A stretch of 64,000 nt of DNA from positions 5,029 through 69,028 of the forward strand of contig CAZEBW010000012.1 in the NCBI GenBank assembly GCA_964510205.1. Reading direction: 5' to 3'. Below are positions 1 through 64,000 of this stretch, in pieces. Within the stretch, counting starts at the first letter, position 1. Every line of letters starts with the position of its first letter. Under the pieces are notes generated by a model that was not told where the DNA came from, did not search any database, and saw only the letters and a program-made list of their open reading frames with translations. Source of the stretch: an uncultured Anaerolineae bacterium. GTDB taxonomy: Bacteria; Chloroflexota; Anaerolineae; VGOG01. A program made the translations under genes and the position numbers.

Positions 1-27
1 CATTCGCACACCAAAAGGAACCTTCCT

Positions 28-663
28 ATGCCTGACAAGCGAAAAAAGACCAAGATCGGGATGTTGGAGATACTCGACATCCTCAACCTGAGGGCCCCTG
101 GTACAGACGGGCCCTCGGTGGCCGACCTCGTCTTGCAGCAATGCCGTCCGTCAGAGACCTTCGACGACGCTCCGGCCTACCTGTTCGAGATAGACGGGGC
201 ATACGTGGACGTCTACGAGGTGGAAGGCGAGCCGCTGGAGGTCACCATCCGCTACGTCCTGAAAACAGATACATCGTCTCAAGAGACCCGCCCTAGCGCC
301 TCGCCCGTCTCTCCGCCCTCTGACGAGTCCACCCCCATGTACCTCATGACTGTGGAGTGGTGCTCCGACGGTCGCCGGGGCATCTTCGCCAGCCGCGACG
401 GGAAGCCCTTCTGCAAGGAGGGTGAGCCCCACACCGAGGAAGAGATGGACGAGGTGCTGGGCCCGTTCTGGATGATCCTCTCCCCCAAGTCGGAGCCGTT
501 CACCGAGGAGGAGGTTGCAGCCTGCACCTGCTTCCGCCCCCTGGCCCAGTTCAGCGAGGAGTACGGCATCGCACTCAGGCCAGAGCAGGTCGAGGGAGAG
601 CACCTTCGCGACGAAGACAGTCAGCCAAGAAAGTGTGAGATGGCAGAGGAGGTGATCGCATGA
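28..663 (+). CDS. hypothetical acidic protein
   Basis: 211-aa ORF; stop overlaps the next ORF start (ATGA); no recognisable motif. Confidence 0.4.
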   Translation: MPDKRKKTKIGMLEILDILNLRAPGTDGPSVADLVLQQCRPSETFDDAPAYLFEIDGAYVDVYEVEGEPLEVTIRYVLKTDTSSQETRPSASPVSPPSDESTPMYLMTVEWCSDGRRGIFASRDGKPFCKEGEPHTEEEMDEVLGPFWMILSPKSEPFTEEEVAACTCFRPLAQFSEEYGIALRPEQVEGEHLRDEDSQPRKCEMAEEVIA

Positions 664-965
664 TGGACTTGCTCAAAGCCAGCAAGAAGGCCTTTCGCAC
701 CCGTTCTCGCCACCAGGCCGACATCACCTACCTCCTCCCCCTCCAGATCCTCGTCCAACTGAAGGAGGCCATCGAGGAAGAGGAGGATCCCCGCGCTCGG
801 ATCGACACCCTCCAGGACGACATCACGGTCCTCCTGTTCGATCCCCAGCGCATCAACCCCCTCGACCGAGCGGATGAGATCGCAGGCATCATCCTGGATC
901 TCATGACCTCGTACCTGGGATATGGCGAAGAGCCAAAAGAGTCTCAAGGTGACGAAAGCAGTTAG
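660..965 (+). CDS. hypothetical protein
   Basis: 101-aa ORF translationally coupled to the upstream ORF (ATGA overlap). Confidence 0.35.
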   Translation: MMDLLKASKKAFRTRSRHQADITYLLPLQILVQLKEAIEEEEDPRARIDTLQDDITVLLFDPQRINPLDRADEIAGIILDLMTSYLGYGEEPKESQGDESS

Positions 966-1000
966 CGCCAACGACCAAAGCAATTAGATAACGCAAGAAG

Positions 1001-1810
1001 ATGACCATGCCCATAGTCCACATACAGGACGTCGGAAGCGAACAGGAGCTGATAGACTGCCAGGCACGGTTTGGCGAACTACCTGAGCCGATGCGCGAGA
1101 TGGACGAGGACCTCATCGACGATGACACCGTCACGATCAACGCCATCCCATCCACATCAGCCTTGATTCCCCTCCAAGCCCCCGTCCCCCCTCAGCTGGA
1201 GGAGGCCATCCGCTACCAGGGCCAGGCCCGCCACGTGGCCTTCTACTGGCAGCCGGCCGGCGACGAGGCCATGTACGACGACGCGCACGTCAGTGGCGAC
1301 GGTAACTGGTTGGCCTGGCTGGCCTACGTGGATCAGCCTGCCGACGCCCCCCATCTCCTGCGGTTATGCCAGACGTGCAATGGACGAGGCACGACCGACA
1401 CGCTCCACGACACTCCCTGCCTCGATTGCGACGGCGCGGGAGTCCATGTCCTCAATCTCGGCTCCCCCGATTACCCCACCGAGCTCTGGCTGATCCTGGA
1501 TCGCGAGGCCAGAAAAGCCTACACCGCGCCCGTACAAGCGGCACAGAGGCTCCTGGCCGAGCAGCGGACGCCAGAGCCCCAGTTGTCCGCCGAGGACGAG
1601 GCTGCCGTGGTCGAGGCGTTCGAGGAAGGCCTGGAGCAGTTCCAGCGCAACTGGCAGCCGCCCGGGGACGAGGAGCTCGCGGCCCAGATCATGGCGGCCA
1701 AAGAGCGATGCGCCGACGTGACCGATTGGCTGGATGGCCAGGTCGCGTGGGGAGGTCGCCACTGCCCCTCCTCGCCGATGAAGAAGGGGCAGAACACAAA
1801 ACGCAAATGA
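1001..1810 (+). CDS. hypothetical protein with CxxC...CxxC zinc-finger-like motif
   Basis: 269-aa ORF containing CQTCNGRG...CLDCDGAG; its 3' end runs into the 73-bp inverted repeat. Confidence 0.45.
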   Translation: MTMPIVHIQDVGSEQELIDCQARFGELPEPMREMDEDLIDDDTVTINAIPSTSALIPLQAPVPPQLEEAIRYQGQARHVAFYWQPAGDEAMYDDAHVSGDGNWLAWLAYVDQPADAPHLLRLCQTCNGRGTTDTLHDTPCLDCDGAGVHVLNLGSPDYPTELWLILDREARKAYTAPVQAAQRLLAEQRTPEPQLSAEDEAAVVEAFEEGLEQFQRNWQPPGDEELAAQIMAAKERCADVTDWLDGQVAWGGRHCPSSPMKKGQNTKRK

Positions 1811-1876
1811 AATCGTACCTTCCCCAAAAGCCTACACACCCTACAAAGCCTACACAACCCTACACACCCTACACCC
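1804..1876. repeat. 73-bp inverted repeat, copy A (partner at 43694-43766)
   Basis: the reverse complement of 43694-43766 matches 1804-1876 with one indel; contains about five tandem 9-mers of the form CCCTACACA. Confidence 0.8.
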
Positions 1877-1909
1877 CGGGAAAGCGATCGGCATAGCAAA
1901 CGATGAAGA

Positions 1910-1953
1910 GAAGCCCCTCGGAGGCACCCTGCCTCTGGGGGGCTTCTTTTTTT
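1910..1953 (+). terminator. putative intrinsic terminator
   Basis: GC-rich stem gaagcccc...ggggcttc followed by a T7 run. Confidence 0.6.
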
Positions 1954-2630
1954 CCCTCCCCCCGCGCCCCGACCGTCACCGCTGCCGTGCTGCCAACGAA
2001 GGGAAGGGGCGCCTCGTTTTTTGGAAATCGCTGCTATCTCCGTTCCCTTCGAGCAAAAAAGTGTGACCACACGGGGAACGCATTTCCGCCTGGGCCAGTG
2101 GACACACGTTGGGTACAGGCGCCTTGTCGATTGGAAGTTGCCGCCGCTTTCGTTCCTTTCAGAAGCGGAAATCTGACCCCGCGTCTCGGCCATCACCTCC
2201 ACCACGAATCATGGTGTGACCCCTGGGTGAGCCTCGGGCTGCTATGGCCCTGCTTCCTTGCCTGCCTTTGACGAATGTGGGGAAACTGCTGCCCAACTTC
2301 ACCCTCCTGCTAGAGTGGCCCTTTGGCTGATCATCAACGCCGCCAACGCAGCAGCCGCGAGGCCCTTGGACGCACGACAACAGCTCTGAGGGGGCAAGAC
2401 AATCAGGCATTTCCTGCTGCACTATCACAACAGAGCTTGAAGCTGCCCTGGCCGCCTTCTGGACATAGAACGAGGCCCATTTTCCGAAACTCGAGAAAGA
2501 ACCGTCGCAAACTGGATTATAGAGAGACTGGAATTCGACATATACGGGACTTTGTGGTATACTCGCTACCTGGATAGGGACGTATACAAAATAGAGCTAC
2601 CAAAGCAGCCAACCAGGGGGCGCCAAGACG

Positions 2631-3041
2631 ATGACTTGGGAACAGATGGAAGAGATGTGCGAAGACATTCACGGCAAGGTCGGCGAGACCGTTTATCGCC
2701 ACTATCCAGGCATTGCCCTGCAGCGCGTGCCGTACTACACCCCCACCAACCCCCGCAGTGGCAGGCAACAGACCTGGCGGACAATCTTCGCTGAGGGGAT
2801 CGCAGCCTGGCATGCCCTGACCGAGGAAGAGAAAGCGTGGTGGAAGGAGCAGGCCCAGAAGAGGGGCATGGTGGGCCAGCACTACTTCCAGAGCGTGTGG
2901 CTCAAGACCCACCGCTTGACAGGGGAGCCGTTCACCGTGGGCAGTACCATCATTGGCAGTGACGACTATGTCATCGCTGGCCAGCCCATCACCGTGGGCA
3001 CGTGGACCATCGGCTCTTCGGAATACGTCAAGGGTCCGTGA
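2631..3041 (+). CDS. hypothetical protein
   Basis: 136-aa ORF with plausible codon usage; no motif recognised. Confidence 0.35.
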   Translation: MTWEQMEEMCEDIHGKVGETVYRHYPGIALQRVPYYTPTNPRSGRQQTWRTIFAEGIAAWHALTEEEKAWWKEQAQKRGMVGQHYFQSVWLKTHRLTGEPFTVGSTIIGSDDYVIAGQPITVGTWTIGSSEYVKGP

Positions 3042-3834
3042 GGGGGACAGTTGAACAAGCCCACACAGGGCATCAAGGTGACGCTGCAATCCTACCTCGA
3101 GAGCCTGGGCCAGCCTGTCGGGGCACAATTGGCGGAGGGGTTCGACCGCATCCACGGGGGCATCCAAGAGCGCACCCATCAACCAGCTACCGCCACCGCA
3201 GCAGGAGATACTGATCATCATGCGGCGTCAGAGGTGCTCCACCAAGCGGATGACCACTTTCCTGAAGGCCGAGGGGCTGGACCATCCCAGTGACTCGCCT
3301 CTCCTACCAGGCTTGGTCGAGCTGGAGTTCGTCACCTACACAGCCTCGGGCGAGGAGGGGGTCTGATCGCTGATCGACAAGGGCAAGCTGGCGGCGGAGA
3401 TTCTGTGGTTCGGCCACAAGTTCCGTGACACGGCGCCACTGTTCAGGGCGATGGGCGGGGAAGTGAGCCAGGTTAGGCAGCAACCTTCACGGCACTCGGT
3501 CACGCACCATCCTGTTTGAGCGTGTCTTGTGGATGCTGCTGCGGGCTCTCCACGGCGCGCCTGCCGAGGCCGCCTGCGCTGCTCTCATCTGGCCGGCCTT
3601 GCAGCCAGGGGAGTTGGAGGGCGTCTTCCGCGAAGGAGAGGAGCGTTTGGGTCGGGGCTCGATGCGAGGGCAGAGTCGGGGTCATCTTTGAGGACGCTGG
3701 GGCTTGCATGGCTGGCGCAGGAGCGTGGTTGAGGATATTCCACGAGGAGACGGGGAAGGGGAGTGACAGAGAGGAGATGGGCAAGCGGCAGCTTGGCCGA
3801 GGCCGAGGGGGAGTTCCTAACACCGTGCCGGGAG

Positions 3835-4330
3835 AGCGTGAAACGTTTGTGAGGACCGACCTTAGCGCATTACTGGAAATCCGAGCGGAGAGTCCGAAAC
3901 GATCGTGAGACCAGTCCTTAGCGAGATACGAAAGCACCCAGGCGAGAGTGTGAAACGATCGTAAGGCCAGTCATTAGCGCGTCACCAACAATCCGAGAGG
4001 AAAGCGTCAAACTATCGTCAGGATCGTCCTTAGAGAGCCACGAGAAGTCTGACGAAAGAGCGTGAAAGCACTGTGAGGATCGTCATTAGCGCGTTACATG
4101 ACGTCTCACGAAAGCGCGTCAAACCATCGTGAAGATCGTCCTTATCGCGTTCCCACCCGTCTGCGAGGAGAGCGTGAAGAGATCGTGAGAATCGTCATTA
4201 GCGCGTTACGCAAAGCCTGACGAAAGAGCGTTGAAGCACTGTGAGGACCGATACTCGCGCGTTAGGGCCAGTCTACGAGTACAGCGCGAAATGATCGTCA
4301 AACCAGTCATTAGCGAGCCAATACAAGGTC
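3835..4330. repeat. degenerate tandem repeat, about 56-bp period, about 9 copies
   Basis: conserved core GAGCGTGAAAC(G)ATCGTGAGGAxCGTCxTTAGCGCG alternating with about 20-bp variable segments. Confidence 0.6.
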
Positions 4331-4435
4331 ACGAACAGAGCCCCAGCCGATCCTATAAGCGGACATCCGAGTACAACGACGGAAAAGCCAGTCCTGTGGA
4401 ACAGAGGACGGTTGCACTCTTACTACCGATCACCT

Positions 4436-5059
4436 CTAGAACAAATCGTCAAACAAGTCATCGTCATCCATCAGCTCGTAGGCGAGCATCTCGCCCGCAA
4501 TCTCTTCCGCGAGACTATGTCTGTGTCTCTCCTCCCAAGGAGCCACGCCTGTCTCCCACCACTCCCTGTATTCTTCGACCTCTTGCTCTAGCGTCTTCCA
4601 GTATCTTCTTCTTACCTCTTCCTCACGCGCCCACCGCCTTAACTCTCGAGCGGCCTGCCGTTCTGCCGCTCTTCTCTCCCGTTCCCTTCGCCTTCTCTCT
4701 ACCCATTCCTCGTACGCCCTGCGCTTCTTGCGTAGCCAGCCAGCACACTCGCTGCCTTTCTGGCGTACCCACCCGGCAATGCTTCGCTCTTTGCCTGCTG
4801 GCTTTGCCGATGGTGCTTCTGGCGTTAGCCGCTCAGCGACCGCCCTGCGGCTCAATATCTCGTTAACCTGCGCAAGGCCATTCATGGCTTCCTCGTTGGA
4901 GGCATCCAACTCAAGCGTCTGCTCGAAGTAGTCACGGGCCTGGTCATACCATCCCTGTTCAAATGCCATCTGGCCGTAGGTTATGAGTTGGTCCACGTCG
5001 GTCTCTGGACTGCTTGGCATGGCAAGAATACTCCCCAACGGAATGAGCTCGGTTGTCAA
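4436..5059 (-). CDS. hypothetical protein (TPR-like N-terminus, R/E-rich coiled-coil C-terminus)
   Basis: 207-aa ORF, composition typical of a real gene; lies next to the array trailer. Confidence 0.4.
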   Translation of the reverse strand: MTTELIPLGSILAMPSSPETDVDQLITYGQMAFEQGWYDQARDYFEQTLELDASNEEAMNGLAQVNEILSRRAVAERLTPEAPSAKPAGKERSIAGWVRQKGSECAGWLRKKRRAYEEWVERRRRERERRAAERQAARELRRWAREEEVRRRYWKTLEQEVEEYREWWETGVAPWEERHRHSLAEEIAGEMLAYELMDDDDLFDDLF

Positions 5060-5332
5060 GCTGGACGACGGACAGGCTTGCGAGTATGGTACGCTTGCCA
5101 GGCTGTCGCTGCACCCTAGCCATGCCCCTCGAAAGCCGAGGGGCTTCTTACGTTACGTTGTTGGTCTTGTTGTGTCGGGCCAGATTAGAATGTGCAGGTT
5201 CCACATACGTCTGCGAGCAGAGCTTGAGACCATCATGAAGACTGTCATCGGCGCGTTAACTAGAAGTTGCGACAAGGGCGCGGCACGGTCCTAAGGTCAT
5301 GCGACGACCCGACCATCCGATCACTCACTTCC

Positions 5333-8300
5333 GTTTCAGTCCCCCGAAGGGGGCTCGTCGTTTTTCTACTCCCATGTGCTGCCTTTGTTACTGCGACCGC
5401 TACGTCTCCGTTTCAGTCCCCCGAAGGGGATTCGTCGTTTTTCTACCCTCAACCTTGGCGGCGGCCTCTCTCCCGAAGCTCTTGTTTCAGTCCCCCGAAG
5501 GGGATTCGTCGTTTTTCTACGAAGTGGATAGAAGCAATATTAGTGTTAGCTGCTATACTCTTTAGTTTCAGTCCCCCGAAGGGGATTCGTCGTTTTTCTA
5601 CGAGAACACGGCGCTGGTTGCCAAGTCTGAGTGGAACGGGTTTCAGTCCCCCGAAGGGGATTCGTCGTTTTTCTACGAATGAGGCCCTGCAGTTCCGGTT
5701 GGTCGCCGGAGAGTTCCTCGCTAGTTTCAGTCCCCCGAAGGGGATTCGTCGTTTTTCTACCTGCGGCTCGCCAGTTCCCTGGGTGAGCGCGTTGCGGTGA
5801 TAGACGTTTCAGTCCCCCGAAGGGGATTCGTCGTTTTTCTACCAGACTGACAGGGGCTCAAGCGCAATACAGGGCCGAGCTTGTTTCAGTCCCCCGAAGG
5901 GGATTCGTCGTTTTTCTACTGATCGCTGTCGTTGCTCTGGTTCTGGTGGTGTGTATCGTTTCAGTCCCCCGAAGGGGATTCGTCGTTTTTCTACAGAGCA
6001 GCGAGGACAGGGCTTCCCGATCAACGAGCGTCTGGTTTCAGTCCCCCGAAGGGGATTGGTCGTTTTTCTACCGGTGCACTACTGCGTGGTTTGCGGGGAG
6101 GAAGATGCTTCCCACCGTTTCAGTCCCCCGAAGGGGATTCGTCGTTTTTCTACTTGTTTCTGGCTTGTGGTCGGACATGCAGTCCCGACCGCAGAAAGAT
6201 CAGGTTTCAGTCCCCCGAAGGGGATTCGTCGTTTTTCTACTTTACTTTACAAATTGCCGAGCGAGTAATGGCTGTGTCTTCGGCAGGTTTCAGTCCCCCG
6301 AAGGGGATTCGTCGTTTTTCTACCCGAAAGACTGGGCGGCGGAGTCAGATAATCTTATCTCGTTTCAGTCCCCCGAAGGGGATTCGTCGTTTTTCTACGA
6401 CGAGGTTGTACTCGTGGTACGCCGGCTCCCTTAACAGGTTTCAGTCCCCCGAAGGGGATTCGTCGTTTTTCTACACCCTGAGCAAGTCGCCGACGACCTA
6501 CCGTTCTAGCTAAGTTCTGGTTTCAGTCCCCCGAAGGGGATTCGTCGTTTTTCTACGCAATGGACGAGCTGTTTGGACGATTGCAAGGAAGGGAGTTTCA
6601 GTCCCCCGAAGGGGATTCGTCGTCTTTCTACCCGCGAGCACAAGCGCCCGCAGGACGAACGGGCACGGCAGGTTTCAGTCCCCCGAAGGGGATTCGTCGT
6701 TTTTCTACGAGGGCAGTGCGGAACTTGCCGGCGGAGATGAAAACAGAGTTTCAGTCCCCCGAAGGGGATTCGTCGTTTTTCTACACGATGTGGAGCCCGC
6801 CCGACGCAGCAAGCATAACCGGTTTCAGTCCCCCGAAGGGGATTCGTCGTTTTTCTACTGAATGAAGAAGACTGTCATGTGGACCTCTCTTCAGGTTTCA
6901 GTCCCCCGAAGGGGATTCGTCGTTTTTCTACGTGGCTGGAAGAGGAAGAGATTATAGACGAGGACCAGTTTCAGTCCCCCGAAGGGGATTCGTCGTTTTT
7001 CTACATGTTGAGTTGGCTGTTGAGCTCTTCGATGTGGTGCGTTTCAGTCCCCCGAAGGGGATTCGTCGTTTTTCTACGTTGTTTCGGGCTTACAACCGGG
7101 CCAGGGTAGCGGATCGTTTCAGTCCCCCGAAGGGGATTCGTCGTTTTTCTACGACGCGGAGATCAAAGCAATCGCTGCCGGCCTAGAGGTTTCAGTCCCC
7201 CGAAGGGGATTCGTCGTTTTTCTACGCTTACACGGGACTGGAGACAATCGGAGGTATGCCGTTTCAGTCCCCCGAAGGGGATTCGTCGTTTTTCTACCCA
7301 TGTCAGGTGATTATGATCACTTGCTTCAAACCATGGCGTTTCAGTCCCCCGAAGGGGATTCGTCGTTTTTCTACGAGGGAAGTCCTCTCCGACGCAGCGA
7401 TAGAGAGCTTCAGTTTCAGTCCCCCGAAGGGGATTCGTCGTTTTTCTACGAAATTGATGGGGACGCAGTCGAGGTAGCAGAAGCAGCGTTTCAGTCCCCC
7501 GAAGGGGATTCGTCGTTTTTCTACGAGCTTCCAGAACATAATGGACGAGGCTGACTTCCAAGCCAGTTTCAGTCCCCCGAAGGGGATTCGTCGTTTTTCT
7601 ACAATGGGCAGGGTCGAATCTCGATTTCGCCCAGCGGGTTTCAGTCCCCCGAAGGGGATTCGTCGTTTTTCTACCGGGCTGCTTCATCAAGCCCGTGCCC
7701 CGCCTCAGCGTTATCGTTTCAGTCCCCCGAAGGGGATTCGTCGTTTTTCTACTCAAGAATGTAGCCCCCAGGCCCAACCAGCTCGCGCGGTTTCAGTCCC
7801 CCGAAGGGGATTCGTCGTTTTTCTACAATTAAGTTCGACCACAAAACCACAAAAGATGGAACCAGGTTTCAGTCCCCCGAAGGGGATTCGTCGTTTTTCT
7901 ACGGCAACCAGCTCATGACACCGGAGATGCTGAGGTACGTTTCAGTCCCCCGAAGGGGATTCGTCGTTTTTCTACAAAATGAAATTCATCCGAGGCTTTT
8001 CAAAGAGAATCGTTTCAGTCCTCCGAAGGGGATTCGTCGTTTTTCTACAAACATAAAGTTTGCCCAAACGGGCAACTTACAAAGGAGTTTCAGTCCCCCG
8101 AAGGGGATTCGTCGTTTTTCTACCAGCTTCATGGAGGTACTAAACGAGTACTACCCAGAGGTTTCAGTCCCCCGAAGGGGATTCGTCGTTTTTCTACAAG
8201 CGACCAGCGTGATACCAGTACTTACTATATCCAAGTTTCAGTCCCCCGAAGGGGATTCGTCGTTTTTCTACCGGCTCAGTCATCTACGAGGTATCACACG

Positions 8301-10932
8301 TGAATCACTGGTTTCAGTCCCCCGAAGGGGATTCGTCGTTTTTCTACCTGCGGCCTGTGGGTAGCCATGAACACCAAGGGCCAAGTTTCAGTCCCCCGAA
8401 GGGGATTCGTCGTTTTTCTACTGGAGACAAAGAGCGCAGAACGTGGCTCAAGTGGACGTGTTTCAGTCCCCCGAAGGGGATTCGTCGTTTTTCTACTATG
8501 GGCACGGGAGCGAGACCATAACGGCCAAGAACCGTTTCAGTCCCCCGAAGGGGATTCGTCGTTTTTCTACCCATGACCAGGCTAATCACGTCTTTCTCAG
8601 AAACCGAGTTTCAGTCCCCCGAAGGGGATTCGTCGTTTTTCTACTATACTTAGTCAGGGCAGACAGTTATCTGTCCCTGAGGTTTCAGTCCCCCGAAGGG
8701 GATTCGTCGTTTTTCTACTCAAGGCCGCGGTCGCCGCAATCGAGAACGAACGCCGCGAGTTTCAGTCCCCCGAAGGGGATTCGTCGTTTTTCTACGCAGT
8801 CACAGGCGAGGGTCTGCCGCAACTGCGCGATAGATGTTTCAGTCCCCCGAAGGGGATTCGTCGTTTTTCTACCCGAGTTGCGAGGCGGCCTGGCGGTTTG
8901 GTAGGCAAGAGGCCAAGTTTCAGTCCCCCGAAGGGGATTCGTCGTTTTTCTACTAGACTACTACGAGGGCCTGGACTATCTCTATGAGGTTTCAGTCCCC
9001 CGAAGGGGATTCGTCGTTTTTCTACGGAAGTTTGCTGGCTCCGCATCAGCGCCTGGGGTAGACTGTTTCAGTCCCCCGAAGGGGATTCGTCGTTTTTCTA
9101 CCTGGCAACGCTTCAACTCTGGTCTGAGAGGCGGCATCCATCGTTTCAGTCCCCCGAAGGGGATTCGTCGTTTTTCTACACGATGAAGAGTCTGGCCGAT
9201 ACGGGGAAGGGCTACTTCGTTTCAGTCCCCCGAAGGGGATTCGTCGTTTTTCTACACGCCTTATCAACGAAACACCCGGTAGGCTAGGCATTTGGTTTCA
9301 GTCCCCCGAAGGGGATTCGTCGTTTTTCTACTTGCTTGACTTGCGTAAGGCGGAGCGGCTGGCGGATCGTTTCAGTCCTCCGAAGGGGATTCGTCGTTTT
9401 TCTACCCAGCACGCCTCCTGGGGCACTGTAGCGCGCTCCACGTTTCAGTCCCCCGAAGGGGATTCGTCGTTTTTCTACGGGTTGGCGCGTGTGTTGAGGG
9501 GGGAACATACCTCGAGTTTCAGTCCCCCGAAGGGGATTCGTCGTTTTTCTACGATATGCGAAGATCCGGCGAGGGCAGGGAAACGACTGCGCGTTTCAGT
9601 CCCCCGAAGGGGATTCGTCGTTTTTCTACCCCCGCTCGGAGCACACAGTTGGCCCGTTGTGTGGGGTTCGGGTTTCAGTCCCCCGAAGGGGATTCGTCGT
9701 TTTTCTACGCAAGCGCGGGGCTACGCTTTCGCAAGACGACAAACGCGTTTCAGTCCCCCGAAGGGGATTCGTCGTTTTTCTACGCAGTATCACCTCAATC
9801 TCCCAACCAATCTTTACAAGTTTCAGTCCCCCGAAGGGGATTCGTCGTTTTTCTACCTATACATAAAAATCAGACTACACAAAGGAGAATAAAAGTTTCA
9901 GTCCCCCGAAGGGGATTCGTCGTTTTTCTACGCTGATGACAAAGAAGAAGCTCATCGATCTGGAGAATAGACAACGTTTCAGTCCCCCGAAGGGGATTCG
10001 TCGTTTTTCTACTGTTAAGAGATGACTTTTGTGTATGAAGTAAAGGTTACGGTTTCAGTCCCCCGAAGGGGATTCGTCGTTTTTCTACTATCCAAGATCC
10101 AGAGGAAACAGCAAAACTGCAAAGTTTCAGTCCCCCGAAGGGGATTCGTCGTTTTTCTACTAGACCGGGAGGAGGTCCGGAAGGTCCTCTACCACAGCAA
10201 CAGGTTTCAGTCCCCCGAAGGGGATTCGTCGTTTTTCTACTAGAAGCTGCTCTCTGGGCTCTGCTCGCTAAGCTCTACGTGTTTCAGTCCCCCGAAGGGG
10301 ATTCGTCGTTTTTCTACCTAGCAAATGCCCAGTGGCATAGGGGTCAGTTGGATAGGGTTTCAGTCCCCCGAAGGGGATTCGTCGTTTTTCTACGTGGTCC
10401 AAGGCTGGCACGCCGCCCATGAGTGGTACTCCTCGTTTCAGTCCCCCGAAGGGGATTCGTCGTTTTTCTACGCGAGGTCACGGCTACAATAAGGGCAAGT
10501 TCTGGTCATATGCGTTTCAGTCCCCCGAAGGGGATTCGTCGTTTTTCTACGATTGACGAGGCCAGCGATCTACACGGGAACGTCTTGTTTCAGTCCCCCG
10601 AAGGGGATTCGTCGTTTTTCTACCAGGAAAGGAGAGAACAGTGAAGAACGATCTCGGTACTATCGTTTCAGTCCCCCGAAGGGGATTCGTCGTTTTTCTA
10701 CGGGTTTACACTCGTGGGATGCGGGAGAGCGAGACCTTCTGGTTTCAGTCCCCCGAAGGGGATTCGTCGTTTTTCTACCTGAAGCAGCTACTGGTTCCAG
10801 CAACCCGGGTATTGTGCCTGGTTTCAGTCCCCCGAAGGGGATTCGTCGTTTTTCTACGAGGCGTCTCGCTGGACGAGGAGGATGACCAAATTGAGGTTTC
10901 AGTCCCCCGAAGGGGATTCGTCGTTTTTCTAC
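5333..10932 (-). CRISPR. CRISPR array: 74 repeats of 37 bp, 73 spacers of 35-50 bp
   Basis: repeat GTTTCAGTCCCCCGAAGGGGATTCGTCGTTTTTCTAC on the plus strand, enumerated at 5333, 5410, ... 10896; the first (5333) copy is degenerate (GGGGGCTCG), consistent with a trailer end; minus-strand repeat ends ...CTGAAAC, giving an 8-nt Cas6 5' handle; leader and cas genes lie on the 10.9-kb side. Confidence 0.95.
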
Positions 10933-11222
10933 TGCTCTCTCCTGCTCCCGGTAGGGCGTAAACCCCACTTGGTCACCACTGCAATGCTCATTTGTCCCAT
11001 GTAGACACCTCCTTTTTGGGCTGGGGCCCCACTCGCGCCCCACTTTTTCGAAATCCGAGCATCGCCACATACCCCAAAAACCAGGGGGATGCTCGGTTTT
11101 CTCACTCCACTTTCTCTATATCTGCCACTGTGTTCAGCTCCACCCACTACCGATAGTGGGTGGAGGTCTCCTTTTTCCGAGCATCGCTAAAACACCGCCT
11201 ACCCCCCTCGATGCTCGGATTT
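10933..11222 (-). promoter_or_regulatory. CRISPR leader with two similar hairpin-forming elements
   Basis: AT-richer region between the last repeat and the cas2 stop; two copies of CCGAGCATCG-N22-CGATGCTCGG (about 11055-11097 and about 11177-11219) plus a CCCACTACCGATAGTGGGTGG hairpin. Confidence 0.5.
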
Positions 11223-11510
11223 TCACACTACGATGGCCCCAGGTTCCTCGTGCAGCACCTCTACCCCGCTGGTGACCTCTGTCTGGCGCACACACCCGGC
11301 GCAAAGGTAATAGTACCGCACTCTGTCTACCCTCGGCCTGATTACTCTGGCCGTGGCCTTCTTCATCCGCCTCAGTTCCTCCTTGTCCAGCAAGCACTCG
11401 AACACGCTGTACTGCACCGGCGAACCGTAGTTCAGCAGGGTGTTGTGCAGCTTCGTCCGCCGACGATCGTTGGAGATATCGTAGACTACAAGTACGAACT
11501 GCTTGCCCAT
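11223..11510 (-). CDS. cas2: Cas2
   Basis: MGKQFVLVVYDISNDRRRTKLHNTLLNYGSPVQYSVFEC matches the Cas2 signature; ATG at 11510 chosen over the upstream GTG ORF start. Confidence 0.85.
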   Translation of the reverse strand: MGKQFVLVVYDISNDRRRTKLHNTLLNYGSPVQYSVFECLLDKEELRRMKKATARVIRPRVDRVRYYYLCAGCVRQTEVTSGVEVLHEEPGAIVV

Positions 11511-11602
11511 AGTATATCTCGATCCAATCAAGATGGCAAACATGCAAAACGTGAAACGTGAGACGTAAGACGCGAGGCGTGAAACCCAGGGCCTGGAACG
11601 TT

Positions 11603-12598
11603 CTATTTGGCTAAGAAAGGCAAGTAGACTTCTGCTTCCCCCTCGATCACCTTGCGCATCAGACGGGCCTGTACCTCGAAACACTTCTGGTAGGTCAACC
11701 GCCGCCCGGCTAGAGGATGGATGACCTCGGTCTGCAAGCGGTCCGTGTACTGGCTCAAGAATTCCCGTAGACCCGAACGCCGCAGGAGCACACCCCCCTT
11801 GTCACCAGGCCGGAAATCGTCCGGCGTCAATATCCGCTTGTTCACCACCGTCAACACCACCGAGTTCACGATCACACTGCGGAATTCCTCCACCAGGTCC
11901 AAAGCCAGCGCGGGGCGACCGTATTTGTCAGCGTGAAAGAAGCCGTCGTACGGATCCAAGCCCACTACTTCCAGGGCCGTCATCATGTTGTGCCCCAACA
12001 GAGTGTATCCCAGGCTCAGCATGGCGTTCACCGGATCGCCTGGTGGCCGCCGCACCCGCTTCTCAAAACCCCACTCCGCTGGCATCGCCTGACGGAACAC
12101 CTGGAAGTAGGCTCGCGCACCCACACCCTCCAGCCCACGGAGGGTGCCCAACTCCGGCGCGTCATCCACTTGCTTGATGGCCGATGCAATCTGCTCGATG
12201 GTTCCATCGTCTATCTCCGCATGATCCCGACACAGCCGCCGCGCCAGGGTGCGCTCGTTACGCAACTTGCCCCCCACGATGGCCCGCCCTATCTCCAGGC
12301 AGAATCCGTCGTCCAACGCCCGCTGGTACTGCTTGTGCCGCAAGGGGATGTTCTTGGCCATCGGCGGCGTCAGCCGTCCGCGCAAGGTCCCGCTGCGGCT
12401 GACGAAGGCCAGCTCGATACCGGCGTCCAGCAGAGCCAGCAAAGCCGGCGTGGTGGCCCCCGTCCAACCCACCAGTACCACGTCCGATACCCGACTCAGA
12501 GGCACCCGCAGCAGGACCTCGTCCTCTTTGGTCACCAACAAGCGGCGATATTCTTTCTCGATCCGCGCCCCTTGCTCGGTCACGTACAACGTCGCCAT
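11603..12598 (-). CDS. cas1: Cas1
   Basis: NAMLSLGYTLL...GLDPYDGFFH...ALALDLVEEFR Cas1 motifs; start MATLYV at 12598 (the ORF extends to 12697). Confidence 0.9.
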   Translation of the reverse strand: MATLYVTEQGARIEKEYRRLLVTKEDEVLLRVPLSRVSDVVLVGWTGATTPALLALLDAGIELAFVSRSGTLRGRLTPPMAKNIPLRHKQYQRALDDGFCLEIGRAIVGGKLRNERTLARRLCRDHAEIDDGTIEQIASAIKQVDDAPELGTLRGLEGVGARAYFQVFRQAMPAEWGFEKRVRRPPGDPVNAMLSLGYTLLGHNMMTALEVVGLDPYDGFFHADKYGRPALALDLVEEFRSVIVNSVVLTVVNKRILTPDDFRPGDKGGVLLRRSGLREFLSQYTDRLQTEVIHPLAGRRLTYQKCFEVQARLMRKVIEGEAEVYLPFLAK

Positions 12599-12717
12599 TG
12601 GGCGGCCCTCATGTTCGAGGTTGGGCAAGGTCTCTGACCGCAGCTCCTCGTAGCGCCAGCCTGAAGAGCTGATGCCGAGCGAGGTTGCCAGCGCCACCTG
12701 TTCACGGCGGCGTGTAT

Positions 12718-13638
12718 TTACTCGTACCCGTCCGGCACATAATCGTAGAACAAGTAAGGGTCGAAATCCCCCTTGACCTCGATGCGTTTATTCTCGCACA
12801 AGAAGCTGTAGGTGTCCCGATAGAAATGCACCCCCAGGTAGTCAAATCCCTCGTCGAAGTGAGTGATGGCCGTCTTGTGCGGCTCCAATTGCAGCTTCAA
12901 CCCAGCCAGGATGCGCTCCGTGTCTCGCCAGGACGCCTCCACTTCGTCCCGGTCGGCACAGAAGACACAGAAATCATCAGCATACCGCACCGGCCGATAG
13001 CCTTGCTCTGTGAGTCCCACGTCCAGACGATGCAAGTAGATATTGCACCATAGAGGCGAGATCACCGCTCCCAGTGGGATGCCCACCGCCCGCTCCGGGT
13101 CGCGCCGGCCGATCCGCAGCCACTGCTCCATTAGCCGCAGCACGACGGGATCATCCACCTCCTCCTGCACGAACTCTATCAGCAGGCCGTGGTCCAGGCT
13201 GTCGAAACATTCATCAATGTCGCCATCGAGCACATATTGCCAGCCCGCGTCGCGGTGGTGGAGGATGGCCTGCACCGCGTCGCGCAGCCCCCGCCCCTGC
13301 CGATAGCCGGTGCTGCAATCGAGAAAATGACGGTCGAAACGATCATCCAGCACCCGCAGCACGGCCCGCTGCAGCACGCGGTCGGTCACCGTCAGGATGG
13401 ACAACTGACGGAGTGAGCCATCGCGCTTGGGCACGTAGAAACGGCGCAGCCGCCGTGGACGGTAGGTATTGGCCCGCACCGCCGCCGCCAGATTGACCAG
13501 CCGCTCTTCCCACCTCCTCCGCCAGCGCTTGACGCTCACCTCGTCAATGCCCGCTGCCCCCTTCTTCCGCGCCACCTCTTCCCAGGCCTCCCGCATGTTC
13601 TCCGCTTGCAAAACGCGATCAATCAACCTCTTGGTCAT
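12718..13638 (-). CDS. group II intron-like reverse transcriptase, CRISPR-associated, not fused to Cas1
   Basis: RT motifs including RYADDFCVF (YADD); N-terminal RT domain 0-like region; sits directly upstream of cas1. Confidence 0.9.
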   Translation of the reverse strand: MTKRLIDRVLQAENMREAWEEVARKKGAAGIDEVSVKRWRRRWEERLVNLAAAVRANTYRPRRLRRFYVPKRDGSLRQLSILTVTDRVLQRAVLRVLDDRFDRHFLDCSTGYRQGRGLRDAVQAILHHRDAGWQYVLDGDIDECFDSLDHGLLIEFVQEEVDDPVVLRLMEQWLRIGRRDPERAVGIPLGAVISPLWCNIYLHRLDVGLTEQGYRPVRYADDFCVFCADRDEVEASWRDTERILAGLKLQLEPHKTAITHFDEGFDYLGVHFYRDTYSFLCENKRIEVKGDFDPYLFYDYVPDGYE

Positions 13639-13768
13639 TGGTCCTTGCTCAGATAGATGGTCCTTGGTCAGATGGTCGGGTGGTCATTTGGTCATTGGGA
13701 TTTGGTCATTGGTCATTTCCCTCGTTCCTCATTCCTCGTTGCCCCGTTGCCCTGTTATCCCGTTACCC

Positions 13769-14557
13769 TCACCTTGTCCCTTGAACCCTCGTCTGCCCCA
13801 ATCCCATAGTCGTCTTGTGCCCCGTGCCGCAGTAGAAAGCGTAGGCGGCCAGGGTGTGCAGCAGGCGCAGCCAGTAGGGATCGCGGCGCAGGGCGCGAAA
13901 GGAGCAGCGACCCACGAAGCCGATGAACGTAGCCGGCCCGAAGCGCACCACCCGGCTCCTCAGCCGATAGCGGCTCACGCCCACGCACTCCTCGGCGAAA
14001 CGCTTCAGATCGGGATGCAGCGACAGCGGGGCGAAGGTGTTCCACTTGTTCAGCCAGTGGTCGAATACCAATCCCGGCAGCGGGAAGGGCTGATGCTTCC
14101 CTTGGGAGCGAAAGGTGGTCGGCGTGGCGAACTCCAGGTTCAGCCACGGTGGGGGATCCTCTGCTCCCAGCAGGTGGCCCTGGGCCAGGGCCTCGTAACT
14201 CGTCTGCCCGGCCCAGGCATGATCCGTCCCGTCTGCCGTGGCCCCCGCCACCTGGAACAATTGATCGGCCAGCATCAACGTGTTGGGCAGATTGGGCAGT
14301 ATTTGCTCCTCGAGTATGGCGGCCACTTCGGCCGTCAGCGCGGTCAGGCGCAACCAGGGCTGCTGGCTGTGACGCTGCTCGGCCCGCAACGCCACAGTGT
14401 AGGGTCTCAGTCCATTACCCTCGTGCAATGTCGCTGCCAGGGCAGGATCTGCCGCCTGTGCTTGATCCAGAAACCAGGCCTGGGTCGCCCGTCCCAGGTC
14501 TGGCCGCTGTTCATCCGCCTCAGCAGCCTGCAATTTGATCACCGCACTAACCAGCAT
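13769..14557 (-). CDS. cas6: Cas6 endoribonuclease
   Basis: C-terminal glycine-rich loop GTGHKTTMGLGQ (GxGxxxxxGxG) and RAMP-like fold features. Confidence 0.75.
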   Translation of the reverse strand: MLVSAVIKLQAAEADEQRPDLGRATQAWFLDQAQAADPALAATLHEGNGLRPYTVALRAEQRHSQQPWLRLTALTAEVAAILEEQILPNLPNTLMLADQLFQVAGATADGTDHAWAGQTSYEALAQGHLLGAEDPPPWLNLEFATPTTFRSQGKHQPFPLPGLVFDHWLNKWNTFAPLSLHPDLKRFAEECVGVSRYRLRSRVVRFGPATFIGFVGRCSFRALRRDPYWLRLLHTLAAYAFYCGTGHKTTMGLGQTRVQGTR

Positions 14558-14618
14558 CCAGAATCTCCAGCCTCAGGATGTCAACGCCCCCGTCGGATAC
14601 GTTGTTCAGGCATGTTTG

Positions 14619-15788
14619 TCAGAAGAAGGTGTCTGAGAGCTCAGGGTCGTCCTTTGCCAGCCACAACCTCTCTGCCACCTCCCCCATCTCCAGTTCCTCC
14701 AGCCGACCCTCGATCTCTTCCAGCTTCTCCCACACACTGGTCCCTTTCGGCACCCAGCCCATCTTCCAGTCCAGGTCAGCGATGAGGCGATCTGGGCGCA
14801 TGGTCAGGAAATATCCCCAGTCCAGCGCCTCTTCCAAGTAGGAGATCAAACCGGTGGCCCAATCGTGGAAGGGTTCGCTCCCCGGCAGGAAAGCCCAGCG
14901 GATTTGGGCCACTGCCTCCAGCCGCGTGCCGACCACAACCAACTGGGAGCCACGGTGCAGCTTGAGTCGTTGCAGAAATACCTGCATGGGCTGACTTTTC
15001 CGCCCAGCCACCGCCAGTTGAGGGTAGGCTCGTATCTTCACCTGGCCGAAGCGCCGATGGGTCAGTCGCCAGAGCCATCCTCCTTCCCTGTCGGTCTCGC
15101 TTTCCATATCCACTGTCTGCGGCCACCACAGGCGCCACTCGTCTGGCCTCTGGTCGGCGTGCAGGAAGGGATTGTCGCACAGAGGTGGGGGCAGGTCACT
15201 GACGGACAATTGTTTCGCTGGTAAGTCCACTTTCCACCAGCCATAGGCCGCTTCGGGGCCCAGGGAATCCTCACCGTAGCGATGCAGGACGCACAGCAGT
15301 AGGTACTGCAAGAGATCGGCGTTGGTGGAGGCGATGAAGTGCTGAAAGGGAGTTCCTTGAGTAACAGCTTCACGCCATGAAGTAGCGAAGGCCTCTGTCT
15401 GCGGCGCGTTCTTGGGATAGCGGCGGGCGAAGGCTCGCCGGGCGTGTACCGTCACCTGGTACGAGCGGCGCTGGGCTACGCCGGGGCGGCCAGATGCAGG
15501 CCAGTGGTAGGGCAGCCAGACTTCGACGAGGGCGCGTCTGCTCTCCGTGCGACTGTAGAGGAGCGCCACGCCGAGCGTCAGAGTTAGGGTGATCAGCGCT
15601 CCAACGCTGAAGGCCAACCATTGCTGTCCCAGGGTTTCGCCGCCGGGCCACAGGGCTTCGTAAAGCCCACTGGCCAACAGGTTGAGAATCGTCCCCAGGG
15701 CCACCGTCACCAGCACCAGGGCCACCAGTTCCCCCCGTGAGCGGCGGATGGTCTCGATCTTGCTGTAAGGTGATCTACGGCGTCGCAT
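14619..15788 (-). CDS. uncharacterised membrane protein embedded in the cmr operon
   Basis: 389 aa; two N-terminal TM helices (LVALVLVTVALGTILNLLASGL, LAFSVGALITLTLTLGVALLY) then a soluble domain with no recognised motif; overlaps the upstream gene by 14 nt. Confidence 0.5.
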   Translation of the reverse strand: MRRRRSPYSKIETIRRSRGELVALVLVTVALGTILNLLASGLYEALWPGGETLGQQWLAFSVGALITLTLTLGVALLYSRTESRRALVEVWLPYHWPASGRPGVAQRRSYQVTVHARRAFARRYPKNAPQTEAFATSWREAVTQGTPFQHFIASTNADLLQYLLLCVLHRYGEDSLGPEAAYGWWKVDLPAKQLSVSDLPPPLCDNPFLHADQRPDEWRLWWPQTVDMESETDREGGWLWRLTHRRFGQVKIRAYPQLAVAGRKSQPMQVFLQRLKLHRGSQLVVVGTRLEAVAQIRWAFLPGSEPFHDWATGLISYLEEALDWGYFLTMRPDRLIADLDWKMGWVPKGTSVWEKLEEIEGRLEELEMGEVAERLWLAKDDPELSDTFF

Positions 15789-16680
15789 CGCTCACCGCTT
15801 CCCAGATGCCGTAGGGGCCGACGAACAAGGGGGGCACATCTCCCTCAAACCGTCCGCCTGGGGCCCAGGCAACAATCGGTTCAGAGACATCCTGACCAGC
15901 CCCACGCCGCACTCCCCCTCGCTGGCCATTGGCCCACTCCCGACCCACCACAGGTTCCAGCGGTCCTTGTACTGGCATGTGGACACTTTGCGACACCTTC
16001 AGGTGGGCGTGAAGAGTCCTCCCACTCAGGTCGCGCGGCCGTGGCCACCGGCTAGTCCCCACATTAGGGCCGACCCACTCGCTGTGTCGCACCATTCGCC
16101 CAAAGCCATAGCCCTGTTCTCCGCCGACAAAGAGTTCTGTCAGATAGCCCAAGATCGTGGCGTCGTCCAGGTCTGCTAACGGCGGTGGGGCCACTGAACG
16201 GTCCTGATCCAGGTACAGGTAGCCTTGCAGGTAGACCGGGCGAGCAGGAGGCTGGTCTGTTTGCGTCTGAGGAGCGATGAACTCGATCTCGTGCAGGGAG
16301 GCTTCCTCCGCCGTCCAGGTAGAAGCAGTCAAGGCCGTGCTGCCAAAGGAGCCGATGAAGCGGGCCTCAAAGTCGGCGGCCGGTAGATCGCCATAGTGCC
16401 AAGTTCCTTGCTCCAGTCGGGGGTAATAAGGTCCCTCGCCGGCCAGCTTCAGGTAGAAGTAACTGGCGATAACGCGATCACGGACATAATCGCCCACAGC
16501 GAGGTAGTCGGTGGGTCTTGGCTGTGCGTAGCAGGCCCGTGTCAGCCGGGCAGTGATCGCGCCCCACATATCCCGCCCCGGCAGGTAGTAGCGAGTGCGC
16601 TGGATGTTACCCAGCTTGCGATAGCCGATGTGCAGAGGTGATGAGAGGTGGTAGGTCAGTTGATAGCTGTGCCAAGCCAT
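15775..16680 (-). CDS. type III RAMP, Cmr3-like (Cas5 family), tentative
   Basis: LSSPLHIGY...YYLPGRDMWGAITARL plus C-terminal G-rich GGEQGYGFGRM; start MAWHSY at 16680 preceded by GAGGAG RBS. Confidence 0.5.
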   Translation of the reverse strand: MAWHSYQLTYHLSSPLHIGYRKLGNIQRTRYYLPGRDMWGAITARLTRACYAQPRPTDYLAVGDYVRDRVIASYFYLKLAGEGPYYPRLEQGTWHYGDLPAADFEARFIGSFGSTALTASTWTAEEASLHEIEFIAPQTQTDQPPARPVYLQGYLYLDQDRSVAPPPLADLDDATILGYLTELFVGGEQGYGFGRMVRHSEWVGPNVGTSRWPRPRDLSGRTLHAHLKVSQSVHMPVQGPLEPVVGREWANGQRGGVRRGAGQDVSEPIVAWAPGGRFEGDVPPLFVGPYGIWEAVSDATP

Positions 16681-16693
16681 GCTTCTCTCCTCA

Positions 16694-17059
16694 TCAAGGT
16701 AACGACCGCAGACCATAGCGGGCGTATATTAGAGTGCGCTCCACTAGCTGCTTGGCCAGGAGCAACTTCCGCAAGTCTTCAGTCATCTGTACGACCGCGT
16801 CGTCGTCGCTTCCCTCTGGTAATGGCGCACCGACGGTGTTGTGTCGCAGCAATGCCCTGAGCAAGCTCCATACATTCTTGGTTGGTTGGTCCAGATTGCG
16901 GTACTTCAAAAACAGGTAGAAGGCATAGAAGCCATCCTCTTGCAGTACTCCCAGGGCATTGTTCAGACGGTTTTCCAGGTCCTTGTTACGGGTGGAGCCA
17001 CTTAGCTCCACAATGCTATTCGCGCAATCGGCGCAATGGGCATCTAGGTTCGTCGCCAT
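16694..17059 (-). CDS. cmr5: small alpha-helical subunit, Cmr5/Cas11-like
   Basis: 121 aa helical protein between cmr4 and a RAMP gene; strong GGAGGAGG RBS. Confidence 0.5.
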   Translation of the reverse strand: MATNLDAHCADCANSIVELSGSTRNKDLENRLNNALGVLQEDGFYAFYLFLKYRNLDQPTKNVWSLLRALLRHNTVGAPLPEGSDDDAVVQMTEDLRKLLLAKQLVERTLIYARYGLRSLP

Positions 17060-17060
17060 T

Positions 17061-18083
17061 TCACACCTCCTCCAGATTCAACACTCGCAACCGGCCCATC
17101 CCCCGGGTGTTCATTCCTCCCACTCCCAGATGTTCCATCAGTGCCACTCCCTGCTCCACGTGTTGGCGTACCCAGGCGATGTCGTGGGGAATGGTGCGCA
17201 TCCCTTCGGTGGTCTGATCCCTGATTTGGAAGTGCTGCGGGTTGTTATAGACCACATCGAAGTAGAAAACTGTGGCCCTGGGCAAGGCCTCGTAGGTAAA
17301 AAGAGCCTTGTCGTCAGCAGCACCTGTTTCTGGGTCAATGGCTACCGAGGTACGCACTTCCAGATTGTCGTTCACCACCTTGCTGAACAGTTCATCGGAA
17401 AGCAGCACGAGCCGGTCAAAGACCTCGTCAAGCGCGGGATTGCCCGCCGGCAGTTCAGGCAGTGCATCGTGAATACTCCCATTCTCCAGATCATCCCCTG
17501 TCTGCAGCAGCAACCACCCCAGGTTCAGCCGGGTTAGCTGCTGGTTGGAGGCAGGGTGCAACGAAGGTGCTAGGGATACTTGGCCCGTCGACACTTGAGG
17601 CGGGTGCGCCATTCCCGCCCGGCCCAGGGTGCCAGGAGACGTGACCCAGACCGGCCCAACCATGGAGTGCACCGGAAAGAACAGCACCCGGGCATCAAAG
17701 AACTGAGCCATGCCCTGCAGGCTTTGCTGCGTGCGACCGTTGGAAAAGCCGAAGGACACACAGACCGGACAATCCGGGTGGCAGCAGTGCTCCTCGCCGA
17801 AGTCACCACCCTTGCCAGCGCAACTGACTGTCCTTATTTCGGGAAGGTCATTCGGCCCCCGCTCTACCTCCCGTCGGGTCTGATAGCGCCCGGTTCGCAT
17901 GGCCGTATAGGTCCGGGCTACTCCGGAGAGACTGCTGCCGGGGATCTTAGGCAGGTTGTCGCCCGGCTCGCGGATGATAGACAGATCCACCCGGCCCAGC
18001 CGGTACCCCCCGGTGCCCACGTGAATTGGATCCAGTGCCAAGGCATAGTACCGCTGGCTGTGAAAGATGTTTCCATTGCTCAT
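17061..18083 (-). CDS. cmr4: Cmr4 (Cas7 backbone RAMP)
   Basis: LDPIHVGTGG...IPGSSLSGVAR and C-terminal G-rich GVGGMNTRGMGRLRV; ATG overlaps the cas10 stop (ATGA). Confidence 0.85.
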   Translation of the reverse strand: MSNGNIFHSQRYYALALDPIHVGTGGYRLGRVDLSIIREPGDNLPKIPGSSLSGVARTYTAMRTGRYQTRREVERGPNDLPEIRTVSCAGKGGDFGEEHCCHPDCPVCVSFGFSNGRTQQSLQGMAQFFDARVLFFPVHSMVGPVWVTSPGTLGRAGMAHPPQVSTGQVSLAPSLHPASNQQLTRLNLGWLLLQTGDDLENGSIHDALPELPAGNPALDEVFDRLVLLSDELFSKVVNDNLEVRTSVAIDPETGAADDKALFTYEALPRATVFYFDVVYNNPQHFQIRDQTTEGMRTIPHDIAWVRQHVEQGVALMEHLGVGGMNTRGMGRLRVLNLEEV

Positions 18084-21061
18084 TGCTCTGCTCCTTTCTC
18101 TTTCAGGATTTGCATGTGCAATTCTAGACAATCAAAGAACAGGCCATCCAGCATGGCCTGGCGGAGCCCCCTGTAGGCGGGGCTCTCTGGTGTGTAGACA
18201 GAAAACTCCTTGCCCAGAACCTGGGTGACCAGTTTCTCATACGTTTGCCATTCATTACCCGTTCGTTCCTTCTCAGCCAGGCCCCATTCCTCGAAGCGGG
18301 TGGCCAGCAAGTCACGGATTCCGTGCAGCTTGGTAGTGGTCATGCCGGTCGACCAGCACCACTGCCAGATCTGCTCCATCCGGCGTGAGTCTTCCAGTAG
18401 GTAGGGGCGGGGACTGTGGCGTGGGCCGAAGAGCGGATGGGGGCGCCGGCCGGTCGCCTCGTCCAGACGTATGTCGAAGCGGCGGGCGGATGTATCCAGG
18501 AAGATGTACTCAAAGCGGGATGGATGGACCTGGATCTGCTCACGGGGAGATACGGAACTCAAAGAGCCCAGGTACCATTGATCGCTGATTTCTTCATCGC
18601 CCATTTTCAGGGCAACAAGCCATTCCACGCCGTTCTGGAAGACGATGCGGCGTTGATCACCATCGTCCATCACCTCTTGGACCGGCCAAGTTTGGCGTTC
18701 ATTCGGGAAGGCCAGCATCCGCCGTCCGGCATCCAGGACCGCATAGAGAGGGATGTGCCGGTCGAAGAAAACCAGCCCTAGGTGAATAGGCAACCGATCT
18801 CGCACCCGACCCATCTCTTCTTCATACCGACCGCGGATTCTACCGACTGCTGCCAGCGCCTGTGCCCCTGGCACTAACGCCATGAAGAGGAAAGGTTCCG
18901 TAAGCAGAGAGATGTAGGGCTTATAGGGTGTAGGGTCTGGCTCCGCCCCTGTGATGCGAAAATCACCGGCTTTGACACTGGCCCGACCATAGCCGGATGG
19001 TTCGTAGAGTGTCACCGGCCCTCGCAGCTTCCTGCCCCATTCGTCCGAGGATCCCCCCAAGGACTTCAACCTAGTGGCTGTGATCAGCTTGAGCCTGTCT
19101 GAATTCCATACTAAGGGCACGTCTCCGAAGGAATACCGAGCCTCGTAGACGTGAAATTTGCCGGGCAGGGCTGGTGGTTCCGGAGTCAATTCTAGCCGTC
19201 TTTCTTCTTCCCACAGCACCTGGTTGAGAATCTGAGTCTCTGCTTCTTGCCAGAAACGATGTGTGGTTTCCCATGTGCGGCGCAGGCGGGCAAAAGACGG
19301 GTTCTTGGGATGACCAGGGGCCGCCAGCAGGGAGCGGATGTAGCTCCCATCCAACCAGTTCTCCAGACCGAAGCGACCCACGACCAAAGCTACGCGGCCA
19401 TGTTCGTCCGCCACTTCGTCTATCCAGATTGTGCGACTCAAGAGGCCATCTTTGTTCCGAGCCCAATCTTGAGAACGACGACCACGCCGGGCCAGACACA
19501 CGCCGCACAGTTGGCGTTTTTGAGCCTTATCGGGGTCTCTGGCAAAGTTAGGCAGATCCGCTTCTACGTATCCCTGTGGCCGCACCCCGCAGATCGAGCA
19601 GACTTCGGCCCCCACCCGCTGCCGCCAACTCTGCCGGATGAGGCCGGGTTCGGCCCAGAGTGGGGTTCGTTGGGCCAGGAGCCCGCCTAGTTCGGTTGCC
19701 TGGCGGGAGGGTTTAGATAGTGGTATTGGCTGCAGTATCACCTCTCCCCGCAGGCGTTTGCGGAAGGCTTGCTGGATTGTGTCTTTGACTAGGGTGACGA
19801 TCACCAGCCCTTCATTGTCGCCGTCCAGGGCTGGCACCAGGAAGGCACTGCCATTCTCGTCGCGATAGATCTCGTTCCCCAGAGGGGAGATCACCTCTAT
19901 GGCCCGCTTCACATCGTTCAGAGCGTCCTCCAGGACAGCCTTGCGCCCCAACAGATCAGTGACGTGGTAAGCCTGTTCCAGATAGCCCAGGCCGTCGTAG
20001 CCCACTCGTAACAGCCGCCATTGGATGCTGTTAACCTCTGGGAATGTGTAGCTTGGGTTTCGCGTCTGTTCCAGCAGAATCTTGGCCAGGGCAGCCTTGT
20101 ACAGGCTGGCCACAGAGAAGGAGTGGTCCCACAAGGTCACGTCATTGGCGGCACGGCGGGTTTCGCCCAGGGCCCGGCGGAAGGCAACCTCGGTGAGTTT
20201 TCGTAACCCCTCGACCCACCCGTCTGCTGTTGGCCAGCCGTCGTAGAGGATCTCCTGCCAGAACTCAGGGGGCAACGTATGTCCGGCAGGCAATTTAGCT
20301 CGTTCTGTCCCGACACGCTGTAGGACGAGGGCCAGGTTATTGGCGTAGTTATGGCGCACTTGTTTCAGTTCGTCGGTTTTGATACGCAAGCTATCCGGCT
20401 CGTGGCCGAAGGCGGTGGCGATGCAGGTGTCGCCGAGATGTTGTTTAAGGCCACCTTTGTCAGCCCCGGCCTTGTCTACGGCCGAATCCGCACCATCACA
20501 ACCCTCAAATCCTGCCGTCAGAAGTTGCGTCGCTGGTCCGTGTACAGCGAGTAGCGGGGAATGATGTGCCTCGAGGAAATCACCTATGGTTCGTTTCTCT
20601 TCGGATGGCCAATGAAAGGTCAGGTGCAAGTCATCCAGCAATTGAAGAAGGCTGTCCGGCAGAAAGTCGTCGGGAACAAGAGCCTCTTCCCTGATAACCC
20701 GTCTACCCTCGGCATCGCTAATCTTGAGCCACAATTCATCCATTTGTTGCCAGATATGCCCCTTCGCGTGCCCCCGTTCTTCCCGGCTAACACCCTCATC
20801 TGGTAAACTCTTGGCCCAGTCTTGGACTTTCCGCCTGAATGCGGCTTCTACCTCCTTGCTGGTTACAGGATCGAGCGAATAGTAGCTTCTCATCGCTCGC
20901 CTCAGCACAAGGTGGTGCTCAAAGCCTAACTGTTTAGACAACTCAGCTTGAACAGCCACAAACTCCGCGCTCAACTTCCCCAGGTCGTGGATCAGCGCCC
21001 CAATCTCGGCCAGCAGGATCAGGGCGCGGTGCTGCTCCAAAGTGGCTAGTAGGTTACTCAT
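18080..21061 (-). CDS. cas10: Cas10/Cmr2 with N-terminal HD domain
   Basis: 993 aa; HD motif LIHDLGK; treble-clef CSICG...CGVCLARRG between the palm domains; the palm-2 region aligns but appears to lack GGDD (SLLTEPFLFMALVPGAQAL). Confidence 0.85.
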   Translation of the reverse strand: MSNLLATLEQHRALILLAEIGALIHDLGKLSAEFVAVQAELSKQLGFEHHLVLRRAMRSYYSLDPVTSKEVEAAFRRKVQDWAKSLPDEGVSREERGHAKGHIWQQMDELWLKISDAEGRRVIREEALVPDDFLPDSLLQLLDDLHLTFHWPSEEKRTIGDFLEAHHSPLLAVHGPATQLLTAGFEGCDGADSAVDKAGADKGGLKQHLGDTCIATAFGHEPDSLRIKTDELKQVRHNYANNLALVLQRVGTERAKLPAGHTLPPEFWQEILYDGWPTADGWVEGLRKLTEVAFRRALGETRRAANDVTLWDHSFSVASLYKAALAKILLEQTRNPSYTFPEVNSIQWRLLRVGYDGLGYLEQAYHVTDLLGRKAVLEDALNDVKRAIEVISPLGNEIYRDENGSAFLVPALDGDNEGLVIVTLVKDTIQQAFRKRLRGEVILQPIPLSKPSRQATELGGLLAQRTPLWAEPGLIRQSWRQRVGAEVCSICGVRPQGYVEADLPNFARDPDKAQKRQLCGVCLARRGRRSQDWARNKDGLLSRTIWIDEVADEHGRVALVVGRFGLENWLDGSYIRSLLAAPGHPKNPSFARLRRTWETTHRFWQEAETQILNQVLWEEERRLELTPEPPALPGKFHVYEARYSFGDVPLVWNSDRLKLITATRLKSLGGSSDEWGRKLRGPVTLYEPSGYGRASVKAGDFRITGAEPDPTPYKPYISLLTEPFLFMALVPGAQALAAVGRIRGRYEEEMGRVRDRLPIHLGLVFFDRHIPLYAVLDAGRRMLAFPNERQTWPVQEVMDDGDQRRIVFQNGVEWLVALKMGDEEISDQWYLGSLSSVSPREQIQVHPSRFEYIFLDTSARRFDIRLDEATGRRPHPLFGPRHSPRPYLLEDSRRMEQIWQWCWSTGMTTTKLHGIRDLLATRFEEWGLAEKERTGNEWQTYEKLVTQVLGKEFSVYTPESPAYRGLRQAMLDGLFFDCLELHMQILKEKGAEQ

Positions 21062-22343
21062 GGAGTACCTCCTCTCGCAACGCGGCAGCTAATCTATCGG
21101 CTACCCTGTCCAGGTCCGCCAGATCCACACGATCCGTCTCTTCCTGCAAGGGTACCATCTCCGGCTCCGACACGACAGCCGTCTCAGTTGGAGGTGGCGG
21201 TTCGCGCCAAGTGTGAGCTTCTCTGTCCCAATCCGGGTGTCGCTTACGCAGTCTCTTGTATTGGCTGGTGCGGCTTCTCCCCCAGTCGCTCTCGTCTAGC
21301 TCAGCGTTTGTCCAACGGGGAAAACCTTCCAACTGCATTCGCTGGACGAAATCAGCGATGTCTGCTTCTAGACTGTCATCCGAGTCCTTTGGTGCCGCTT
21401 CCTCTTGAGTCTCCTCGGGTGGCATCCGGCTCACTAAGGCATGAACACCCCAATAGAAGTCACGCACGTATGGCTTAGCCAGGCCGAAGCCGCTGGTCCG
21501 CTTGGCCGAAAAGCCCACGGTCCGAAACATGGCCTCCAAGCCTCCTGCTATTTGCTGCAGGTGATGACCTACCTCGGCTTTGTAGTCTGTCCAGGGTAAC
21601 CCCGCTCTATCAAAGGGTACGTACAGCAAGGAAAAGACGCCTCGTGCGCCAGCCGGCACGCATTCCAGGCTAAAGGGGTCCCGCCCGCTCCCACTCTCTC
21701 GATCATGTGGGTTGAGCATCTCCAACTCCAAGGCATCGAAGTGGGTGGGATAGAACCGTAAGCGTCCGGCGCGGAAATAGCCATCGGGCACAGTTCCTTC
21801 TGGACGTGGTGGCCCAAACAGCAAACAGAAGTCGTCATTCTCTTGGTCGCCATTTTGCCAGCGCATAGCTGCCCGCAGATTTCCTTTCCACCCGCTGCCT
21901 CCGAGCATCGGCACCTTGAAAGCCCACTCCTTGCGCAAGGGGTTGTCGTGAGGATAAAATGGTGCATCGTCCTTGCTGATGAAAGGCTCTTGTAGTGTGA
22001 ATCGGAATTGCAGAGCGAATGATCCCATTGGCAATGTCCCCAGCACACCGGCATCCAAGCGCGGCCGCAGCAGTCCCAGACAACGCAGACGTCTCTGCTC
22101 AGAGGCGATCAAGTCGCCAGTGTAAGGTGTAGGACCTTGCGTTCGATGAACTATTTCCCTGTAGTGTCTACGTTCTTTAGCCCAATCAGAATCCGGAAGT
22201 GAAGTGAGGGCCTGAATCTGGGACAGTAGCCTCAGTTGCCCATAGCGATCCCGGACTTCGCTGAAGGCGTCTTCTCGTCCTATCAGGGCATCAGCATCTC
22301 TCTCTCCCCTGATCACAAATGTAGCGTGCCAATCGTAGCTCAT
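21054..22343 (-). CDS. type III RAMP, Cmr6-like (Cas7 family), with C-terminal extension
   Basis: KVPMLGGSGWKGNLRAAMR (G-rich loop-type motif) and FGLAKP; start MSYDW at 22343 with AGGAGG RBS. Confidence 0.55.
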   Translation of the reverse strand: MSYDWHATFVIRGERDADALIGREDAFSEVRDRYGQLRLLSQIQALTSLPDSDWAKERRHYREIVHRTQGPTPYTGDLIASEQRRLRCLGLLRPRLDAGVLGTLPMGSFALQFRFTLQEPFISKDDAPFYPHDNPLRKEWAFKVPMLGGSGWKGNLRAAMRWQNGDQENDDFCLLFGPPRPEGTVPDGYFRAGRLRFYPTHFDALELEMLNPHDRESGSGRDPFSLECVPAGARGVFSLLYVPFDRAGLPWTDYKAEVGHHLQQIAGGLEAMFRTVGFSAKRTSGFGLAKPYVRDFYWGVHALVSRMPPEETQEEAAPKDSDDSLEADIADFVQRMQLEGFPRWTNAELDESDWGRSRTSQYKRLRKRHPDWDREAHTWREPPPPTETAVVSEPEMVPLQEETDRVDLADLDRVADRLAAALREEVLHE

Positions 22344-22354
22344 ATCTCCTCCTT

Positions 22355-23497
22355 TCACACTAGCAGGCTAGTCAAGAACGTCCCTACGTTTCCTATGCAG
22401 GATACCGTATCGCGGGATGAGTTGAACTCACGCCAGACAATGGAAGTCAAGTCCACCAATGGTGGAGCGCCGAAAACATCTCGCCAGAAAGCCGAGCTAT
22501 GCAACAACATGTGCAGATCGTTCAGGAATGCATCTCGATCGAAGTCCCGTCTATGTCGCGGCAGCCAGCCCCATACCCGGAAAGGCCACTGCCCGTCATC
22601 TGGATAAGCGCCCGAGATGTTTATTTTGGCTTTGCGACGTTGCCGGCCAATGTGCCCCCAAATGTGCCGTTGATTTCCCCAAGTGGCTGCAAAGGCATTG
22701 CTCCCGTAGCGAAGTTGGTTCTTCACCGCAGGTGCAATTGAAACAGATCCAGGGCTCCCTCCCCCCCATCGCTCCAGAGTGGTAGCATGAGCACCCAAAA
22801 GAGGACGCCTATCTGAATTTGTTCGCGTCCACCACTGGTCGGCAGCATCGGCCACCAGCCGGAAGCGGGCAAAGAAGAAATCGGTCAGGGACGGGAGCGG
22901 CCCCCTATACAATGTACCAGTCGAGTAGTGGGTCAGGAACTTAGCTAAGTCTACAGTGACCGGTTGATCATCCTTTTCGGCCTTGATCCTCACTACGCCG
23001 TAACCGTGCTGGGTTCGAGCTCCTATGCCTCCCCAGGTTGCGGCCAGTTGCATGGTTACCAGCACTCTGTTGGCTACATCATCTTGATCACCGCGTAGCA
23101 CGATCAATCGCCCGTTGACACCCGTGTCCTCTGTGGCGAGCCGACCGGCTCCATAGAACCAACCAGTTCTGCGGCCTGGGGGTTTGAATCTGCACCAATC
23201 TTGCTTATCCCGTTGGGGATAGGCGAGTTGCCCGGTATCCAGTTGCAGGCGAAACTTCCGCCCCCAGCCGGTGCAACCGAATAGATCGCAGGCCACACAA
23301 TGCTCCCGATCTGCACATTGGTTTCCTCCTGGCACCGTCGGGTCACATGCATCCTCCCCCAGCCCCCGCACAATGGCCTCGTACCACCACCGCAGGCTGC
23401 CGATGATGCCCGTCTCGTGCACGCGGTCGCAGGTGCCGTCCACCCCGCCCGTCCACAGCGGGGTCAATGTATGCAGCTTGATCTCCATAGACCTCAC
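22355..23497 (-). CDS. cmr1: Cmr1-like RAMP
   Basis: LTPLWTGG...GSLRWWYEA (Cmr1 WW signature) and CVACDLFGC zinc motif; GTG start. Confidence 0.7.
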   Translation of the reverse strand: MRSMEIKLHTLTPLWTGGVDGTCDRVHETGIIGSLRWWYEAIVRGLGEDACDPTVPGGNQCADREHCVACDLFGCTGWGRKFRLQLDTGQLAYPQRDKQDWCRFKPPGRRTGWFYGAGRLATEDTGVNGRLIVLRGDQDDVANRVLVTMQLAATWGGIGARTQHGYGVVRIKAEKDDQPVTVDLAKFLTHYSTGTLYRGPLPSLTDFFFARFRLVADAADQWWTRTNSDRRPLLGAHATTLERWGGGSPGSVSIAPAVKNQLRYGSNAFAATWGNQRHIWGHIGRQRRKAKINISGAYPDDGQWPFRVWGWLPRHRRDFDRDAFLNDLHMLLHSSAFWRDVFGAPPLVDLTSIVWREFNSSRDTVSCIGNVGTFLTSLLV

Positions 23498-23524
23498 CTC
23501 CTGTTAGTCAAACCCTCGCTGCCT

Positions 23525-23575
23525 GAAAGAAAACAAAACCGCCAACGCAGGGACCCACTGTCCCCTAACGTTGGC
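23525..23575 (-). terminator. terminator-like hairpin in the cmr1 5' leader (possible attenuator)
   Basis: minus-strand CCGCCAACG...CGUUGGCGG stem followed by UUUUGUUUUCUUUC, about 30 nt upstream of the cmr1 RBS. Confidence 0.5.
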
Positions 23576-23668
23576 GGCTGTAAACAATCCTCATGATGCT
23601 GCTCCCGGAATAACTAAAACCTCTCCGTGTCACCCAGCCATCCGAGCATCAGACCTCAAATCCACTCC

Positions 23669-23696
23669 ATTATCGCACAGCTTTGCGAAAAGGTCA
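23669..23696 (-). promoter_or_regulatory. putative sigma70 promoter for the cmr operon
   Basis: minus-strand TTGACC-16/17-GATAAT. Confidence 0.4.
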
Positions 23697-23949
23697 AGTT
23701 GCTAACGGCGATTCGCGGCAACCAAAGAGCCGCTGCGAGAGGTGTTCACGGAGGCGCTGCTTGGTTGACGGGGAGCGACCGCTGCGTTTCTGCGGCCTGG
23801 AGGCCACTATTCGGTGCAACGCTGTCTCAAGCTGAATCAGCAGCCCTTGGGGATCATATCGTGTCTGCATAATAGTTGGGAGCCTCCAGGCGTTCCTTGA
23901 CCAATCACCCTGCTCTACCTCTGCGGAGCGGGGAGCATTAGGGGCCCCG

Positions 23950-24336
23950 CTATCCCTTAGTGAGGTTGAAACCTGCCTTGAACCAATGACGCCTCTCCCG
24001 CTCCAGACGGTTGCCGAAGAGGTGAGATAGATCAATGGGCTTGTTTCCCACAAACATCCTCGGCCCTCCGGCCTCTTCCAGGCTGGCTCGCACCGGGAAG
24101 ACGATGAACGGCCTCTGGCGGCCCATGTAGTCGTTGCGCATCGCCAGCAGATTTCGCATCACCTTCGCCGTCTCGAGCGTATCTCGAGCTTCGTCCAGCA
24201 CCGCGTCCAGGCCATGCACGCGCAGCGATTGGGGCAGCGGTTCTCTGCGCTTCACGCGGCGCAGAAACTCGATCAGCCCCATCGTCTCCTGGCACCGAAA
24301 CTCGTCTTTGTCCTGTTCGATCAGGTTGTAGCTCAT
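23950..24336 (-). CDS. hypothetical protein
   Basis: 128-aa ORF, co-oriented within the island; no motif recognised. Confidence 0.35.
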   Translation of the reverse strand: MSYNLIEQDKDEFRCQETMGLIEFLRRVKRREPLPQSLRVHGLDAVLDEARDTLETAKVMRNLLAMRNDYMGRQRPFIVFPVRASLEEAGGPRMFVGNKPIDLSHLFGNRLERERRHWFKAGFNLTKG

Positions 24337-24420
24337 CGCTTCTGCGCCTCAGGGTTCTCCACAATCGCCATTTGAACCCAACTGCGGATCCGTGTGGAGT
24401 GGCAAAATGATACGAGGGAG

Positions 24421-25146
24421 TTACATTACATTCCGGGACAACTCTGATCCTGTTGGACAGAATTCAAGCAGGGGACACTCACTACATCGCGGATTTCTGG
24501 GCGAACAATAGTTCCTACCAAGAAGAACCATTCCAACATGCAAATCTCGTCTCAGATACTCGGGAATCTTCTCTTGGAGCTCGTCGGCTTGACGCTCCGT
24601 GAGATAGATGTCGCTAGGCGTCCATCCGAGTCTATGTGCGACTCTACGGCAGTGGACGTCTACGGGAAAGACGGCGCGATTGAGCGCATACATCAACACA
24701 CACCTCGCAGTCTTAATACTGACACCTGGCAGGGAAGTTAGAAACTTCTCCGCCTCCTCTATCTCCATCTGTTTGAGGGGTGCTAAAGTAACCCGTCCGT
24801 GTTTCTCTTTAAGCTCCGAAGCGATCTTCGTGATGGCATGCGCTTTTTTGTTGTGTAAGCCCCCCTGTTCAATAGTCTTTGCTACGTATTCTGGGCGGGC
24901 CTCCGCGATACTGTTCGCCGTCTTGAACTCGCGCCGCAGCGAGCGATAGGTTTCCTGGTAAACGTCGGGGGGGGTACGGGAAGAAAGGATGATGTAGAGC
25001 AACTCATTGAACGGGTTCTTCTTGTTGCCCAACGTCGGTCGCCCGAACTCTTGCACGAGGGCTTCTGTTATCTCCTCTACGTGAGGGTGGAAACAATTAC
25101 TGTCATTGTTCACGCTTCTGTCCTCAACGGCGAACAGGGTCTTCAT
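24421..25146 (-). CDS. endonuclease III family HhH-GPD DNA glycosylase (Nth/Mig-like)
   Basis: HhH LPGVSIKTARCVL with catalytic Lys, VDVHCRRV Asp motif, and 4Fe-4S loop C-x6-C-x2-C-x5-C (CSPRNPRCSECPLLEFC). Confidence 0.8.
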   Translation of the reverse strand: MKTLFAVEDRSVNNDSNCFHPHVEEITEALVQEFGRPTLGNKKNPFNELLYIILSSRTPPDVYQETYRSLRREFKTANSIAEARPEYVAKTIEQGGLHNKKAHAITKIASELKEKHGRVTLAPLKQMEIEEAEKFLTSLPGVSIKTARCVLMYALNRAVFPVDVHCRRVAHRLGWTPSDIYLTERQADELQEKIPEYLRRDLHVGMVLLGRNYCSPRNPRCSECPLLEFCPTGSELSRNVM

Positions 25147-25152
25147 GCGAAA

Positions 25153-25824
25153 CTATGTGGATGACCACTTCATCCAGGTGTCGAGCCTGTCCAAGTGAGA
25201 CTTGAGGTCGAATATCTGGTGCTCGGTGTAAAAGGTCCAACAATACCTTTTCCCGTATAGGCTCAGGAGCAGGCAAAGCACGAGGGTAACTGGATCGTCG
25301 GCAGTCAGCGGGAAGGACGGTTGTGTCTCAGGAAGCCAACTCGGACATTCGACAGGTGGGCCGTAGCCCAAGCTCCGAATGAGCTGTGCGTGATAGAAAT
25401 CGTGGCGACCTACCTCTTTCCTCTCGTCCCCGTGAGGGCTTTCCAGGCGAAATCCAACACCACAGAGGTTTCCCTCGTTCCCATCACTGGAGATCAACAT
25501 GACTTTCATTGTCATCTTCGTTTTCGTCTCACCCAGGTTGCACCGCAGCGACAGGACCGGAACGAACTCGGGGTTCTTTTCCAACCGTGGCAGGTACAAG
25601 ACCTTGCTTCGCTCGGAGAAATCTACCTCGACTGCTTCGGAATCCGGAAACAGATTGGCCAACTCTGTCTCCCCAATGGGGGGCAGACTATTAATGAGCG
25701 TGCTCCAGGCTTTCAAAGCCCCGGCGGACGGTTTCCACCTCGGCTGTTGACGAATCCAGGCATTTTCCTGTATTCGACATAACGCTTCGAATAGTTGGCG
25801 CAGCGTACCGACAGTTTTCCGCAT
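25153..25824 (-). CDS. hypothetical protein
   Basis: 223-aa ORF; no motif recognised. Confidence 0.4.
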   Translation of the reverse strand: MRKTVGTLRQLFEALCRIQENAWIRQQPRWKPSAGALKAWSTLINSLPPIGETELANLFPDSEAVEVDFSERSKVLYLPRLEKNPEFVPVLSLRCNLGETKTKMTMKVMLISSDGNEGNLCGVGFRLESPHGDERKEVGRHDFYHAQLIRSLGYGPPVECPSWLPETQPSFPLTADDPVTLVLCLLLSLYGKRYCWTFYTEHQIFDLKSHLDRLDTWMKWSST

Positions 25825-25845
25825 AGAGCAGCCACCAAGAAATAT

Positions 25846-27036
25846 CTACAGGGAAAATCGCACTTTGGGGCGACAATCGACGCCTTTAAAGTCTTTTACG
25901 AACCTACGGGCAAACGGCGACTCTACATCTGCGACGAATTCCCTGTACCCTTCCTCGTAGAACCGAGAGGCATCTTCACAGAACACCCAACCGGGTCTTT
26001 CCATCTTCCAAGGTTCTCTCACTTCCAGGACGTCTTGACATTCTCGCAATTCGTCCCAGAACCAGACCGGCCGTGACAACCAATGATCTTTCTTCAACCG
26101 AAACGGCTCAATGAGGTCTGTCCTCAATCCGAGATCCTCGTGACTGACCAGCCGTGCTGTCCTGTTCCAGGTCTCAATGTCCATAGCATCGCCAGCCATT
26201 AGGCTTGGGTACCTCGAGACCAAATGCGGCGCATCCACTAGGATGTCCTGCTCGGGAAGCACGAGTCGCTCCAACCACTTCGAGATCCGCGCCGCACCGA
26301 CTCTAGCCAAGACGTCTTCACTCACGCCGACTGCGTTCGGTACATCCTTTCGTTCTAACCCGTTGCCAGATTCCGTGACGAACTGTCGGAACGTCGTCTC
26401 CGAAGGCTTAGCTCCCAAGAACTCACCGATGGAGCGTGGGAGCATATCGAACATCTCGGAGGTAAGACCAACAACCTGGCAGATGGGCATATCCGCGGTC
26501 AAGCTTTCCTTGACGTCTTCGACTTTCTTATCGAAATCACGAAGGTATTCGGGCAAGATCGGCCAATGCCACGGCCGGAAACTTGCTTCCGTAGCTTTCG
26601 TAACTCTCCAAAGACCGGGATTGCCCAGTTGTTCTCCTCCTACGTACAAGTCCGTGAACGGTTGCAGCTCTCCCCGTAGAGTGAGATCGAAAGCGTTGTC
26701 GCCGTATCGATATCCTACGATCAGACCGCAACTCGAGAAACAACGAGCGAGGTAAGCGACGACGTCACCGTTCGAGAAAGCGATAGCTTCGAACAGGTCG
26801 TAATCCACGACTAATATGGATGCATCGTCCACAGAGATCCGTTCGCCATCCTCCCAAGTACCGTCTTTCCGAAACGCATGCCGCCTATCTTGTAGGATTT
26901 TCATCGAGTCTATCAACTCTTGGTTTTCAGGGGTCTCGATTTCGAAGGTATCCCTCACGACGGTCAAACTCTCGAGGAATTCTCGGACCCTACCCCTGAA
27001 ACCCGGCTCGTCATCGTATATCAGGATCTTCCTCAT
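25846..27036 (-). CDS. receiver (CheY-like)-like N-terminal domain fused to an about 300-aa domain of unknown function
   Basis: MRKILIYDDEP... with acidic pair and candidate phospho-Asp (ILVVDYDL); start ATG abuts the stop of the upstream kinase gene. Confidence 0.45.
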   Translation of the reverse strand: MRKILIYDDEPGFRGRVREFLESLTVVRDTFEIETPENQELIDSMKILQDRRHAFRKDGTWEDGERISVDDASILVVDYDLFEAIAFSNGDVVAYLARCFSSCGLIVGYRYGDNAFDLTLRGELQPFTDLYVGGEQLGNPGLWRVTKATEASFRPWHWPILPEYLRDFDKKVEDVKESLTADMPICQVVGLTSEMFDMLPRSIGEFLGAKPSETTFRQFVTESGNGLERKDVPNAVGVSEDVLARVGAARISKWLERLVLPEQDILVDAPHLVSRYPSLMAGDAMDIETWNRTARLVSHEDLGLRTDLIEPFRLKKDHWLSRPVWFWDELRECQDVLEVREPWKMERPGWVFCEDASRFYEEGYREFVADVESPFARRFVKDFKGVDCRPKVRFSL

Positions 27037-29192
27037 TTGGTTTCCCTCCAACTGAGCAAAAATGCGGTACTGAATCCCTCGTCCGGTTCGACGAAGCTGA
27101 CCCTGCAACCGATCCTCTCGGCCAACAAACGCACGATCGTCAGCCCAAGCCCTGTACCTCCGTAACCGAGAGCCCGCCTTTCCCGCGATATAGCCACTCC
27201 CCTCTCGAAAGGCTCGAAGAGTCTGTCCACATCTCGGAGATCGACTCCCAGTCCAGTGTCTTGTACGAGGATCTCACGGGACTTTCCCTTAGCACGGGAA
27301 CTCACTTGCAGTATCCGTTCCTCCGAATGCATCATGGCGTTGAAGGCATTGGTGAACACATTCTGGAAGAGCGCACTCCATTCGGCGAGTGAGGCTTCAG
27401 GTAATCGAAGATCCTCGTCGACTTTGCTCGTATCGATTTCAACACCCCTCGCGAGGAATGAAGTCTGTCTCTCGACCTCCTCAACCACTTCGGCAACACG
27501 AAACCGACGCTTCGTCTGAACGTTCTCGGCGTCCGCCAGGTAGTCGAAGAGTGCGTTGGTCGCTCTCGCCCTCTCTAACCACGAGGATAGATCCTCTCTC
27601 AACGAATCGAAGGATCGGCGAAGGCTGGCATCACTGGTTCGAACCTTTGCGATTCTTTCAATGATGCTCTCGATAGTAGAAAACTGCTTCCTCAACTCGT
27701 GTTGATATGCCAACGCAGAGATACCGGCCGTCGCCAGGGGACCCAGCATCCCCATCTGCCTGAGGGCCACTTCTTGACTGGCCGTCGCCGCAGTCGTGGC
27801 ATCTCGGATTCTCTCGTGAAGATCTCGATAGACGTCGTCGGGAATCCGTGGTTCGTAGTGTTCCAAGACTTGTTCGACGCGCTCGAACTTCAGAGACGTC
27901 GGTTCGACAGGAGCCTCCTTTAGTTTACGCTCGAACTGCCGGCGGGCTTCTTCGAAGGCGTACAAATCAAAGGCATATCGAACCATCGCTACGAGATCCC
28001 GAAACGCAGTGGTTTCCTCCAGGCGGTCTCGAGTGATCATAATGCGGAGGTTACGTTCTTGAGACGTATTGACGTTCACGACTCCAAAGATACGTCCCAG
28101 AGTCGGTAGGTACCTCAATCTTTGGGTTTCAGCATATTGGGCCTGGAGTTCCTTGGGCAAGAGTTCCGATGCGAACTTCCGATGAGCGTGGTCGAACTCA
28201 ATTCGCAACCAGTCGTTCTCCGGCGAACCGTACCAAGGTAGACGGAAGCCGCTGTCGTAGACGTGGACGCCTCCGTGCTTCCAGAAGTACTCTCGCGCCT
28301 CTCCGACTTTGATACCGTGAGGTTGTCGGTACTGCAACTTGAAGATCCTGATCTCGAAATTACCTTCGTTGAGGTTCTTCTTTTCGTCGAAGTGCCCGTC
28401 GTTGTGAGGAAAGTCGGCGACGTCGTAGGTATGAGTCTGGGGCGGCTCACCGGCGAATTCGAGCGAGAGAGAAACGCGTTCGCCTTCGTTCTCTCCGACG
28501 AGTCTAGCCGTCCAGATCTTCATGATCGCCCGAATTTGCTCTTCGAACACCTCCTCGAACTCACGTTGGGGCGACTGAAAATTGATTTCGAAACGCTCCT
28601 CGGGAGTGAGCGACGAAGAGCGGAAGGGGGGTTGCAGCCACCACAGCTCCCCTGCGAGCCCTTCGATCTCGTCCTCGCTCCACTCGTGCTTCAATCCACT
28701 CAAGACGATGGACGTTCCTTGCTCGAAGGGTGGAGGCGACGACTTCTCGGTGTAGAACACACTCGCGTCTACGAGGTCTCCCGCCTGCACGGCTTCTTCC
28801 CAATCGACGCTCGCTTCGAGCCACTTACCGTCGTGCTCCTTCGGCACGGTGGCTATCCTCAGGTTTCTAGCGAGGAACTGAACCGCGAGCCGCCCGATAC
28901 CCTTCGAACCGGTCATCGGTCTCTCCAGGTACTTCGATACCCGCTTCTCAGTTTTGTGAATCGTACCGATCCGCATCCAGAAGTCTCTGAATTCGCCGAA
29001 GGTCATGCCGTGGCCGTCGTCACGTACTTCGATGCGATCTTCCTCGGGAGCGAATTCGATCGTCGCTTCGAACGCATCCGCATCGTAGCTGTTTTTGACT
29101 AGCTCCGCCAGGGCAATGTGGGGTTTGCCCACGAGCCTCTCGCCGAGTTCCCTCAGCAGAGCGGCGTCTACCGTGAATTTCAAGTGTGGCAT
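27033..29192 (-). CDS. double-GHKL protein: N-terminal MORC/Hsp90-type ATPase plus C-terminal histidine kinase (HisKA-like H-box plus HATPase_c)
   Basis: N-terminus: ELVKNSYDADA (N box), DDGHGM, GSKGIGRLA; C-terminus: AYQHELRKQF (H-box), NVFTNAFNA, DTGLGV, FEPFERG, GYGGTGLGLTIV. Confidence 0.6.
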   Translation of the reverse strand: MPHLKFTVDAALLRELGERLVGKPHIALAELVKNSYDADAFEATIEFAPEEDRIEVRDDGHGMTFGEFRDFWMRIGTIHKTEKRVSKYLERPMTGSKGIGRLAVQFLARNLRIATVPKEHDGKWLEASVDWEEAVQAGDLVDASVFYTEKSSPPPFEQGTSIVLSGLKHEWSEDEIEGLAGELWWLQPPFRSSSLTPEERFEINFQSPQREFEEVFEEQIRAIMKIWTARLVGENEGERVSLSLEFAGEPPQTHTYDVADFPHNDGHFDEKKNLNEGNFEIRIFKLQYRQPHGIKVGEAREYFWKHGGVHVYDSGFRLPWYGSPENDWLRIEFDHAHRKFASELLPKELQAQYAETQRLRYLPTLGRIFGVVNVNTSQERNLRIMITRDRLEETTAFRDLVAMVRYAFDLYAFEEARRQFERKLKEAPVEPTSLKFERVEQVLEHYEPRIPDDVYRDLHERIRDATTAATASQEVALRQMGMLGPLATAGISALAYQHELRKQFSTIESIIERIAKVRTSDASLRRSFDSLREDLSSWLERARATNALFDYLADAENVQTKRRFRVAEVVEEVERQTSFLARGVEIDTSKVDEDLRLPEASLAEWSALFQNVFTNAFNAMMHSEERILQVSSRAKGKSREILVQDTGLGVDLRDVDRLFEPFERGVAISRERRALGYGGTGLGLTIVRLLAERIGCRVSFVEPDEGFSTAFLLSWRETK

Positions 29193-29210
29193 GGCTGAAG
29201 ATGCTCCATA

Positions 29211-30266
29211 TCAGTCGACGTGTGTTTCGAGGTGACGTTTGATACTCCTGGCGATGACCCTCCCCAACTCGACGGGGACCGCGTTCCCCACGAGTCTCCC
29301 AACGACACTGAAGTAAACGGGGTCTCCGGGGGCGACAAACTGGTAGTCTTCTGGAAAGGTCTGAAGCAGGGCGGCTTCTCGCAGCGATATCGCGCGGTCT
29401 TGCTCGGGATGTCCGAACCTACCGTTCCCGAAGCCATGACACTGAGCAGTGAGCGTAGGAGCCGGTTCGTCCCACGCCATCCTCCCGTAGACGCTGGCGT
29501 AACCCTGCCCGCTCTCTTTCTTGTGACATTCGGCGACGAGTTCTTCGGGCCAGTCTCTCCAGGTACCTCCAGGCACCGACGCCCTTATCCTACGCAAGTT
29601 CAACCCCGACAGACTGCTAGCCTTGTGGAGCGGGTCGCTCTCGCTGGTCTGCCCGGCCTCAAGCGGTTCGAGGTGACCGATGGCATCCCGGACGGTTCCG
29701 TATTCGTCGGGAGAGTGTGTCTCGTCCACGATCTCGACTTCACCGTACCTGGAAGCGAAGAGTACCAACCTGGTCCGGTGCTGGGGGATTCCGTAGTCTG
29801 GGCAATACACCTCCGGATACTCTGTGACGTGGTATCCCTTCTCCTTCAATCGGTCGACGAAGGCGCGGTAGACCTCTCCGTCCCTGAAGGTGGCCAGGTC
29901 GGGGACGTTCTCCATTGAGGCGACATCGGGTTCCACTTCACAGATCAGATCGGCGAACTTGGGGACTAGTCTCCACTTCTCGTCTTTGTCTTCCTTCTTC
30001 TTCGTGTAAGGTGAATAGGGTTGACAAGGCGCACATCCGACCAGAATCTTGACGTGTCCCTCCGGATAAAGCGCCACAATCTCTTCGGTGGTCATGTCTT
30101 CGACTCTCTCGTTTATGAACCGTGCGCCGTCGTTGTTTGCCTCGTACGGGTACTCGCAGGCTTCGTCGACGTCGATTCCTGCCACGACGTCGAACCCTTC
30201 CAAGATGAAACCGTGGGTCAACGCCCCAGCGCCACAGAACAAATCTATGACTGAACAATTCTCCAT
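29211..30266 (-). CDS. DNA (cytosine-5)-methyltransferase
   Basis: motif I DLFCGAGAL, motif IV GCAPCQPYS, motif VI ENV, C-terminal QTFPEDYQF. Confidence 0.9.
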   Translation of the reverse strand: MENCSVIDLFCGAGALTHGFILEGFDVVAGIDVDEACEYPYEANNDGARFINERVEDMTTEEIVALYPEGHVKILVGCAPCQPYSPYTKKKEDKDEKWRLVPKFADLICEVEPDVASMENVPDLATFRDGEVYRAFVDRLKEKGYHVTEYPEVYCPDYGIPQHRTRLVLFASRYGEVEIVDETHSPDEYGTVRDAIGHLEPLEAGQTSESDPLHKASSLSGLNLRRIRASVPGGTWRDWPEELVAECHKKESGQGYASVYGRMAWDEPAPTLTAQCHGFGNGRFGHPEQDRAISLREAALLQTFPEDYQFVAPGDPVYFSVVGRLVGNAVPVELGRVIARSIKRHLETHVD

Positions 30267-30355
30267 CTGTTAGGCTACCCCTACTCCAGTTTTCTTTGGC
30301 ATTCCGAATAAACGACTTACTTTGACTACAAGTATAACCCGCAGCGGCTTAGAAG

Positions 30356-33076
30356 TCAAGACCAATCCAGTGACGCTCTATGCTGCATCCTCTTCAGATA
30401 ATCGGCGATCTCTTGATACCCCTCGTTACGCTTGATTTTGGCCAACTCCTCCAGGGTGAAGATGATACCCCGGCGGGCGAAGGGGGCTGCCTCAGCCAGG
30501 AGATCCCTGTGCTCCCGCACGTAGATCATATAATGCGCACCGTCAATGGCCAACTCCGGATCGGTGGGGCTGATGTGGTCTCGCCGCGCCGCCGGCAGAG
30601 TCACCCAAAGCTTGCCCCCATCGGATCGAAGCAGGTCTCGGTCGGTGAAGTCCTCCACGTCGGCACCACGGCCACGCAGCAGCTTGTTCAGCGCGTCGTA
30701 GGTGATGGAGTCGCGGTCGGCCAGAAACAGCAGGTAGAGCGCGGTCAGCGTGTCGGTCTGGCTGACCAGGGTCTGGAAGCGCTCCTCAATGAGCTGTTCG
30801 GCGACGATGGCGCTGGTGCGCTGAACCGCCTCTTTCACCTCCACCATCTCTCCCTCTTCCATCACGTTGGGGTAGTGTTTGGAGTAGAGCTCCAGGCACT
30901 TGGCCTGGGCCACCACGCCCATGTCCGGCTCGCTGAGGTAGCGGCCATCGTGGCGGCGATAGTACTCCACGATGGCCGCCGCCCGGTCGTGGATCTGCTG
31001 AGCCAGGCGGTACCAACTGATGCGCTCCCCCTCGCCGTCCCGCCGCCGGGCGACGAGGATGGTGTCGTAGGAGATGTTCTTCTTGTCGTAGATGTGGGTG
31101 CTGGAGGACATCTCAGAGTGGATGGGCCAGGCGGCAGTGACGTAGAAACCCGCGTCCAGCAGCGCTTTCAGCACCGCGCTCCAGGCTTCGTCCTGTTTGT
31201 GATGATAGGTGAAGGCCATCAGCCCATCCCGCCTGAGCACGCGATAGCATTCGCGGAAGATATCGGTCAGCATTCGCAGGAAGTCTTCTTCATCTTTGCC
31301 CTGGGCGTCGTTCTTGACCGCCTCCTCGGCCTTGGGCGTCAGCGCGGCGCGGAAGTGGGGATAGCGGTCCTTGAGCGCCAGCCGCAGCCAGACGTAGAAG
31401 AAATCGGAGAGCTCCGAGTACATGACGTTATCGTAGTAGGGCGGATCGGTGAGCACCAAGTCTACGCAGTTATTGCGCAGCGGCAGAAAGTCGGAGGAGC
31501 GGCAAAGGAGCAGGGCGTTGCCCTGCTGGCCTAAATTCTCAAACTTCTCAACTAATGTTCCCTGAATCGGTTTCCGATTCGGTGTCTCTTGAATACTATC
31601 ATTAGCGTCTATATACTTTTCGAAGGGCTTGACTAGAAACTGCTGCCCCACTCTGGTCTTTTCGAACTCTGAAACAAAGCTGCCGGTACCATACTCAGTG
31701 CCCCAGAGATTGTTTTCTACGGGCCTACTCGCCGGATGATAGGCATGTCCTTTGAAGATGTTGTGGATCTTATTGTAGCTGAAATTGTACACGTTAAACG
31801 TCGAGTTGTACCGTAAGGTATCTGAAAGAGTGAGCAGGAACACTTCTTGCATACCTTGATCTTTGATCTGCCAAATCTCGCGCAGTAGTCTTCCCAAACA
31901 CAGCAACTGCCGAGCGTTGAACATGTCGCGGAAGTTGTGGTAGCCCCAATTGGGCAGACGCGGCGTGGTCTCTTTTCCCTCTGGAATCTCCTGATCCGGC
32001 AAGGGCAGGGTGTCGCCGATCTCGGCCAGTTCTCGCTCTGCTGCGTGGTAGAGCGCTCGGTCCTCCTCGTCGGCGGCCTTGTAGCCCTTCAAGTCGCAGT
32101 GGGGACAATAGTACTCCACGCCGTAGAGCCGCTCCGGCGGCTTGCCCAACTGGGCGATGGCGCCCACTACTTTGTACTTCTGCCGGCAGTCGGGCCGGGG
32201 GCAAGTGTAGTACTGGCCGCTGGCGTTGCCCTCGGTGGCCTTGAAGGCGTGCCCACAGTGGGGGCAGCGGTGCTCCTCGCGGTAATTCCGCGCCTCGAAC
32301 ATCCCCTCGCACAGCGGGCAGAGCAGGTGGTAATATTCACCGTGATCGAACTCCCAGCCGCACTCGGGACACTCCGGGTCTTCCTCGGTGGGCGCGAAGT
32401 CGGTCCCGCACTCGGCGCACAAGACATGGGGATGGTGCTCCACCTTTGCCGAGCGCGACGAGGCCACGCGGTAGTCCTTGAACAACGGCACGGGGTGGCC
32501 GCAGTTGGTGCAATCCAGCTCCTTGACCCAGAAATAGTACATGGCGTCGGCCTCGCGCCCGCAGAGCGGGCAGGTGGTCTTGTAGTACTGGAGGATCTGC
32601 GGCGCGATCGTCTCCTCCAGGTGCTCGAAGGCGGCGTCCAGTGCGTCCAGATCCACCGGCTCGATCTCTTTTTTGACCACAAACCAGGCCACGGGATTGA
32701 GATCGCAGCCGATGACGTTCGCCCCCAGCCGCAGCGACTCCACGATGCTGGTGCCTCCGCCCATCATCGGGTCCAGCACCACCTTGCCCCTCCCCACCTG
32801 AGCATCCTTCAAATAGAGGTCCCAGATGCGCTCCTCCTCGCTCTTCTCGAAGGTGAGCAGGTCGCCGCCCACCTCAGCCTCGGCTCGTGCCAGCGTCTCC
32901 TCGTCGGTGAGGGCGTAGAGGGCGATGGTGCGGAACACGCTTCCCAGCCGCCGCGCCCACCACTTGTGCATGGTGTAGACCGGGCGGTAGTAGCGCTTGG
33001 CGTGGGCCTCTCGCTCGGCGATGCGGTTCACCTCGCTGATGGGGAACGTGCGCTCGATGGGTTTTTGGTTGGGCAT
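30356..33076 (-). CDS. DUF1156-like DNA methyltransferase with a multi-zinc-ribbon insert
   Basis: N-terminal ISEVNRIAEREAH...MHKWWARR, motif I DPMMGGGTS, motif IV LVLTDPPYY, four CxxC...CxxC pairs; ATG MPNQKP with GGGGGAA RBS. Confidence 0.75.
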   Translation of the reverse strand: MPNQKPIERTFPISEVNRIAEREAHAKRYYRPVYTMHKWWARRLGSVFRTIALYALTDEETLARAEAEVGGDLLTFEKSEEERIWDLYLKDAQVGRGKVVLDPMMGGGTSIVESLRLGANVIGCDLNPVAWFVVKKEIEPVDLDALDAAFEHLEETIAPQILQYYKTTCPLCGREADAMYYFWVKELDCTNCGHPVPLFKDYRVASSRSAKVEHHPHVLCAECGTDFAPTEEDPECPECGWEFDHGEYYHLLCPLCEGMFEARNYREEHRCPHCGHAFKATEGNASGQYYTCPRPDCRQKYKVVGAIAQLGKPPERLYGVEYYCPHCDLKGYKAADEEDRALYHAAERELAEIGDTLPLPDQEIPEGKETTPRLPNWGYHNFRDMFNARQLLCLGRLLREIWQIKDQGMQEVFLLTLSDTLRYNSTFNVYNFSYNKIHNIFKGHAYHPASRPVENNLWGTEYGTGSFVSEFEKTRVGQQFLVKPFEKYIDANDSIQETPNRKPIQGTLVEKFENLGQQGNALLLCRSSDFLPLRNNCVDLVLTDPPYYDNVMYSELSDFFYVWLRLALKDRYPHFRAALTPKAEEAVKNDAQGKDEEDFLRMLTDIFRECYRVLRRDGLMAFTYHHKQDEAWSAVLKALLDAGFYVTAAWPIHSEMSSSTHIYDKKNISYDTILVARRRDGEGERISWYRLAQQIHDRAAAIVEYYRRHDGRYLSEPDMGVVAQAKCLELYSKHYPNVMEEGEMVEVKEAVQRTSAIVAEQLIEERFQTLVSQTDTLTALYLLFLADRDSITYDALNKLLRGRGADVEDFTDRDLLRSDGGKLWVTLPAARRDHISPTDPELAIDGAHYMIYVREHRDLLAEAAPFARRGIIFTLEELAKIKRNEGYQEIADYLKRMQHRASLDWS

Positions 33077-33087
33077 GGAATTCCCCC

Positions 33088-33116
33088 TTGACAAATGTCA
33101 AAAAACTCGCTACAAT
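33088..33116 (+). promoter_or_regulatory. consensus sigma70-like promoter oriented antisense to the flanking genes
   Basis: TTGACA-17-TACAAT on the plus strand; the -35 lies in the palindrome TTGACAAATGTCAA; a 12-bp hairpin (about 33150-33182) lies downstream. Confidence 0.4.
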
Positions 33117-33197
33117 ATCAACGAATGATGGATCGGGAGTACCCGGTCGGGAGAGGAGAGTCTGCGTGACTCTCCTCTTGTCGTTAGAACGCGCCCG

Positions 33198-34076
33198 TTA
33201 AAACGCGACTCGCAGCACCGGCACCAAGCACTCCAACAGGCTGATCCCTCCGTGCAGCATCACCTTATACTTGCCCCGCGTGGCCCAGGCGTAGCGGTTG
33301 CCCACCAGGTAGTACCCGTCATGCTCGACGATGTAGCCAGCTTCGATCAGGTCGTCGGCTCTGGTTTCGACTTCGGCGTAGCGCGAGGCGCCAAAGATAG
33401 CTTGCATGGCTCCTTGCAGACGCTTCGGCAGAGGGAGAAAATGCGTCTCGGTGCTGATGTAGCCGTGATCCGAGGTCACCAGAAACTCGTTCCCGTACAG
33501 CCTCTCGCAGATGTTCAACAGCACCTCCCGAGACTTCTCGTAGATGTCAGTCTGAGTCCGCACCTTCACCCGTCCCTTGATGTCCTCCAGTTCCTTGTCC
33601 GGAATGGGACACCAGATGCCTCTTTCATCGCCATCCAGTGACAGTCGGTTGACGTCTTTGATCTCCACTGTCTTGGCCGCCCAGGGGTAGAAAATGGCCT
33701 CTTTGTAGAAAGCCGTCTCCGAGGGCAGGCAGGAGTAGGCGAAGGAGAGTTCATAATCGGCGTCCAGGTCACGGCAAAGCAGCAGCGCTTCTCGCAGACT
33801 CAGAGCGTCCATCCAGATGATGGGCAACTCTACGGATTCCACGTCCAGATTGCAGCACGAACAGCGGTGGGGCAGGATCTCGCGGTAAAGCTCCGGATAG
33901 GCAGCCCCCAGCACCTTCTCCAAGTACATCGTCCGCCGCTCGCCCTGCTTGAAGTAGGTCTCTCCCAACTCCTCTTGAGGACGCCACAGGTTCTGCAGAT
34001 ACCTCCATATTGCTGGCATCGGATCGTCAGCTTGAATCAATTGACGCAGCAGGTCGGCGAGCTGTAAGCTATCCAC
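33198..34076 (-). CDS. PglZ/alkaline-phosphatase-superfamily domain protein
   Basis: IIWMDALSLREA (metal-binding Asp), SCLPSETAF (nucleophile region), LVTSDHGY (DHG motif). Confidence 0.55.
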   Translation of the reverse strand: MDSLQLADLLRQLIQADDPMPAIWRYLQNLWRPQEELGETYFKQGERRTMYLEKVLGAAYPELYREILPHRCSCCNLDVESVELPIIWMDALSLREALLLCRDLDADYELSFAYSCLPSETAFYKEAIFYPWAAKTVEIKDVNRLSLDGDERGIWCPIPDKELEDIKGRVKVRTQTDIYEKSREVLLNICERLYGNEFLVTSDHGYISTETHFLPLPKRLQGAMQAIFGASRYAEVETRADDLIEAGYIVEHDGYYLVGNRYAWATRGKYKVMLHGGISLLECLVPVLRVAF

Positions 34077-36480
34077 GGTGCACCACCTTCAATTGCAGTC
34101 GGATGGCCGTGCTCTCAGGCAGCCCAGCGATCAGTTTCTCCAGTTCGGCTTTGTCCAGCGGTAACTGGCGCTCATCGACCACAATGGCGATCTCGTGCAC
34201 TGTATCCTGTGGCCCCAATTCCTGCAGTCCCAGTGGTGTGTAGCCGACGATGGAGAGAGGCTGCGGAGTGGGTTCAGGGGTAGTGGGCGAGACGCCTTCC
34301 ACCGCTTCGCCCTCCGGGACAAGCCTCTTTCTCTTGCCCACCGCTGGGTAAATCAGTTCCCCTTCTTCCTCTCCAGGTGCTATTTCTTCTCGTGGCTCCC
34401 ACTGTTTGAGACGTTCATAGCGAGTCACGGAAAGCCCCTCGTGAGCGAAGAGCGGAAAAGTGTCACGTCCCGGCAGGTAGTTTTGCTTTAGCCCCTTGAA
34501 GCCAATCTCTCGGTTGCGATAAAGCTCCTGGAGCGCATTCTCGACGTCGTCTCGTTCTTTGACCATCGGATAGCGGCGGATGCGGAAGAAGTCGTCAATC
34601 AGGCGTTTGACCTCGATGAAATCCTGCTCCTCGAGGGTTTCCAGTATCTGATCATAGGCCGCATCTAGACCGGCCACGGCGCGCTGCTTGATCACCTCCA
34701 CGTCGGGGTCCACGTTGCGCCTGGACAACCTGCCGCCGGTCATCCACTGCACGTAGCGACCGTAGGCCTCCTGCAACTCTCCGATGAGCCGAGGGAGGTC
34801 CTCCTCGTTTTTCGTGGCCAGCAGCTCTTCGCGCAGTTCCTCGATGTCCCGCTGCTCGCCCGTCAGCAGACGCTCTTCAGCCACCACTCGTTTGGCATTC
34901 TCCAAATTGTCGTCCCATTCGTAGACGCTCTTCGTGCCCAGGAACGCTTTTGGCACCACCAACACCGCCCGGTTAGGCCAATTCAGTTTTCCCAGCGCAG
35001 CATTGATCTCATCGTCATCCATATCGCGCGGAGCCACGACAACTTTTAGCCGCTGATCATCAATGTCCTCCAATTCGGAGAACAGGTAAGCTCCCTTGCC
35101 AAACACCTTTTTCTTGATTAGCTCGTCAATCTTGGCTCGTGCCTCCTCATCTTCCACCCGGCCGGCCTCCGCTCGGACGATGGCATAGATGTTCAGTTCC
35201 GGGGTCAGTCGAAATCGCCCGTTGCCTTTTAGATGAAATGCCGTTCCGTCGAGCTGCTTGAGCGGCAAGGTGATATCGTTGACGCTTCCCTCTGGTCTAA
35301 GCAAACCCTGGACGAGTTCATCCCGCGTTGCGCCCGGCACGCTTGGGCGCAGCGAGTGGAAGAAAATCGTTGAGAGCAGAGCCTCGGCGTTCTTGATTTC
35401 CCAACAGCGCTCAATGTCCTCTTGAAGGGCCGTATGCAGTGTCGGATCAATGGAGAGCAGTTCGCGGGGGGGCACATCGGAGGGCAACAGTAGGTCACGC
35501 TTATCCAACTGGGCGGCTACCAAGGCAGCCAACGTACGCAACGTATCGCGGATGCCTTGCTGGCCTGGGCGAGCGTAAATCTCCTTGAGCGTAGTAAAGA
35601 GCCTGGGATGGAAGGGGTACAAATGGAGCATCGTCTCCACGGACAGGTCTTCAGTAGTGTAGTCACCATAGCTGGTTAGATAGGCCTCCACGATTCTTCG
35701 TGCCTTTTCCTCATCGCAGTGAGCAAAGAGCCGATGGTGTACGATAGCCCAGCGCTCTCCCACCGCGACCATGTTTTCGGATATGGCGCCAGTGCGTTGC
35801 AGCAGCGCTTTGAGGTCAGGATTCTGATCCAACAGAGAGATAAACAGGAAGAGATCGAACCCTGGCTCGCTGGCCACTTCAGTCAAATTCTGCAGAAAGC
35901 CCCGATTGCGTCCACGGCGTACCTCGTCAGCGGCGATGCTGTCATACCAGTTTTCGATCTCATCAATGAAGACAGCCAGTGTGCCCTTGCTTGCCAGCTC
36001 CTTGAGTTGTGAGATGGTGGGGTAATCCTTGATCTCGGACAGGAGATCCTCACGATTTGCCCGGCGAAACAAGGGTTCCCACAAATACTCGGGTTGATCC
36101 TCTTGAGCAGAGATCATGACAGCCCGAGGCTCACTAAGCGGCAGAGAAGGAAGGCCGTGATTCTGCAGCCAGCTCCTGCCTAGTTCTGGGTGGACAAACA
36201 GGTGATACAGCGCAATCAAGGCGTGAGTCTTTCCGCTGCCCATTCTGCCGATGGGCAGGAAGGCCCCCTGAACCCGATCACCTTCCAGTTTTTGGTGCAT
36301 CAGTTCGACGAAACGCTGTAGAGAAGCGGATGGATACGTGACGGCGAAGAAGAGTTCTGGGTTGTTTTCCAGCTTGTCGGCCTCAGCTTCCCGACCAACG
36401 CGATAGGCCCTCAGGTCACCCTGAAAGTTCCCGGATAGAACATCGGGTCGAGCCTCAACAATATCTTGGATCAACATCAC
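34069..36480 (-). CDS. large P-loop ATPase (DUF499-like)
   Basis: Walker A GRMGSGKTH, Walker B LAVFIDEIE; 803 aa; overlaps the downstream PglZ-like gene by 8 nt. Confidence 0.7.
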   Translation of the reverse strand: MMLIQDIVEARPDVLSGNFQGDLRAYRVGREAEADKLENNPELFFAVTYPSASLQRFVELMHQKLEGDRVQGAFLPIGRMGSGKTHALIALYHLFVHPELGRSWLQNHGLPSLPLSEPRAVMISAQEDQPEYLWEPLFRRANREDLLSEIKDYPTISQLKELASKGTLAVFIDEIENWYDSIAADEVRRGRNRGFLQNLTEVASEPGFDLFLFISLLDQNPDLKALLQRTGAISENMVAVGERWAIVHHRLFAHCDEEKARRIVEAYLTSYGDYTTEDLSVETMLHLYPFHPRLFTTLKEIYARPGQQGIRDTLRTLAALVAAQLDKRDLLLPSDVPPRELLSIDPTLHTALQEDIERCWEIKNAEALLSTIFFHSLRPSVPGATRDELVQGLLRPEGSVNDITLPLKQLDGTAFHLKGNGRFRLTPELNIYAIVRAEAGRVEDEEARAKIDELIKKKVFGKGAYLFSELEDIDDQRLKVVVAPRDMDDDEINAALGKLNWPNRAVLVVPKAFLGTKSVYEWDDNLENAKRVVAEERLLTGEQRDIEELREELLATKNEEDLPRLIGELQEAYGRYVQWMTGGRLSRRNVDPDVEVIKQRAVAGLDAAYDQILETLEEQDFIEVKRLIDDFFRIRRYPMVKERDDVENALQELYRNREIGFKGLKQNYLPGRDTFPLFAHEGLSVTRYERLKQWEPREEIAPGEEEGELIYPAVGKRKRLVPEGEAVEGVSPTTPEPTPQPLSIVGYTPLGLQELGPQDTVHEIAIVVDERQLPLDKAELEKLIAGLPESTAIRLQLKVVHRG

Positions 36481-36644
36481 TTATACTCCTTCCTCCAGCA
36501 CCAAAGCGACGAAAGCCGCTCCCACTTGCCCAGGGAGCGGCTTTGTGCTACAATTCCTCTAGCCTTCTCCTGGTCCGTTCAGGAGTAGGTCTTGGGATTA
36601 CCGAGCGGCAACTCTGTAATCCCTTTTTTGGTTTCGTTGTTAGA

Positions 36645-36673
36645 TAGTATATCATCTTTCGTCTCGTTTGGCA
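36645..36673 (-). promoter_or_regulatory. putative promoter for the ATPase-PglZ-methylase operon
   Basis: minus-strand TTGCCA-17-TATACT. Confidence 0.4.
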
Positions 36674-36681
36674 AAAGCAAG

Positions 36682-36712
36682 AAGCCACCGGCGTCAGCCG
36701 CGCTGGTGGCTT
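36682..36712 (-). terminator. possible terminator hairpin
   Basis: GAAGCCACCGGCG...CGCTGGTGGCTTC stem; the trailing U-tract is weak. Confidence 0.35.
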
Positions 36713-36852
36713 CCCGACTTCTGTGAGGTTGTGTCATGCTTCGCGCCAAGTTCCCGAGGGGATATGCACCCGTGTTCCCGACTCGATGTCGCTGCTCGGT
36801 GATCCAAACGTGAGAGGCGTCGTCCTTACACAACCCATCCTCCGGGCAGGGA

Positions 36853-37518
36853 TCACTCTTCACCGTCATCTCCTCGAAGGATCTGCTTGACGGTCACGTG
36901 GGCCGTGTGCGCTCCATTCCCCTCCGGCCAGTCGCGGTGGGCATCGAGGAGGATGCTCCACGTGGGCCCCTCAGCCTCCAGGACGGCCTCGCCACTGAAC
37001 AGCTTGACCCGACTCACGGTCTCGCCCTTGACCCCTGAGATGGCGTCCGCCAGCTCCCTCGGCGACCACGCCTCATCCAGGGCCATCTTAACCGCCAGCA
37101 CGGGGTGGTCTGCCTTGAGCGCCGTTTCGTACAGAAGCAGCGGCTGGTCGGGGAACACGACCTCTGGGGGGAAGGTACGGTGCAGCGTCTCGAAGGTTCT
37201 GAGCCGCCGCGTGGTGTAAGCGCAGGCGCTGGCCAGTGCCTTGTACGTGCCGTACTTGCCGAAGGCATCCACCGCCGAGGCCACCACCGCACCGATCTTC
37301 CACTGGCTGCCCCGCTCCCGAGACACACAGGACACGATGGCCTGCAGGGCATCGTCCAGGCTCTGGAAGCTGAAATCACGCTTCTCCTGGAAGGGATCGT
37401 AGTCCAAATCTGGAAAAGTCTTCGGGGACGAAGCCGCCTCCGAGCCGCAGTCGGCCGGCAGCTCCTTCCAAGACGTCTGCTCCTCGTCAACCTTATCTTG
37501 CCTCTGTGCTTCTTTCAC
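36853..37518 (-). CDS. hypothetical protein (probable GTG start coupled to the upstream HTH gene)
   Basis: the C-terminal 220 aa of the 407-aa ORF look protein-like, whereas the N-terminal half is R-rich noise overlapping a better ORF; GTGA start/stop overlap. Confidence 0.35.
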   Translation of the reverse strand: MKEAQRQDKVDEEQTSWKELPADCGSEAASSPKTFPDLDYDPFQEKRDFSFQSLDDALQAIVSCVSRERGSQWKIGAVVASAVDAFGKYGTYKALASACAYTTRRLRTFETLHRTFPPEVVFPDQPLLLYETALKADHPVLAVKMALDEAWSPRELADAISGVKGETVSRVKLFSGEAVLEAEGPTWSILLDAHRDWPEGNGAHTAHVTVKQILRGDDGEE

Positions 37519-37898
37519 CGATTCTGACTCCTCACCATCCGATCCATCAGCCCGTTCACGAACTCCCGCACCTCTGCATCGCTGACGTACAAGTCCTGCC
37601 ACCTGACGCCTGCCGCACGCGCTGCTCTCATCTTCTCGAGGGGCCGGCCCTCGCAGGCTGTCCATCCACCCTCGTCGAGGGCCTCCGCCACCGACATCAG
37701 GACGCGAGCAGCCTGCTCGATGGGAGGCGTGATGGGCTTGACGCCATGCAGCAGTTGGTGTACGTAGGACCTGCTGTAGGGCTGTCGCCCGATGGCGCGT
37801 CCCAGCAGTCGACCGAGGGTACGTAAGGTGATGGGCCCCTGGGCGCGGCCTTGGGAGAGGCGGTCTCTTAGGTTGCGCAGCGTCTGAGCGTCGACCAA
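37515..37898 (-). CDS. HTH DNA-binding protein (XRE-like)
   Basis: LRTLGRLLGRAIGRQPYSRSYVHQLLHG helix-turn-helix-like segment. Confidence 0.45.
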   Translation of the reverse strand: MVDAQTLRNLRDRLSQGRAQGPITLRTLGRLLGRAIGRQPYSRSYVHQLLHGVKPITPPIEQAARVLMSVAEALDEGGWTACEGRPLEKMRAARAAGVRWQDLYVSDAEVREFVNGLMDRMVRSQNR

Positions 37899-38480
37899 CT
37901 GAGAGCCTTTCTAAGCGGTGAACCCGCTCGTGCCATATCTTCACACGTGAACTGGCTTGCCGCCTGTTAGGAGCGCGAGCCAACGTCAATCCAACGAAGT
38001 TCGGAGGCAGGTCTCGCTCGTTCTCGCCTGCATGCGGTCGCCGACCCGCTGTCAGCCATGAGAGTCGACTATCCAATGGTCTCGGCGAACCCCAGCTTCT
38101 TGGGGCCGTTTTCCTCCAGCCACGGGTTGAGCCTGGTCAGGGGAGGGCGTCCCGGCACGACTGTACTCTCCACGTAGATACTGATGGCCATATACTAGAT
38201 ATATTGTACCACAGTTCGCTGCGTTGTCAAACTAGCCTTGACAGCAGCGACTATGGATGATGTTGGCGCACGGGCCAGCCTACGGCGCCAGGGCCGCGGT
38301 CACGCCGAGTTCGCCAGCGATGAAGGGAAGGGCCATGAGGCGGGGATCATGTCGCACGGGGGATCACGACGTAAGCCGCTGAGGTATCAAGCTATCATTT
38401 GCATTTCTGTCCATACGTGCTATAATATCCATCAGCCACACCCAACTGACGATAAGCTAAAGCAAGAAAAGGAGCGAGAA

Positions 38481-38855
38481 ATGCAACCCACACAGGACGA
38501 ACTGATCCGTCTGTCTGAGACGGCCGAGGATCTGCCCCATTTCCTGCGGGCGGCGTGTGAGGCCATGGACAGCAGTATGCGCAAAGCCTCGCTGGGAGCG
38601 GGCCTCAGCGCGGGGACGATTTGGAACATCGTCGCGGGGCACACCAAGCGAGGGGACGAGGAGACCCTCACCAAGCTGGCCCTGTTCTTCAAGGTCCCGG
38701 AGGTGAATCTGATGGCCCTGGCCGGCTACAAGCCCCGGCGGGTGTCCCCCACCCATCGTCTGGGGGAGGCGGAGGCGATCTGGCAGGTGCTCACCGACGA
38801 GGAGAAGGACAAGTGGATCGAGTACGGCGAGCTCCTGATTCGGGCGCGGCAGTAG
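38481..38855 (+). CDS. XRE-family HTH transcriptional regulator
   Basis: SMRKASLGAGLSAGTIWNIVAGH HTH; AAGGAG RBS; upstream TTTGCA-17-TGcTATAAT promoter at about 38395-38426. Confidence 0.6.
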   Translation: MQPTQDELIRLSETAEDLPHFLRAACEAMDSSMRKASLGAGLSAGTIWNIVAGHTKRGDEETLTKLALFFKVPEVNLMALAGYKPRRVSPTHRLGEAEAIWQVLTDEEKDKWIEYGELLIRARQ

Positions 38856-39245
38856 GGGAAAATCGCCCTCATCATCCACCCTCAAGGTGAGGGAGGGCTG
38901 CTCTGTGCCGCCCGCGCCTCGCCGCGAGCCCAACTCTCTTGGACCTTCGGATCAACCATCAACCCTGCCAACCTCAGGCCGTAGCGCAGGCCCTCCAGGA
39001 ACGGCTTCCCGCCGTGTCGGCCTGACCTGGCCTCGATTACGAGCTGCTCGATCTCGTGGAGTAGCGCTTGCCGCTGTAACGTTTCCATGAGTCTACACTG
39101 TCTCCTTTCCCCATCGACCTTCCAGAGCCACCGCCCTGTCGGGCGATAGGCTCGCCACGCCCCTATAGGGACTCCAAACCTCTGTGTTGAGTCAAAGGGC
39201 CACCTGTGTTAGCCGCGCAGGTGGCCTTCTCTTTGCCAAGGCGTA

Positions 39246-39911
39246 TCATTCCTCTGGCACGTCCCTCGCCAATCCCTGCGTCATGGCGTAGCGGACCGCC
39301 TGACTCCGCCTGTCCACTCCGATCTTGTCGTAGATGCGGTTGAGATGACTGCGGACCGTGCCGCGAGTGATGCAGAGGGTCTTAGCGATCTGCCGGTTGC
39401 TCAGCCCCTGGCCCACCAAGGCCAGGACCTCCCGTTCGCGCCCGGTCAGTGCGGGGAGGCCCTGAGACACCATCGGTGGCGCCCAGGGTGCACCAGGCTT
39501 GCTCACTAGCACGTTGGCCGCTCGGCTGCTGAGCCAGGTGTGCCCCTTGGCTACGGTGCGGATGGCCAAGAGCAGGCTCGCTGGCGACTCCTCCTTGAGG
39601 GCATACCCCGTTACACCAGCCTCTAACAGACCGAGGATGACCTCCTGGTCATCGCAGGCGGTCAGGATAAGGATTTGCACCTCCGTATGATGCTTGGCCA
39701 CGTGTCGCGTGGTGTCGACGGCGTCCAGTTCGGGCAGGGTGATGTCCAAGATCAAGACGTTCGGAGACAGCCTGTCGATGGCTGACTCTACTTCGTCGCC
39801 ACGGGCCACCTCCCCCACCACTTCCAAGTCCTGCTCACCGTTCAATAGGGTGTGGAGCCCAATACGGATCAAGGGCTGATCATCAGCGATCAGAATCCTG
39901 GTGCGATCCAT
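39246..39911 (-). CDS. NarL/FixJ-family response regulator (REC plus LuxR HTH)
   Basis: RILIADDQPLIRIGL...LILDITLPELD receiver; C-terminal LTGREREVLALVGQGLSNRQIAKTLCITRGTVRSHLNRIYDKIG. Confidence 0.8.
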   Translation of the reverse strand: MDRTRILIADDQPLIRIGLHTLLNGEQDLEVVGEVARGDEVESAIDRLSPNVLILDITLPELDAVDTTRHVAKHHTEVQILILTACDDQEVILGLLEAGVTGYALKEESPASLLLAIRTVAKGHTWLSSRAANVLVSKPGAPWAPPMVSQGLPALTGREREVLALVGQGLSNRQIAKTLCITRGTVRSHLNRIYDKIGVDRRSQAVRYAMTQGLARDVPEE

Positions 39912-40477
39912 GGCCGGGCTTCGGTTGGCGGTAAGTGGTAAACCGCTGGCCAGGCTGTCAGATCCGTCTGAATGGGGTGCGACCAGGTGATTGCCGATCG
40001 GGAGGAGTGGGAGGCGTGAGCGCAGTTCCACTCCTCCCGCCCACAGCGGGAGAGGTCGCTCCGTTGGCCTATGGAGAGGATACAGTTGTTGGGGGTAGCT
40101 CGATGCCCGGCACATAGGCTTCCGCCTGGATGGTCATGCTGCTGCGAACGGATAGAGAGGGTGCGTCGAGCGGGTGGAGGGGGTGGTCGTGTCCCGCGTT
40201 CCACGATTGGCATTCAGTATAGAACTAGTGTTCGCATTTGTCAACAGCCCTCGTGGGAGACGGGGGATGCATCCCAGAGGTACAAGATGTAGGGGGCGCC
40301 GTTGGCTACGACAACAACATGTTGTATCAAGGACACACTTATAGTTGTATCTATGGGAGGTGGTTCGCGTTGCCCCCAAACCAGTGTAGCCCGCGCTTGT
40401 GGGCCCAGGGATCGGTGGCCGTGCCATGCGTGACGGTCTCAGTCATCGGGGTTGCACGGTGACGCAGAGTGTCGGGT

Positions 40478-40620
40478 GCGAATGCGCAGGGGGGGGTATA
40501 TACCGGGGGTATAGGGCGCGTATACCAAAAGGTATAGGGGGGGGTATAGGGCGACTACGTAGAAGGGTATAGGGGGGTATAGGCGAGCATACGTCAAAGG
40601 GTAGAGAAAGAATCTACCGG
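40478..40620. repeat. iteron-like GGGTATAGG direct repeats (putative origin)
   Basis: at least 7 copies of GG(G)TATA(G)GG within 140 bp, immediately upstream of a primase gene. Confidence 0.5.
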
Positions 40621-40737
40621 GTAGTATACGTACTTTTGGCCAAAGTTATACTGTAAGGTAGACGCGGTTTCACGCGAATTCTGATATAATAGACAGCGAA
40701 CGTATCAACGCCGAGACAGACGCGAAAGGAGCCAACG

Positions 40738-40980
40738 ATGAACGGGAACGAAAGCACGTGCTGGGAGACGACCGACCTCTACCTGGTGGCTGCCCTGCGC
40801 TGCCGAGGCCACCAACTCCTCGACATCCGCCCAGGGGCCCGTCGGGCCACCTTCCTGCTGGAGGATTCCCCTGCTCTGCAGGAGGACATCAAAGCCTACT
40901 TCACCCGCAACCTTCACCTGGAAGCCATGGCCTACGCTGCCTCCATCAAGGACACCAAAGCCGCCATCTTCAACACCTAG
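40738..40980 (+). CDS. small hypothetical protein
   Basis: 80 aa; AAAGGAG RBS; TGaTATAAT extended -10 upstream. Confidence 0.45.
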   Translation: MNGNESTCWETTDLYLVAALRCRGHQLLDIRPGARRATFLLEDSPALQEDIKAYFTRNLHLEAMAYAASIKDTKAAIFNT

Positions 40981-41006
40981 CCCCAGCGCCCGGCAAGGAG
41001 CCAGAG

Positions 41007-43598
41007 ATGCGATACGATGACCTCAAGGAGCGGGTGCGGGACGCTAGTGCCATCGAAGAGGTGGTGGCCGAGACCGTGTCCTTGCCCGCTCGAAAGAGTC
41101 CCCAGGGATACAAGGTCCGCTGCCCCTTTCACGAGGACGCCCAGCCCAGCCTGCACGTCTACCCTCAAAGCGAGAGCTGGTGGTGCTACGGATGCCAGCG
41201 CGGCGGCGACGTCTTCGACTGGGTGCAGTGTAGGGATGGGGTGGATTTCCCCCAGGCGGTGCGGACGCTGGCCGATCGGGCTGGCCTACACTGTCCACCG
41301 CGCACCGCCGAGCAGCAGTCAGCAGCTCTCAGACAGCGGGCCCTCCAGGACGTGCTGGCTCAGGCTGCAGCCTTCTATCACCAGGCCCTGATGAACACTG
41401 CCCCCATCAAACAGAGTCAACTGGATCGCGGCTTCAGCGAGGACACCCTGCGAGCCTTTCGGGTGGGCTACGCTGGCGCAGGCCGTCTACTAGCGCAGCA
41501 CCTGCGCCGCCAGGGCGTGGATGCAGGGCTGGCTCAGGAGGCCGGGCTGCTGTGGGACGACGGGCGAGACACCTTCACCCAGCGCATCATCTACCCCGTC
41601 CTCTCGCGGGGTCGCGTCGTCTACCTCACCGGCCGTGCCACCACCGAGAAGCAGGTGAGAGCTGGCAAGAAGTACTACCACCTGCGCGGCCCGCGCCCCC
41701 TGTTCCATCCCGACGCGCTGCGCGGGCAGGGGCCGCTGTTCCTGGTCGAGGGGCCCACCGACGTGTTGACCCTGCACCAGTGGGGAGGGCGGGCGGTAGG
41801 CCTGATGGGCCTGGGGAAGCTGTCGGATCGCGACCTCTCGATGATACGACGCGCCGAGACCGTCTACGTGGCCCTGGATAGCGACGAAGCGGGTCGGCGC
41901 CGCGCGGAGGAGCTGGCCCGAAGCATCGGGCCGCTGGCGCACGTCTTGGCCTGGCCTGAGGGTATCCAGGATGCTAACCACTACCTCACCACGGGCCACA
42001 CCGCCGAGGACTTCCAAGACCTGGTAGGCGGTGCCCCCACCCTGCTGGAGATGGACATCGCTCGCACCGCACAGCAGGAGGGAGCCAGGCAGGAAGCACA
42101 CCTCAAGCAGCTCTTCACCCAATTGACCGCACTCACTCCCTTCGCCCTGGCGCGCTACAAGACCCTGGTGGCCAGCAAGCTAGGGATCAAAGCGCGGGAG
42201 TTCAGCCGCCTGCTGAAGGCGGCGCAGGCGGCCCAGCAACTTCAGAACGGCCCTCCCCAGATCGTGGAAGGCCGCTACCGCCTCATCTCGCCGGCCCTGG
42301 ACTTCCTGGACGACGTGGCCTGGGTGACGGTGCCCCTCCTGGTGCAGCAGGGCGCGCGCTTCGAGCACCAGCCCTATCTGGTCACCAGCACGCGGGAGCT
42401 GCTGCCTCTCCAGGAGGGGACGGCCCTGGAGCTGGACGGCCGCTCGCTGGTGGTGCGGGAGTGGCCGTCGGCGTTGGGCCGCTCCCCCCGTTGGGAGTAC
42501 GGCCACATCCAAGCCTTCCTGCAGGGCGACACGCCCCAGCCCCAGGACGTCTTCGGTAGGGTACGCGCCCTGTACGACAAGTACCTGGACTTCCGCCATC
42601 CGCACACCGCCGACGTCCTGGCCCTGTGGGCCATGGGCACCTACCTGTATCCGTTGTTCGAGACCTATCCCTACATCGCCCTGATGGGGCCCAAGGGCAG
42701 CGGCAAGACCAAGACCATCAGCCTCACCGCCAGGCTGGCCTTCAACATGCGCGTCACCAGCGACATCTCCCCCAGCGCCCTGTTCCGTGTGGTGGAGGCC
42801 ACGCGGGCCACCTTGGGCATCGACGAGAGCGAGCGGCTGTCGCACGGCCGCGACGCCGTGGTCATGAACCTGCGCTTGCTTTTGAACGCCGGCTACAAGC
42901 GGGGCTCGCCGGCCCTGCGCATCGAGGGGGAGGACTTCAAGGTGCGGGAGTTCGAGGTGTACGGGCCCAAGATCCTGGCCAGCATCCGCGGTCTGGAGGA
43001 CGTCTTGGAGAGCCGCTGCATCCTGATCACCATGCTGCGCACCACGACGTCGAAGGGCAACCTGACCATCTCCGAGTCGGGGGAGGACTGGGCTGGGGTG
43101 CGGCACGAGCTGTACAGCCTGGCCCTGACCCACCACGGTGGTGTGCGATCTCTCTACGAGGGGGACGCCAGCCTACGCTTCCTGACCAATCGGGACAACG
43201 AGCTATGGCTGCCGCTGTTGTCGCTGGCCAAGCTGTTGGAGGAGCGGGGCGTGGCGGGGCTTCTGGAGCGGGTGAAGGCTTACGCCCTGGACAGCAGCCG
43301 GCAATCGGAGGGCAGCACCCTGTCCGATTGGGAGCAGGCCCTTCTCCTGGCGCTGCGTGAGCTCACCGAGTCCGAGGAGCGGTGCGATCTGACCACGGGG
43401 GCCATTCGCAAGGGGATGAGCCAGTTCCTGGAGTCGGGGGAGTGGGAGGAGCTGCGACCGCAGTGGATCGGCTACGCGCTAAAGCGGTTGGGCTTCAGCG
43501 ACAAGACCCGCCGTCGGAGGGGCAACGTCTATCATATCATCGGCCGCGAGGTGCGGGAGCTCATGGAGCGGTACGGGGTGGAAGTGCCGCTTGAATAG
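41007..43598 (+). CDS. DnaG-type primase (CHC2 zinc finger plus TOPRIM) fused to a C-terminal P-loop NTPase domain
   Basis: CPFHEDAQPSLHVY...WWCYGCQRGGDVFDW; TOPRIM LFLVEGPTDVLTL...VALDSDEAGRR; Walker A MGPKGSGKTKT; AAGGAG RBS. Confidence 0.8.
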   Translation: MRYDDLKERVRDASAIEEVVAETVSLPARKSPQGYKVRCPFHEDAQPSLHVYPQSESWWCYGCQRGGDVFDWVQCRDGVDFPQAVRTLADRAGLHCPPRTAEQQSAALRQRALQDVLAQAAAFYHQALMNTAPIKQSQLDRGFSEDTLRAFRVGYAGAGRLLAQHLRRQGVDAGLAQEAGLLWDDGRDTFTQRIIYPVLSRGRVVYLTGRATTEKQVRAGKKYYHLRGPRPLFHPDALRGQGPLFLVEGPTDVLTLHQWGGRAVGLMGLGKLSDRDLSMIRRAETVYVALDSDEAGRRRAEELARSIGPLAHVLAWPEGIQDANHYLTTGHTAEDFQDLVGGAPTLLEMDIARTAQQEGARQEAHLKQLFTQLTALTPFALARYKTLVASKLGIKAREFSRLLKAAQAAQQLQNGPPQIVEGRYRLISPALDFLDDVAWVTVPLLVQQGARFEHQPYLVTSTRELLPLQEGTALELDGRSLVVREWPSALGRSPRWEYGHIQAFLQGDTPQPQDVFGRVRALYDKYLDFRHPHTADVLALWAMGTYLYPLFETYPYIALMGPKGSGKTKTISLTARLAFNMRVTSDISPSALFRVVEATRATLGIDESERLSHGRDAVVMNLRLLLNAGYKRGSPALRIEGEDFKVREFEVYGPKILASIRGLEDVLESRCILITMLRTTTSKGNLTISESGEDWAGVRHELYSLALTHHGGVRSLYEGDASLRFLTNRDNELWLPLLSLAKLLEERGVAGLLERVKAYALDSSRQSEGSTLSDWEQALLLALRELTESEERCDLTTGAIRKGMSQFLESGEWEELRPQWIGYALKRLGFSDKTRRRRGNVYHIIGREVRELMERYGVEVPLE

Positions 43599-43693
43599 GG
43601 GAGGCGCGATGCCCTCGCCCGACGGTCACCCGAAAAGCCTACACCGCCGCAGGGTCTCCGAGCGCGTCCTGAAGGGTCTGTTAGCCTGTGGGA

Positions 43694-43766
43694 GGTGTAG
43701 GGTGTGTAGGGTTGTGTAGGCTTTGTAGGGTGTGTAGGCTTTTTGGGGAAGTACGATTTCATTTGC
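43694..43766. repeat. 73-bp inverted repeat, copy B (partner at 1804-1876)
   Basis: reverse complement near-identical to 1804-1876. Confidence 0.8.
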
Positions 43767-44225
43767 ATTTTGGGTGAAGGTGATGGTTGGGATGGCAGGC
43801 GTTGGACACCCTCCATTGATGTCGAATAGGAATGGATATGTCTTTGGTCTCTGTTTTCAAAGAAGAAAGACAAGCACAAGGGAAATCGCAGACAAATACC
43901 GCTGCACAGGGTTCGTGGTGGATACCGACTGACCCCATCGCTCACAGACGGCTGATTGCTGTCTTGGCCGAGATGGCGAAGTTTGTGCTAGACGCTCGCG
44001 AACAGGCGCCGCCCGAGTCGCCAGCCAAGGAGATGTCCGCAGATGACGCTGTGTCGTGAGGCATGAACCTTAAGAATCGAGCACCGCACGGCCCAAGCTG
44101 GAGGGGGATTGGGGGAAGGGGTGAGCGCTCCCTTGACACGTTGGCGTATTTGTGGTATAATATGGTTGTTAAGGTGTACGCGATAGCGTAAACCATACAT
44201 AAGTGTCATCAAGGTAGGAGCGGCA

Positions 44226-44429
44226 ATGAGTATGATCGTAGAGGAGAAGAGAATCTACGGGCCCAAAGAGGTAGCACAGATCCTGCAGCTATCGGAGCGG
44301 ACCATCCTGAGGCATCTGAAACAGGGAACGATTCCTGGCTTCAAGGTGGGAAGGAGATGGCGAGTCTATGGGCGCGACCTTCTCGCCCTCAACGAGTTAG
44401 AACAGTCTGAGGAAGAGCAAATGGCGTAA
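44226..44429 (+). CDS. excisionase-family HTH DNA-binding protein
   Basis: KEVAQILQLSERTILRHLKQGTIPGFKVGRRWRV matches the Xis-type HTH. Confidence 0.6.
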   Translation: MSMIVEEKRIYGPKEVAQILQLSERTILRHLKQGTIPGFKVGRRWRVYGRDLLALNELEQSEEEQMA

Positions 44430-44623
44430 GTACAGCGGGCCGTGCAGGTGCTAGAGACACCCACACGACCCTAACCCAATCGCTGACCACCGTTGCAGGC
44501 AACAGCAATCGGGCTGTGAATATGATACCATAGCCTGAGACCATAGTCAAGTATGGTGGCCTACCTGCATCGTCAGCGAGATGGATGCGGGTAGGCCACT
44601 TTCGTTTTGAGAGGAAGAAGACA

Positions 44624-44905
44624 ATGACGAGCAAGCGATACTGGCAGGACGACGAGATAGACTGGCGGTGGTTGAACCGCGCGGCCTGCGGGGTCGCCGG
44701 CAAGCTCTCAGACGACGAGAGAATCGTTGCCCAGTCATATTATCTGGGCGGCAAGCTGGCGGTCTTGAAGCGGCTGGCCGAGATGGGCGAGATCGAGGTG
44801 GACGAGAACGCCCAGGCCGCTGCCCAACAGTTTTCAGCATATCTGGCAGGGCGGCACCGCCGACACAGCAATTGGGCTCGGGGCCGCAAGTCGGCGAGTC
44901 ACTAG
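44624..44905 (+). CDS. hypothetical protein
   Basis: ORF with GAGGAAGA RBS; no motif. Confidence 0.3.
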   Translation: MTSKRYWQDDEIDWRWLNRAACGVAGKLSDDERIVAQSYYLGGKLAVLKRLAEMGEIEVDENAQAAAQQFSAYLAGRHRRHSNWARGRKSASH

Positions 44906-44917
44906 GAGGCTACCGAA

Positions 44918-45421
44918 ATGACTGAGAAAGCAGAGCGCTATCGGATTCATTCGCACATGACCCGCTCCCGATTCCTCCACGCGGAGGACGCTCTGGACAT
45001 CGGCAAGGTACGCTTGTTCAGCGGCGAATACGTCAAAGGTCAGGGGGCAAAGGCGACGGCAGCGCATTACGTGGACGTGGCCGATGCCAGGGTGCTATTC
45101 TCCGACATGGCCTGGGGGAGAGCGGTAGACTACATCGAGTACAAAGGCACGGCCAACGGCGGGCAGCCCACAAGTCGGGTGCTGAAAGTGCGAACCAACG
45201 GCGAGAAGGTGTGGTTCAGGCTGGAGAATGGCCCTGGTGAGGTTGTGGGCGAGGGGGCGGTCAAGCCGAAGGGGGATGCCGATGTGGTTGTCAATGTCCC
45301 CTTCACCGTCTGGGAAGCTCGACGGTTGGCCTTTGCGGTGCTGGCTCATTTAGACGCCTGGGAGACAGTGACCTTCTGGGAGAGAACGGGGAGGGAAGGG
45401 GGTGATGCGTTTGAGTGTTGA
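44918..45421 (+). CDS. hypothetical protein
   Basis: 167-aa ORF. Confidence 0.4.
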   Translation: MTEKAERYRIHSHMTRSRFLHAEDALDIGKVRLFSGEYVKGQGAKATAAHYVDVADARVLFSDMAWGRAVDYIEYKGTANGGQPTSRVLKVRTNGEKVWFRLENGPGEVVGEGAVKPKGDADVVVNVPFTVWEARRLAFAVLAHLDAWETVTFWERTGREGGDAFEC

Positions 45422-45583
45422 AGTCAAGCGGGAGGACCTTCATCTGGTCGAGTGCGAAAGCCTGTGGAGCCTGCTTCGCCGCACCGTGCTGTACCGGCCC
45501 TTGGTGCTACGTCCCAAGGACGGAGTGCAGGTACAGTGCTGGCTGGCGAGGCTGTGGGATCTCATGATAGAGAGGAGGGAACG

Positions 45584-45829
45584 ATGATTTGTCTGCAGTG
45601 CCAACAGGAGATTGAGCTGGGGAAGCGAGTGTTTGTGATCCCCTTTCCAGCTTGTGCTGAGGATGCCTTTCTCTTCGCCCATCCGGGTTGCATGCCCAAC
45701 CTGGAGGGCAGGGAGAACGTCTTGGACGGCTACTACGTCGAAGGCAGCGAGCGCTTGTTCGTCCCTCGCGAGATGGTAGCAGCCTTGAAAGGGGAAGGGA
45801 ACAGCAAGGCGGCTAAGCCAAGAGCCTAG
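45584..45829 (+). CDS. small zinc-ribbon protein
   Basis: MICLQCQQ... ; GAGGAGGG RBS. Confidence 0.35.
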   Translation: MICLQCQQEIELGKRVFVIPFPACAEDAFLFAHPGCMPNLEGRENVLDGYYVEGSERLFVPREMVAALKGEGNSKAAKPRA

Positions 45830-45945
45830 CCGCCCCTAGAGGGAGCTCCTGTGTGTCCTGACGGGCTCCAGGGGCTCCCGCCTCTACTACAAGAGGTGCT
45901 GAGAGCGCAAAAAAGCTAGATTAGTAAGTATTGGAGGTATAGAAG

Positions 45946-48024
45946 ATGGAGCGAAGCTTTGATTTTGGCGGACGCATCAGACCCAAAGAGGAAGCGCCCT
46001 TGTCTTGGGCCAACTTGGTGGAGTTGCCCTGTGAGAAGATGGCCTTCGTCTATCAGCGACTGAGCTCCCACGAGCAGGTCAAGAAGTCCATCTACTCGAT
46101 CAAGCTTCAAGATGCACTGGCTGACCTCGCAAGGGAAGACGGCTACAAGGATGACCAAATCCATGTCGAATCGCGCGACCTGGGGGTCAGCGGCACAAAG
46201 GGGAGGGAGGAGCGCGAGGGCTTGGCCTATCTCATTGAACATATAGAGACTGACCAGGTAGAAGCCATCTACGTTGTACACATCAGTCGGCTATTTCGTG
46301 ACCAGACCCTCATAGATGCCTTCAGCTTCGGAGAGCTATGCAAAGCCCACGGTGTCATCATCGTCACGCCGCACATGCGACTGAATCTTCGCGATAGGAT
46401 GCACATGCGGATGTATCGTATGGAGGTCGAGCGAGCCGCCGACGAGTTAGAGTTGATGAAGGCCCGACTTGGGACCGCGAGGGATCTCAAGGCCCGACAG
46501 GGTTTCTACGCTGGCGAAGGTGTTCCACCGGGCTATGTGGTTGACTATAGAGAGGAAGTAGACGGGCAAACGAACCCTAACTACCAGAAGCTGAGACCGT
46601 ATGCTCCTCACGCCAAGGTCATTCGCTTCATGTTCCGCCTTGCCTGCCGGGGCAAGACACCTACCCAGGTCCTCCGCTGCTGCGAGCAGCAAGGAACTGT
46701 CTTCCCTCCGTTTCCACCGCGACTGGAGAATGGTACCAACCTAAAGGCGTTCCCTCGATTGAAGCGCAATCCTGATGGTAGCTGGCCTGCGACGGTGAGC
46801 AAGATACGCAGTATTCTGCAGAACCCTGCCTACATAGGTTGGCGGTTGTGGGAGGGAGAGGTAGTTGCTGTCGACAATCACGAGGCCATCGTAGAGGAGA
46901 CGACCTTTTGGGCCGTTCAAGAGCAGTTCAACAGTCGACCTCACCGGCCGAAGAAGGACAGGCCCCCACTGCCCTTGGGTGGTATCCTATACTGCGGTAA
47001 CCATGATTTGCCACGACGGATGATCTATGCTAATGGTCCGCAGGGGAAAGACGGAAGCTACCAATGTCGTTCTGACTATGAAACCGAAATCTGCTGCAAG
47101 ATCGCCGAGCGCATTCTAGACGATCCAATTTCCGAGGCCGTTGTCTCTCAATGCGCCTTCCCCGATACAGCTGAGGCCGTGCTGAGCAAGTTGACCCATG
47201 AGTACCAGCAAGCCAAGGAGCAGACGGCATCCTATCGGCGCGAGGCCAAACGCCTGGAGCGAGAGGTGGAGAACCTGGAGCACAACTTCTTCTTGAGGCT
47301 AACACCGGAGCGAGCAGCATGGACTGAGAGAGAGATCGCTGATCGCCAGAAACGCATCGCCGAACTGACGGATTTGACAAACACTCCGGCTGGCAAGGTA
47401 ATCGGACCGGTCGTCACAGAGGACGACGTTGAACTAGTGAAGGCGTTTCTGGCGGATCTGAGTACCGGTTGGGACTGTCAGCCCAACGATCTCAAGAACA
47501 CATTTCTCCAGCTTGTGCTCGACAGCGTTGTCATCTACCATGAGACGGCAACCATTCGGGCTCGCATCGTTTGGCAGACGGGTCTAGAGCAAGAGATATT
47601 GATACACCGTCCACCTGCCAACTCGCGCTCCCGCAACTGGACTGAGGCTGAACTTGCCATACTAAGAGAGCATTTTGAGACGGGGAGCATAGCCGAACTC
47701 ACGGCTATGTTGCCCATCCGATCTTGGCGGGCCATCAGTTTGAAGGCAAACAGCATGGGCCTACACCGTCCCGACATGGTCGGGGGCAGGGGGCATAGAG
47801 GCACCTTCTCGCGCTGGACAAAGGAAGAGGATGAAATTCTGCGTCAATACTACACGGGAGAAATCTTGCGGGAGGAGATGTTTGAGAGGCTGGACAGAAC
47901 ACCTGCTGGCATACTCAGGCGTGCACACAGGCTTGGCCTTGAACGCGACACCAGCGTCAAGTGGGAATGGTTGGACAAGGGTCTCACGGTTACAAAGCGT
48001 GGGCGGTCTGCGCTGCCACGGTAA
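45946..48024 (+). mobile_element. large serine recombinase (integrase)
   Basis: N-terminal resolvase domain with AFVYQRLSSHEQ (catalytic Ser), large recombinase domain, zinc ribbon, coiled coil; 692 aa. Confidence 0.9.
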
Positions 48025-49174
48025 CGACGAGGGCTTCGTTCAGCACCTCGACAGCCTGCCTGGCGGTTCCGGGTGAAAGCGCCTTCGCCAGCAGCCTCTC
48101 AAACCATCTTTGCAGCGAGGGGGTGTAGAGGATCAGGCCCAGGGTGGCAGCGAACGACAACTGGAAGCCCAGGTCCCACAGGGTTTGGGGATTGAGGAGG
48201 GTCATCAACGTGGCGGCGGCTATCAGCGAGGTGAGGGCCTCGGTCTGGCGGCCATAGTGGGTGGCGATGACGTAGAGGCAGCCCATGATCGCTGCTCGCA
48301 CCACGGCAGCCGAAGCTCCCACCAGGATGGTGTAAATGATGATGCCGGCGATGGCCACCGGCATGGCCCGCCGTTTGCCAAACAGGCGCGTACTGAGCTT
48401 GCTGAAGAGCCCTGAGATGATGGAGATGTTGAAGCCTGAGATGGCGATAATGTGGGTAGTGCCCGTGGCCGAGAAGGCTTCCATCAGGTTGGCGGGGATG
48501 CCCGTCTCGATTCCCAGGAGTATGCCCGTCAGCAGCGCGGCTTGGGGCTCGTGCAAGATGAGGGCGATGACGTTCTGGGCTCTTCTCTTGAAAGCCAAAA
48601 GCGCGCTTCTTAGAGGGCTGCCTCGGCCACGCTCTACGAGGGTGATTTGAGGACGCCATAAGACCGAGTAGATGCCCTGGCGAGCCAGATACTCTCGGTA
48701 GGAAAAGTCCTCTAGCTTTGGCGGAGTCTCCAGCAGGCCCTCGATATCGAGCCGGTCGCCGTAGTCGTACTGCGGATAGCGGGGAGCGCGCACCAGTACG
48801 ACGCCCGTCACTTTGTGCTCCTGACCCTCCATCTCTATCTTGGAGACCGCCACCCGCAGGTTGGTGTAGGTGTCGCGCACATCGGGCTCGCCGCTGACAA
48901 CGCCTTCGATCTGTACCCAGCCCTGGTCATTGTAGTGAGCTATGTGGTCTTCATCGAAATCCTGGAGAGGCGCAGTGGCGTTGAAACGCAGCGCGCCCAA
49001 CAGTAGGGCGAGGAGGCAAGCGCTGGCCAGACGGATGGGGCGTTCCCGCCACCAGAGGATGATGACGGCGGCGGGCAGTGCCGCTGCCAGCCAGATCAGT
49101 TCTGTCGGCACCTGGAGCACGGAGGCCAGGTAGATGCCCAGAAGCCAGGCGCTGCCGAGATAGGCGAGGATCAT
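47990..49174 (-). pseudogene. comEC: ComEC/Rec2 N-terminal fragment (DUF4131 plus competence domain), truncated at the recombinase gene
   Basis: HIIAISGFNISII competence-domain signature; ORF ends ...VVTVAAQTAHAL inside the serine recombinase 3' end; no metallo-beta-lactamase domain follows. Confidence 0.6.
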
Positions 49175-49455
49175 CTTTCAGGTCTTTCTATAGCCGGTGA
49201 GGCTGCAATGGATTTGGCGCGGTGGATGTGAAATTGGGCAGGCGTAGGAACCTGATGGGCTCAGCCTTGCACAGGATCCTCTTGCTAGTCTATTGTAGCA
49301 TATAAGCCCGTCTGGTGCAATTCAGGGTGGGCTGCGGACCAGCGCGTCAAGGGCATCAACGCCAGCACCAACAGTCTGGCAATGCACCCCCCTTGGCCGT
49401 ATGTGCACTTTATTTTACATCAAGAACTAGAATAGGCCAAGAGCGTCCTATAAAC

Positions 49456-49484
49456 TTGACGTCTGAGTGATTCTGTGGTATAAT
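49456..49484 (+). promoter_or_regulatory. sigma70 promoter
   Basis: TTGACG-17-TGgTATAAT upstream of the rhodanese gene. Confidence 0.5.
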
Positions 49485-49564
49485 TTCGCGCGCTTAGGTA
49501 TAGATGACCTGAATCTACGGTTACTCATATCGTCTAAACACGGGGAAAGGAGATCTATTCGACA

Positions 49565-51658
49565 ATGAAAAAGAGACTTGCTCTCATCGCCCTGGTCGTG
49601 GCCTTGATGGTGGGCGCGCTCCCCACTACTAGCCCGACTGGCCAGGCTCAAGGTTCCCTACAGAAAGCGGCCGAGGCCTATTTCAGTGGTGGGCCGAAGA
49701 CGATCACCGCCGCCGACTTGTTCGAGAATCTGAACGATGGCGATCCCGAAAACGATCCGTACCTCATCAGCGTGCGTTCGGCGGAGGACTATGCCAAGGG
49801 TCACGTGCCTGGGGCGGTGCACATGGATGTGAAGGAGCTGTTCAGCACCGAGAACCTGGCCACGATACCGCCGGACAAGGACGTGGTGGTGATCTGCTAC
49901 ACGGGGCAGTCGGCGGGCCAGGCGACGGCGGCGTTGAACATGCTGGGCTACGAGGCCTACAGCCTGCTGTTCGGCATGTCCTCCTGGACTAGCGATCCTG
50001 AGGTATTCGTCAAGCGGTTCAATCCTGAGACACACGCCAGCGACTACGCCGTTGACACCGAGGCCTACGAGCCGGGCGGTCCCTACAGCCTGCCCAGTCC
50101 GTTGGCGACGAACGTCGCCGGTTCCGCCCAAGCCTACTTCAGCGGTGGGACGAAGACGGTCACCGCCGCCGATCTGTTCGAGAATCTGAACGACGGCGAT
50201 GCGGAGAATGATCCGTACCTCATCAGCGTGCGTTCGGCGGAGGACTATGCCAAGGGTCACGTGCCAGGGGCGGTGCACATGGACGTGAAGGAGCTGTTCA
50301 CCACCGAGAATCTGGCCACGATTCCTGCTGACAAGGACGTGGTAGTGGTCTGCTACACGGGCCAGTCGGCGGGCCAGGCGACGGCGGCGCTGAACATGCT
50401 GGGCTACGAGGCCTACAGCCTGCTCTTCGGTATGTCCTCCTGGACCAGCGACCCCGAGGTGTTTGTCAAGCGCTTCAATCCTGAGACACACACCAGCGAC
50501 TACGCCATTGACACCGAAGCCCACGAGCCGGGCGGCCCCTACGAACTGCCGTTCGTGGTGGCTCCTGTGGCTGTCGAAGTAGCTGGCGTCGGTGAAGTCG
50601 CGGAGGTCTACTTCAGCGGTGGGCCGAAGACGATCACCGCCGCCGATCTGTTTGAGAATCTGAACGACGGCGATCCCGAAAACGATCCGTACGTCATCAG
50701 CGTGCGTTCGGCGGAGGACTACGCCAAGGGGCACGTGCCTGGGGCGGTGCACATGGATGTGAAGGAGCTGTTCAGCACCGAGAACCTGGCCACGATACCG
50801 CCGGACAAGGACGTGGTGGTGATCTGCTACACGGGGCAGTCGGCGGGCCAGGCGACGGCGGCGTTGAACATGCTGGGCTACGAGGCCTACAGCCTGCTGT
50901 TCGGCATGTCCTCCTGGACTAGCGATCCTGAGGTATTCGTCAAGCGGTTCAATCCTGAGACACACGCCAGCGACTACGCCGTTGACACCGAGGCCTACGA
51001 GCCGGGCGGTCCCTACAGCCTGCCCAGTCCGTTGGCGACCAACGTCGCCGGTTCCGCCCAAGCCTATTTCAGCGGTGGGCCGAAGACGGTCACCGCCGCC
51101 GATCTGTTCGAGAACCTGAACGATGGCGATGCGGAGAACGATCCCTACATCATCAGCGTGCGCTCCGCTGAAGACTACGCCAAGGGTCACGTACCTGGGG
51201 CGGTGCACATGGATGTGAAGGAGCTGTTCAGCACCGAGAACCTGGCCACGATACCGCCGGACAAGGACGTGGTGGTCATCTGCTACACGGGTCAGTCGGC
51301 GGGCCAGGCCACGGCGGCGCTGAACATGCTGGGCTACGAGGCCTACAGTCTGCTGTTTGGGATGTCGTCGTGGACGACGGATCCAGAGGTATTCGTCAAG
51401 CGCTTCAATCCTGAGACACACGCCAGCGACTACGCCATTGACACCGAGGTCCACCAGCCCGGCGGCCCCTACGAGCTGCCGTTCGCGGTGGTCGAGGAAG
51501 AAGCCAAGCCGGTCCCCAAACCAACGCCGGAAGCTGGACTGGTACCGGTGTCGGTCGGGGCCATGAACTGCGTGACCTGCCACACCGACGAGGCAAGCCT
51601 GAAGGAACTAGCTGTAGAGAAGGAGGTCAAGTCGGAGGAAACCTCCGGCGAGGGCTGA
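49565..51658 (+). CDS. secreted protein with four tandem rhodanese domains and a C-terminal CxxCH heme motif
   Basis: signal peptide; four copies of ...CYTGQSAGQATAALN... (rhodanese active-site Cys loop); CVTCH near the C-terminus. Confidence 0.8.
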   Translation: MKKRLALIALVVALMVGALPTTSPTGQAQGSLQKAAEAYFSGGPKTITAADLFENLNDGDPENDPYLISVRSAEDYAKGHVPGAVHMDVKELFSTENLATIPPDKDVVVICYTGQSAGQATAALNMLGYEAYSLLFGMSSWTSDPEVFVKRFNPETHASDYAVDTEAYEPGGPYSLPSPLATNVAGSAQAYFSGGTKTVTAADLFENLNDGDAENDPYLISVRSAEDYAKGHVPGAVHMDVKELFTTENLATIPADKDVVVVCYTGQSAGQATAALNMLGYEAYSLLFGMSSWTSDPEVFVKRFNPETHTSDYAIDTEAHEPGGPYELPFVVAPVAVEVAGVGEVAEVYFSGGPKTITAADLFENLNDGDPENDPYVISVRSAEDYAKGHVPGAVHMDVKELFSTENLATIPPDKDVVVICYTGQSAGQATAALNMLGYEAYSLLFGMSSWTSDPEVFVKRFNPETHASDYAVDTEAYEPGGPYSLPSPLATNVAGSAQAYFSGGPKTVTAADLFENLNDGDAENDPYIISVRSAEDYAKGHVPGAVHMDVKELFSTENLATIPPDKDVVVICYTGQSAGQATAALNMLGYEAYSLLFGMSSWTTDPEVFVKRFNPETHASDYAIDTEVHQPGGPYELPFAVVEEEAKPVPKPTPEAGLVPVSVGAMNCVTCHTDEASLKELAVEKEVKSEETSGEG

Positions 51659-51667
51659 GCGGGGGAG

Positions 51668-52927
51668 TTGCCTCCGTTGGAGGTATGGGAGAAGGTTTTC
51701 GTCGGTGATGAGTTCCTGGTCTCAGTTCACAATGTCCAAAATTGCATCGGCTGCCACGGCGGTGTCGAAGGGGTGGACGACAAGGATGCGGCCCACGAAG
51801 GCGTGGTGCGAGATCCCCTGGAGGACTCTGAGCGGTTCTGCGGCGTTTGCCACGCAGAGGCCACTGAGCTGGCTGCCACCAGCCTGCATCAGAATTTAAC
51901 TGGCTATCAAACCATATTGGCTGCCCGCGGGGCCGATTTCAGCGACCCCAAAATGCAGGAGGCGTTTGCCAACCACTGCGACGATTGTCATACCACGTGC
52001 GGCCAGTGCCACATCAGCCGACCGAGTTTCACTTTTGGCGGCCTGATCAAGGATCACAAGGTCAAGGAAGTCGCTTCTATCAGAGACACTTGCCTGGCTT
52101 GCCACGGCGCCCGTGTGGCCAATGAGTATCAGGGCAAAAACGAGGGCGTCGAGGGAAGCGTCCACTGGCTAGAGGAGGGCATGTCCTGCTTCGAATGTCA
52201 CGAAACGAGCCACTACCACGGCGACGGCGTCGAATACGCCCATCGCTACGACGGCCCGCCCGGCGTGGACTGTCTGGAATGCCACGAAGAGGCGGCGCCC
52301 GATCAAAGCGAGATAGAGGAGCACAACATCCACGCGGACAAGGTAGCCTGCGAGGTCTGTCACACATCCGGCCCATACAAGAGCTGCTACAACTGTCACG
52401 TGGCTGTAGACGACAAAGGGCTGCCCTACTACAAGACCGACGATAGCGAGTTGACCTTCAAGATCGGGCGCAATCCCAACCAGAGCGAGGACCGGCCTTG
52501 GGGCTACGTCCTGGTGCGCCACGTCCCCGTTGCGCCGAACACCTTCGCTTTCTACGGGGATGGCCTGCTGCCCACCTTCGACAACGTGCCAACGTGGAAA
52601 TACGCCACGCCCCACAACATTCAGCGAGTTACAGCACAGAACGAGAGCTGCGACAGTTGCCACGGCAATGCGGATCTCTTCCTGACGGCTGACGACGTTG
52701 CTCCTGAGGAGCGGCAGGCCAATGCTGCCGTCATCGTCGAGGAGATACCACCGACCTCGTGGGGTCCGTACGCGGAGATTGAACCGACACAGGCTGCTGC
52801 CCGATGGCCTTGGGTGCTTGGGGCGGGTCTGGCGGTTGTCATCGGCGCCGTGACAGTCGGGCTGGTCACTCGTCGGTCCAAAGCGGCCAATCACGCACTG
52901 CAAACTTCAGGAGAGGAAAATGAATGA
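51668..52927 (+). CDS. multiheme cytochrome c (about 10 CxxCH) with C-terminal TM anchor
   Basis: CIGCH, CGVCH, CDDCH, CGQCH, CLACH, CFECH, CLECH, CEVCH, CYNCH, CDSCH; no N-terminal signal peptide; in frame with the upstream gene across a single TGA. Confidence 0.75.
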   Translation: MPPLEVWEKVFVGDEFLVSVHNVQNCIGCHGGVEGVDDKDAAHEGVVRDPLEDSERFCGVCHAEATELAATSLHQNLTGYQTILAARGADFSDPKMQEAFANHCDDCHTTCGQCHISRPSFTFGGLIKDHKVKEVASIRDTCLACHGARVANEYQGKNEGVEGSVHWLEEGMSCFECHETSHYHGDGVEYAHRYDGPPGVDCLECHEEAAPDQSEIEEHNIHADKVACEVCHTSGPYKSCYNCHVAVDDKGLPYYKTDDSELTFKIGRNPNQSEDRPWGYVLVRHVPVAPNTFAFYGDGLLPTFDNVPTWKYATPHNIQRVTAQNESCDSCHGNADLFLTADDVAPEERQANAAVIVEEIPPTSWGPYAEIEPTQAAARWPWVLGAGLAVVIGAVTVGLVTRRSKAANHALQTSGEENE

Positions 52928-53828
52928 CCATAAACGAGCCACTGTAGATCGAAGAGATTTTCTCAAGCTCGCGGGCGTTGGTCTGGTGAGCGCAAGCAGC
53001 ACACGCTTACTCCTGCAACCGTCAGGACAGGCCTTCGCCTCTGCTCTGAATGAGGACGAGGTGGCCATCCTGTACGATGGCTCCAAATGCATTGGCTGCC
53101 GGGCCTGCGAGGAAGCCTGCAAGGAGTGCAATAACCTGCCTGTGGAGACAACGCCGCCCTCTGAACTATCAGCCACTACCTGGAATCTGATCAAGAAGAG
53201 AGCAGGGGTTGATCAGGCCGATCGGCCTTTCTTCAACTACCAGTGCATGCACTGCACCGATGCGGCCTGTGTGATGGTTTGTCCGACGGGGGCGCTGTAC
53301 AAAGACAAGCGAGGCTTTGTCGCTGTGGATGAAAGTAAGTGCAATGGCTGTGGCTACTGTACCCAGTTCTGCCCCTTTGGCGTGCCTGGTCTGAAAGATG
53401 TCAACTTGGTCACCGGTGAGGCTAAGGTTGGCAAGTGTATCTTTTGCTGTGACAACCAACCAGCGGAGGGTATAGGTCAGGTGGCCTGTGTTGAGGCTTG
53501 TCCGACGGGGGCCCTGACATTGGACTGGCGTCAGAGCCAGTTGGAAGCGGCGAGGGACAGGGTCGCCCAGTTGAAGGCCGAAGGCTTCAGCGAGGCGAAG
53601 CTCTACGGCGAGAGCGAAGCTGGAGGGCTGCATCGTCTAAGTATTCTGCTGGATGAGCCATCCGCCTATGGCCTACCTGTTGATCCCCAAGGGCCCATCA
53701 CCCTCTCTAGTATTTGGCAGAAGGTGATCCAGCCCCTGGGCGAGATCGCTATCGGAGCCACGACTCTGGGCTTGCTGGTGAACTGGGTGGTAGCCCGCCG
53801 TCGGATCAAGGTCGAGGAGGAGGTGTAA
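52920..53828 (+). CDS. Tat-exported 4x[4Fe-4S] ferredoxin-type subunit (NrfC/PsrB-like)
   Basis: RRDFLKLAG twin-arginine; four Cys clusters (CIGCRACEEAC, CMHCTDAACVMVCP, CNGCGYCTQFCP, CIFCCD...CVEACP). Confidence 0.85.
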   Translation: MNDHKRATVDRRDFLKLAGVGLVSASSTRLLLQPSGQAFASALNEDEVAILYDGSKCIGCRACEEACKECNNLPVETTPPSELSATTWNLIKKRAGVDQADRPFFNYQCMHCTDAACVMVCPTGALYKDKRGFVAVDESKCNGCGYCTQFCPFGVPGLKDVNLVTGEAKVGKCIFCCDNQPAEGIGQVACVEACPTGALTLDWRQSQLEAARDRVAQLKAEGFSEAKLYGESEAGGLHRLSILLDEPSAYGLPVDPQGPITLSSIWQKVIQPLGEIAIGATTLGLLVNWVVARRRIKVEEEV

Positions 53829-53829
53829 A

Positions 53830-54486
53830 ATGTTGAAGGGGAAAATCCTGGCTTTCAGCACCGCTCAACGGTTCGTGCACTGGCTGATTGTGGTGGCTTT
53901 CTCTCTCTTGGCGCTCACGGGGGTGGTGCTCTACGTGCCACAGCTTGTCCCCTTGGCCAGGGGGGAGGCCGGGATGCTGTTTCGCCTGCTCCATCGCTGG
54001 GGAGTGTTCCTTTCCGTCCTGGCGGTCCTCGCCTACATCGTGTTCGATCTCGACGGGTTGCTGGCCTCCATGAAGAGGATCTTCACCTGGGGTAAGGACG
54101 ATCTGGGCTGGCTGAAAGCGGCTCCTGCCTACTACTTCCTCGGCGATGAGAGCGACATGCCTCCCCAAGACAAGTTCAATTCGGGGCAGAAGCTGTGGTA
54201 TCTCATCGTGGTCATTGGAGGGCTGGCGCTGTTCATCACAGGGCTGCTGATGTGGTTTGGCAAGGGCTATGTGCCAGCATGGACTTTCCAATGGAGCGTT
54301 TTCCTGCACGACCTGTTTGCCATCGCCATGTCCGCCTTCTTCCTGGTGCACTTCTATCTGGCGGTGGCGCACCCTTTGATGAGGGCTGGCCTGGACGCCA
54401 TTCGCTTTGGCTTTTTCCCAGAGGAGTATGTGAAACACCATCACACCAAGTATTATCACGAATTGCAAGCTGACGAGAGCGAGTGA
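53830..54486 (+). CDS. membrane cytochrome b-type subunit
   Basis: four TM helices with conserved His (QRFVHWLIV, LLHRWGVF, FLVHFYLAVAH). Confidence 0.65.
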   Translation: MLKGKILAFSTAQRFVHWLIVVAFSLLALTGVVLYVPQLVPLARGEAGMLFRLLHRWGVFLSVLAVLAYIVFDLDGLLASMKRIFTWGKDDLGWLKAAPAYYFLGDESDMPPQDKFNSGQKLWYLIVVIGGLALFITGLLMWFGKGYVPAWTFQWSVFLHDLFAIAMSAFFLVHFYLAVAHPLMRAGLDAIRFGFFPEEYVKHHHTKYYHELQADESE

Positions 54487-54866
54487 GGCACTCTCGATTG
54501 ATCAGGAGAAGCTGGGCCGGGAAGAGGACGTCTCTTCCCGGCCCTTGTCGTTGGGATCGCCTCGCAATATGGCTCTTTGAAGGGATACGATACCAGCGTG
54601 CCCACGGGGGTAGATAGGGCTGCCGCTAGAAAGGAGTATAGCGCTGCTTTCCTTCGGCTGAAGCCTCCCCGCTCCAGAAGCACGAAGGTGACGATGCCCT
54701 CAGGAAACTCGTGGAAGATCATCCCGATGGCAGCCAAGGCCCCCGTGAGGATGCTGACGTTGAAGGTCACTGAATAGATGAGGCCGTCAATAAGCGAGTG
54801 AAAACCAACATGCACGAGGTGCAACGCATTGGCTCGCAAAGTGCGTCGCGCCTGAGCAGATGTCAC
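54456..54866 (-). pseudogene. ZIP-family metal transporter remnant
   Basis: IFHEFPEGIV ZIP signature in an about 90-aa TM segment, then loss of similarity; too short for a ZIP protein. Confidence 0.3.
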
Positions 54867-55258
54867 GCTGGCTTAAGATCCAGCACCGGTGTGCCGTTGA
54901 TGGCGTCTAGACCCTGCACTCGCAGCACGTTTCCTTCCACGGCCACCAGTTCCACCACGGTGACGCCGATGGGATTGGGGCGGCGTGGGCTGCGCAAGGC
55001 AAAGACCCCGCGTCGAGGGCGGCTCCTGTCGCCCCGGGGATGCTGAAGCAGGTCGAAACCCCGCGAACGGTGGAAATAGAAAACGACCATGATCCGCTGG
55101 CCTGGCCCTAGACCCTTCAAGCCTTCCGTCAGGGCCGGATCGAGGACGATCCGAGACTCGACGGACCGTATCTCGTCTGCTGCCGCTGGCCCATCGAAAG
55201 CGTTTTCGACGTGACCGATAGCTCGATAGACAATGGGATGGTTGTTCAGTTTCGCCAT
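54863..55258 (-). CDS. TsaA/YaeB-like (UPF0066) SAM-dependent methyltransferase
   Basis: PNPIGVTVVELVAVEGNVLRVQGLDAINGTPVLDLKP. Confidence 0.6.
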   Translation of the reverse strand: MAKLNNHPIVYRAIGHVENAFDGPAAADEIRSVESRIVLDPALTEGLKGLGPGQRIMVVFYFHRSRGFDLLQHPRGDRSRPRRGVFALRSPRRPNPIGVTVVELVAVEGNVLRVQGLDAINGTPVLDLKPA

Positions 55259-55279
55259 TTGACAGCCTCTGGGCAAGGA

Positions 55280-56455
55280 TTATGGACCTTCGGCCAGCTT
55301 GCTCAACGCCTCCTCCAACGTGGTCGCCTCGGTCTCCCGCATCTCCACCCCGGCCTCGCCGAAGACGTAGACCGGTCCCTTGCCCCGCAGGCTCTCCTTC
55401 AGCAAGACCACGTCCACCTTCTGAGACACCAGCCACTCGGCCACCCGGATGCCCTTGGCCTTCTCCAGCGTTTTGTGGGGATTAGCCACGATCTGCTGTT
55501 CCTCGACAGCGTCGTCGGCCAGGCGCACCGTGACCAGGGCGAAGTTGGGCGCCTCCCCGAAGTGCTCGCTGAGCGTGCCCGCCGTGTCGCTCAGAGGCAC
55601 AGCATAGCGCAAATGCGTCCGCTTCATCGGTTCGGTGTGGATCAGCACCCGCTCCACGTGGGGCACGGCCTGGCGGATGTGCTCCTCGATACGCTGGGTG
55701 GCTGCCTCCGCCCGCTCCAACTCGCGGACGCGCAGGACGACCTCGGCCTCCACGAAGCGGAAGCGGCCAGCATTGCGGCCAGTGGCCCACTTGAGCTCGG
55801 CCACCGTCGGTTCGGCGGTGATGATCTCCCGAATCTGCAGGATGGTGTCGGTGTCCAGCGAGGCATCGAGCAGCACGCGCATCCCATCGGAGAGCAGCTC
55901 CCAGCCTGTCTTGGCGATGGCAACGACGATGACCAAAGCAGCGACGCGGTCCAGGGGGAGGTTGAACCGCTGCGCCAACAGCGCGGCGAACACGATGCCG
56001 GTGGTGAAGACGTGGGCGCGGTACTCCTTGGCGTCGGCGATGAGAGAGGGGGAGTTGGCCGCCTTGCCAGCGCGCAGCTCGAAGTGGCTGAAAACCAGCG
56101 GGATGGCCGTGGCCACCACCAATCCCACCAACATCCAGGGATCCACCGTAGCCAGGCGCGTCGGCTCGAAGAAAGCGTCCCGGGCGATTTCGTAGGCGGT
56201 GAAGAAGATCATCACCGCCAGCCCCACGGCCACCACGTTCTCCAGCTTGTACAGGCCGTAGGGGAAGTCCTTGGACTTGCGTGTCGAGAGCTTCAGCCCG
56301 ATCAGCACCGCCACCGCCGTCAGCAGGTCCACCGCGTTGTGGACCATCTCCGCCTCCACGGCCAGGCTGCCGGAGGCCCTGGCGATGACCAGGTTGATCA
56401 GCCCCAGAGCGATGTTAACGGCAATAGAATACCAACCCCAGCGTTCAACGTTCAC
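55280..56455 (-). CDS. cation diffusion facilitator transporter with C-terminal NifX/NifB-like domain
   Basis: CDF TM core (HNAVDLLTAVAVLIG...); C-terminal FALVTV...VDVVLL...VYVFGEAG. Confidence 0.8.
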   Translation of the reverse strand: MNVERWGWYSIAVNIALGLINLVIARASGSLAVEAEMVHNAVDLLTAVAVLIGLKLSTRKSKDFPYGLYKLENVVAVGLAVMIFFTAYEIARDAFFEPTRLATVDPWMLVGLVVATAIPLVFSHFELRAGKAANSPSLIADAKEYRAHVFTTGIVFAALLAQRFNLPLDRVAALVIVVAIAKTGWELLSDGMRVLLDASLDTDTILQIREIITAEPTVAELKWATGRNAGRFRFVEAEVVLRVRELERAEAATQRIEEHIRQAVPHVERVLIHTEPMKRTHLRYAVPLSDTAGTLSEHFGEAPNFALVTVRLADDAVEEQQIVANPHKTLEKAKGIRVAEWLVSQKVDVVLLKESLRGKGPVYVFGEAGVEMRETEATTLEEALSKLAEGP

Positions 56456-56648
56456 AACGCATCCCCTCCTCCACGAAGCTTCCTCATGTAGAACCTCTAT
56501 TCATCCCTGACCCAGCTTCTCCAGAGCCGCCGCCAGTTGCTCGTTGACCCACTCCATCTCATCGGCGGCCAGGGTGATGTCCGCAGCCGAAGCTTCTTGT
56601 CCCGCAGCGCGGGCCCGCTCTGCCCACTCCCGAAACTCGGCCGCGTGC

Positions 56649-56921
56649 TCAGCGTTGTGCTCTATCCAGTGGGGCAAGAGCACCCGTAGCTTTTGCAGAT
56701 TGGTCATGTCCACCATCTCGCCCCTCCTCCTCCACCTCTGGCACCAAGGTGACGGTATGCTTGAGGAAATCAATCCGCTGGATGCGCGCCCGTACCGTCT
56801 GCGGTTCCTCAAAAAGGCTAGCCAGCCGAACGCCGTTCGCTACCGGCTCCAGCAAGATCACATCCCGCATGACTTCCTCTTCCTGGCCGTCGCCGGCCAG
56901 AAAAACTGTTGCTTGACACAT
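56649..56921 (-). CDS. CooT-like small protein
   Basis: starts MCQATVFLAGDG... with Cys2; RIDFLKHTVTLVP. Confidence 0.4.
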   Translation of the reverse strand: MCQATVFLAGDGQEEEVMRDVILLEPVANGVRLASLFEEPQTVRARIQRIDFLKHTVTLVPEVEEEGRDGGHDQSAKATGALAPLDRAQR

Positions 56922-57014
56922 CTCAGGACTCCTTCACTAATTCGTTTCTCTCCCGACCGAGCCTTTGCAGCGTCGGTCAGGAGACGCCGCTACGCTTACT
57001 GCCGAACGCGATGC

Positions 57015-57224
57015 TCACTCGCGGGTCATTTTGGTGCCGCATTTGGGACAAGTCTTCTCATAGCACGGCTGTCCTACTTGATGAGGCTCCTTGTGACCGC
57101 AACTGGGGCACACGCAGTTGCCGCCTGGTCCGGCCGCCTTGCGACCTCCCATGCGACCCGGCCCACGACCACGGCCGCTTCCGGCGCCGCCGCCACGGCC
57201 ACCACCTTGACCTCTCTGAACCAT
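57015..57224 (-). CDS. small Gly/Arg-rich zinc-ribbon protein
   Basis: CVCPSCGH...CPKCGT. Confidence 0.35.
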   Translation of the reverse strand: MVQRGQGGGRGGGAGSGRGRGPGRMGGRKAAGPGGNCVCPSCGHKEPHQVGQPCYEKTCPKCGTKMTRE

Positions 57225-57268
57225 CCTTTCTCACCTCCTCCTACAAACGGCTCTGGCTGGCGCCAGGC

Positions 57269-57487
57269 TTAATCTGTCGAACAGGGCGGGGCCTGACAGC
57301 GCTCCTCCCGCCCGCAGCAGGTCTGCCCCGCTGGGCGTCTCTCCCCAGTCATCACGTAGGGAACAGAGAGGAGCTTCTCCAAATCCAGACTGCCGCAGAT
57401 GGGGCAGGCGAGTCGAGTACTCTCGGAGCGAACTAGCATCTCCACCTGCTCTTCGCAGTTGTTGCAACGGTATTCATAGACAGGCAT
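57269..57487 (-). CDS. FmdB-family zinc-ribbon protein
   Basis: MPVYEYRCNNCEE...CPICGS. Confidence 0.5.
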   Translation of the reverse strand: MPVYEYRCNNCEEQVEMLVRSESTRLACPICGSLDLEKLLSVPYVMTGERRPAGQTCCGREERCQAPPCSTD

Positions 57488-57508
57488 CGTCAGCTCCCTC
57501 TCCTTAGC

Positions 57509-59440
57509 TCAAATAGCCCTGGCCGTCACAAATCCCTCCCGAATAGCATCAATGATCTTGCGGGGCTGGCGGGCGTCGCCGATCACGGTGGGATGAAGGT
57601 CCTCAAGCTCACGCGCCAGCTTATCCGATGCCACTGCCCCCCGCGCCATCACCACCCAGCCGGCGGGAATCAGTCTCCTCCCTCCCCGCTTGTCTCGCAC
57701 CACGACGCCGCTACCAGTAATCTGCTCTACCTCCATCTCGGTTATGATCTCTACCCCCTCTTCCTTCAGCTTGCGCAGGAGGTAATCGCCATAGAGGGGC
57801 TCGATATCGCGGCCGATCGTCTTGTAGCGTTTGAGGATAGTGACGGCGTTCCCCTGGGCAGCCAGGTATTCCGCCGTCTCCAGCCCCAGCATCCCCCCAC
57901 CGATGACAGCGATGCGCTCGCCTGCAAAGTGCATCCTTTCGGCGAGCAGCGTCTGGGCCACCACCACGTTCGGCTCGTCCACGCCGGGCACCTCTGGGAG
58001 CGCGGGCTCGGAGCCAGTGGCGACGATCACCACGTCCGGCCGCAAGGCCCGCACCACCTCCGCATCAACCTTCTCCCCCAGGTGCAACTCCACGCCCAGC
58101 CGAGGGAGCTCGTGGGCGTAATATTCGGTCACCCAGTCGAGCTTCTCCTTGCCGGGCGGGACGGAGGCGATGTTGAGAGTTCCGCCAAGACAATCCTCTT
58201 TCTCGTAGAGGGCCACCTGATGCCCGCGCAGGGCCGCCACCCGCGCTGCCTCCATCCCCGCCGGGCCGCCGCCGACCACAAGGACTTTCCTCTTGACCTC
58301 TGCCCGGCCTATCCGCGAGAAATCCATCTCTTTGCCCACAGCCGGGTTGAGCGTGCAGCGCAAGGGCGCATCCTCGATGTGCCTGGCCACCACGCATTCG
58401 TTGCAGCCGATGCACCTCCTGATGCTTTTCTCCTCGCCGGCCAGGGCCTTGTGGGGCCACTCCGGGTCGGCGATGAGCGCCCGTCCCAGGGCGACGAAGT
58501 CCGCTTTCTCCGCCCTCAGAATCTCCTCGGCCACCTGAGGTTCGCGGATCACCCCCACGGTGATCACCGGGATGCTGACCGCTTTCCTGATCTCCTCGGC
58601 CAGGTAGACCCGCCACGCTTGGGGATAGGGCATTGGCTCCAGGCGCTTCTCCTTGCCTCCCAGCCCGAAATCGGGATGGAGGGCATCGGCCCCTGCTTCC
58701 TCCAGGCGGCGGGCAAACCACCAGCCATCCTCCAAAGTGAGCCCGCCCTCCAGCAGATCCTCGGCTGCCAGACGCACCATGACGGGGAAATCACCCAGGT
58801 AGAGCTTGATGCCCTCCAGGATCTCCAGCAGGAAGCGCAAACGATTATCACGGTTGCCGCCGTATTCGTCCTGGCGCCTGTTGGTGAGCGGGGAAAGAAA
58901 TTGGTTGATGAGCAGGCCGTGGCAGGCCTGAAGCTCCACCGCATCGAAGCCTGCCTTCTTAGCCCGTCGCGCCGCTTCCACGTATTTTCCCACCACCTCC
59001 ATGACCTCCTCTCGGCTGAGCGCCCTGGGGAGGAGGCCGTCTTTGGACCTCGGCACAGCCGATGGAGCCACGGGGGTCTGCCCCTCGGTGAAGTGCAGAT
59101 CAGCGTTCATCCCCGGATGAGTTAGCTCCACGGCAATCAGCGCCCCAGCCTCGTGAACAGCATCCGCCAATCGGTGCAGGCCGGGGATGAAGGCGTCATC
59201 GTCTATGCGGGGTTGGGCCGCCCCATGTCGGGCCAGCGGGTAATCAACACAGACGTTCTCCACGGTAACCAGCCCTACCCCGCCCCTGGCTCGCTCTGCG
59301 TATTGAAAGACCAGCTCATCGGTCACCGTGCCATCCTCACTTGCCAGGTTGGTGGAGATGGGCGGCATGATGATGCGGTTCCTCAGCTTCATCTTCCCGA
59401 TGAAACCGGGCTCGAACAACCTTGGGAATCTGGCCTTCAT
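57509..59440 (-). CDS. Old Yellow Enzyme-like FMN oxidoreductase fused to an FAD/NAD(P)-binding domain (2,4-dienoyl-CoA reductase-like)
   Basis: OYE N-terminal motifs, CIGCNECV FeS motif, VLVVGGGPAGMEAA Rossmann. Confidence 0.85.
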   Translation of the reverse strand: MKARFPRLFEPGFIGKMKLRNRIIMPPISTNLASEDGTVTDELVFQYAERARGGVGLVTVENVCVDYPLARHGAAQPRIDDDAFIPGLHRLADAVHEAGALIAVELTHPGMNADLHFTEGQTPVAPSAVPRSKDGLLPRALSREEVMEVVGKYVEAARRAKKAGFDAVELQACHGLLINQFLSPLTNRRQDEYGGNRDNRLRFLLEILEGIKLYLGDFPVMVRLAAEDLLEGGLTLEDGWWFARRLEEAGADALHPDFGLGGKEKRLEPMPYPQAWRVYLAEEIRKAVSIPVITVGVIREPQVAEEILRAEKADFVALGRALIADPEWPHKALAGEEKSIRRCIGCNECVVARHIEDAPLRCTLNPAVGKEMDFSRIGRAEVKRKVLVVGGGPAGMEAARVAALRGHQVALYEKEDCLGGTLNIASVPPGKEKLDWVTEYYAHELPRLGVELHLGEKVDAEVVRALRPDVVIVATGSEPALPEVPGVDEPNVVVAQTLLAERMHFAGERIAVIGGGMLGLETAEYLAAQGNAVTILKRYKTIGRDIEPLYGDYLLRKLKEEGVEIITEMEVEQITGSGVVVRDKRGGRRLIPAGWVVMARGAVASDKLARELEDLHPTVIGDARQPRKIIDAIREGFVTARAI

Positions 59441-59456
59441 CAGCCTCTCCTAACCC

Positions 59457-59846
59457 TCACCACTCCCGCTTTCGGATCATGGCGCAGGTGTCGTGGACGA
59501 CCTGGATGCCCTGCTCCTGGCAGAAGCGAATGGCGTCCGCCGATTCCGAACCGGGCTGCATCCAGACCCTCGCCAGCCCCAGTTCCGCGCACTGGCGGAC
59601 GATTTCTTCGGTTACCTTTGGTGGGACGACGATGTCCACCACCGCCGGCTTCTCCGGCAGGTCGGCCAGGGTGGGATATAGCTTCTGGCCCTCGATCTCG
59701 CCCCCACCAGGGTTGACGCCGTAGACGATGTATCCGGCCGATCGCAAGTTGTGGAATATCTTGTGGCCATACTTGTCGGGATTAAGTGAGGCCCCGACCA
59801 CCGCCCAGACGCGCTGACTAATGAATTCCTGAATCAGATCTTCCAT
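59457..59846 (-). CDS. CoA-binding domain protein
   Basis: VWAVVGASLNPDKYGHKIF... Confidence 0.6.
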   Translation of the reverse strand: MEDLIQEFISQRVWAVVGASLNPDKYGHKIFHNLRSAGYIVYGVNPGGGEIEGQKLYPTLADLPEKPAVVDIVVPPKVTEEIVRQCAELGLARVWMQPGSESADAIRFCQEQGIQVVHDTCAMIRKREW

Positions 59847-59868
59847 CCCTCACCGCCACCAATGCACT

Positions 59869-60279
59869 CTACAGGGGATGCTCAGGCTCTTCTCGTCGCT
59901 CTCCCAGCATCTCCTTGATGATGTCCACCAGCGCCTCTGGGTCAACCGGCTTGTCCAGGAACACGTCCACCGGCAGGTAGTCCTCATCGGGAGCGAAGCG
60001 GTAGGGCACTTCTCTGACATTGTGCACGTTGGTGAGAATCACGATAGGCAACGCGGTCAGATGGTGCTCTTCCCTGATTTCGCGGGCCACGTCGAATCCC
60101 TCGTAGCCTGTCGGCATCATGACGTCTAGGACCACCAGGTCCGGCTCGGTGCTCAAGACTTTGTTGATCCCTTCCTCTGGCGTCGTCGCCGTATCTACCT
60201 CAAAGTCGTTGGCTTCGAGCACCATCTGAAAGACATAGTTGAAATCCGGGTCGTCGTCTATGATCAGTATCCTCGACAT
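59869..60279 (-). CDS. single-domain response regulator receiver
   Basis: RILIIDDDPDF...LVVLDVMMP... Confidence 0.8.
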   Translation of the reverse strand: MSRILIIDDDPDFNYVFQMVLEANDFEVDTATTPEEGINKVLSTEPDLVVLDVMMPTGYEGFDVAREIREEHHLTALPIVILTNVHNVREVPYRFAPDEDYLPVDVFLDKPVDPEALVDIIKEMLGERREEPEHPL

Positions 60280-60281
60280 AG

Positions 60282-61655
60282 CTATCCTCCCCGCTCGCGC
60301 ATCTGTTTTATGGCCATTTCCGCGGCATTCACCATGTGATAGGCGATGGGCGAGGCCGTCAGCGCAGGATGGGTGCCGGTTTGGAACATGGCGATGTCCT
60401 CGGCGGTCATGCGGTTCTGCACGCAGGCGGAAATGGCATTGATGATCTCACCCGCCGCTGGGCCGCCCATCACCTGCCCTCCCAGAATCACGCCAGAGTT
60501 CCGCTCGAATACCAGCTTGACCTTGGTGTTCGCCGCACCGGGCATGATGCCTGGGTGGCGATTGGGGCCTTCCATGGTCACAGCGACCACGTCGTAGCCA
60601 CGCTTCCTGGCCATTGCCTCGGTCAATCCGGCAGTGGCCAGCGCGTGATTCCCCACCGCCGTTGACCACACGCCCACCGTGCCCACGTTCTCGCGCCTGA
60701 TGCCAAACAGATTGGCTCCGGCGATGCGCGCCTCCAGCGTAGCGATGGACGCCAGCTTCAGTGGTGAGGGCCTTCCGCCGAAGAACGAGATTTTCTCGGC
60801 GCAGTCGCCGCAGGCGTAGATGTTGGCGTCGGATGTCTGCATCGTCCGATCCACCGCGATGCCGCCGGTCAGGCCGATGCGCAGCCCGGCCTGTTTCGCC
60901 AGGTCCACATTGGCCACAGATCCGATGCCCAGGATCACGATGTCGGCCTTGATCTCCGTGCCGTCGGACAGGAGAACCTTTTCCACCTTTCCATTGCCCG
61001 CGATCCTCTCCACTCTGGAAGCGGTGCGGATGTTGATCCCTCGCGATTCGAGCACTTTCTCCATCTCAGCGCAGAACTCCTCGTCGTACGCCAGCGCGAG
61101 ACAGTGGGGCATGATCTCGACCACGGTGATGTTCTTATCGTCCGCCTTGTTGATCTCGTCAGCGAACTCGATGCCGATGAACCCGCCCCCGATAATGACC
61201 ACGTCCTGGGCCGTTTCAAGCCGCCGCTGAAGCCCGCTCAGGTATTCGACGTCCTTGACCACCGCATAAACGCCGTCTAGGTCGAAGCCTGGTATCGGTG
61301 GCATGGCAGGCCTTGAGCCTGTGGCCACGATGAGCCGCTCGTAGCCCACGTCCCCTTCGGTAGTGTGAAGGACTTGGCTTTCCCGGTCTATGTCAGTGGC
61401 CTCGGCGAGGAGTAGCCCGATGTTGTTCTTTTCGAGCACAGCATCACCGATGAGGTTCTTCTGGGGAGTCCCCACCGTGCCGAAGATGTAGGGAATACCA
61501 CACGGAATCAGAACCTGTTTCTCCTGACGCACCAGGAGGATCTTCTTATCTGGATAGTGACGCCGCGCCGTAATCGCGGCAGTCAGCCCAGCGGCGCTTC
61601 CTCCAATGACGACGCCGCTACGTACATGTGATGAAGCGATGTCAGCCTGTTCCAT
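60282..61655 (-). CDS. FAD-dependent pyridine nucleotide-disulfide oxidoreductase (NADH oxidase/CoA-disulfide reductase-like)
   Basis: VVIGGSAAGLTAA...; redox Cys in IPCGIPY; second Rossmann VVIIGGGFIG. Confidence 0.85.
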   Translation of the reverse strand: MEQADIASSHVRSGVVIGGSAAGLTAAITARRHYPDKKILLVRQEKQVLIPCGIPYIFGTVGTPQKNLIGDAVLEKNNIGLLLAEATDIDRESQVLHTTEGDVGYERLIVATGSRPAMPPIPGFDLDGVYAVVKDVEYLSGLQRRLETAQDVVIIGGGFIGIEFADEINKADDKNITVVEIMPHCLALAYDEEFCAEMEKVLESRGINIRTASRVERIAGNGKVEKVLLSDGTEIKADIVILGIGSVANVDLAKQAGLRIGLTGGIAVDRTMQTSDANIYACGDCAEKISFFGGRPSPLKLASIATLEARIAGANLFGIRRENVGTVGVWSTAVGNHALATAGLTEAMARKRGYDVVAVTMEGPNRHPGIMPGAANTKVKLVFERNSGVILGGQVMGGPAAGEIINAISACVQNRMTAEDIAMFQTGTHPALTASPIAYHMVNAAEMAIKQMRERGG

Positions 61656-61710
61656 TTGTTTCTCGTTCTCCTTTCTTGCTTTGAGTTAGTGTGTTGTGGG
61701 CTTAGAGCAA

Positions 61711-62127
61711 TCACCCTCGCCCTCCACGCCTTCGATGGCGACGGCCACCCTGCTTCCCTGCAGTTGGCGCTTCTTCGCCAGACTCAGCCGCAGGCTCCCC
61801 GCTGAGCCGCCTATCCAGGGCATTGATGATCGAATCGACCGCACGGGGCAGAAGCCGGCTTCCTATGAAGCTGAGGGCTGCGCCGACCAGCGTCTCCAGC
61901 GTGCCCGGCCGGGGCCTTTCCGCCACGACTGTTGATTCCTCCTTGACAGCCAGCGGCCTGGCCACTTTGATCGCCCCGTTGGGACAGGCCCGCACGCAGG
62001 CCTCACACTCGGTGCACAACTGAGGGTTGATCTGCGCCAGTCCCCCGACAAGCTGAATGGCTCCCTCGGGACAGACCTCCACACAGGCGCCGCAGCCGTC
62101 GCAGCGGTGCAACTCGATGGTCAGCAT
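61711..62127 (-). CDS. 2x[4Fe-4S] ferredoxin
   Basis: CDGCGACVEVCP and CTECEACVRACP. Confidence 0.7.
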   Translation of the reverse strand: MLTIELHRCDGCGACVEVCPEGAIQLVGGLAQINPQLCTECEACVRACPNGAIKVARPLAVKEESTVVAERPRPGTLETLVGAALSFIGSRLLPRAVDSIINALDRRLSGEPAAESGEEAPTAGKQGGRRHRRRGGRG

Positions 62128-62145
62128 TGACTCGTCACCTCCGCG

Positions 62146-62622
62146 CTATGTCCCTAGCTCGTCCAGCCGATGTGTCACCTCGTCCAGTTGGCGACGCAGC
62201 ATCTCGGCCTCCTCGCGCAAGCGCCCCACCTCGTCCTGCTCGTATCCTTCATGTCCATGCTCGACGCTCTCGCGACAGGGCTGGACGCCCCGAAGTTGTC
62301 CACCCAAGTAGCTTTCCAGAGCGTGGCGCACCGTGCCCGACGCCCCAGTCACGGCCTCGATGCCGTACTGATCGAAGAACATGATGGCCCGCCTTCCCAT
62401 CCCGCCAGTGAGCATGACGTTCACCCCCTGGCTCTGGATGAAGCCCGGCACCTGTCCCGGCGCGTGCTGGGTGTAGTACGGATTGTCCACAGCCCGGACC
62501 GCCTGGACCTCCTGGCCCTCCACGTCCGCCAAGATGTAGTGTGGACAGCGACCAAAGTGCGGACTGACCACGCTGTCGAGGCCATTGTTGTCATCGGCAG
62601 ATATCGCAATACGCATTCTCAA
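62146..62622 (-). CDS. NifX/NifB-like (dinitrogenase FeMo-cofactor-binding fold) protein with coiled-coil tail
   Basis: MRIAISADDN...SPHFGRCPHYIL... Confidence 0.6.
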   Translation of the reverse strand: MRMRIAISADDNNGLDSVVSPHFGRCPHYILADVEGQEVQAVRAVDNPYYTQHAPGQVPGFIQSQGVNVMLTGGMGRRAIMFFDQYGIEAVTGASGTVRHALESYLGGQLRGVQPCRESVEHGHEGYEQDEVGRLREEAEMLRRQLDEVTHRLDELGT

Positions 62623-63200
62623 CGCTCCTTTTCTAGTTTTTCGAGCCGATCCACGATCTGAGCCAACTGCTGGCGCAGTTCGCTGGCCGCCTGTTTCAAA
62701 GCCACGACTTCTTCTTCACCGGAGGCAGGCGGCGCGGGCTGAGATGGAGGCGTTGCCCTTCGCATACCTTGCCCCATCCCCATTCCTCGGCCCATGCCGC
62801 GACCCATTCCTCGGCCCATACCCATTCCGCGCCCCGTACCCATCCCGGCGTGAGCTTGGACGTTGGCCCCGCTTACGGATTGAAGTTGCCCTGCTTTGTA
62901 AGCCTCGACGGCCTCTCTCACTGTTCCGCCCGTGAGCACGTAGACGGGCACCCCGGCGGCCTGGAACACGTTGTAGGCGTTAGGCCCAACGTTGCCGGTC
63001 AGCACTGCCTCCGCGCCTTGCTCGACCACGAACTGGGCCGCCTGAATCCCTGCCCCGCCCGCAGCGGACACAGCCGGATTGGAAATGGCTTCGAATTCCA
63101 GGGTCTCCGTATCAACGGAGACGTAGGTGGGGCACCGCCCGAAGACCGGACTGGCCGGCGCGTCCAGGTTCGTGCCGTTGGATGTGACGACAATTCTCAT
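62619..63200 (-). CDS. NifX/NifB-like protein with GRGMG repeat tail
   Basis: MRIVVTSNG...SPVFGRCPTYV; (GRGMG)n low-complexity run. Confidence 0.6.
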   Translation of the reverse strand: MRIVVTSNGTNLDAPASPVFGRCPTYVSVDTETLEFEAISNPAVSAAGGAGIQAAQFVVEQGAEAVLTGNVGPNAYNVFQAAGVPVYVLTGGTVREAVEAYKAGQLQSVSGANVQAHAGMGTGRGMGMGRGMGRGMGRGMGMGQGMRRATPPSQPAPPASGEEEVVALKQAASELRQQLAQIVDRLEKLEKER

Positions 63201-63364
63201 TTGCAAATCCTCCTTGTTAACGGTATAATTTGACTGCACCTCTCCTGCCGGTGGTTAGACCACCGCGCAGGTTGGGGGCTCGGGACGGGTGGCGAGTCTT
63301 CCGATTCTGTTCACCCGCCCCGACGTCTCACTCATGTGAGGCATTGTCCCCCTCCTATTCACTG

Positions 63365-63775
63365 TTATGTCTCCTTCTCGAGTTCCTCGATGCGTGCGCT
63401 GATCTGATCGAGCTCCGCCTTGAGTGCTTCAGCGTGATCCTTCAGCATCTGCATCTCCTGGTCGCGCGGCATCGGGCCGGGCGCCGTAGCGCCGTAGTCC
63501 CACGGTCCGGCCTGCCAAGCGGCCCAGCCAGGACTGTAGCCGAAGCGCATCCAGCCGGGAAGGCCAGTGGCGTAGTACATGTGGCGCCAGCCACGCCCGC
63601 CGCCGCCCCAGCCGCGTCCGCCGCCCCGCCAGCCACGTCCCCTGAAACCTCGGCCAAAGCCTCGGCCAGGAAGGGCGTTGGCGTATCCGGGAGCGTCGTA
63701 GCCAGCACAGAAGCCAGCCGCTCGCCCAGTCATCGAACCCATACCCATCGGTCCCGTTCTATCTCCACCAGGCAT
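63365..63775 (-). CDS. DUF5320-like small protein
   Basis: MPGGDRTGPMGMGSMTGRAAGFCAGY; RGxGGG repeats; C-terminal coiled coil. Confidence 0.5.
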   Translation of the reverse strand: MPGGDRTGPMGMGSMTGRAAGFCAGYDAPGYANALPGRGFGRGFRGRGWRGGGRGWGGGGRGWRHMYYATGLPGWMRFGYSPGWAAWQAGPWDYGATAPGPMPRDQEMQMLKDHAEALKAELDQISARIEELEKET

Positions 63776-64000
63776 CTCAGTCACCTCCTCTCTTTTCAAA
63801 GTGATCTACGTCCCATTCTCCATTCTCCACCGTTCATCCTCTATCTTTCACCTTCAGTCGAGCCCAAATCCGCCGTAACTCCTCCGCCACCGCGCCATCG
63901 GAGTGTTCGGTGATCGGTTTTCCCTGCACCATGGCTCGCGTAACTGCCTGGTCGAAAGGGATCCGTCCCACCACCGGCACACCCCACTCCGCGCACCAAG

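Follow-up and report, generated by a model that had tools for sequence, protein, structure and literature searches.

Among the older type III CRISPR-Cas subtypes, III-C, a rare one, is the least understood: it has neither cyclase sites nor known ancillary effectors (PMC11229360), its Cas10 does not signal (PMC11229360, PMC12669027), and most of its loci have been described without arrays and without adaptation genes (PMC12669027, PMC5541045). Its Cas10 is the Csx11/Cas10c protein, and MTH326-like loci of this kind include the one on plasmid pANACY.02 of Anabaena cylindrica PCC 7122 (ANACY_RS28950-28975). Silas et al. named III-C as a possible exception to the promiscuity of adaptation modules with a reverse transcriptase (RT) (PMC5513706).

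Two groups of CRISPR-associated RTs are relevant here. RT-CRISPR clade 9 (Toro et al. 2017; formerly G2L2) comes from Chloroflexi and includes RTs of Roseiflexus and Chloroflexus, which are group-II-intron-like and stand alone, unfused, beside cas1 (PMC5541045, PMC8632793); its reference members are WP_011957721.1, WP_012121172.1 and YP_001636958.1, and as published, the clade held 3 records and "no complete operons" (PMC5541045). The RT-Cas1 fusions of Marinomonas mediterranea (III-B) and Vibrio vulnificus (III-D), in which the RT goes together with Cas1-Cas2 and with type III interference, acquire spacers from RNA (PMC6821258, PMC5513706). Such acquisition is demonstrated only for RT-Cas1 fusions (PMC6821258 and work cited in PMC5513706), never for a separate RT.

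Membrane proteins form another point of comparison. Cam1, Csx23, Cap1 and CorA in type III systems, as well as Csx28 with Cas13b, have N-terminal transmembrane (TM) helices, a pair of them in Cap1, followed by a cytoplasmic domain, and their genes lie within the effector operon or next to it; once Cas13b is activated, Csx28 works with no nucleotide signal (PMC12642688, PMC11229360, PMC12669027).

The window (the whole stretch of 64,000 nucleotides that was analysed) contains eleven minus-strand genes at 11223-23497, followed by a leader and an array at 5333-10932. Each gene call was checked and the genes stand in the order listed by the first-pass annotation of this DNA, ten of the eleven with family profile matches. 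In our view, the best explanation of the whole, to which we assign a probability of roughly 0.8, is a complete, apparently functional III-C locus with an RT adaptation module and a candidate signal-independent membrane partner. Judging by its relatives, it belongs to a Chloroflexota genome. What sets the locus apart from III-C as described is a further conserved gene, the seventh, together with a cas6 of its own, RT, cas1 and cas2 as a module, and an array of 73 spacers. With about 30 relatives it shows a self-sufficient III-C lineage, equipped with cas6, with genes for adaptation and with a long array. A mobile-element origin was also looked into, and zero relatives were found on viral contigs.

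Subtype and effector complex

The effector genes, all on the minus strand, begin with cmr1 (22355..23497; TIGR01894, 62.2 bits against a cut-off of 28.65, and PADLOC Cmr1) and cmr6 (21054..22358; PADLOC Cmr6, 200.2 bits), continue with cas10 (18080..21061; TIGR02682, 360.9 bits against a cut-off of 248.95, and PADLOC Cas10c of CAS-III-C, 503.7 bits) and cmr4, which encodes the Cas7 backbone RNase (17061..18131, with a probable start at 18083; TIGR02580, 106.2 bits against a cut-off of 87), and end with cmr5, the Cas11 small subunit of III-C type (16694..17059; PADLOC Cmr5, 100.7 bits, and the CAS-III-C small-subunit profile, 96.4 bits), and cmr3 of the Cas5 group (15775..16716; PADLOC Cmr3, 230.8 bits). 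These profiles bear out that the locus is of Cmr type rather than Csm type, as the first-pass annotation had it, and none of the RAMP genes was assigned to III-A or III-D. That annotation went on to read the locus as a type III-B Cmr system with its RAMP genes rearranged into a non-canonical order, and the Cmr1, Cmr3, Cmr4, Cmr5 and Cmr6 profiles, which are common to III-B and III-C and which NCBIfam labels "type III-B", are compatible with such a view. The large subunit, however, is Csx11/Cas10c above the NCBIfam curated cut-off and not Cmr2, an assignment that already refutes III-B, and III-C-specific PADLOC profiles match both Cas10c and Cmr5.

The motifs of the large subunit point in the same direction. 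Cas10c has an N-terminal HD motif (H25 D26), zinc-finger cysteines and EPFL in place of GGDD; in the family alignment GGDD is replaced in 8 of 8 members, and the HD motif keeps H25, G28 and K29 without exception. In a profile alignment to Cmr2, the segment "FMALVP" of Cas10c falls on the Cmr2 strand "VLAILP", which we take to be directly preceded by the GGDD of Cmr2, and the residues ahead of "FMALVP" are EPFL in the window protein, while all 8 relatives have ExPA/EP there. A Pfam search of the window Cas10c gave no Cmr2_N, mCpol or palm2 match, unlike the true III-B large subunit of a related locus (L015), while comparison with the PDB gave no match by sequence and only a marginal Palm2 match by profile. 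Thus, judged from its sequence, the subtype is III-C and not III-B, since the large subunit is a Csx11/Cas10c with an HD motif and without the GGDD cyclase motif, and the signalling enzyme, the cyclase, appears to be dead.

Gene order also tells against a rearranged III-B system. The series cmr1-cmr6-cas10-cmr4-cmr5-cmr3 is the standard one for III-C; an identical order, annotated as cmr1-RAMP-Csx11-cmr4-small subunit-RAMP, is found for the same six effector genes on pANACY.02, and it recurs in every related locus. The gene described earlier as a Cas5-like RAMP does belong to the Cas5 group, as Cmr3, but its place after cmr5 is no departure from the III-C order. With Cas10, motif and gene order all against it, we regard the III-B interpretation as very improbable. 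Further likeness to described III-C systems lies in the loss of the cyclase motif from a Csx11-family Cas10 and in the absence of CARF/SAVED ancillary genes (PMC3150331, PMC11229360, PMC12669027), and no CARF/SAVED effector was found in our locus.

The backbone subunit seems to have retained its nuclease site: the Asp of "GRVDLSIIRE" in Cmr4 aligns with that of "GVVDQPIQRE" in Pyrococcus furiosus Cmr4, so that the catalytic Asp is kept. From these conserved motifs, we would expect that a Cmr1-Cmr6-Cas10c-Cmr4-Cmr5-Cmr3 complex binds complementary transcripts, whose RNA would be cut by Cmr4, and that, because the cyclase motif is lost, the large subunit would have no enzymatic output other than its HD domain. 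No cyclic-oligoadenylate (cOA) signal would be made.

Adaptation module and array

The other Cas genes named by the first-pass annotation are likewise present on the minus strand. They are cas6 (13769..14557; PF10040, 74 bits; PADLOC Cas6d, 112.6 bits), a stand-alone RT of 306 aa (12718..13638; PF00078, 111 bits; PADLOC CRISPR RT profile, 285 bits), cas1 (11603..12697, with a probable start at 12598 that gives 331 aa; PF01867, 304.6 bits; TIGR00287, 294.7 bits) and cas2 (11223..11510, 95 aa with the ATG at 11510 as its start; the longest reading frame extends to 11684; PF09827, 78.6 bits), whose homologues of 92-111 aa align from residue 1. The RT is indeed a gene of its own, next to cas1 and unfused, and is group-II-intron-like in its roughly 300 aa, with an intact YADD in "VRYADDFCVF".

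Such a protein might be what is left of a group II intron, or of another retroelement, that landed beside cas1, and have no role in adaptation. Its nearest relatives of solved structure are group II intron RTs (137 bits), with the GsI-IIC RT as the best PDB match, while the Cas6-RT-Cas1 fusion in the PDB reaches just 105 bits, and homologues are annotated in their sources as "group II intron reverse transcriptase/maturase". The match to GsI-IIC, however, covers only residues 3-262 of 428, that is, fingers and palm; the maturase (X/thumb) and the DNA-binding/endonuclease domains are absent; and the score against TIGR04416, 262 bits over model positions 2-270 of 353, stays below the cut-off of 300. 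Nor was group II intron RNA found, either at the Rfam gathering score in the window or at E<=1 over 10900-15000. Moreover, the (cas6)-RT-cas1-cas2 module is kept in at least 14 loci with the same compact RT of about 300 aa between cas6 and cas1, at 35-89% identity. Together with the intact YADD, this makes a retroelement remnant highly unlikely.

The module is found in many Chloroflexota loci, beside III-C as well as III-B effectors, the canonical III-B locus L015 among them. By taxon and architecture alone, the RT most resembles RT-CRISPR clade 9; in contrast to that clade as published, RTs of the window type sit in complete III-C loci and, in L015, with III-B. These loci would supply complete operons for this Chloroflexi clade of unfused RTs, which had none in 2017 (PMC5541045). 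They also pair an RT adaptation module with III-C, a combination that earlier surveys had regarded as possibly absent (PMC5513706). In the RT-Cas1 fusions that acquire from RNA, the RT is of similar broad descent, but the window encodes it apart from Cas1 and beside a III-C effector. By analogy with these systems, Cas1-Cas2 would insert spacers at the leader-proximal repeat and the adjacent RT could allow some of them to be copied from RNA, so that RNA-derived acquisition at this locus is plausible.

In the array (5333..10932, minus strand), a 37-nt repeat that reads GTAGAAAAACGACGAATCCCCTTCGGGGGACTGAAAC on the minus strand occurs 74 times, and the 73 spacers between the copies measure 35-50 nt; shuffled sequences lead one to expect 0 copies of the repeat. 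It lies outside 11223-23497, the interval to which the first-pass annotation had assigned the locus. The array is intact, with 69 of the 74 repeats identical and the most degenerate one at 5333, the leader-distal end, and a putative leader, recognised by position only, lies between the first repeat and cas2 (10933..11222, minus strand). The repeats of related loci also measure 37 nt and, read on the strand of their cas genes, end in ACTGAAAC. The sequence suggests minus-strand transcription of the array, after which Cas6 would cut the repeats at the base of a CCCC-UUCG-GGGG hairpin, leaving the 8-nt 5′ handle ACUGAAAC. A scan for promoters and terminators did no better than chance. No protospacer turned up when the array in full length was compared with 50,697 phage genomes (blastn) or when IMG/VR was searched for exact 28-mers of the three newest spacers, and no spacer matches another part of the window.

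The membrane protein gene after cmr3

The least ordinary part of the locus is the gene between cmr3 and cas6 (14619..15788, minus strand), which shares 14 nt with the end of cmr3 and encodes an uncharacterised membrane protein of 389 aa, here TM389. The first-pass annotation listed it but passed over how unusual it is. Hydropathy and an AF2 model (pLDDT 85.7, pTM 0.77) give a basic N-terminus, two TM helices, an alpha/beta domain some 270 aa long and a long C-terminal helix. The soluble domain should be cytoplasmic, given these two predicted helices and the 8 Lys/Arg among residues 1-19. Sequence searches of Pfam, NCBIfam, PADLOC, the PDB and PLSDB plasmids (tblastn) gave no match, and Foldseek found nothing at E<0.1 in the PDB and no match in BFVD. 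TM389 thus resembles Cam1, Csx23, Cap1, CorA and Csx28 in layout and gene position, but no CARF, SAVED, CARF-like or CorA sensor domain was found in it with Pfam, NCBIfam, PADLOC, the PDB or Foldseek, and it has no DUF4579 or fold match to them. Unlike the Cas10 proteins that serve cOA- or SAM-AMP-activated effectors, its partner appears unable to make either molecule, and membrane damage by TM389 is putative.

Unrelated, as far as can be detected, to any family of Cas or defence proteins, and missing from some other III-C loci, such as the Anabaena cylindrica reference locus, TM389 could be a passenger, or have a function unrelated to CRISPR interference, and simply hitch-hike in these loci. 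Its neighbourhood makes this improbable: the gene directly follows cmr3 in about 25 of the 27 loci with upstream DNA, down to about 15-25% identity and despite recombination on both sides, and its family has only 124 representatives among 1.84 billion proteins, nearly all of a single architecture. For more distant relatives, a word-indexed search with the family alignment returned only 4 proteins. Our hypothesis is that TM389 is a new family travelling with III-C operons.

Our best guess, from gene neighbourhood and predicted structure, is that TM389 serves the cyclase-dead complex at the membrane, as a partner or an effector that needs no signal: upon target recognition, it might damage or depolarise the membrane, or else tether the complex there. 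It is, then, a concrete candidate for a type III output that is independent of cOA. A bolder version is that TM389 founds a new class of CRISPR effector, a membrane protein activated directly by protein-protein contact when III-C recognises its target, with no nucleotide second messenger, and that the module has been borrowed by NACHT/STAND sensors. We offer this tentatively, as a possibility well short of even odds; if true, it would explain how III-C systems, for which no ancillary effectors are known, come by an abortive-infection arm.

TM389 could also be an anchor that localises the Cmr complex at the membrane, for instance where phage nucleic acid enters, and not a toxic effector. Its gene closes the effector operon and is translationally coupled to it, the start overlapping the preceding stop in most related loci; the HD nuclease already supplies an output; and the family-wide alignment has zero conserved polar residues, hence none that look catalytic, which argues against an enzyme and says nothing positive. 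On the other hand, the 2 exceptions among the 27 loci adjoin homologous NACHT NTPases, which fits a portable effector module better than an anchor specific to Cmr. In addition, TM389 of loci L007 and L016 is 72-73% identical to that of the window, while their Cmr genes are 34-46% identical; L026 is the reverse, with the closer Cmr genes and the more distant TM389. From these identities, TM389 appears to have recombined independently of the effector genes, which is awkward for a tightly co-adapted subunit and speaks against a specific docking surface. We therefore consider a mere anchor rather unlikely, and retain the signal-independent membrane partner as our working interpretation. An earlier sighting of TM389 is possible in cluster C3a152 of Shah et al., listed as "Type III-C specific" (Cylst_6373).

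Composition and subtype of the effector operon

Window positions 11223-23497 hold eleven ORFs in succession, all on the minus strand. The first encodes Cmr1 (TIGR01894, above cut-off), and it is followed by Cmr6 (21054-22358; PADLOC, 200 bits), a Cas10 of the Csx11/Cas10c subfamily (18080-21061; TIGR02682, 361 bits against a cut-off of 249, and PADLOC "CAS-III-C effector_LS", 504 bits), Cmr4 (TIGR02580, above cut-off), Cmr5 (III-C small-subunit profiles) and Cmr3. This last gene is the one that the first-pass annotation had called a Cas5-like RAMP; the gene is indeed present, but its profile identity is Cmr3 (231 bits). The seventh gene encodes TM389, a 389-aa membrane protein (14619-15788) without a match in any profile library, after which come Cas6, the reverse transcriptase (RT), Cas1 and Cas2, in that order, as identified by profile searches (PF00078 for the RT). 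From cmr1 through TM389, gene junctions overlap or nearly abut. The gaps downstream of TM389 are larger: with longest-ORF starts, cas6 is separated by 61 nt from the gene preceding it and the RT by 130 nt, and for cas1 the distance is about 119 nt when its probable start at 12598 is taken. Thus, the TM389 gene is part of the effector operon. The 130-nt gap also contains a perfect 14-nt tandem duplication (ATTTGGTCATTGGG x1.9; 13686-13712).

The locus had been read as type III-B, and this assignment has to be replaced by III-C, as its Cas10 is Csx11/Cas10c and has lost the GGDD motif. Pfam gave no Cmr2_N, mCpol or palm2 match for this protein; the Cas10 of a true III-B locus, L015, does match all of them. 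When the window protein is aligned with seven relatives, the N-terminal IHDLGK motif has invariant H25, G28 and K29, and D26 is kept in seven of the eight sequences (Asn in one relative); the four cysteines of the Zn-finger are invariant throughout. The profile built from this alignment matches Pyrococcus furiosus Cmr2 only over the Palm2 strand, where "FMALVP...HLGLVF..PL..VLDAGR" pairs with "VLAILP...SAGILI..PL..ALEKAR". In Cas10 proteins, the GGDD motif lies immediately before this strand; the window protein has EPFL there, and the family consensus is EPA-. These residues and the conserved HD motif point to a dead cyclase and a retained HD domain, and published descriptions of III-C agree on both (PMC3150331, PMC6013697, PMC11229360, PMC12669027).

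The RAMP order cannot be considered non-canonical, as had been proposed. When plasmids were searched by tblastn with Cas10c, a match came from Anabaena cylindrica PCC 7122 pANACY.02, for which RefSeq gives the order cmr1, RAMP, Csx11, cmr4, a hypothetical protein (with a Cmr5 match) and a RAMP (with a Cmr3 match), identical to that of the window and of every related locus examined. The order cmr1-cmr6-cas10-cmr4-cmr5-cmr3 is standard for III-C. Apart from its wrong type, the system headlined in the earlier reading is of a known kind. The sequence shows a complete set of III-C effector genes, with the HD motif present and GGDD lost, together with intact adaptation genes and a long and homogeneous array.

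Other subunits have features of their own. The Asp in the Cmr4 segment "GRVDLSIIRE" aligns with the P. furiosus Cmr4 segment "GVVDQPIQRE", which holds the catalytic Asp; cleavage of target RNA by Cmr4 is thus expected. Cmr6 is long (434 aa; 348-479 aa in its relatives), and the Cmr6 profile spans only residues 108-296, so that the protein extends beyond it by about 105 aa at the N-terminus and by an acidic tail of about 135 aa at the C-terminus. In a related III-C operon (L004, 3274-4217; also in L005), a nucleotidyltransferase and HEPN pair of the MNT-HEPN toxin-antitoxin type lies between cmr6 and cas10c.

The reverse transcriptase, its adaptation module and the array

As first proposed, the RT (12718-13638, minus strand; 306 aa) is a separate gene with an intact YADD motif ("VRYADDFCVF"). 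Against the group II intron RT/maturase model it reaches 262 bits, short of the cut-off of 300, and since the alignment spans no more than model positions 2-270 of 353, the maturase part is absent. Among solved structures, the closest are group II intron RTs (GsI-IIC, 137 bits, aligned over fingers and palm only), followed by a Cas6-RT-Cas1 fusion (105 bits) and G2L4 (48 bits). The first-pass annotation had named grouping with intron maturases near an intron RNA as an observation that would speak against its reading; Rfam detected no intron RNA, either in the window at gathering scores or around the RT at E<=1. An intron maturase is thus ruled out by the missing maturase part and the lack of intron RNA.

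The RT family comprises 727 matches. Among the best 120 of these, almost all are stand-alone proteins of about 290-315 aa, and the named sources are Chloroflexi or Anaerolineae. The (cas6)-RT-cas1-cas2 module is found in at least 14 loci, and its combination with III-C exists and recurs. The same cas6-RT-cas1-cas2 module, with an RT 64% identical to that of the window, and the same repeat type also occur with a canonical III-B effector in L015 (2111-12393); there, Cmr2 is of the active type, a STIV_B116-like gene and a neighbouring gene with a weak SAVED match are present, and TM389 is absent. The window RT resembles RT-CRISPR clade 9 of Toro et al. (formerly G2L2) in taxon and architecture (Chloroflexi, RT separate from Cas1). 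As published, this clade consisted of three records and lacked complete operons (PMC5541045, PMC8632793); that the window RT may belong to it is a lead. By analogy with work on RT-Cas1 fusions (PMC6821258), we infer that spacers may derive from RNA here.

The array lies downstream of the cas genes on the minus strand, and the 73 spacers previously counted are borne out by 74 copies of a 37-nt repeat at 5333-10932 (0 expected in shuffles). Repeats are identical in 69 of the 74 copies, with the most divergent one (2 mismatches) at the far end, at 5333; spacers are 35-50 nt long, with a mean of 39. On the minus strand, the repeat reads GTAGAAAAACGACGAATCCCCTTCGGGGGACTGAAAC, with a short CCCC/GGGG hairpin and then ACTGAAAC. 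In ten related loci, the arrays consist of 37-nt repeats built in the same way, each with the ACTGAAAC end and on the same strand as the cas genes, which fixes the direction of array transcription. In Cas6 systems in general, repeat processing leaves an 8-nt 5′ handle, and the repeat design would fit such processing. No protospacers were matched by blastn of the whole array against 50,697 phage genomes, by exact 28-mers of the three newest spacers against IMG/VR, or by self-matches in the window. About 1 kb past the leader-distal end of the array, at 3840-4263, there are tandem units of 56 nt and 112 nt that are degenerate (about 70-78% matches) and do not resemble the CRISPR repeat.

TM389, a membrane protein of III-C operons

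III-C effectors, stand-alone CRISPR RTs in Chloroflexi and Cas6 have already been described, and TM389 is the part of this locus that is not ordinary. Three features appear to be undescribed in the literature searched: an RT adaptation module that recurs together with III-C, full operons for this RT lineage, and, within the effector operons of III-C, a conserved membrane protein whose fold matches no known one. One caveat is that a cluster of three members, C3a152, is given by Shah et al. as "Type III-C specific" and could be an earlier record of this protein.

The protein begins with MRRRRSPYS and has 8 Lys/Arg within its first 19 residues, followed by two strongly hydrophobic helices; both termini should be cytoplasmic. 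A confident AF2 model (pLDDT 85.7, pTM 0.77; 37-sequence alignment) places helices at 7-46 and 53-77, followed by a domain of mixed alpha/beta structure that extends to about residue 345 and finally by a long helix at the C-terminus. TM389 had no match in Pfam, NCBIfam, PADLOC or a PDB sequence search, and the best Foldseek matches had E=0.16 in PDB and E=0.1 in BFVD, with neither CARF nor SAVED among them. Only 124 family members were found when 1.84 billion representatives were searched exhaustively by profile, most of the full-length ones being 330-400 aa long with the same layout. In the divergent half of the family, a single Trp is invariant, which disfavours an enzyme.

All named relatives come from Chloroflexota MAGs (Anaerolineae, Anaerolineales, Ardenticatenaceae, Chloroflexia). 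Where there is enough upstream DNA, the homologue lies directly 3′ of a III-C cmr3 in about 25 of about 27 loci, its start usually overlapping the cmr3 stop by 1-14 nt. The position is kept for a member only 27% identical (L014) and for distant members found only by profile, P0224 (L017) and P0296 (L018/L019). The A. cylindrica III-C locus has no TM389 gene, and thus TM389 marks a III-C lineage and not the whole subtype.

Identity to the window differs by module among related loci. In L007 and L016, the Cmr genes are 28-46% identical, with 72-73% for TM389, 81% for the RT and 80-87% for Cas1, while L026 has 77-86% for the Cmr genes, 52% for TM389 and 65% for the RT, and L021 has 83% for Cmr3, 88% for Cmr5, 97% for Cmr4, 76% for TM389 and 44% for Cas6. 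These differences show that recombination has taken place on both sides of TM389, with its position retained. The two exceptions to the cmr3 context, L003 (5474-13223) and L038 (2632-7924), have no cas genes; their TM389 homologues (56% identical to each other) adjoin large, 1300-aa NACHT NTPases that are themselves homologous (34% over 933 aa). A subclade of the TM389 family has in this way a second association, conserved and independent, with a sensor of the defence type, this one outside CRISPR.

From what is known of these families, Cas6 would process the repeats, the Cmr complex would bind RNA complementary to the crRNA, Cmr4 would cut this RNA, the HD domain would be activated as a nuclease, and spacer acquisition would be assisted by the RT. 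TM389 may be a cOA-independent partner of the complex. Tentatively, with a probability of roughly 30%, we propose that TM389 is a portable membrane-perturbing effector, cOA-independent and triggered by protein contact. The main alternative is a passive membrane anchor, which we consider only slightly less probable; the link to NACHT proteins speaks for the portable, protein-triggered effector, as does the fact that no polar residues are conserved. The action proposed for such an effector is comparable in logic to that of Csx28 with Cas13b, and TM389 is comparable in architecture to Cap1 and Cam1 (PMC12669027, PMC12642688, PMC11229360).

Surroundings of the locus

Directly upstream of cmr1, on the minus strand, lies a second defence cluster (24421-36480) with a HhH-GPD/nicking-endonuclease-like gene, a GHKL-ATPase protein with a weak type II REase match, a C5 cytosine methylase (DrmMII-like), a DUF1156 adenine methylase (HmaB-like), a short PglZ-like ORF and a DUF499 ATPase (HmaC-like). 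The CRISPR locus and the other defence genes are flanked by an 82-nt inverted repeat (1794-1875 and 43694-43775; 94% complementary, arms 41.8 kb apart) that carries (CCTACACAC)n-like units, and a DnaG-type primase gene (40758-43598) ends just inside its right arm. These arms could be the ends of a mobile island. Farther along, a 456-nt unit is repeated 3.9 times (87% matches; 49676-51480) within a 697-aa ORF (49565-51658), which indicates a protein with long tandem domain repeats.

Follow-up and report, generated by a model that had tools for sequence, protein, structure and literature searches.

A very probable complete subtype III-C CRISPR-Cas locus in an Anaerolineae bacterium, with a Cas10c that lacks GGDD in palm 2

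Subtype III-C CRISPR-Cas systems are defined by a Cas10 that is missing the GGDD motif (PMC3150331, PMC6013697, PMC8730458), a protein described as an 'inactivated Cas10 (Csx11 subfamily)' (PMC3150331). A mode of action independent of cyclic oligoadenylate (cOA) has been inferred for such systems (PMC11229360). The literature searched yielded no III-C complex that had been studied biochemically or structurally, and the PDB fold matches included none. The III-B Cmr systems of P. furiosus and T. thermophilus share Cmr-type subunits with the locus described here. Their Cmr2 has GGDD, and DGD on beta1, and makes cOA, whereas the corresponding residues of Cas10c are EPFL and G-R-F. The gene order of T. 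thermophilus III-B (cmr2-cmr3-cmr1-cmr4-cmr5-cmr6) also differs from that of the operon analysed here, which lies in a 64,000-nucleotide stretch of DNA from an uncultured Anaerolineae bacterium (the window).

Gene content and subtype of the locus

The locus very probably constitutes a complete III-C system (cmr1-cmr6-cas10c-cmr4-cmr5-cmr3, an accessory membrane protein, cas6, reverse transcriptase (RT), cas1, cas2 and a 74-repeat array) from which the canonical cyclase site has gone. Its features are:

22355..23488, minus strand: cmr1, Cas7-like RAMP (TIGR01894, E 6.6e-17; PADLOC Cmr1, E 4e-19)
21054..22343, minus strand: cmr6, RAMP, with an 8-nt overlap between its stop and the start of cas10c (PADLOC Cmr6, E 1.2e-59)
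18080..21061, minus strand: cas10c (Csx11 family), III-C effector large subunit, 993 aa (TIGR02682, PADLOC Cas10c, AlphaFold2 (AF2), Foldseek)
19490..19606, minus strand: zinc finger of Cas10c, treble-clef type, C488-x2-C491 ... C519-x2-C522 (the sole CxxC pairs in the protein)
17061..18083, minus strand: cmr4, predicted Cas7 backbone RNase (TIGR02580, E 2.7e-30, above cutoff; PDB alignments)
16694..17059, minus strand: cmr5, Cas11 small subunit of III-C type (PADLOC Cmr5, E 1.9e-29; PDLC01471 'CAS-III-C effector_SS', E 3.6e-28)
15775..16716, minus strand: cmr3, Cas5 (PADLOC Cmr3, E 5.6e-69)
14619..15788, minus strand: 389-aa protein with two N-terminal transmembrane helices and a 14-nt overlap between its start and the stop of cmr3 (from sequence)
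13769..14557, minus strand: cas6 (PF10040, E 1.6e-20; PADLOC Cas6d-like, E 5.3e-33)
12718..13638, minus strand: reverse transcriptase, group II intron-like, a separate ORF adjoining cas1 (PF00078, E 8.5e-32; TIGR04416, E 6.7e-78, below its cutoff)
11603..12697, minus strand: cas1 (PF01867, E 7.9e-91)
11223..11684, minus strand: cas2, with the Cas2 domain from residue 63 of the longest ORF (PF09827, E 4e-22; PADLOC Cas2)
5333..10932, minus strand: CRISPR array, a 37-nt repeat present 74 times (74 matches, 0 expected)

The 993-aa protein is Cas10c/Csx11, the large subunit of subtype III-C. Its minus-strand ORF is uninterrupted from ATG to stop; the frame on the plus strand is full of stops. The Csx11 model TIGR02682 matched it at E 1.7e-107 (360.9 bits; curated cutoff 248.95), and the PADLOC Cas10c model 'CAS-III-C effector_LS' aligned residues 3-987 with positions 2-785 of 785 (E 2.8e-151); a PADLOC 'Cas10g' match was marginal (E 0.0077). 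The AF2 model (pLDDT 92.9, pTM 0.92) found its best Foldseek matches in the PDB among Csm1, Cmr2 and III-D Cas10 chains (probability 1.00, E down to 1e-7). Model, Foldseek matches and hhalign anchors all give a Cas10-like fold, with the domains in the order of the superfamily: HD, palm 1, zinc finger, palm 2 and C-terminal helical domain. The four zinc-finger cysteines align to the CxxC...CxxC of Csm1 and are invariant in 118 homologues. The first-pass annotation rightly called this finger, like the HD motif (HD at 25-26, within IHDLGK), intact.

That annotation had assigned the system to III-B, which the subunits contradict: Cas10 belongs to Csx11/Cas10c and Cmr5 matches a small-subunit model specific to III-C. 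Assignment of the protein to III-B Cmr2 was rejected. Pfam at default thresholds gave no match at all, Cmr2 included, the NCBIfam Cas10/Cmr2 models gave none and neither did a single-sequence PDB search; similarity to P. furiosus Cmr2 reached only E 0.013, and GGDD is replaced. The operon order cmr1-cmr6-cas10-cmr4-cmr5-cmr3 is that of III-C and recurs in 80 loci from representative genomes (Cmr4 in 75/80, Cmr6 in 71/80 and Cmr3 in 69/80, the remaining loci being truncated at contig ends).

Cmr4 'GRVDLSIIRE' aligns with 'GVVDQPIQRE' of P. furiosus Cmr4 and retains its aspartate, which we take to be the catalytic D26. The minus-strand CRISPR repeat ends ...GACTGAAAC, and since the repeat at the 5333 end is degenerate the leader probably adjoins cas2. 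With 74 near-identical repeats and intact, overlapping ORFs, the system looks live. In the proposed mechanism, Cas6 would cut the array transcript, a Cmr-like complex would bind complementary RNA and the Cmr4 subunits would cut it. On target binding, the Cas10c of this member would also attack DNA with its intact N-terminal HD nuclease, and new spacers could come from RNA by way of the neighbouring reverse transcriptase and Cas1-Cas2.

Palm 2 of Cas10c

A motif scan of Cas10c found no GGDD, GGDE, GGD, GDD, SGDD, AGDD or GGED. As the lack of a four-residue string in one protein is weak evidence, the homologous position was tested in four ways, which located two features:

18869..18913, minus strand: palm-2 beta-hairpin I717-P731 (ISLLTEPFLFMALVP from the codons; PDB profile, PF22335, AF2 and hhalign)
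18887..18898, minus strand: GGDD-equivalent positions E722-P723-F724-L725 (hhalign against T. thermophilus Csm1)

A profile of the 118 homologues searched against the PDB paired M727-ALVP731... with 'LAILPVDKALEV...' of P. furiosus Cmr2 (E 0.013, over 62 profile positions). The GGDDV of Cmr2, outside the printed alignment, presumably stands directly before LAILP, which places GGDD opposite E722-L725 of Cas10c. PF22335 (Cas10/Cmr2 palm 2) matched residues 727-783 with model positions 63-119 below threshold (E 0.3), in the same register; by themselves, these values (E 0.013 and 0.3) make for a weak sequence match to palm 2 of Cmr2. When the family was compared with the Csm1 family alignment by hhalign, G627-G628-D629-D630 of T. 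thermophilus Csm1 fell on E722-P723-F724-L725 (probability 88%, E 3e-6), and the AF2 model has the expected palm-2 beta-hairpin (717-721/725-731) followed by a helix (732-753).

Three independent alignments and a structural model thus join the motif scan in bearing out the original observation of a Cas10 with neither GGDD nor GGDE, and the search for a mis-registered acidic pair in palm 2 found none under the four concordant registrations. The reading of LTEPF at the GGDD position was correct in that no GGDD or acidic pair is there, but its register was off by one or two residues.

The loss is not peculiar to this protein; it is family-wide (118 homologues, 80 loci) and a published III-C trait. 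All 118 metagenomic homologues have a palm-2 hairpin without GGDD, and GGDD or GGDE occurs at the hairpin in 0/80 of the representative-genome loci. A GGDD string occurs in a single homologue (P0097), where it lies inside an insertion; the hairpin of that homologue reads LLTEPALFMALVP. The columns at the GGDD position hold E (88/118), P (115/118), then R/A/S/T and then T/L/V/I, the family hairpin being [A/T]-E-P-x-x-F-M-A-L-V-P, in which EPxxFMALVP is strongly conserved. Palm-2 beta1 has G-R-F at its end, where G562 and F564 are nearly invariant; this strand normally bears the first metal-binding aspartate (DxD in Csm1 and Cmr2). With GGDD and the beta1 DxD both replaced throughout the family, Cas10c has no canonical cOA synthase site: the palm-2 hairpin lacks the acidic pair and the catalytic residues of the cyclase are substituted.

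It is hardly conceivable that the missing GGDD is an artefact of alignment or annotation, or that cas10c derives from a normal III-B cmr2 and is decaying as a pseudogene. Such a reading could appeal to the very low likeness to Cmr2, which left default Pfam and single-sequence PDB searches empty. It is refuted by the four concordant registrations, the full-length match to the curated Csx11 and Cas10c models, the uninterrupted 993-codon ORF, the strong conservation of the substitute motif EPxxFMALVP across the family and the near-perfect repeats of the 74-repeat array.

HD domain, palm 1 and the membrane protein

The DNase activity attributed to Cas10c would reside in its N-terminal domain:

20462..21061, minus strand: HD nuclease domain (predicted), approximately residues 1-200, with H25, D26, K29, H49, H166, D192 and K197 (motif scan, weak Cas3_HD matches)

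The sole HD in the protein is at residues 25-26, and the weak Cas3_HD matches cover residues 17-46 and profile positions 17-64. D26 is N or M, with H49, H166, D192 and K197 lost together, in 26/118 homologues; all are kept in the other 92 and in the window protein. The HD residues are also lost in 10/16 genome loci with an alignable N-terminus, and HD is missing from about half of III-C systems in the literature (PMC11229360). As the HD-less relatives, roughly one in five of the homologues from metagenomes, keep the full operon, the family can work without HD. Cas10c might then be a scaffold and target-sensing subunit only, with defence by Cmr4 RNA cleavage alone and HD adding little or nothing. 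This is unlikely for the window member, which has all of the HD-site residues that co-vary in the family, arguing for selection on the nuclease. RNA cleavage alone is also generally weak against DNA phages in the type III systems that have been studied. Our preferred reading, that of cOA-independent action through a predicted HD DNase and a predicted Cmr4 RNase, is the standard one for III-C, GGDD loss being a trait of the subtype; what points to a lack of signalling in III-C is the absence of motifs.

A less ordinary observation concerns the palm-1 hairpin, which is invariably acidic:

19742..20209, minus strand: palm 1 domain, approximately residues 285-440 (AF2 secondary structure; ETRRAANDVTLWDHS aligns to Csm1 'DTQSEPDVSLYDHL')
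19850..19867, minus strand: palm-1 hairpin Y399-R400-D401-E402-N403-G404 (YRDENG), the most conserved motif of the family (translation)

D401 and Y399 are each present in 118/118 homologues and E402 in 112/118, D356 is D or N in 115/118, and among the motif variants listed for the 80 loci from genomes a single one lacks D at 401. Even where HD is degenerate, in 26 homologues, the acidic residues are kept. The hairpin of canonical Csm1 is SAGGKF and that of Cmr2 is not acidic. In the AF2 model, palm 1 consists of beta1 (348-354), a helix (367-391) and a hairpin (396-401/404-410), which puts D356 just after beta1 and D401 and E402 at the beta2-beta3 hairpin tip, presumably close in space. Palm-fold enzymes have their metal ligands at these two places. 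As this classical catalytic geometry is kept where HD is dead, the palm module may not be inert.

The second less ordinary observation concerns the 389-aa membrane protein. The first-pass annotation was right that no CARF or SAVED effector is present, no scanned ORF of the window having a Pfam, NCBIfam or PADLOC match to either, but it overlooked this protein, which is translationally coupled to cmr3. It has no family match in the same three collections, and its AF2 model (pLDDT 87.8) gave no PDB fold match below E 0.19 and none to CARF or SAVED. One search gave 54 homologues and another 125 cluster representatives among 1.84 billion, and the gene holds the same place after cmr3 in loci L004, L005, L006, L087, L089 and L090. 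This conserved protein co-occurs with RT-linked adaptation genes. Elsewhere in type III, effectors that a signal activates typically have this architecture, with a membrane protein in the operon (Cap1, PMC12642688).

The roles of the palms might be exchanged, with D356, D401 and E402 of palm 1 supplying catalytic carboxylates to a composite palm-1/palm-2 pocket, palm 2 passive, and Cas10c still performing nucleotidyl transfer to give a signal molecule or a polymerase-like product, of which the membrane protein is a possible target. The conservation of the acidic residues and the coupling to cmr3 across distant homologues fit this proposal, which nevertheless is decidedly improbable. According to the survey literature, III-C loci contain none of the known effector families (PMC11229360). 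The membrane protein is found in only 2/80 representative III-C loci, so it cannot account for a universal palm-1 motif, and in fold it resembles none of the known nucleotide sensors, CARF and SAVED included. A position at a subunit interface, or a part in allosteric coupling, would account for the conservation just as well, and in Cmr2-Cmr3 structures Cmr3 contacts palm 1. Were palm 1 catalytic, the output of III-C would be a nucleotide product not yet recognised, or a nucleotidyl transfer with or without a template, and in the RT-linked clade of the window the two-TM protein could be the responder or serve spacer uptake.

Relation to known type III systems

Since GGDD loss has long been known as the defining trait of III-C, finding it here is correct and ordinary; it adds nothing new, and surveys had earlier remarked that effectors activated by cOA are correspondingly missing. 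Two questions could make this 'inactive' subtype more interesting: why YRDENG is invariant even without HD and GGDD, and what a membrane protein travelling with RT-linked adaptation genes does. With its intact HD, 74-repeat array and RT-Cas1-Cas2, the window locus is a clean, complete example suited to a first biochemical or structural study of III-C.

III-B Cmr2 is still alignable to Cas10c past the palm-2 hairpin ('AILPVDKAL...' against 'ALVPxxxAL...'), and by our own reading palm-1 helix D is conserved (D369-L-L-G-R of Cas10c against 'DLYAGS'). III-F (PMC11229360) and Cas10d of I-D (PMC3150331) resemble Cas10c in combining an HD nuclease with an inactive palm on a Cas10-like scaffold, but are other families with other partner subunits, and PADLOC gave the window Cas10 no significant III-F or Cas10d assignment. 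The type III membrane effectors Cap1, Cam1, Csx23 and CorA are broadly built like the 389-aa protein, with two N-terminal TM helices and a cytosolic domain, and lie inside a type III operon; they have no likeness to it in sequence or fold, and its partner Cas10 is without a cyclase site.

The closest relative is subtype III-C itself (formerly MTH326-like; 'Cas10c' in PADLOC and CCTyper), with which the locus shares the Cas10 family, GGDD loss and the set and order of Cmr1, Cmr6, Cmr4, Cmr5 and Cmr3, together with the lack of a CARF/SAVED effector and an optional HD, here present (PMC11229360). Its Cas10 is no different from that of other III-C loci, to which the window locus adds a separate RT beside cas1, found in only 3/80 representative loci, and the rare membrane protein gene.

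Subtype and surroundings of the locus

The CRISPR-Cas locus is of subtype III-C. Its large subunit, Cas10c, exceeds the curated cutoff of the NCBIfam model TIGR02682 'Csx11' (E 1.7e-107) and matches, at full length, the PADLOC model 'Cas10c, CAS-III-C effector_LS' (E 2.8e-151). The ORF (18080-21061, minus strand) runs from ATG to stop over 993 aa, whereas the plus-strand frame has many stops; its start shares 8 nt with the stop of the gene before, and at the other end its stop likewise overlaps the next gene's start. On the same strand it is preceded by Cmr1 and then Cmr6 and followed by Cmr4, Cmr5 and Cmr3, and the Cmr5 matches a III-C-specific small-subunit model. Assignment to III-B, as made in the first-pass annotation, is contradicted by the Cas10 and Cmr5 matches and by the order cmr1-cmr6-cas10c-cmr4-cmr5-cmr3, which recurs in the best 80 loci of at least 378 confirmed Cas10c loci in a collection of representative genomes of bacteria and archaea (Chloroflexota, cyanobacteria, Methanothrix, Acidobacteriota and others). 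The nearest relatives are Chloroflexota MAGs; the GTDB representatives do not include the window's own genome, and the best match among them is 37% identical. Beyond Cmr3, again on the same strand, are a 389-aa protein with no family match, Cas6, a group-II-intron-like reverse transcriptase (RT), Cas1 and Cas2. In a homologous III-C operon from an Ardenticatenia MAG (locus L004, 3274-4217), a gene pair for a nucleotidyltransferase (NTP_transf_2) and a HEPN protein lies between cmr6 and cas10c.

The array and the island on either side of the operon are as follows.

5333-10932: CRISPR array, 74 repeats of 37 nt, 69 of them identical
24421-36480 (minus strand): defence island directly upstream of the operon, encoding an EndoIII-like nickase, a 719-aa HATPase protein, a C5 cytosine methylase, a DUF1156 (HmaB-like) methylase, a PglZ-like protein and a DUF499/HmaC-like ATPase

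A degenerate repeat occupies the 5333 end of the array; since this is the far end, the leader probably adjoins cas2. The repeat, transcribed from the minus strand, ends in ...GACTGAAAC. The array is much bigger than the tandem-repeat rows implied, and many of the 'ORFs' listed at 5267-11070 are translated repeats. On an unrelated JGI contig (L002, 1120-7104), the III-C operon is likewise directly preceded by genes for a DUF1156 methylase and for a DUF499 protein.

A near-perfect inverted repeat of ~85 nt, AAAAYGCAAATGAAATCGTAC...GCCTACACACCCTACAAAGCCTACACAACCCTACACACCCTACACC, is present at about 1800-1880 (plus strand) and about 43690-43775 (minus strand). The copies are ~42 kb apart, and between them lie the CRISPR-Cas locus, a primase gene and the restriction/methylase island. 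They could mark the two termini of a mobile element, or a small element could be present twice. The region 40758-49174 contains a DnaG-type primase gene (40758-43598) and a large serine recombinase gene (45946-48024), both abutting a ComEC-like ORF (47990-49174, minus strand). The latter matches only positions 1-166 of the 270 in the Competence model and so may be truncated; the three together agree with a mobile element having integrated. A 456-bp tandem repeat (49565-51658; 3.9 copies, 87% matches), which has no connection with the CRISPR locus, lies within the gene for a 697-aa protein carrying four rhodanese domains; the gene adjoins multihaem cytochrome, 4Fe-4S and cytochrome b genes.

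An accessory gene 3' of cmr3

No scanned ORF in the 64-kb window matched a CARF or SAVED family. The earlier statement that the locus has no such effector is therefore borne out, but a conserved non-CARF accessory gene directly 3' of cmr3 had been missed.

14619-15788 (minus strand): 389-aa membrane protein, overlapping the cmr3 stop by 14 nt and translationally coupled to it

The protein has two N-terminal transmembrane helices and a soluble part of ~300 aa. Its family is rare, with 54 homologues in a set of 5.8 billion and 125 cluster representatives among 1.84 billion proteins. Wherever the contig is long enough, the gene is directly 3' of cmr3 in a III-C operon, even in remote members (L004, L005, L006, L087, L089 and L090).

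Homologues of the 389-aa protein on comparison loci from other contigs and genomes
L004: 9919-11190
L005: 11978-13147
L006: 9465-10526
L087: 7985-9103
L089: 10001-11086
L010: 5697-6797

Among the 80 best representative III-C loci the family occurs in two, both with an RT, which is itself found in three of the 80. From the positions of the homologues and this co-occurrence, the gene is an accessory one, conserved in a III-C clade that is linked to RT. Identity to the window's copy is 47% in L005, 53% in L004 and 73% in L006; for RT and Cas1 the corresponding values are not found, 55/67% and 81/87%, while Cas10c, Cmr3, Cmr4 and Cmr5 of these loci are 32 to 41% identical to those of the window. 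This suggests that the gene moves together with the Cas6-RT-Cas1-Cas2 cassette and not with the effector genes, although, with three comparison points, too few to make it firm, membership of the adaptation module is tentative.

A role as a Cap1-, CARF- or SAVED-like sensor was considered and rejected, as the protein has no family match and its confident model (pLDDT 87.8) matched no solved fold below E 0.19; there is only a faint resemblance to START/Bet v1. On a short JGI contig (L088, 1703-2074), the gene for a distantly related homologue of the membrane protein precedes a small ORF that weakly matches Csx3 (PF09620), after which comes an RT. One would not expect a protein that binds or degrades cOA in a III-C-like setting; the match is weak and the contig carries no Cas10.

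The palm-2 position of GGDD

A motif scan of the 993-aa Cas10c found no GGDD, GGDE, GGD, GDD, SGDD, AGDD or GGED, as the first-pass annotation had noted for GGDD and GGDE. As absence of a tetrapeptide says little by itself, the homologous position had to be fixed. Because the single sequence gave no match in the PDB, nor in Pfam at default thresholds, a family profile was needed. The profile of an alignment of 118 metagenomic homologues (A1), run against the PDB, pairs 'MALVPxxxAL...RLPLHLGLVFF..RtPL..vLdAgrrmL' with 'LAILPVDKALEV...' of Pyrococcus furiosus Cmr2 (E 0.013). In the latter protein GGDDV lies directly before LAILP, beyond the residues of that alignment. The Pfam palm-2 model for Cas10/Cmr2 (PF22335) places Cas10c residues 727-783 on model positions 63-119 in identical register, albeit below threshold (E 0.3). 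For a profile-profile comparison, the family of Thermus thermophilus Csm1 (plasmid pTT27) was collected and 33 members were aligned (A3); hhalign pairs Y-S-G627-G628-D629-D630-L-F-L-L-G-P of Csm1 with L-T-E722-P723-F724-L725-F-M-A-L-V-P of Cas10c (probability 88%, E 3e-6). A confident AlphaFold2 model (pLDDT 92.9, pTM 0.92), for which 66 family members were used, has the expected hairpin (717-721/725-731) followed by a long helix, and Foldseek groups it with Csm1, Cmr2 and III-D Cas10 chains (probability 1.00). The PDB profile, PF22335, the Csm1 comparison and the modelled hairpin agree on the position; the equivalent of GGDD in Cas10c is therefore EPFL. The 'LTEPF' proposed earlier was right as to the loss but one or two residues out of register.

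The strand bearing the first metal-binding Asp (LMLDADRMG in Csm1, HADGDRMG in Cmr2) has its counterpart at residues 556-564 of Cas10c, ending G562-R563-F564, of which G562 and F564 are nearly invariant across the family. Neither the palm-2 N-terminal segment alone (probability 0.2%) nor the isolated palm-1 segment (5.5%) gave a significant hhalign match, so this β1 mapping of DxD to G-R-F leans on the modelled strand positions and is approximate.

Loss of GGDD is not unusual for a Cas10c; it is common to the III-C family and already in print. The string occurs in only one of 120 homologues (P0097), which was ruled out as a keeper of the active site since its GGDD is within an insertion and its palm-2 hairpin is LLTEPALFMALVP. 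At columns 722-725 of the 118 aligned homologues, E is present in 88 and P in 115, followed by R/A/S/T and then T/L/V/I, and in all 80 genome loci the hairpin resembles IPILAEPRTFMALVP. The Csx11 subfamily has been described as 'inactivated Cas10' (Makarova 2011, PMC3150331), and thus the proposal of a cOA-independent system is the standing inference of the field: the motif loss holds, but the trait is ordinary and belongs to a III-C, not a III-B, system with an accessory gene of its own. Neither the literature searched nor the PDB fold matches yielded an experiment on, or a structure of, a III-C complex.

The HD site and a conserved palm-1 motif

The HD motif and zinc finger are both retained, as first reported: the single HD (residues 25-26) is within IHDLGK, and the four Cys of two CxxC pairs (488-491 and 519-522) are invariant in homologues. 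Of 118 homologues, 92 conserve residues H25, D26, K29, H49, H166, D192 and K197. In the remaining 26 of A1 (P0028, P0047, P0053 and others), D26 is replaced by N or M (HD to HN or HM), and H49, H166, D192 and K197 are lost together, a co-variation which marks these seven residues as one functional site. As the window's Cas10c keeps them all, an active HD nuclease is plausible, while the 26 HD-degenerate homologues appear from their sequences to have neither known Cas10 activity. The Cmr4 segment 'GRVDLSIIRE' aligns with 'GVVDQPIQRE' of P. furiosus Cmr4, the Asp of which is the catalytic D26 of that protein.

Conservation in the family is highest not in palm 2 but in a palm-1 motif: P-L-G-N-E-I-Y399-R-D401-E402-N-G-S-x-F-x-V-P.

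19850-19867 (minus strand): palm-1 hairpin YRDENG, Cas10c residues 399-404

D401, Y399, D369 and E389 are present in all 118 homologues, E402 in 112, and position 356 is D or N in 115. HD-dead relatives keep the motif unaltered, as do nearly all 80 genome loci, so that YRDENG persists where both HD and GGDD are lost. In the AlphaFold2 model D401-E402 are at the tip of the β2-β3 hairpin and D356 is just after β1, the two positions which carry metal ligands in palm-fold cyclases and polymerases. Speculatively, then, the palm of Cas10c might not be dead, its active site having flipped to palm 1; by fold topology, D356, D369, D401, E402 and E722 may cluster. A Cmr3 interface or allosteric coupling accounts equally well for the conservation of the palm-1 motif. 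As regards known systems, D369 seems from sequence comparison to be common to the 'DLYAGS/DLWASS' motif of Cmr2. In contrast to YRDENG of Cas10c, Csm1 has SAGGKF at the palm-1 hairpin position, and Cmr2 is without an acidic hairpin there.

Follow-up and report, generated by a model that had tools for sequence, protein, structure and literature searches.

We found that five genes on the minus strand of the window, by which we mean the whole 64,000-nucleotide stretch of DNA analysed, probably form a single operon (24421-30266) encoding a C5-methyltransferase, a kinase with two GHKL domains, a protein that joins a receiver to a putative effector domain, a conserved 223-aa protein and an HhH-GPD glycosylase. 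We put the chance at about even that this locus is a restriction-modification (R-M)-like defence cassette in which a phosphorelay governs the 'restriction' arm. To our knowledge, Detocs is the only phosphorelay-built defence system that has been characterised, and R-M systems are not known to use a phosphorelay. Somewhat more tentatively, we suggest that the cassettes may form a distinct class of restriction/defence system, in which a MutL/MORC clamp wired to a kinase would convert an encounter with non-self DNA into a His-to-Asp relay. The relay would act on a two-family effector of no known fold or chemistry, consisting of a receiver-fused domain of ~240 aa and the 223-aa protein with its HxxxHxQ motif. 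This effector would be swappable with HNH or metallo-beta-lactamase nucleases, and the class would have spread horizontally across bacteria and archaea.

The kinase gene (27033-29192) and the receiver-effector gene (25846-27036), both on the minus strand, lie where the initial annotation had placed them. The intergenic spacings across the five genes are, in order, 18 nt (methyltransferase stop to kinase start), -4 nt, 21 nt and 6 nt (stop of the 223-aa gene to glycosylase start). At the -4 junction the ATG of the receiver-effector gene, preceded 8 nt upstream by GGAGG, overlaps the kinase stop as ATGA; the two genes are translationally coupled, and the downstream protein is 396 aa long, not 397. 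A sigma-70-like sequence at 30331..30359 on the minus strand (TTGACT-17-TATACT, 10/12, found by consensus match alone) falls within the 89 nt of intergenic DNA that precede the methyltransferase gene and is a candidate for the start of the operon, which with this promoter would probably run through its five genes from about 30359 to 24421.

The surroundings are those of a defence island, as had been claimed: a type III-C CRISPR effector (cmr genes) lies downstream, and an Hma-like methylase/ATPase, a CARF protein and a DRT-like reverse transcriptase lie upstream. The kinase pair had been described as sitting between a C5-methyltransferase and the cmr operon. This is accurate on the methyltransferase side, but three ORFs (the 223-aa ORF, the HhH-GPD glycosylase and a 128-aa ORF) separate the pair from the cmr genes. 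The initial annotation also passed over the fact that the methyltransferase and the glycosylase share the packed gene string and the conserved cassette with the pair. It offered two neighboring ORFs as possible additional components; the one at 25153-25824 proved to be the conserved third gene, and the 128-aa ORF at 23950-24336 was dropped, since a survey of 57 other genome loci never found it with the module. Precomputed annotation assigns this 128-aa ORF to DUF8076.

The 719-aa kinase is soluble, and its two GHKL domains, H-box and motifs are real, with key residues invariant or nearly so. Its N-terminal MutL/MORC-type GHKL ATPase domain (residues 1-180; 28653..29192, minus strand) matches Pfam HATPase_c_3 over residues 25-134 (E 1.4e-22). 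Residues 21-82 align to the N-terminal domains of MutL/PMS2, the best solved relatives, both when the family profile was compared with PDB sequences and in a single-sequence search. All of Bergerat motifs I-IV are present, as in MORC and paraMORC proteins, and the motif residues E30/N34, D58xGxG62, G95SKGxGR101 and G159T160 are invariant or nearly so among 27-52 homologues. The C-terminal part (residues ~471-719 plus stop; 27033..27782, minus strand) comprises a DHp helix and a catalytic ATP-binding (CA) domain, the latter matching Pfam HATPase_c over residues 608-709 (E 8e-18). With the family profile, residues ~457-715 align to the solved histidine-kinase cores of FixL fusions, AdeS, CpxA, HK853 and EnvZ at E-values of 1e-12 to 1e-9, and the DHp region aligns to the DHp domains of HK853, EnvZ and CpxA. 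In the same 27-52 homologues H498, the predicted phospho-acceptor, and the acidic E499 are invariant or near-invariant, Q503 also lying in the DHp helix, and the N, G1, F and G2 boxes are conserved (N611/N615, D645xGxG649, F659xPF662 and G676xGGxGLGL). Between the two ATPase domains, the middle region (residues ~181-470; 27783..28652, minus strand) has conserved blocks at about 281-346 and 361-412 and, searched with the family profile, no match to any solved structure among PDB sequences; we regard it as a candidate clamp or DNA-binding region, perhaps S5-like. The conservation profile of the homologues contains no hypervariable region that might track the specificity of swapped methylases.

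The N-terminus of the receiver-effector protein models as a flavodoxin-like CheY fold, as predicted earlier. This receiver domain (residues 1-135; 26632..27036, minus strand) has the acidic pair D8-D9, a predicted phospho-acceptor (D78) where strand 3 ends, and K/R121 at the conserved lysine position. Together with the DHp and CA boxes of the kinase, these features bear out the description of a two-component-like pair. No housekeeping two-component family reaches its NCBIfam cut-off; thus neither of the outcomes named beforehand as counting against the initial annotation, a housekeeping family or a receiver failing to take its fold, came about. All ATP-binding and phosphotransfer residues are kept, those of the two GHKL domains as well as those of the H-box and receiver pocket, so that both the ATPase and the kinase chemistry are, judging by sequence conservation, under selection.

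The remainder of the protein was said to have no recognisable fold, and this held for a domain of ~240 aa (residues ~158-396 plus stop; 25846..26565, minus strand). Structure prediction resolved the protein into the receiver and this domain with a mean pLDDT of 96.2, while the protein had no match in Pfam, NCBIfam, PADLOC or PDB sequences, and a profile of the effector domain found nothing credible among PDB sequences or Pfam. Its invariant or near-invariant polar residues are R250, E256, Q263, D268, H271, R275, R322, E354, D355, S357 and R378. The invariant D/H/E/D/R residues seem suited to catalysis and not to reading DNA, and the domain has neither a helix-turn-helix nor a match to a known response-regulator output.

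The third gene encodes a 223-aa protein (25153..25824, minus strand) in which H141-x3-H145-x-Q147 is invariant and R126, E128, Y190 and G191 are near-invariant. Database searching gave 81 homologues, each a stand-alone protein ~135-270 aa in length and without a Pfam domain; neither the protein nor the family profile had a Pfam or credible PDB-sequence match. Pfam and PDB searches thus assigned no nuclease or other enzymatic fold to this protein or to the effector domain. The C5 cytosine DNA methyltransferase (351 aa; 29211..30266, minus strand; Pfam DNA_methylase E 2.2e-55), the modification component, also matches PADLOC type II MTase/DrmMII-like models. The last gene encodes an HhH-GPD/endonuclease III-like DNA glycosylase of 241 aa with an Fe-S cluster loop (24421..25146, minus strand; HhH-GPD E 6e-14, EndIII_4Fe-2S). 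It matches the PADLOC 'Type II nicking endonuclease' model (E 3e-10) and scores below cut-off for NCBIfam glycosylase/Nth models. The probable role of this enzyme is that of a V-gene analogue, repairing T:G mismatches left by deamination of 5-methylcytosine.

Searches at E<=1e-3 returned 1264 matches for the kinase and 3100 for the receiver-effector protein, the latter family forming at least 700 clusters at 50% identity. Given these large homologue sets, and given that the two genes adjoin in every locus examined, the pairing is, by its recurrence, no chance arrangement. In 57 genome loci the module was found again, with its kinase, receiver-effector and 223-aa genes contiguous; about 44 loci, and also the plasmid cassettes L063 and L065, have the 223-aa gene directly 3' of the gene for the receiver-effector protein. 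The module occurs in bacteria (Chloroflexota, Poribacteria, Acidobacteriota, Bacteroidota, Actinomycetota, Planctomycetota, Verrucomicrobiota, Elusimicrobiota and Pseudomonadota) and in archaea (Nitrososphaerales and Aenigmatarchaeota). Among IMG/VR viral contigs we found no relative, and inspection of a variant with a different N-terminus (P0380) gave no clue to function.

A C5-methyltransferase lies within ~4.5 kb of the module, on either side and either strand, in 45 of the 53 loci with adequate flanks (85%). These enzymes fall into at least three identity groups, namely 54-87% identical to the enzyme in the window, 27-33% identical to it, and an L065-like group. We read their diversity and placement as exchange of modules, as would be expected for R-M cassettes. 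Eight Poribacteria loci have the kinase, receiver-effector and 223-aa genes intact and no C5-methyltransferase nearby, and in four of the eight the nearest flanking ORFs scanned were of housekeeping types. Either, therefore, the module need not be lethal when no methylase is linked to it, or it uses an unlinked one. L001, L019 and L063 have a controller-like HTH gene in front of the methylase; with only these three cases, we did not use a controller (C-protein) gene as a defining trait.

Sister cassettes encode a double-GHKL kinase beside a receiver-like or annotated response-regulator gene, with differing genes in the effector position. Where the window locus has its effector domain and 223-aa protein, L064 and L067 carry an HNH gene and L072 a metallo-beta-lactamase-fold hydrolase; in L063, L066, L070 and L071 the position is held by other long receiver-like proteins. 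Alignment of the receiver-effector family with the receiver-like proteins of L063 and L066 by hhalign gave a weak receiver alignment and nothing significant beyond it, so the effector domains of these two sister cassettes are not demonstrably homologous to that of the window. Across the sister cassettes the methylase partners are Dcm, Eco57I-like or N6 enzymes, with none annotated in the 5-kb flanks of L066. Sister cassettes with HNH or metallo-beta-lactamase genes favour a restriction-modification-like, phosphorelay-gated defence.

Vsr or HhH-GPD 'V' genes accompany cassettes; for example, an HhH-GPD glycosylase follows the cassette in L007, L009 and L027, and L001 has a Vsr gene 2.5 kb downstream. 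MutL stimulates Vsr in E. coli very-short-patch (VSP) repair. By analogy, the module might be a repair accessory, in which the MutL-like GHKL protein and its partners aid VSP-type T:G repair after C5 methylation; Iyer et al. noted a parallel with MutL-Vsr repair (PMC2292703). The kinship of the N-terminal domain to MutL/PMS2, the constant C5-methylase linkage and the frequent V-gene neighbors all suit this explanation. We nevertheless consider it very unlikely: related cassettes use N6-adenine or Eco57I-like methylases, which pose no deamination problem, a Vsr or glycosylase homologue was not detectable by BLAST in most loci, a phosphorelay and HNH or metallo-beta-lactamase partners are foreign to known repair pathways, and the setting is a defence island.

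The initial annotation proposed a system not yet described, but the same layout had appeared in print in 2021. Bellieny-Rabelo, Pretorius and Moleleki described, by computation only, an HATPase_c_3 + HEF_HK + HATPase_c protein beside a receiver-like protein and a C5-methylase (PMC8011034). In that layout the C5-methylase is upstream, Vsr is downstream, other R-M genes are nearby, and the distribution is wide and patchy; the 223-aa third gene was not singled out (PMC8011034). Our literature searches turned up no functional test of the predicted layout and no experimental anti-phage evidence for this family. Like the HEF_HK/Response_reg_2 modules (PF19191, PF19192), the window locus combines a soluble HATPase_c_3, a DHp with H-E and an HATPase_c domain with an adjacent gene for a divergent receiver followed by an unannotated region, and with a linked C5-methylase. 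Pfam membership itself was ruled out: neither protein matches PF19191 or PF19192 at E up to 10, and the best 120 homologues of either protein have no precomputed match. The sole HEF_HK link among the plasmid relatives scanned was in L063 (E 0.008, below the gathering score). The clade of the window also differs from HEF_HK modules in having its own effector domain and the conserved 223-aa gene, and its members come for the most part from uncultured Chloroflexota, Poribacteria, Acidobacteriota and archaea rather than from Proteobacteria. On this domain evidence the locus is a divergent branch of the HEF_HK/Response_reg_2 layout predicted in 2021, and the new element is the clade itself with its own effector domain and third gene.

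The published interpretation of that layout is regulatory (PMC8011034). A two-component system of this kind would sense a signal from inside the cell, for instance nucleotide levels or the state of the DNA, and its receiver would tune the linked methyltransferase or R-M genes without toxicity. Intact kinase and receiver chemistry is compatible with such a role, as are the Poribacteria that carry the module without a linked methylase and without apparent harm. However, we judge this quite unlikely here, given an output domain that lacks any helix-turn-helix or known output match and whose invariant residues look catalytic, and given that sister cassettes have HNH or metallo-beta-lactamase genes at the corresponding place. 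In addition, a dedicated pair of regulator and target is hard to square with the swapping of the methylase among unrelated lineages.

Precedent for GHKL ATPases in restriction comes from two sides. ParaMORC ATPases were predicted as R-M components in 2008 (PMC2292703), and VcSduA, a paraMORC3-type Shedu protein with experimentally validated anti-phage activity, combines a GHKL ATPase with a clamp-like middle domain and controls a nuclease (PMC12137116). The cassette shares with paraMORC/MORC ATPases of R-M systems the N-terminal MutL/MORC-type GHKL domain with intact motifs I-IV, linked cytosine methylases, Vsr and nucleases, and a proposed ATP-driven clamp controlling a nuclease. In paraMORC systems and VcSduA, however, the GHKL domain is fused to, or is the direct partner of, a PD-(D/E)xK nuclease, whereas in the cassette it is fused to a histidine-kinase core that signals to a separate receiver protein. 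The N-terminal domain most resembles the BbrUII/HgiDII type II restriction enzymes (NCBIfam NF050001), with homology over residues 5-178, and likewise PADLOC type II REase models. BbrUII/HgiDII enzymes are partnered with a C5-methyltransferase. Membership in that family was rejected, since a full-length match above cut-off failed (87.6 versus 550 bits) and the rest of the kinase is a histidine kinase, not a recognition/cleavage part.

A resemblance to Detocs had also been proposed, and it stands as an analogy only. Detocs, from Rousset et al. in 2023, is said to combine phosphorelay logic with variable effectors; its genes encode a sensor kinase, a receiver-only buffer, and a receiver fused to a purine-nucleoside-phosphorylase (PNP) or other known effector. 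Like Detocs, the cassette pairs a histidine kinase with a receiver-fused effector and has modular effectors. It differs in its sensor domain and in its tie to DNA methyltransferases, and the three-gene layout is absent: there is no PADLOC match, no second receiver gene in the operon that could act as a buffer, and no PNP-type effector. By analogy, the kinase might watch for a phage cue or guard the methylation machinery, the methylase being a neighbor or guarded partner, and the effector would kill or arrest the cell through, for instance, depletion of nucleotides or NAD, and not by cutting foreign DNA. Apart from the likeness to Detocs, such abortive infection would fit a module that can stand without a methylase, a kinase without an obvious specificity-determining region, and an unmatched effector fold that leaves room for a non-nuclease activity. 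We think it unlikely, because neither Detocs nor any other PADLOC defence model matches, the buffer gene and PNP-type effector are missing, a C5-methylase is linked in a tight operon and in 85% of adequately flanked loci, and the HNH partners in sister cassettes point to a DNA target. The 'HATPase/REC' system predicted by DefensePredictor could not, from its description, be tied to this family.

In the R-M-like cassette that we propose, the methyltransferase would mark host DNA and the glycosylase would mend the T:G mismatches left by 5-methylcytosine deamination. A kinase dimer would probe DNA through an ATP-driven clamp made of the GHKL domain and middle region, and contact with unmodified (foreign) DNA would trigger autophosphorylation at H498. 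Transfer of the phosphoryl group to D78 of the receiver would then free the C-terminal effector domain, which would attack the invader either jointly with the 223-aa protein or by way of it. The effector would most probably be a nuclease; we take phosphorylation as activating, although it may instead act as a restraint. Considerations on the side of this reading are the tight packing, conserved synteny, conserved catalytic residues, R-M hallmarks, sister cassettes, SduA/paraMORC precedent and defence island. On the other side are the lack of an enzymatic fold in the effector or 223-aa protein, the methylase-free Poribacteria modules, and the failure to find a hypervariable region in the kinase, relatives on viral contigs or anti-phage evidence in the literature.

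Phosphorelays are the main signalling device of bacteria, and the cassette family is large, spanning many phyla and both prokaryotic domains with fully conserved catalytic residues. Gating of a kinase by a MutL/MORC ATPase, once shown, would join two-component signalling and methylation-based self/non-self discrimination to the biology of MORC proteins, itself of importance for gene silencing in eukaryotes. As confidently folded or conserved proteins without known relatives, the effector domain and the 223-aa protein may harbour new enzymology. In public records, members of these protein families are annotated as 'sensor histidine kinase', 'RpfC' or 'hypothetical protein', and the operon analysis corrects that annotation.

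The kinase and receiver-effector genes belong to a packed string of five genes, all on the minus strand. The string begins with a C5-methyltransferase (29211-30266) and continues with the 719-aa double-GHKL kinase (27033-29192), the 396-aa receiver-effector protein (25846-27036), a 223-aa protein (25153-25824) and, last, an HhH-GPD/EndoIII-like glycosylase (24421-25146). The successive intergenic gaps are 18, -4, 21 and 6 nt, and the gap preceding the methylase gene contains a promoter-like site. The start codon of the receiver-effector gene (ATG at 27036) overlaps the kinase stop as ATGA, with GGAGG 8 nt upstream. The initial annotation had proposed the kinase and receiver genes as a unit; the pair is confirmed, but the boundaries were drawn too narrowly, since the methyltransferase, the 223-aa ORF and the glycosylase are packed alongside. 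The same operon recurs on contigs of sequencing runs SRR7048220 and SRR7048218.

We assigned the kinase from its Pfam domains and from a profile built from 27 homologues. Pfam identifies residues 25-134 as HATPase_c_3 (E = 1.4e-22) and residues 608-709 as HATPase_c (E = 8e-18). With the profile, residues ~457-715 align to kinase cores of known structure (FixL fusions, AdeS, CpxA, HK853 and EnvZ, E = 1e-12 to 1e-9) and residues 21-82 to MutL/PMS2; residues ~180-455 matched no solved structure in this search. Many NCBIfam sensor-kinase models align with residues ~497-712, all under their cut-offs. The best NCBIfam match is the BbrUII/HgiDII restriction-enzyme family, but the kinase shares only residues 5-178 with that model, scoring 87.6 bits where the cut-off is 550. 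The motifs read from the sequence at the outset were correct, as the residues concerned are invariant or nearly so in 27-52 homologues: E30, N34, D58xGxG62, G95SKGxGR101 and G159T160 in the N-terminal ATPase; H498-E499 (and Q503) in the DHp region; and N611, N615, D645xGxG649, F659xPF and G676xGGxGLGL in the C-terminal ATPase. From this conservation, selection appears to act on the ATPase chemistry of the protein and on its kinase chemistry.

The receiver-effector protein had no match in Pfam, NCBIfam, PADLOC or PDB sequences. With a 27-sequence alignment, AlphaFold2 gave a good model for the N-terminal part only; with an alignment of 150 diverse homologues it modelled the whole chain at a mean pLDDT of 96.2. 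A Foldseek search of this model against the PDB returned nothing at E<=1e-3, and the matches weaker than that threshold were receiver/flavodoxin-like only. The receiver pocket is kept: the acidic pair D8-D9, D78 where strand 3 ends, and K/R121. The effector domain (residues ~158-396) is confidently modelled and highly conserved, its conserved residues including R250, E256, Q263, D268, H271, R275, R322, E354, D355, S357 and R378. Neither structure nor profile search detected a relative of this domain, which bears out the earlier description of an effector unlike any named fold. The 223-aa protein likewise had no Pfam or PDB match; its 81 database homologues are all stand-alone, unnamed and free of Pfam domains. 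In this family H141-x3-H145-x-Q147 is invariant, and R126, E128, Y190 and G191 are near-invariant.

The pair had also been put forward as an undescribed system, a claim that does not survive because the same layout was reported by Bellieny-Rabelo, Pretorius and Moleleki (Genome Biol Evol 2021; PMC8011034). Their survey, begun from Pectobacterium and wholly computational, described kinase-like proteins that combine HATPase_c_3 and HATPase_c with a newly defined DHp domain (HEF_HK, PF19191), with 91.6% linkage over 644 regions to a neighbor gene whose only known domain is a divergent receiver (Response_reg_2, PF19192). Typically, C5-methylases lie upstream, Vsr often lies downstream, and HNH and other restriction-modification (R-M) domains are found nearby; the authors proposed a paraMORC ATPase ancestry and, as a speculation, a role for the pair in regulating R-M systems (PMC8011034). 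We found no functional study after that report in the literature searched. PF19191 and PF19192 matched neither the window kinase nor the receiver-effector protein nor their closest 120 homologues. The sole bridge to HEF_HK comes from a kinase on a Paraburkholderia plasmid, which aligns to 99% of the window kinase at 25.8% identity (E = 3e-43) and has a sub-threshold match to that domain (E = 0.008). Judged by these comparisons of sequence, the window proteins belong to the HEF_HK/Response_reg_2 family in the broad sense, within which they form a divergent clade. What is new is the variant; its broad kind was already predicted computationally, and we found no experimental test of it in the literature searched. 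The two-component-like character, the association with defence and the unassigned effector of the initial annotation stand, while its novelty and boundaries do not. The kinase-relay family is large and mechanistically unexplored, and two of its conserved protein families have neither a known fold nor a known function.

We collected 57 other genome loci encoding relatives of the receiver-effector protein. Their bacterial sources are Chloroflexota, Poribacteria (approximately 22 loci, with many relatives of the module in the phylum), Acidobacteriota, Bacteroidota, Actinomycetota, Planctomycetota, Verrucomicrobiota, Elusimicrobiota and Pseudomonadota; Nitrososphaerales and Aenigmatarchaeota are also represented. 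The kinase gene lies directly 5' of the receiver-effector gene wherever the contig permits. Two adjacent ORFs had been suggested as further components. For the 223-aa ORF this holds, a homologue lying directly 3' of the receiver-effector gene in about 44 of the loci; a 128-aa ORF (23950-24336, minus strand), which begins 84 nt past the glycosylase gene, was not found beside the module (the kinase, receiver-effector and 223-aa genes) in any of the 57. Precomputed annotation of an identical Logan contig assigns DUF8076 (PF26277) to the 128-aa ORF, a match absent from our own Pfam search. A C5-methyltransferase lies within approximately 4.5 kb in 45 of the 53 loci with adequate flanks, upstream or downstream of the module and on either strand. 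By identity these methylases form at least three groups, two of them 54-87% and 27-33% identical to the window enzyme and one resembling that of a Mycolicibacterium plasmid locus (L065). The glycosylase follows the cassette in the closest relatives (L007, L009 and L027), and L001 has a Vsr gene 2.5 kb downstream.

The kinase frame, and sometimes that of the receiver-effector, is split in L017 (by an insertion of approximately 1.3 kb) and, by frameshifts, in L045, L053, L057, L059 and L062, all six of which keep a nearby C5-methylase match. The splits could mean that a toxic restriction arm is decaying, or they could be indel errors introduced by long-read MAG assembly.

Plasmids gave 80 records matching the kinase, for which we tabulated seven gene strings. 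These are, in Paraburkholderia (L063), HTH, Eco57I-like methylase, kinase, 355-aa protein and 223-aa homologue; in Bacteroides (L064), kinase, 209-aa receiver-like protein, HNH endonuclease and N6-methylase; in Mycolicibacterium (L065), Dcm and Eco57I-like methylase, kinase, receiver-effector homologue and 223-aa homologue; in Klebsiella (L067), N6-methylase, split kinase, 168-aa protein and HNH; in Hymenobacter (L070), Vsr, Dcm, kinase and 385-aa protein; in Campylobacter coli (L071), kinase, 340-aa response regulator and Dcm; and in Burkholderia (L072), HsdM-like methylase, kinase, 228-aa response regulator and metallo-beta-lactamase-fold hydrolase. The double-GHKL kinase and a receiver-type protein are common to the plasmid cassettes, receiver similarity being weak or undetected in several, and a methylase accompanies them in all but one (L066). 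The output varies among HNH, a metallo-beta-lactamase-fold hydrolase and unknown domains, so that the cassette family is modular in design. By hhalign, the effector domain of the window clade had no significant similarity to the C-terminal portions of the receiver-like proteins in L063 and L066. The effector domain and the 223-aa protein are likely functional counterparts of the sister-cassette nucleases, because the two co-occur in the window clade, where the domain is long, and the two HNH cassettes inspected have a short receiver-like protein and no annotated 223-aa homologue. Campylobacter accounts for 41 of the 80 plasmid records. The one inspected, L071, is a conjugative C. coli plasmid with a convergent dcm gene; this relative may offer a tractable system in a cultivable pathogen.

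The domain composition, conserved catalytic residues, operon packing, synteny and modularity of the cassette are direct observations; its signal, switch direction and effector chemistry we infer. We propose, with roughly even confidence, that the window operon is an R-M-like defence gated by a phosphorelay. The proposal draws on the nuclease-type genes of the sister cassettes, on the prediction that paraMORC GHKL ATPases act in R-M systems (PMC2292703), and on VcSduA, a validated anti-phage system that pairs a GHKL ATPase and its clamp-like middle domain with a PD-(D/E)xK nuclease and requires both ATPase and nuclease activity (PMC12137116). The C5-methylase would mark self DNA, and the glycosylase would limit the mutagenic cost of 5-methylcytosine. 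The N-terminal ATPase and middle region of the kinase would probe DNA; engagement of unmodified DNA would make the kinase phosphorylate itself at H498 and pass the phosphoryl group to D78, which would then switch on the effector domain and the 223-aa protein, probably as a nuclease.

Three observations lead us to keep other explanations. Eight Poribacteria loci have intact kinase, receiver-effector and 223-aa genes without a nearby C5-methylase, and an N6/N4 methylase is present in one of them; the kinase has no hypervariable segment, by conservation across homologues, able to track the specificity of exchanged methylases; and no relative was found among IMG/VR viral contigs. The nearest scanned flanking ORFs in four of these eight loci are oxidoreductase, ABC transporter or sulfatase genes; in others of the eight the module adjoins type I R-M (HsdM) genes, with an IS element next to it in L004. 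For these reasons a Detocs-like or guard-type abortive system is retained as an unlikely but serious alternative, a regulatory two-component system as a still more doubtful one, and a repair accessory modelled on MutL-Vsr as quite improbable. Several Poribacteria chromosomes (L004/L011, L012-L014, L024 and L032) carry the module at most a few kb away from type I R-M genes. The L004 module has HsdR/HsdS on one side and HsdM on the other; it is next to a gene for an AAA_15/DUF3696 ATPase, and an IS3-family element lies directly upstream, at the usual place of the C5-methylase.

In PADLOC scans, the operon sits in a defence island. Downstream is a type III-C CRISPR effector operon (14619-23497, minus strand) comprising Cmr1-like (22355-23497), Cmr6 (21054-22358), Cas10c (18080-21061, E = 3e-151), Cmr4 (17061-18131) and Cmr3 (15775-16716) genes and a 389-aa ORF without assignment (14619-15788). 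Directly upstream is an Hma-like or BREX-like module (30356-36480, minus strand), with a 912-aa DUF1156 N6-methylase (HmaB, E = 7e-44, also PglX-like), a short 292-aa protein in which no more of the PglZ domain is present than its C-terminal end, and an 803-aa protein that matches HmaC (AAA+ ATPase) weakly at the N-terminus; the truncated PglZ-like gene is unusual. Also upstream, as further defence genes of the island, are a 946-aa DRT-like reverse transcriptase (40758-43598, plus strand; PADLOC DRT models RTasDnaG-like, E = 5e-46, and RT_UG29) and an adjoining 289-aa protein with a CARF-type match (39246-40115, minus strand).

Follow-up and report, generated by a model that had tools for sequence, protein, structure and literature searches.

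What interrupts comEC in this uncultured Anaerolineae bacterium (Chloroflexota), and how did it come to lie there? In the 64-kb stretch of DNA analyzed here (the window), a comEC gene that is intact in close relatives is broken at a precise point. An earlier note attributed the break to a serine-integrase element, and our analyses support that attribution: with a probability of about 85%, the DNA from 40.5 to 48.0 kb forms the end nearest the integrase of an integrative, plasmid-like mobile element that entered comEC through site-specific recombination by a large serine recombinase (LSR). Every part named in the note (iterons, primase, excisionase-like HTH protein, small ORFs, 692-aa LSR, and ComEC fragment) is present, and the convergent LSR/comEC junction, in which the 3' end of the LSR gene and the comEC fragment overlap by 35 nt, recurs in other species (L004 and L045). 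The span first assigned to the element, 40478 to 49174, does not hold at its ends: position 40478 is only the start of the repeat cluster, with no demonstrated boundary, and 48011 to 49174 is counted as host DNA because 49174 is the start codon of comEC.

The comEC junction

47990 to 49174, minus strand: 5' fragment of comEC, 394 aa, with DUF4131 and positions 2 to 166 of the 270 in Pfam Competence
48009 to 48010: inferred crossover dinucleotide at the element/host junction (site A), from junction comparison; TG on the plus strand, CA in the orientation of comEC

The window copy of comEC is cut at ..LAAQ|ITTLP, after residue 389 of about 794, within the Competence membrane channel domain. Residues 1 to 389 are those of host ComEC; beyond them, the element supplies the final five residues (TAHAL) and the stop codon. 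This locus has lost the final transmembrane helices and the MBL domain, leaving an ORF that lacks the full ComEC/Rec2 set of DUF4131, Competence, and MBL domains; as the note had stated, the 3' half is absent from the window (tblastn). The possibility that ComEC naturally ends here in related species is refuted by nine full-length comEC loci from related Anaerolineae MAGs (L023 to L025, L028 to L032, and L034), which are about 77 to 84% identical and reach about 794 aa with an MBL domain. Aligned to such intact homologues, the window copy departs exactly after ..AAQ. The attB at site A is GCAGC(C/G)-CA-AAT(C/T)ACCAC, a stretch of DNA conserved across species, and comparison of junctions points to a CA core common to site A and to a second target, site B, situated 29 codons downstream. 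With the element integrated, the cell would be unable to make full-length ComEC, a lack that probably abolishes or alters DNA uptake.

The recombinase

45946 to 48024, plus strand: LSR, 692 aa, matching Resolvase (PF00239, E = 4.6e-13) and Recombinase (PF07508, E = 5.4e-11)

The N-terminal resolvase domain of the LSR has the catalytic serine nucleophile together with conserved arginine and aspartate residues. Its catalytic motifs are YQRLSSHEQ (Ser40) and SRLFRD; YQRLSSHEQ, R77-D78, and S114-R115..R118 are invariant in three members of the family. The protein corresponds to integrase phrog_95 (E = 4.6e-63) and aligns over residues 96 to 528 with structures of SprA from SPbeta (E = 2e-8). Its match to the XisF model is weak (52 bits versus a cut-off of 375), and that to NCBIfam CcrC falls far under the cut-off (21.5 bits versus 900). 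There are also a cysteine cluster, a helical stretch (predicted coiled coil), and two Myb/SANT-like repeats at the C terminus, and Zn_ribbon_recom appears as a weak precomputed match in the homologue L004. A WEW motif immediately precedes the crossover, and the last five codons of the gene (SALPR) are antisense comEC DNA.

Putative replication module and accessory genes

40488 to 40606, plus strand: iteron-like repeat cluster, five copies of (G/A)GGTATAGG plus degenerate copies with a GTATA core, in a 35/32-nt periodic array
40590 to 40737: AT-rich stretch adjoining the iterons, GC 0.41 to 0.46 versus 0.59 for the window (0.41 at 40590 to 40700)
40738 to 40980, plus strand: DUF5659 small ORF, 80 aa (PF18903, E = 4.8e-8)
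41007 to 43598, plus strand: primase-helicase, 863 aa, with CHC2 zinc ribbon, DNAG_N, Toprim, and a C-terminal P-loop AAA+ domain
43838 to 44059, plus strand: conserved small ORF, 73 aa, 74% identical in the site-B element L047
44133 to 44161, plus strand: sigma-70 consensus (consensus match only), with perfect TTGACA, 17-nt spacer, and TG-extended TATAAT
44226 to 44429, plus strand: HTH_17/excisionase-family DNA-binding protein, 67 aa, by domain and phrog match
44624 to 44905 (93 aa), 44918 to 45421 (167 aa), and 45405 to 45587 (60 aa), plus strand: three small ORFs with no function assigned
45584 to 45829, plus strand: Cys-rich ORF, 81 aa (MICLQCQQ...), directly upstream of the LSR gene

Clustered direct repeats and AT-rich DNA lie adjacent to the primase gene, as in iteron replicons. 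The five exact copies of (G/A)GGTATAGG occupy one strand between 40507 and 40583, and only one further exact copy occurs in the 64 kb. When one mismatch is allowed, the window contains 19 matches versus 7.3 ± 2.6 in shuffled sequences, a count reached by none of 100 shuffles. The cluster is a putative replication origin, of which the AT-rich stretch is a possible DNA-unwinding region. The DUF5659 ORF sits between the iterons and the primase gene.

The true start of the primase ORF is at 41007, and its product fuses a DnaG-type primase to an MCM/Cch-like AAA+ helicase in a single protein. The AAA+ domain (residues ~420 to 863) has a predicted fold of the MCM/ORC/SCCmec-Cch/NrS-1 type; the helicase model has a pLDDT of 92.6, and Foldseek matches it to MCM, ORC, Cch, and NrS-1 at E values of about 1e-6, with TM scores of only 0.35 to 0.42. 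DUF3631 is matched by 7 of the 43 sequences in an alignment of the primase-helicase query with its homologues. After excision, the iterons, the AT-rich region, and the primase-helicase would together let the circle replicate in the manner of an integrative plasmid. Relatives of the element carry ParM-like, ParB, and FtsK/SpoIIIE genes; in the window, the visible portion of the element contains no identified gene for transfer or partition. A search of 36.8 to 48 kb against PHROGs returned matches only to primase, excisionase, and integrase, and a prophage was rejected as the identity of the element for want of virion structural, packaging, and lysis genes in that interval. IMG/VR yielded no relatives of either the LSR or the primase.

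Besides the LSR and the self-replication module, the element encodes two rival candidates for the directionality factor, the HTH_17 Xis-like protein and the product of the Cys-rich 81-aa ORF, and the sigma-70 consensus match precedes the string of genes running from Xis to LSR. The HTH_17 protein is a candidate directionality factor or regulator; in a relative with an LSR at just 56% identity, this protein remains 94% identical and so does not covary with the LSR. The Cys-rich ORF is about 50 to 52% identical in L009 and L047 and diverges in step with the LSR, making it an alternative candidate, but it is not conserved across the LSR family. For these reasons, both proteins stay candidates.

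A recombinase family in comEC

Members of the LSR family are 39 to 76% identical and adjoin comEC in 10 of the 13 informative contigs. Their targets within the gene are site A, site B, and a third site near residue 553, entered in either orientation: site A is occupied by a co-oriented element in L046 in addition to the convergent cases, site B is occupied in L009, L047, L051, and L057 (in the last of which the LSR is decayed), and the third site is occupied in L052/L053. Occupied and empty alleles are documented for a sister site-B element, other than that in the window: L006, whose comEC is split at site B, and L007, whose comEC is intact, are from one species and have identical upstream synteny and near-identical comEC genes. 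L047 shares a backbone with the window element (primase, 79%; small ORF, 74%; Xis, 94%), beyond which the integration cassette has diverged (47 to 56%); the 93-aa ORF is 47% identical to its L047 counterpart. Judging from these junctions, the family is specialized on comEC of Anaerolineae, with at least three sites and both orientations in use. The polarity of the CA core in attP seems to determine which way an element faces.

A probable attachment site within the integrase gene

47960 to 48008: integrase-proximal arm of attP, inside the LSR ORF and homologous to the proximal arm of L046

The window includes only one junction, with no distal arm or B' arm anywhere in its 64 kb, and the complementary junction was found only on a separate contig of the same sample series. 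A 140-nt distal arm precedes the 3' half of comEC in L010/L005, where that half begins precisely at site A, and the partner of the window's junction most likely lies on the 124,956-bp contig of that series. With the distal arm taken from this other contig, on which the reconstruction at site A depends, the rebuilt attP is ..GAGGTCGTAGGT-CA-GACCGCCCACGC.. The rebuilt attP sequences for sites A and B show dyad symmetry at 11 to 12 of 24 positions, 11 of 24 being the value at the inferred center, where the symmetry is best.

Joining the arms lengthens the LSR ORF by 42 codons. This extension is homologous to the tails rebuilt for three site-B elements (a score reached in 0 of 2,000 shuffles) and resembles the contiguous tail of P0297 (9 of 2,000 shuffles). 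The joined arms suggest that attP is situated within the 3' end of the LSR ORF, such that integration would replace a conserved C-terminal tail of ~42 aa (..PAETLVSLARML..) with five host-encoded residues. The free circular element would then encode an integrase of ~730 aa with a conserved C-terminal helix (..AETL..ARxL..), and the integrated copy would encode the 692-aa form without this helix. Two isoforms specified by the state of the element could bias directionality or stability, amounting to an integration-dependent switch on a serine integrase.

A second comEC gene (P0012), lacking the MBL domain, seems to be present at the element's distal end and would land directly upstream of the host 3' half. 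Together with that half, it might rewire ComEC into a split channel-plus-nuclease pair as opposed to simply abolishing it. The two ideas combined, state-dependent integrase isoforms and an element-borne second comEC that rewires the host protein, form a tentative reading that we consider doubtful. The 3' half on the partner contig (L010) carries a frameshift, so a working gene might not result even from precise excision.

Extent of the element and alternative explanations

1 to 36480: region of uncertain membership and possible cargo, with a CRISPR array, cas genes, and antiphage genes
5333 to 10932: CRISPR array, 74 repeats
11.2 to 23.5 kb: type III-D-like cas genes with RT, Cas1, Cas2, Cas6, and Csx11
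24.4 to 36.5 kb: DUF1156/PglZ-like/DUF499 antiphage system
36853 to 40115: region of uncertain membership, with a 407-aa ORF (minus strand), a 68-aa ORF, an XRE-like HTH ORF (38238 to 38855, plus strand), and a LuxR-type response regulator (39246 to 40115, minus strand)

If the window is collinear with the 124,956-bp contig, the element is at least 48 kb long and would include the response regulator, the DUF499/DUF1156 defense genes, and the type III CRISPR-Cas system. The interval from 36853 to 40115, in which no element boundary was found, would in that case be element DNA. The region from 1 to 36480 also holds genes for a glycosylase, an HATPase protein, and Dcm. None of the genes to the left of 40.6 kb recurs beside any other member of the LSR family, and the defense island may therefore be chromosomal or a separate island.

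That lack of recurrence also bears on a reading that we regard as unlikely yet credible, namely, that the element is small, about 7.6 kb from iterons to LSR, and that the DNA left of ~40.4 kb is chromosome or an older, separate island. A later deletion or rearrangement would then have removed or relocated the 3' half of comEC, or tandem accretion would have brought several elements to the site. The only backbone held in common with L047 runs from primase to LSR, the LuxR-type response regulator is of an ordinary chromosomal type, and the surroundings of comEC in relatives are patchworks with extra comEC fragments (L002, L010, and L011), indicating that rearrangement and accretion do occur around this gene. 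However, neither near 40.1 to 40.5 kb nor elsewhere in the window is there an att-like sequence, a comEC remnant, or a distal arm, whereas a cognate distal arm joined to the site-A 3' half does exist on another contig of the same sample series. Moreover, the elements of relatives (L050 and L051) continue for over 10 kb beyond the LSR and still do not meet the other half of comEC.

We consider it improbable that the element is a domesticated switch, acting by active lysogeny or developmental excision as modeled on the Listeria comK prophage and SPbeta in spsM, in which conditional excision would rebuild comEC and turn competence on. Such a switch would accord with the precise insertion at a conserved codon in the coding region, the similarity of the LSR to SprA and XisF, the strong promoter-like site ahead of the Xis-to-LSR string, and an LSR ORF that is intact in the integrated state. 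The split and intact alleles of the sister site-B element in one species would also be expected of it, but this polymorphism is equally expected under ordinary gain and loss. Plasmid-like replication functions are kept in the window element, and transfer functions are kept in its relatives, which fits a selfish element; and the decayed LSR of L057 and the frameshifted 3' half in L010 point to some insertions being dead ends.

That there was no insertion at all, ComEC being naturally short or split in this lineage or the junction being an assembly chimera, is extremely improbable: many database homologues of ComEC from Anaerolineae do measure 394, 431, or about 506 aa without an MBL domain, but these short forms fall into three discrete breakpoint classes with non-ComEC sequence beyond each and LSR genes at sites A and B, related MAGs normally have full-length genes, and the junction is identical in the NCBI contig and an independent Logan assembly (contig L001) and is present in other species.

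Comparison with known systems

The insertion of an integrative, plasmid-like element into comEC is of a known kind, a competence-gene insertion with some unusual details, since relatives of its integrase target comEC repeatedly across Anaerolineae. The conflict between bacteria and their genetic parasites has a central example in mobile elements that disable competence genes, and the cases so far come mostly from cultured pathogens; the window carries the pattern to uncultured Chloroflexota, where a whole integrase family has radiated to several sites in a single gene, in both orientations. The family thereby offers a naturally occurring range of related LSRs with their attP and attB sites, of the sort sought for genome engineering. 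If the defense island is cargo, CRISPR-Cas and restriction-like systems would ride on an element that also blocks DNA uptake.

The nearest parallels in target are Phi1207.3, Tn1207.3, and Phi10394.4 of Streptococcus pyogenes and Tn1207.1 of S. pneumoniae (in celB), whose serine-family recombinases act at a specific dinucleotide inside comEC (PMC4260502; reviewed in PMC12378983). Like the window element, those of the Phi1207.3 type are mobile and disrupt this competence gene through a serine-family recombinase at a specific dinucleotide, but they occur in Bacillota instead of Chloroflexota and at another position in comEC. The streptococcal elements comprise a prophage plus a defective transposon, with macrolide resistance and three genes of the resolvase family, whereas the window element, compared by description, has a single 692-aa LSR and a primase-helicase/iteron module, without phage structural genes.

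LSR-borne elements also lie inside protein-coding genes in the cases of SPbeta (SprA/SprB in spsM), skin (SpoIVCA in sigK), the A118-like prophage in comK of Listeria, and the XisF fdxN element, whose excision can rebuild the gene. Regulated excision has been shown experimentally for these elements and their directionality factors are established, whereas excision of the window element is predicted and its directionality factors are candidates; identity between its LSR and their recombinases is remote, and both target gene and host phylum differ. SCCmec, with its Ccr recombinases and Cch/CCPol replication genes, resembles the window element as a nonphage chromosomal cassette that is moved by LSRs and has an MCM-like helicase, and the window helicase model matches SCCmec Cch (5dgk) at an E value of about 4e-6, with TM scores of 0.39 to 0.41. 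SCCmec differs in inserting at the 3' end of rlmH (orfX), a gene that is not destroyed, and in using a CcrA/CcrB pair or CcrC.

Site-specific integration, combined with presumed replication after excision from an iteron origin by the element's own primase/helicase, likens the window element to integrative plasmids such as the AICEs of actinomycetes (pSAM2) and to the pri-rep-ori modules of SaPI/PICI. AICEs and SaPIs mostly employ tyrosine integrases and occupy tRNA or intergenic sites.

The integration-dependent immunity of mycobacteriophages such as BPs offers a parallel to the exchange of integrase tails: attP of BPs lies inside the repressor gene, and integration, by a tyrosine recombinase, alters the C terminus of the protein. 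Any regulatory consequence of truncating the integrase tail is speculative, and if the tail swap is functional, it would represent a new way to control the directionality of serine integrases. In both BPs and the window element, attP would reside within a coding sequence, but the protein affected is a repressor in the former and, as the joined arms imply, the serine integrase itself in the latter.

Interruption of comEC

A string of genes on one strand ends with a 692-amino-acid (aa) open reading frame (ORF) encoding a large serine recombinase (LSR), which converges on a 394-aa ComEC ORF and overlaps it by 35 nt. The iterons, primase, excisionase-type helix-turn-helix (HTH) gene, small ORFs, and LSR described in the earlier note are all present, and the LSR 3' end runs into the opposite-strand ComEC frame as it had claimed.

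Principal features of the element and its comEC target
40738-40980, + strand: ORF with a DUF5659 domain match
41007-43598, + strand: predicted primase-helicase, 863 aa, with CHC2 zinc ribbon, DNAG_N, and Toprim domains
44226-44429, + strand: HTH_17 excisionase-type ORF, upstream of the LSR along with several small ORFs
45946-48024, + strand: LSR, 692 aa, with Pfam Resolvase and Recombinase domains
47990-49174, - strand: ComEC fragment, 394 aa, with Pfam DUF4131 and positions 2-166 of 270 of Competence

The ComEC frame ends two thirds into the channel domain and has no metallo-beta-lactamase (MBL) domain by Pfam. Anaerolineae homologues recovered by a protein search with the fragment cluster at 394, 431, and about 506 aa, alongside MBL-bearing forms of 640 to 685 aa. 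When aligned, the short forms track the long ones perfectly to discrete points and then diverge: after ..LAAQ (LAAQ|ITTLP, site A) in the window, P0002 (83% identity), and P0007/P0008 (70%), and 29 codons downstream, after ..LPAQ (site B), in P0003-6 and P0010. The alignment to intact homologues that had been proposed as a check therefore places the departure of the window copy after ..LAAQ.

Homologues do not naturally end at this position. A scan of GTDB genomes returned nine related loci from metagenome-assembled genomes (MAGs) in which comEC runs without a break for about 794 aa (identity about 77 to 84%, measured against a hybrid reference); these loci show strong conservation of the DNA around site A. 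The other comEC half is absent from the window, as had been noted: in tblastn searches with six intact or long homologues, every alignment ended at 48008. Intact relatives, discrete breakpoints, and family-level targeting of comEC support the reading of a serine integrase element interrupting a competence gene, and we place the probability that the LSR element interrupts comEC at this locus at about 0.85.

Junctions and crossover

Occupied and empty sites were compared at sites A and B.

Junction sequences (site A and site B rows in comEC orientation) and attachment sites
Site A, window: GCAGCG-CA-GACCGCCCACGC
Site A, intact genes: GCAGC(C/G)-CA-AAT(C/T)ACCAC
Site B, L006 (split comEC locus): CCTGCC-CA-GGCGGGAAAG
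Site B, L009 (locus with a comEC 3' half): CCCCGTC-CA-ACCTGGAGTG
Site B, intact gene: CCTGCC-CA-ACCGGGGGTG
Rebuilt attP: ...CATAATGAGGTCGTAGGT-CA-GACCGCCCACGCTTTGTAACCG...
Empty attB: ...GTTACCGTGGCAGCG-CA-AATTACCACCATGCCCATC...

The CA dinucleotide appears to be the sole crossover fitting all junctions. On the + strand of the window this core is TG at 48009-48010, which would make 48011-49174 host DNA and would derive the last five LSR codons (SALPR) from antisense comEC. In the rebuilt site A attP (attP_A), dyad symmetry peaks (11/24) at the proposed centre. The integrase-proximal arm, CTCAC(G/T)GT(T/C)ACAAA.., is homologous in the window and in L046, a family locus with a site A junction, and abuts opposite attB halves in the two. 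Core polarity relative to the arms is known to set insertion orientation in serine integrases, and because one arm meets opposite attB halves, the opposite insertion orientations probably reflect opposite core polarity. At the putative crossover codon of site A, some intact genes (L024 and L028) have ACA (Thr) where others have CAA/CAG (Gln), which moves the CA core by one base and could alter susceptibility to the integrase.

A candidate 3' half and the proposed integrase tail

Querying with the last 405 aa of an intact ComEC homologue recovered many 3' fragments, of which P0132 alone in NCBI and Logan begins at site A with about 85% identity. It lies on Logan contigs L010 (SRR7048218) and L005 (SRR7048220), and SRR7048220 also yields L001, a Logan contig with the window junction. 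In L010 and L005 the 3' half starts exactly at Q|ITTMPIIVYNF, behind a 140-nt stretch of non-comEC sequence. The divergent end of P0132 was ruled out as a fourth breakpoint, as it results from a frameshift near residue 712. The search for the C-terminal half elsewhere gave a site A 3' half on another, 124,956-bp contig of the same sample series and none in the window, where matches to a distal attP arm or B' arm were also at chance level.

When the window LSR, read up to the core, is joined to the reverse complement of the 140-nt arm, the ORF gains 42 codons, SDLRPHYDDECLVRFPLPAETLVSLARMLAYTEEALIGDTCPS, and then stops, for a rebuilt LSR of 730 aa. The equivalent joins at site B (the L009 LSR with the arms of L006, L002, and L036) read SRRE(R/T)H(Y/C)ALGW(S/T)(M/I)DAET(L/F)(I/M)(Q/K)(V/M)(A/T)RLL.., and the site A and site B extensions are homologous (score reached in 0 of 2,000 shuffles). 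A similar motif, ..LTADTLLAIARVL.., is contiguous in P0297, a 747-aa family member whose locus (L064) has no comEC beside the LSR (9 of 2,000 shuffles), and P0281 and P0324 resemble the tail weakly (49 and 66 of 2,000 shuffles). From the homologous extensions, the contiguous motif in P0297, and the symmetry of attP_A, we conclude that the 140-nt arm is, on sequence grounds, truly the distal arm of an element of the window type and that attP would lie within the integrase ORF in this LSR family, such that integration would remove a conserved C-terminal tail. The arm likely comes from the very same element as the window, because the two share a sample series, have complementary breakpoints, and diverge to a matching degree from the reference. 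None of the papers searched described a natural serine integrase whose own gene contains attP, or an integrase tail swap.

A family of comEC-targeting elements

Other loci repeat the arrangement. In L004, the locus of P0007, a 698-aa LSR (57% identical to that of the window) converges on a comEC fragment with the same 35-nt overlap; L045 has a window-like convergent arrangement with an LSR that is 76% identical; and in L009 a 3' half from site B (P0127) lies directly behind a co-oriented 694-aa LSR (57% identical). Scanning metagenomes with an alignment of three LSRs brought in more loci: L046, with the LSR and then a co-oriented 3' half at site A; L047, co-oriented at site B; L051 and L057, convergent at site B, the L057 LSR being internally deleted; and L052/L053, in which the 3' half following the LSR begins near residue 553. 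Overall, 13 loci extend 300 nt or more past the LSR 3' end, and 10 of these have comEC there.

Between L047 and the window element, the primase C terminus (79% identity), a small ORF (74%), and the putative excisionase (94%) are similar, but the integration cassettes are only 47 to 56% identical, which indicates a common backbone with a probably exchanged integration module. A small gene upstream of the LSR was considered as a directionality factor conserved across the family and was rejected because the gene is not conserved. Occupied and empty copies of site B coexist within one species, since L006, which is split there, and L007, which is intact, have ten upstream genes in common and nearly identical comEC.

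In more distant relatives, ParM-like, ParB, and FtsK/SpoIIIE genes lie beside the LSR. FtsK/SpoIIIE-type translocase genes occur close to it in L064 (2-1084) and L050 (6953-8257), ParM-like actin genes in L050 and L051, and ParB in L050. Phage structural genes were found in no family member, and scans of IMG/VR with the LSR and with the primase returned only matches to Myb-like repeats and no relatives, so a prophage reading was dropped. Together these observations point to integrative plasmid- or integrative conjugative element (ICE)-like elements rather than prophages.

Predicted replication module

The iterons, (G/A)GGTATAGG, occur as five copies within 77 bp (40507-40583), part of a 35/32-nt periodic array; only one further exact copy exists in the 64 kb, and the observed count was reached in 0 of 100 shuffles. 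The DNA after the repeats has a G+C fraction of 0.41, versus 0.59 window-wide. The primase ORF starts at 41007, the mechanical ORF start at 40758 being spurious. Pfam gave no match to its C-terminal half, DUF3631 matched 7 of 43 aligned sequences, and an AlphaFold model from 42 homologues (pLDDT 92.6) matches MCM, ORC, the SCCmec Cch helicase, and the NrS-1 helicase region (E about 1e-6, TM 0.35 to 0.42). With the repeats and AT-rich DNA, this model makes the gene a predicted primase-helicase fusion next to an origin-like region. Rfam and tRNA scans of the whole window returned no matches.

Extent of the element and possible cargo

Should the two junctions be a pair on a collinear assembly, the element would reach at least 48 kb to the left of 48008, and the following would be cargo.

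Conditional cargo
5.3-23.5 kb: type III-D-like CRISPR-Cas with Csx11, separate adjacent reverse transcriptase (RT) and Cas1 genes, and a 74-repeat array
24.4-36.5 kb: DUF499/PglZ-like/DUF1156-methylase antiphage system, Dcm, HATPase protein, and glycosylase
36.8-40.1 kb: LuxR-type response regulator, XRE-like regulator, and 407-aa unknown ORF

Against this extent, nothing to the left of 40.6 kb was seen again next to another family member, and the comEC flanks lack synteny among relatives; a smaller element combined with later rearrangement or tandem accretion is therefore a plausible though less likely alternative. In 20 related loci compared with the window, no neighbours are conserved on either side of comEC, and synteny therefore cannot place the left boundary of the element.

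The locus at 5333-23497 is type III-D-like, and its adaptation module is RT-associated. Its array (5333-10932, repeat GTTTCAGTCCCCCGAAGGGGATTCGTCGTTTTTCTAC) is followed at 11223-23497 by Cas2, Cas1, a separate reverse transcriptase, Cas6, several RAMP proteins, and Csx11; the spacers matched nothing in the element, the window, or any fetched locus. Shortly before the array (3840-4263) lie tandem repeats with a 56/112-nt period and 70 to 78% matches. The defence cluster (24421-36480) comprises an HhH-GPD glycosylase, a 719-aa protein with two HATPase domains, a Dcm C5-methylase, a DUF1156 methylase, a PglZ-like protein, and a DUF499 ATPase. In NCBIfam the DUF499/DUF1156 pair matches "antiphage-associated" models, each scoring well under its equivalog cut-off.

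The window (36666-36689) and L009 (4067-4090) agree at 23 of 24 nt over GTTTGGCAAAAGCAAGAAGCCACC, which precedes a hairpin; this stretch is present a single time in the window and, among the fetched loci, only in L009, where it sits 3 nt past the comEC stop codon. It was rejected as a relic of a comEC 3' end, as its orientation is wrong and the DUF499 gene occupies the expected place. At 49565-51658, a 456-nt tandem repeat in the DNA (3.9 copies, 87% matches) encodes the four rhodanese repeats that make up a secreted-looking protein; after it come multihaem-cytochrome-like (many CxxCH, by eye), Fe-S, and cytochrome b genes.

Additional comEC pieces

On the contig carrying the site A 3' half, a complete, diverged, MBL-less comEC 5' gene, P0012, precedes the distal arm and appears to lie at the distal end of the element. 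P0012 (L010 1-498, L005 759-2422) has 506 aa, comprising residues 1-487 and a conserved tail, shares 63% identity with the window fragment, and lies 140 nt upstream of the host 3' half in the same orientation; it may be functional cargo or a relic. In L011 (5677-10787), from another Anaerolineae lineage, comEC is divided between a P0012-like gene of 507 aa and an MBL gene of 303 aa, with a GAF-GAF-HisKA-HATPase histidine kinase gene and a degenerate second copy of residues 426-478 in between; no recombinase was found near this split. This layout seems to be widespread, given the many database proteins of about 500 and about 303 aa. The recurrent forms of about 506 aa ("site C") were accordingly rejected as a third LSR site and left out of the site count.

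In L002, a 79-aa ORF (1718-1957), just inside the element and about 220 nt after the site B junction, encodes a ComEC N terminus (residues 1-75) that is 84% identical to that of the window and differs from the contig's own host copy. The first 60 or so residues of ComEC occur as two alleles, MILAYLGSAWLLG.. and MTLIYLGCAWLAG.., which are distributed independently of the remaining gene (window 49174-48995; L002, L020, L024, and L045), a pattern suggesting possible recombination among comEC copies. Together, P0012, L011, the L002 fragment, and the N-terminal alleles suggest that comEC pieces may travel with the elements and recombine with host copies.

Comparison with known systems

The mechanistic model for the window element is that of gene-splitting LSR prophages, such as SPbeta in spsM, skin in sigK, and the comK prophage, and the window LSR matches structures of SPbeta SprA. 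SCCmec comes closest in combining LSRs with an MCM-like helicase, and the FtsK/SpoIIIE, ParM-like, and ParB genes of L050, L051, and L064 resemble the content of actinomycete ICEs. Insertion of serine recombinase elements into comEC is already documented in streptococci, by Phi1207.3/Tn1207.3/Phi10394.4 of S. pyogenes, as is Tn1207.1 in pneumococcal celB (PMC4260502), and targeted integration into competence genes has been reviewed (PMC12378983). The interest of the present elements lies in the phylum, in their diversification over multiple sites and two orientations on a single gene, and in the proposed integrase tail swap. For this swap, the closest analogy is presumably the integration-dependent immunity of mycobacteriophage BPs.
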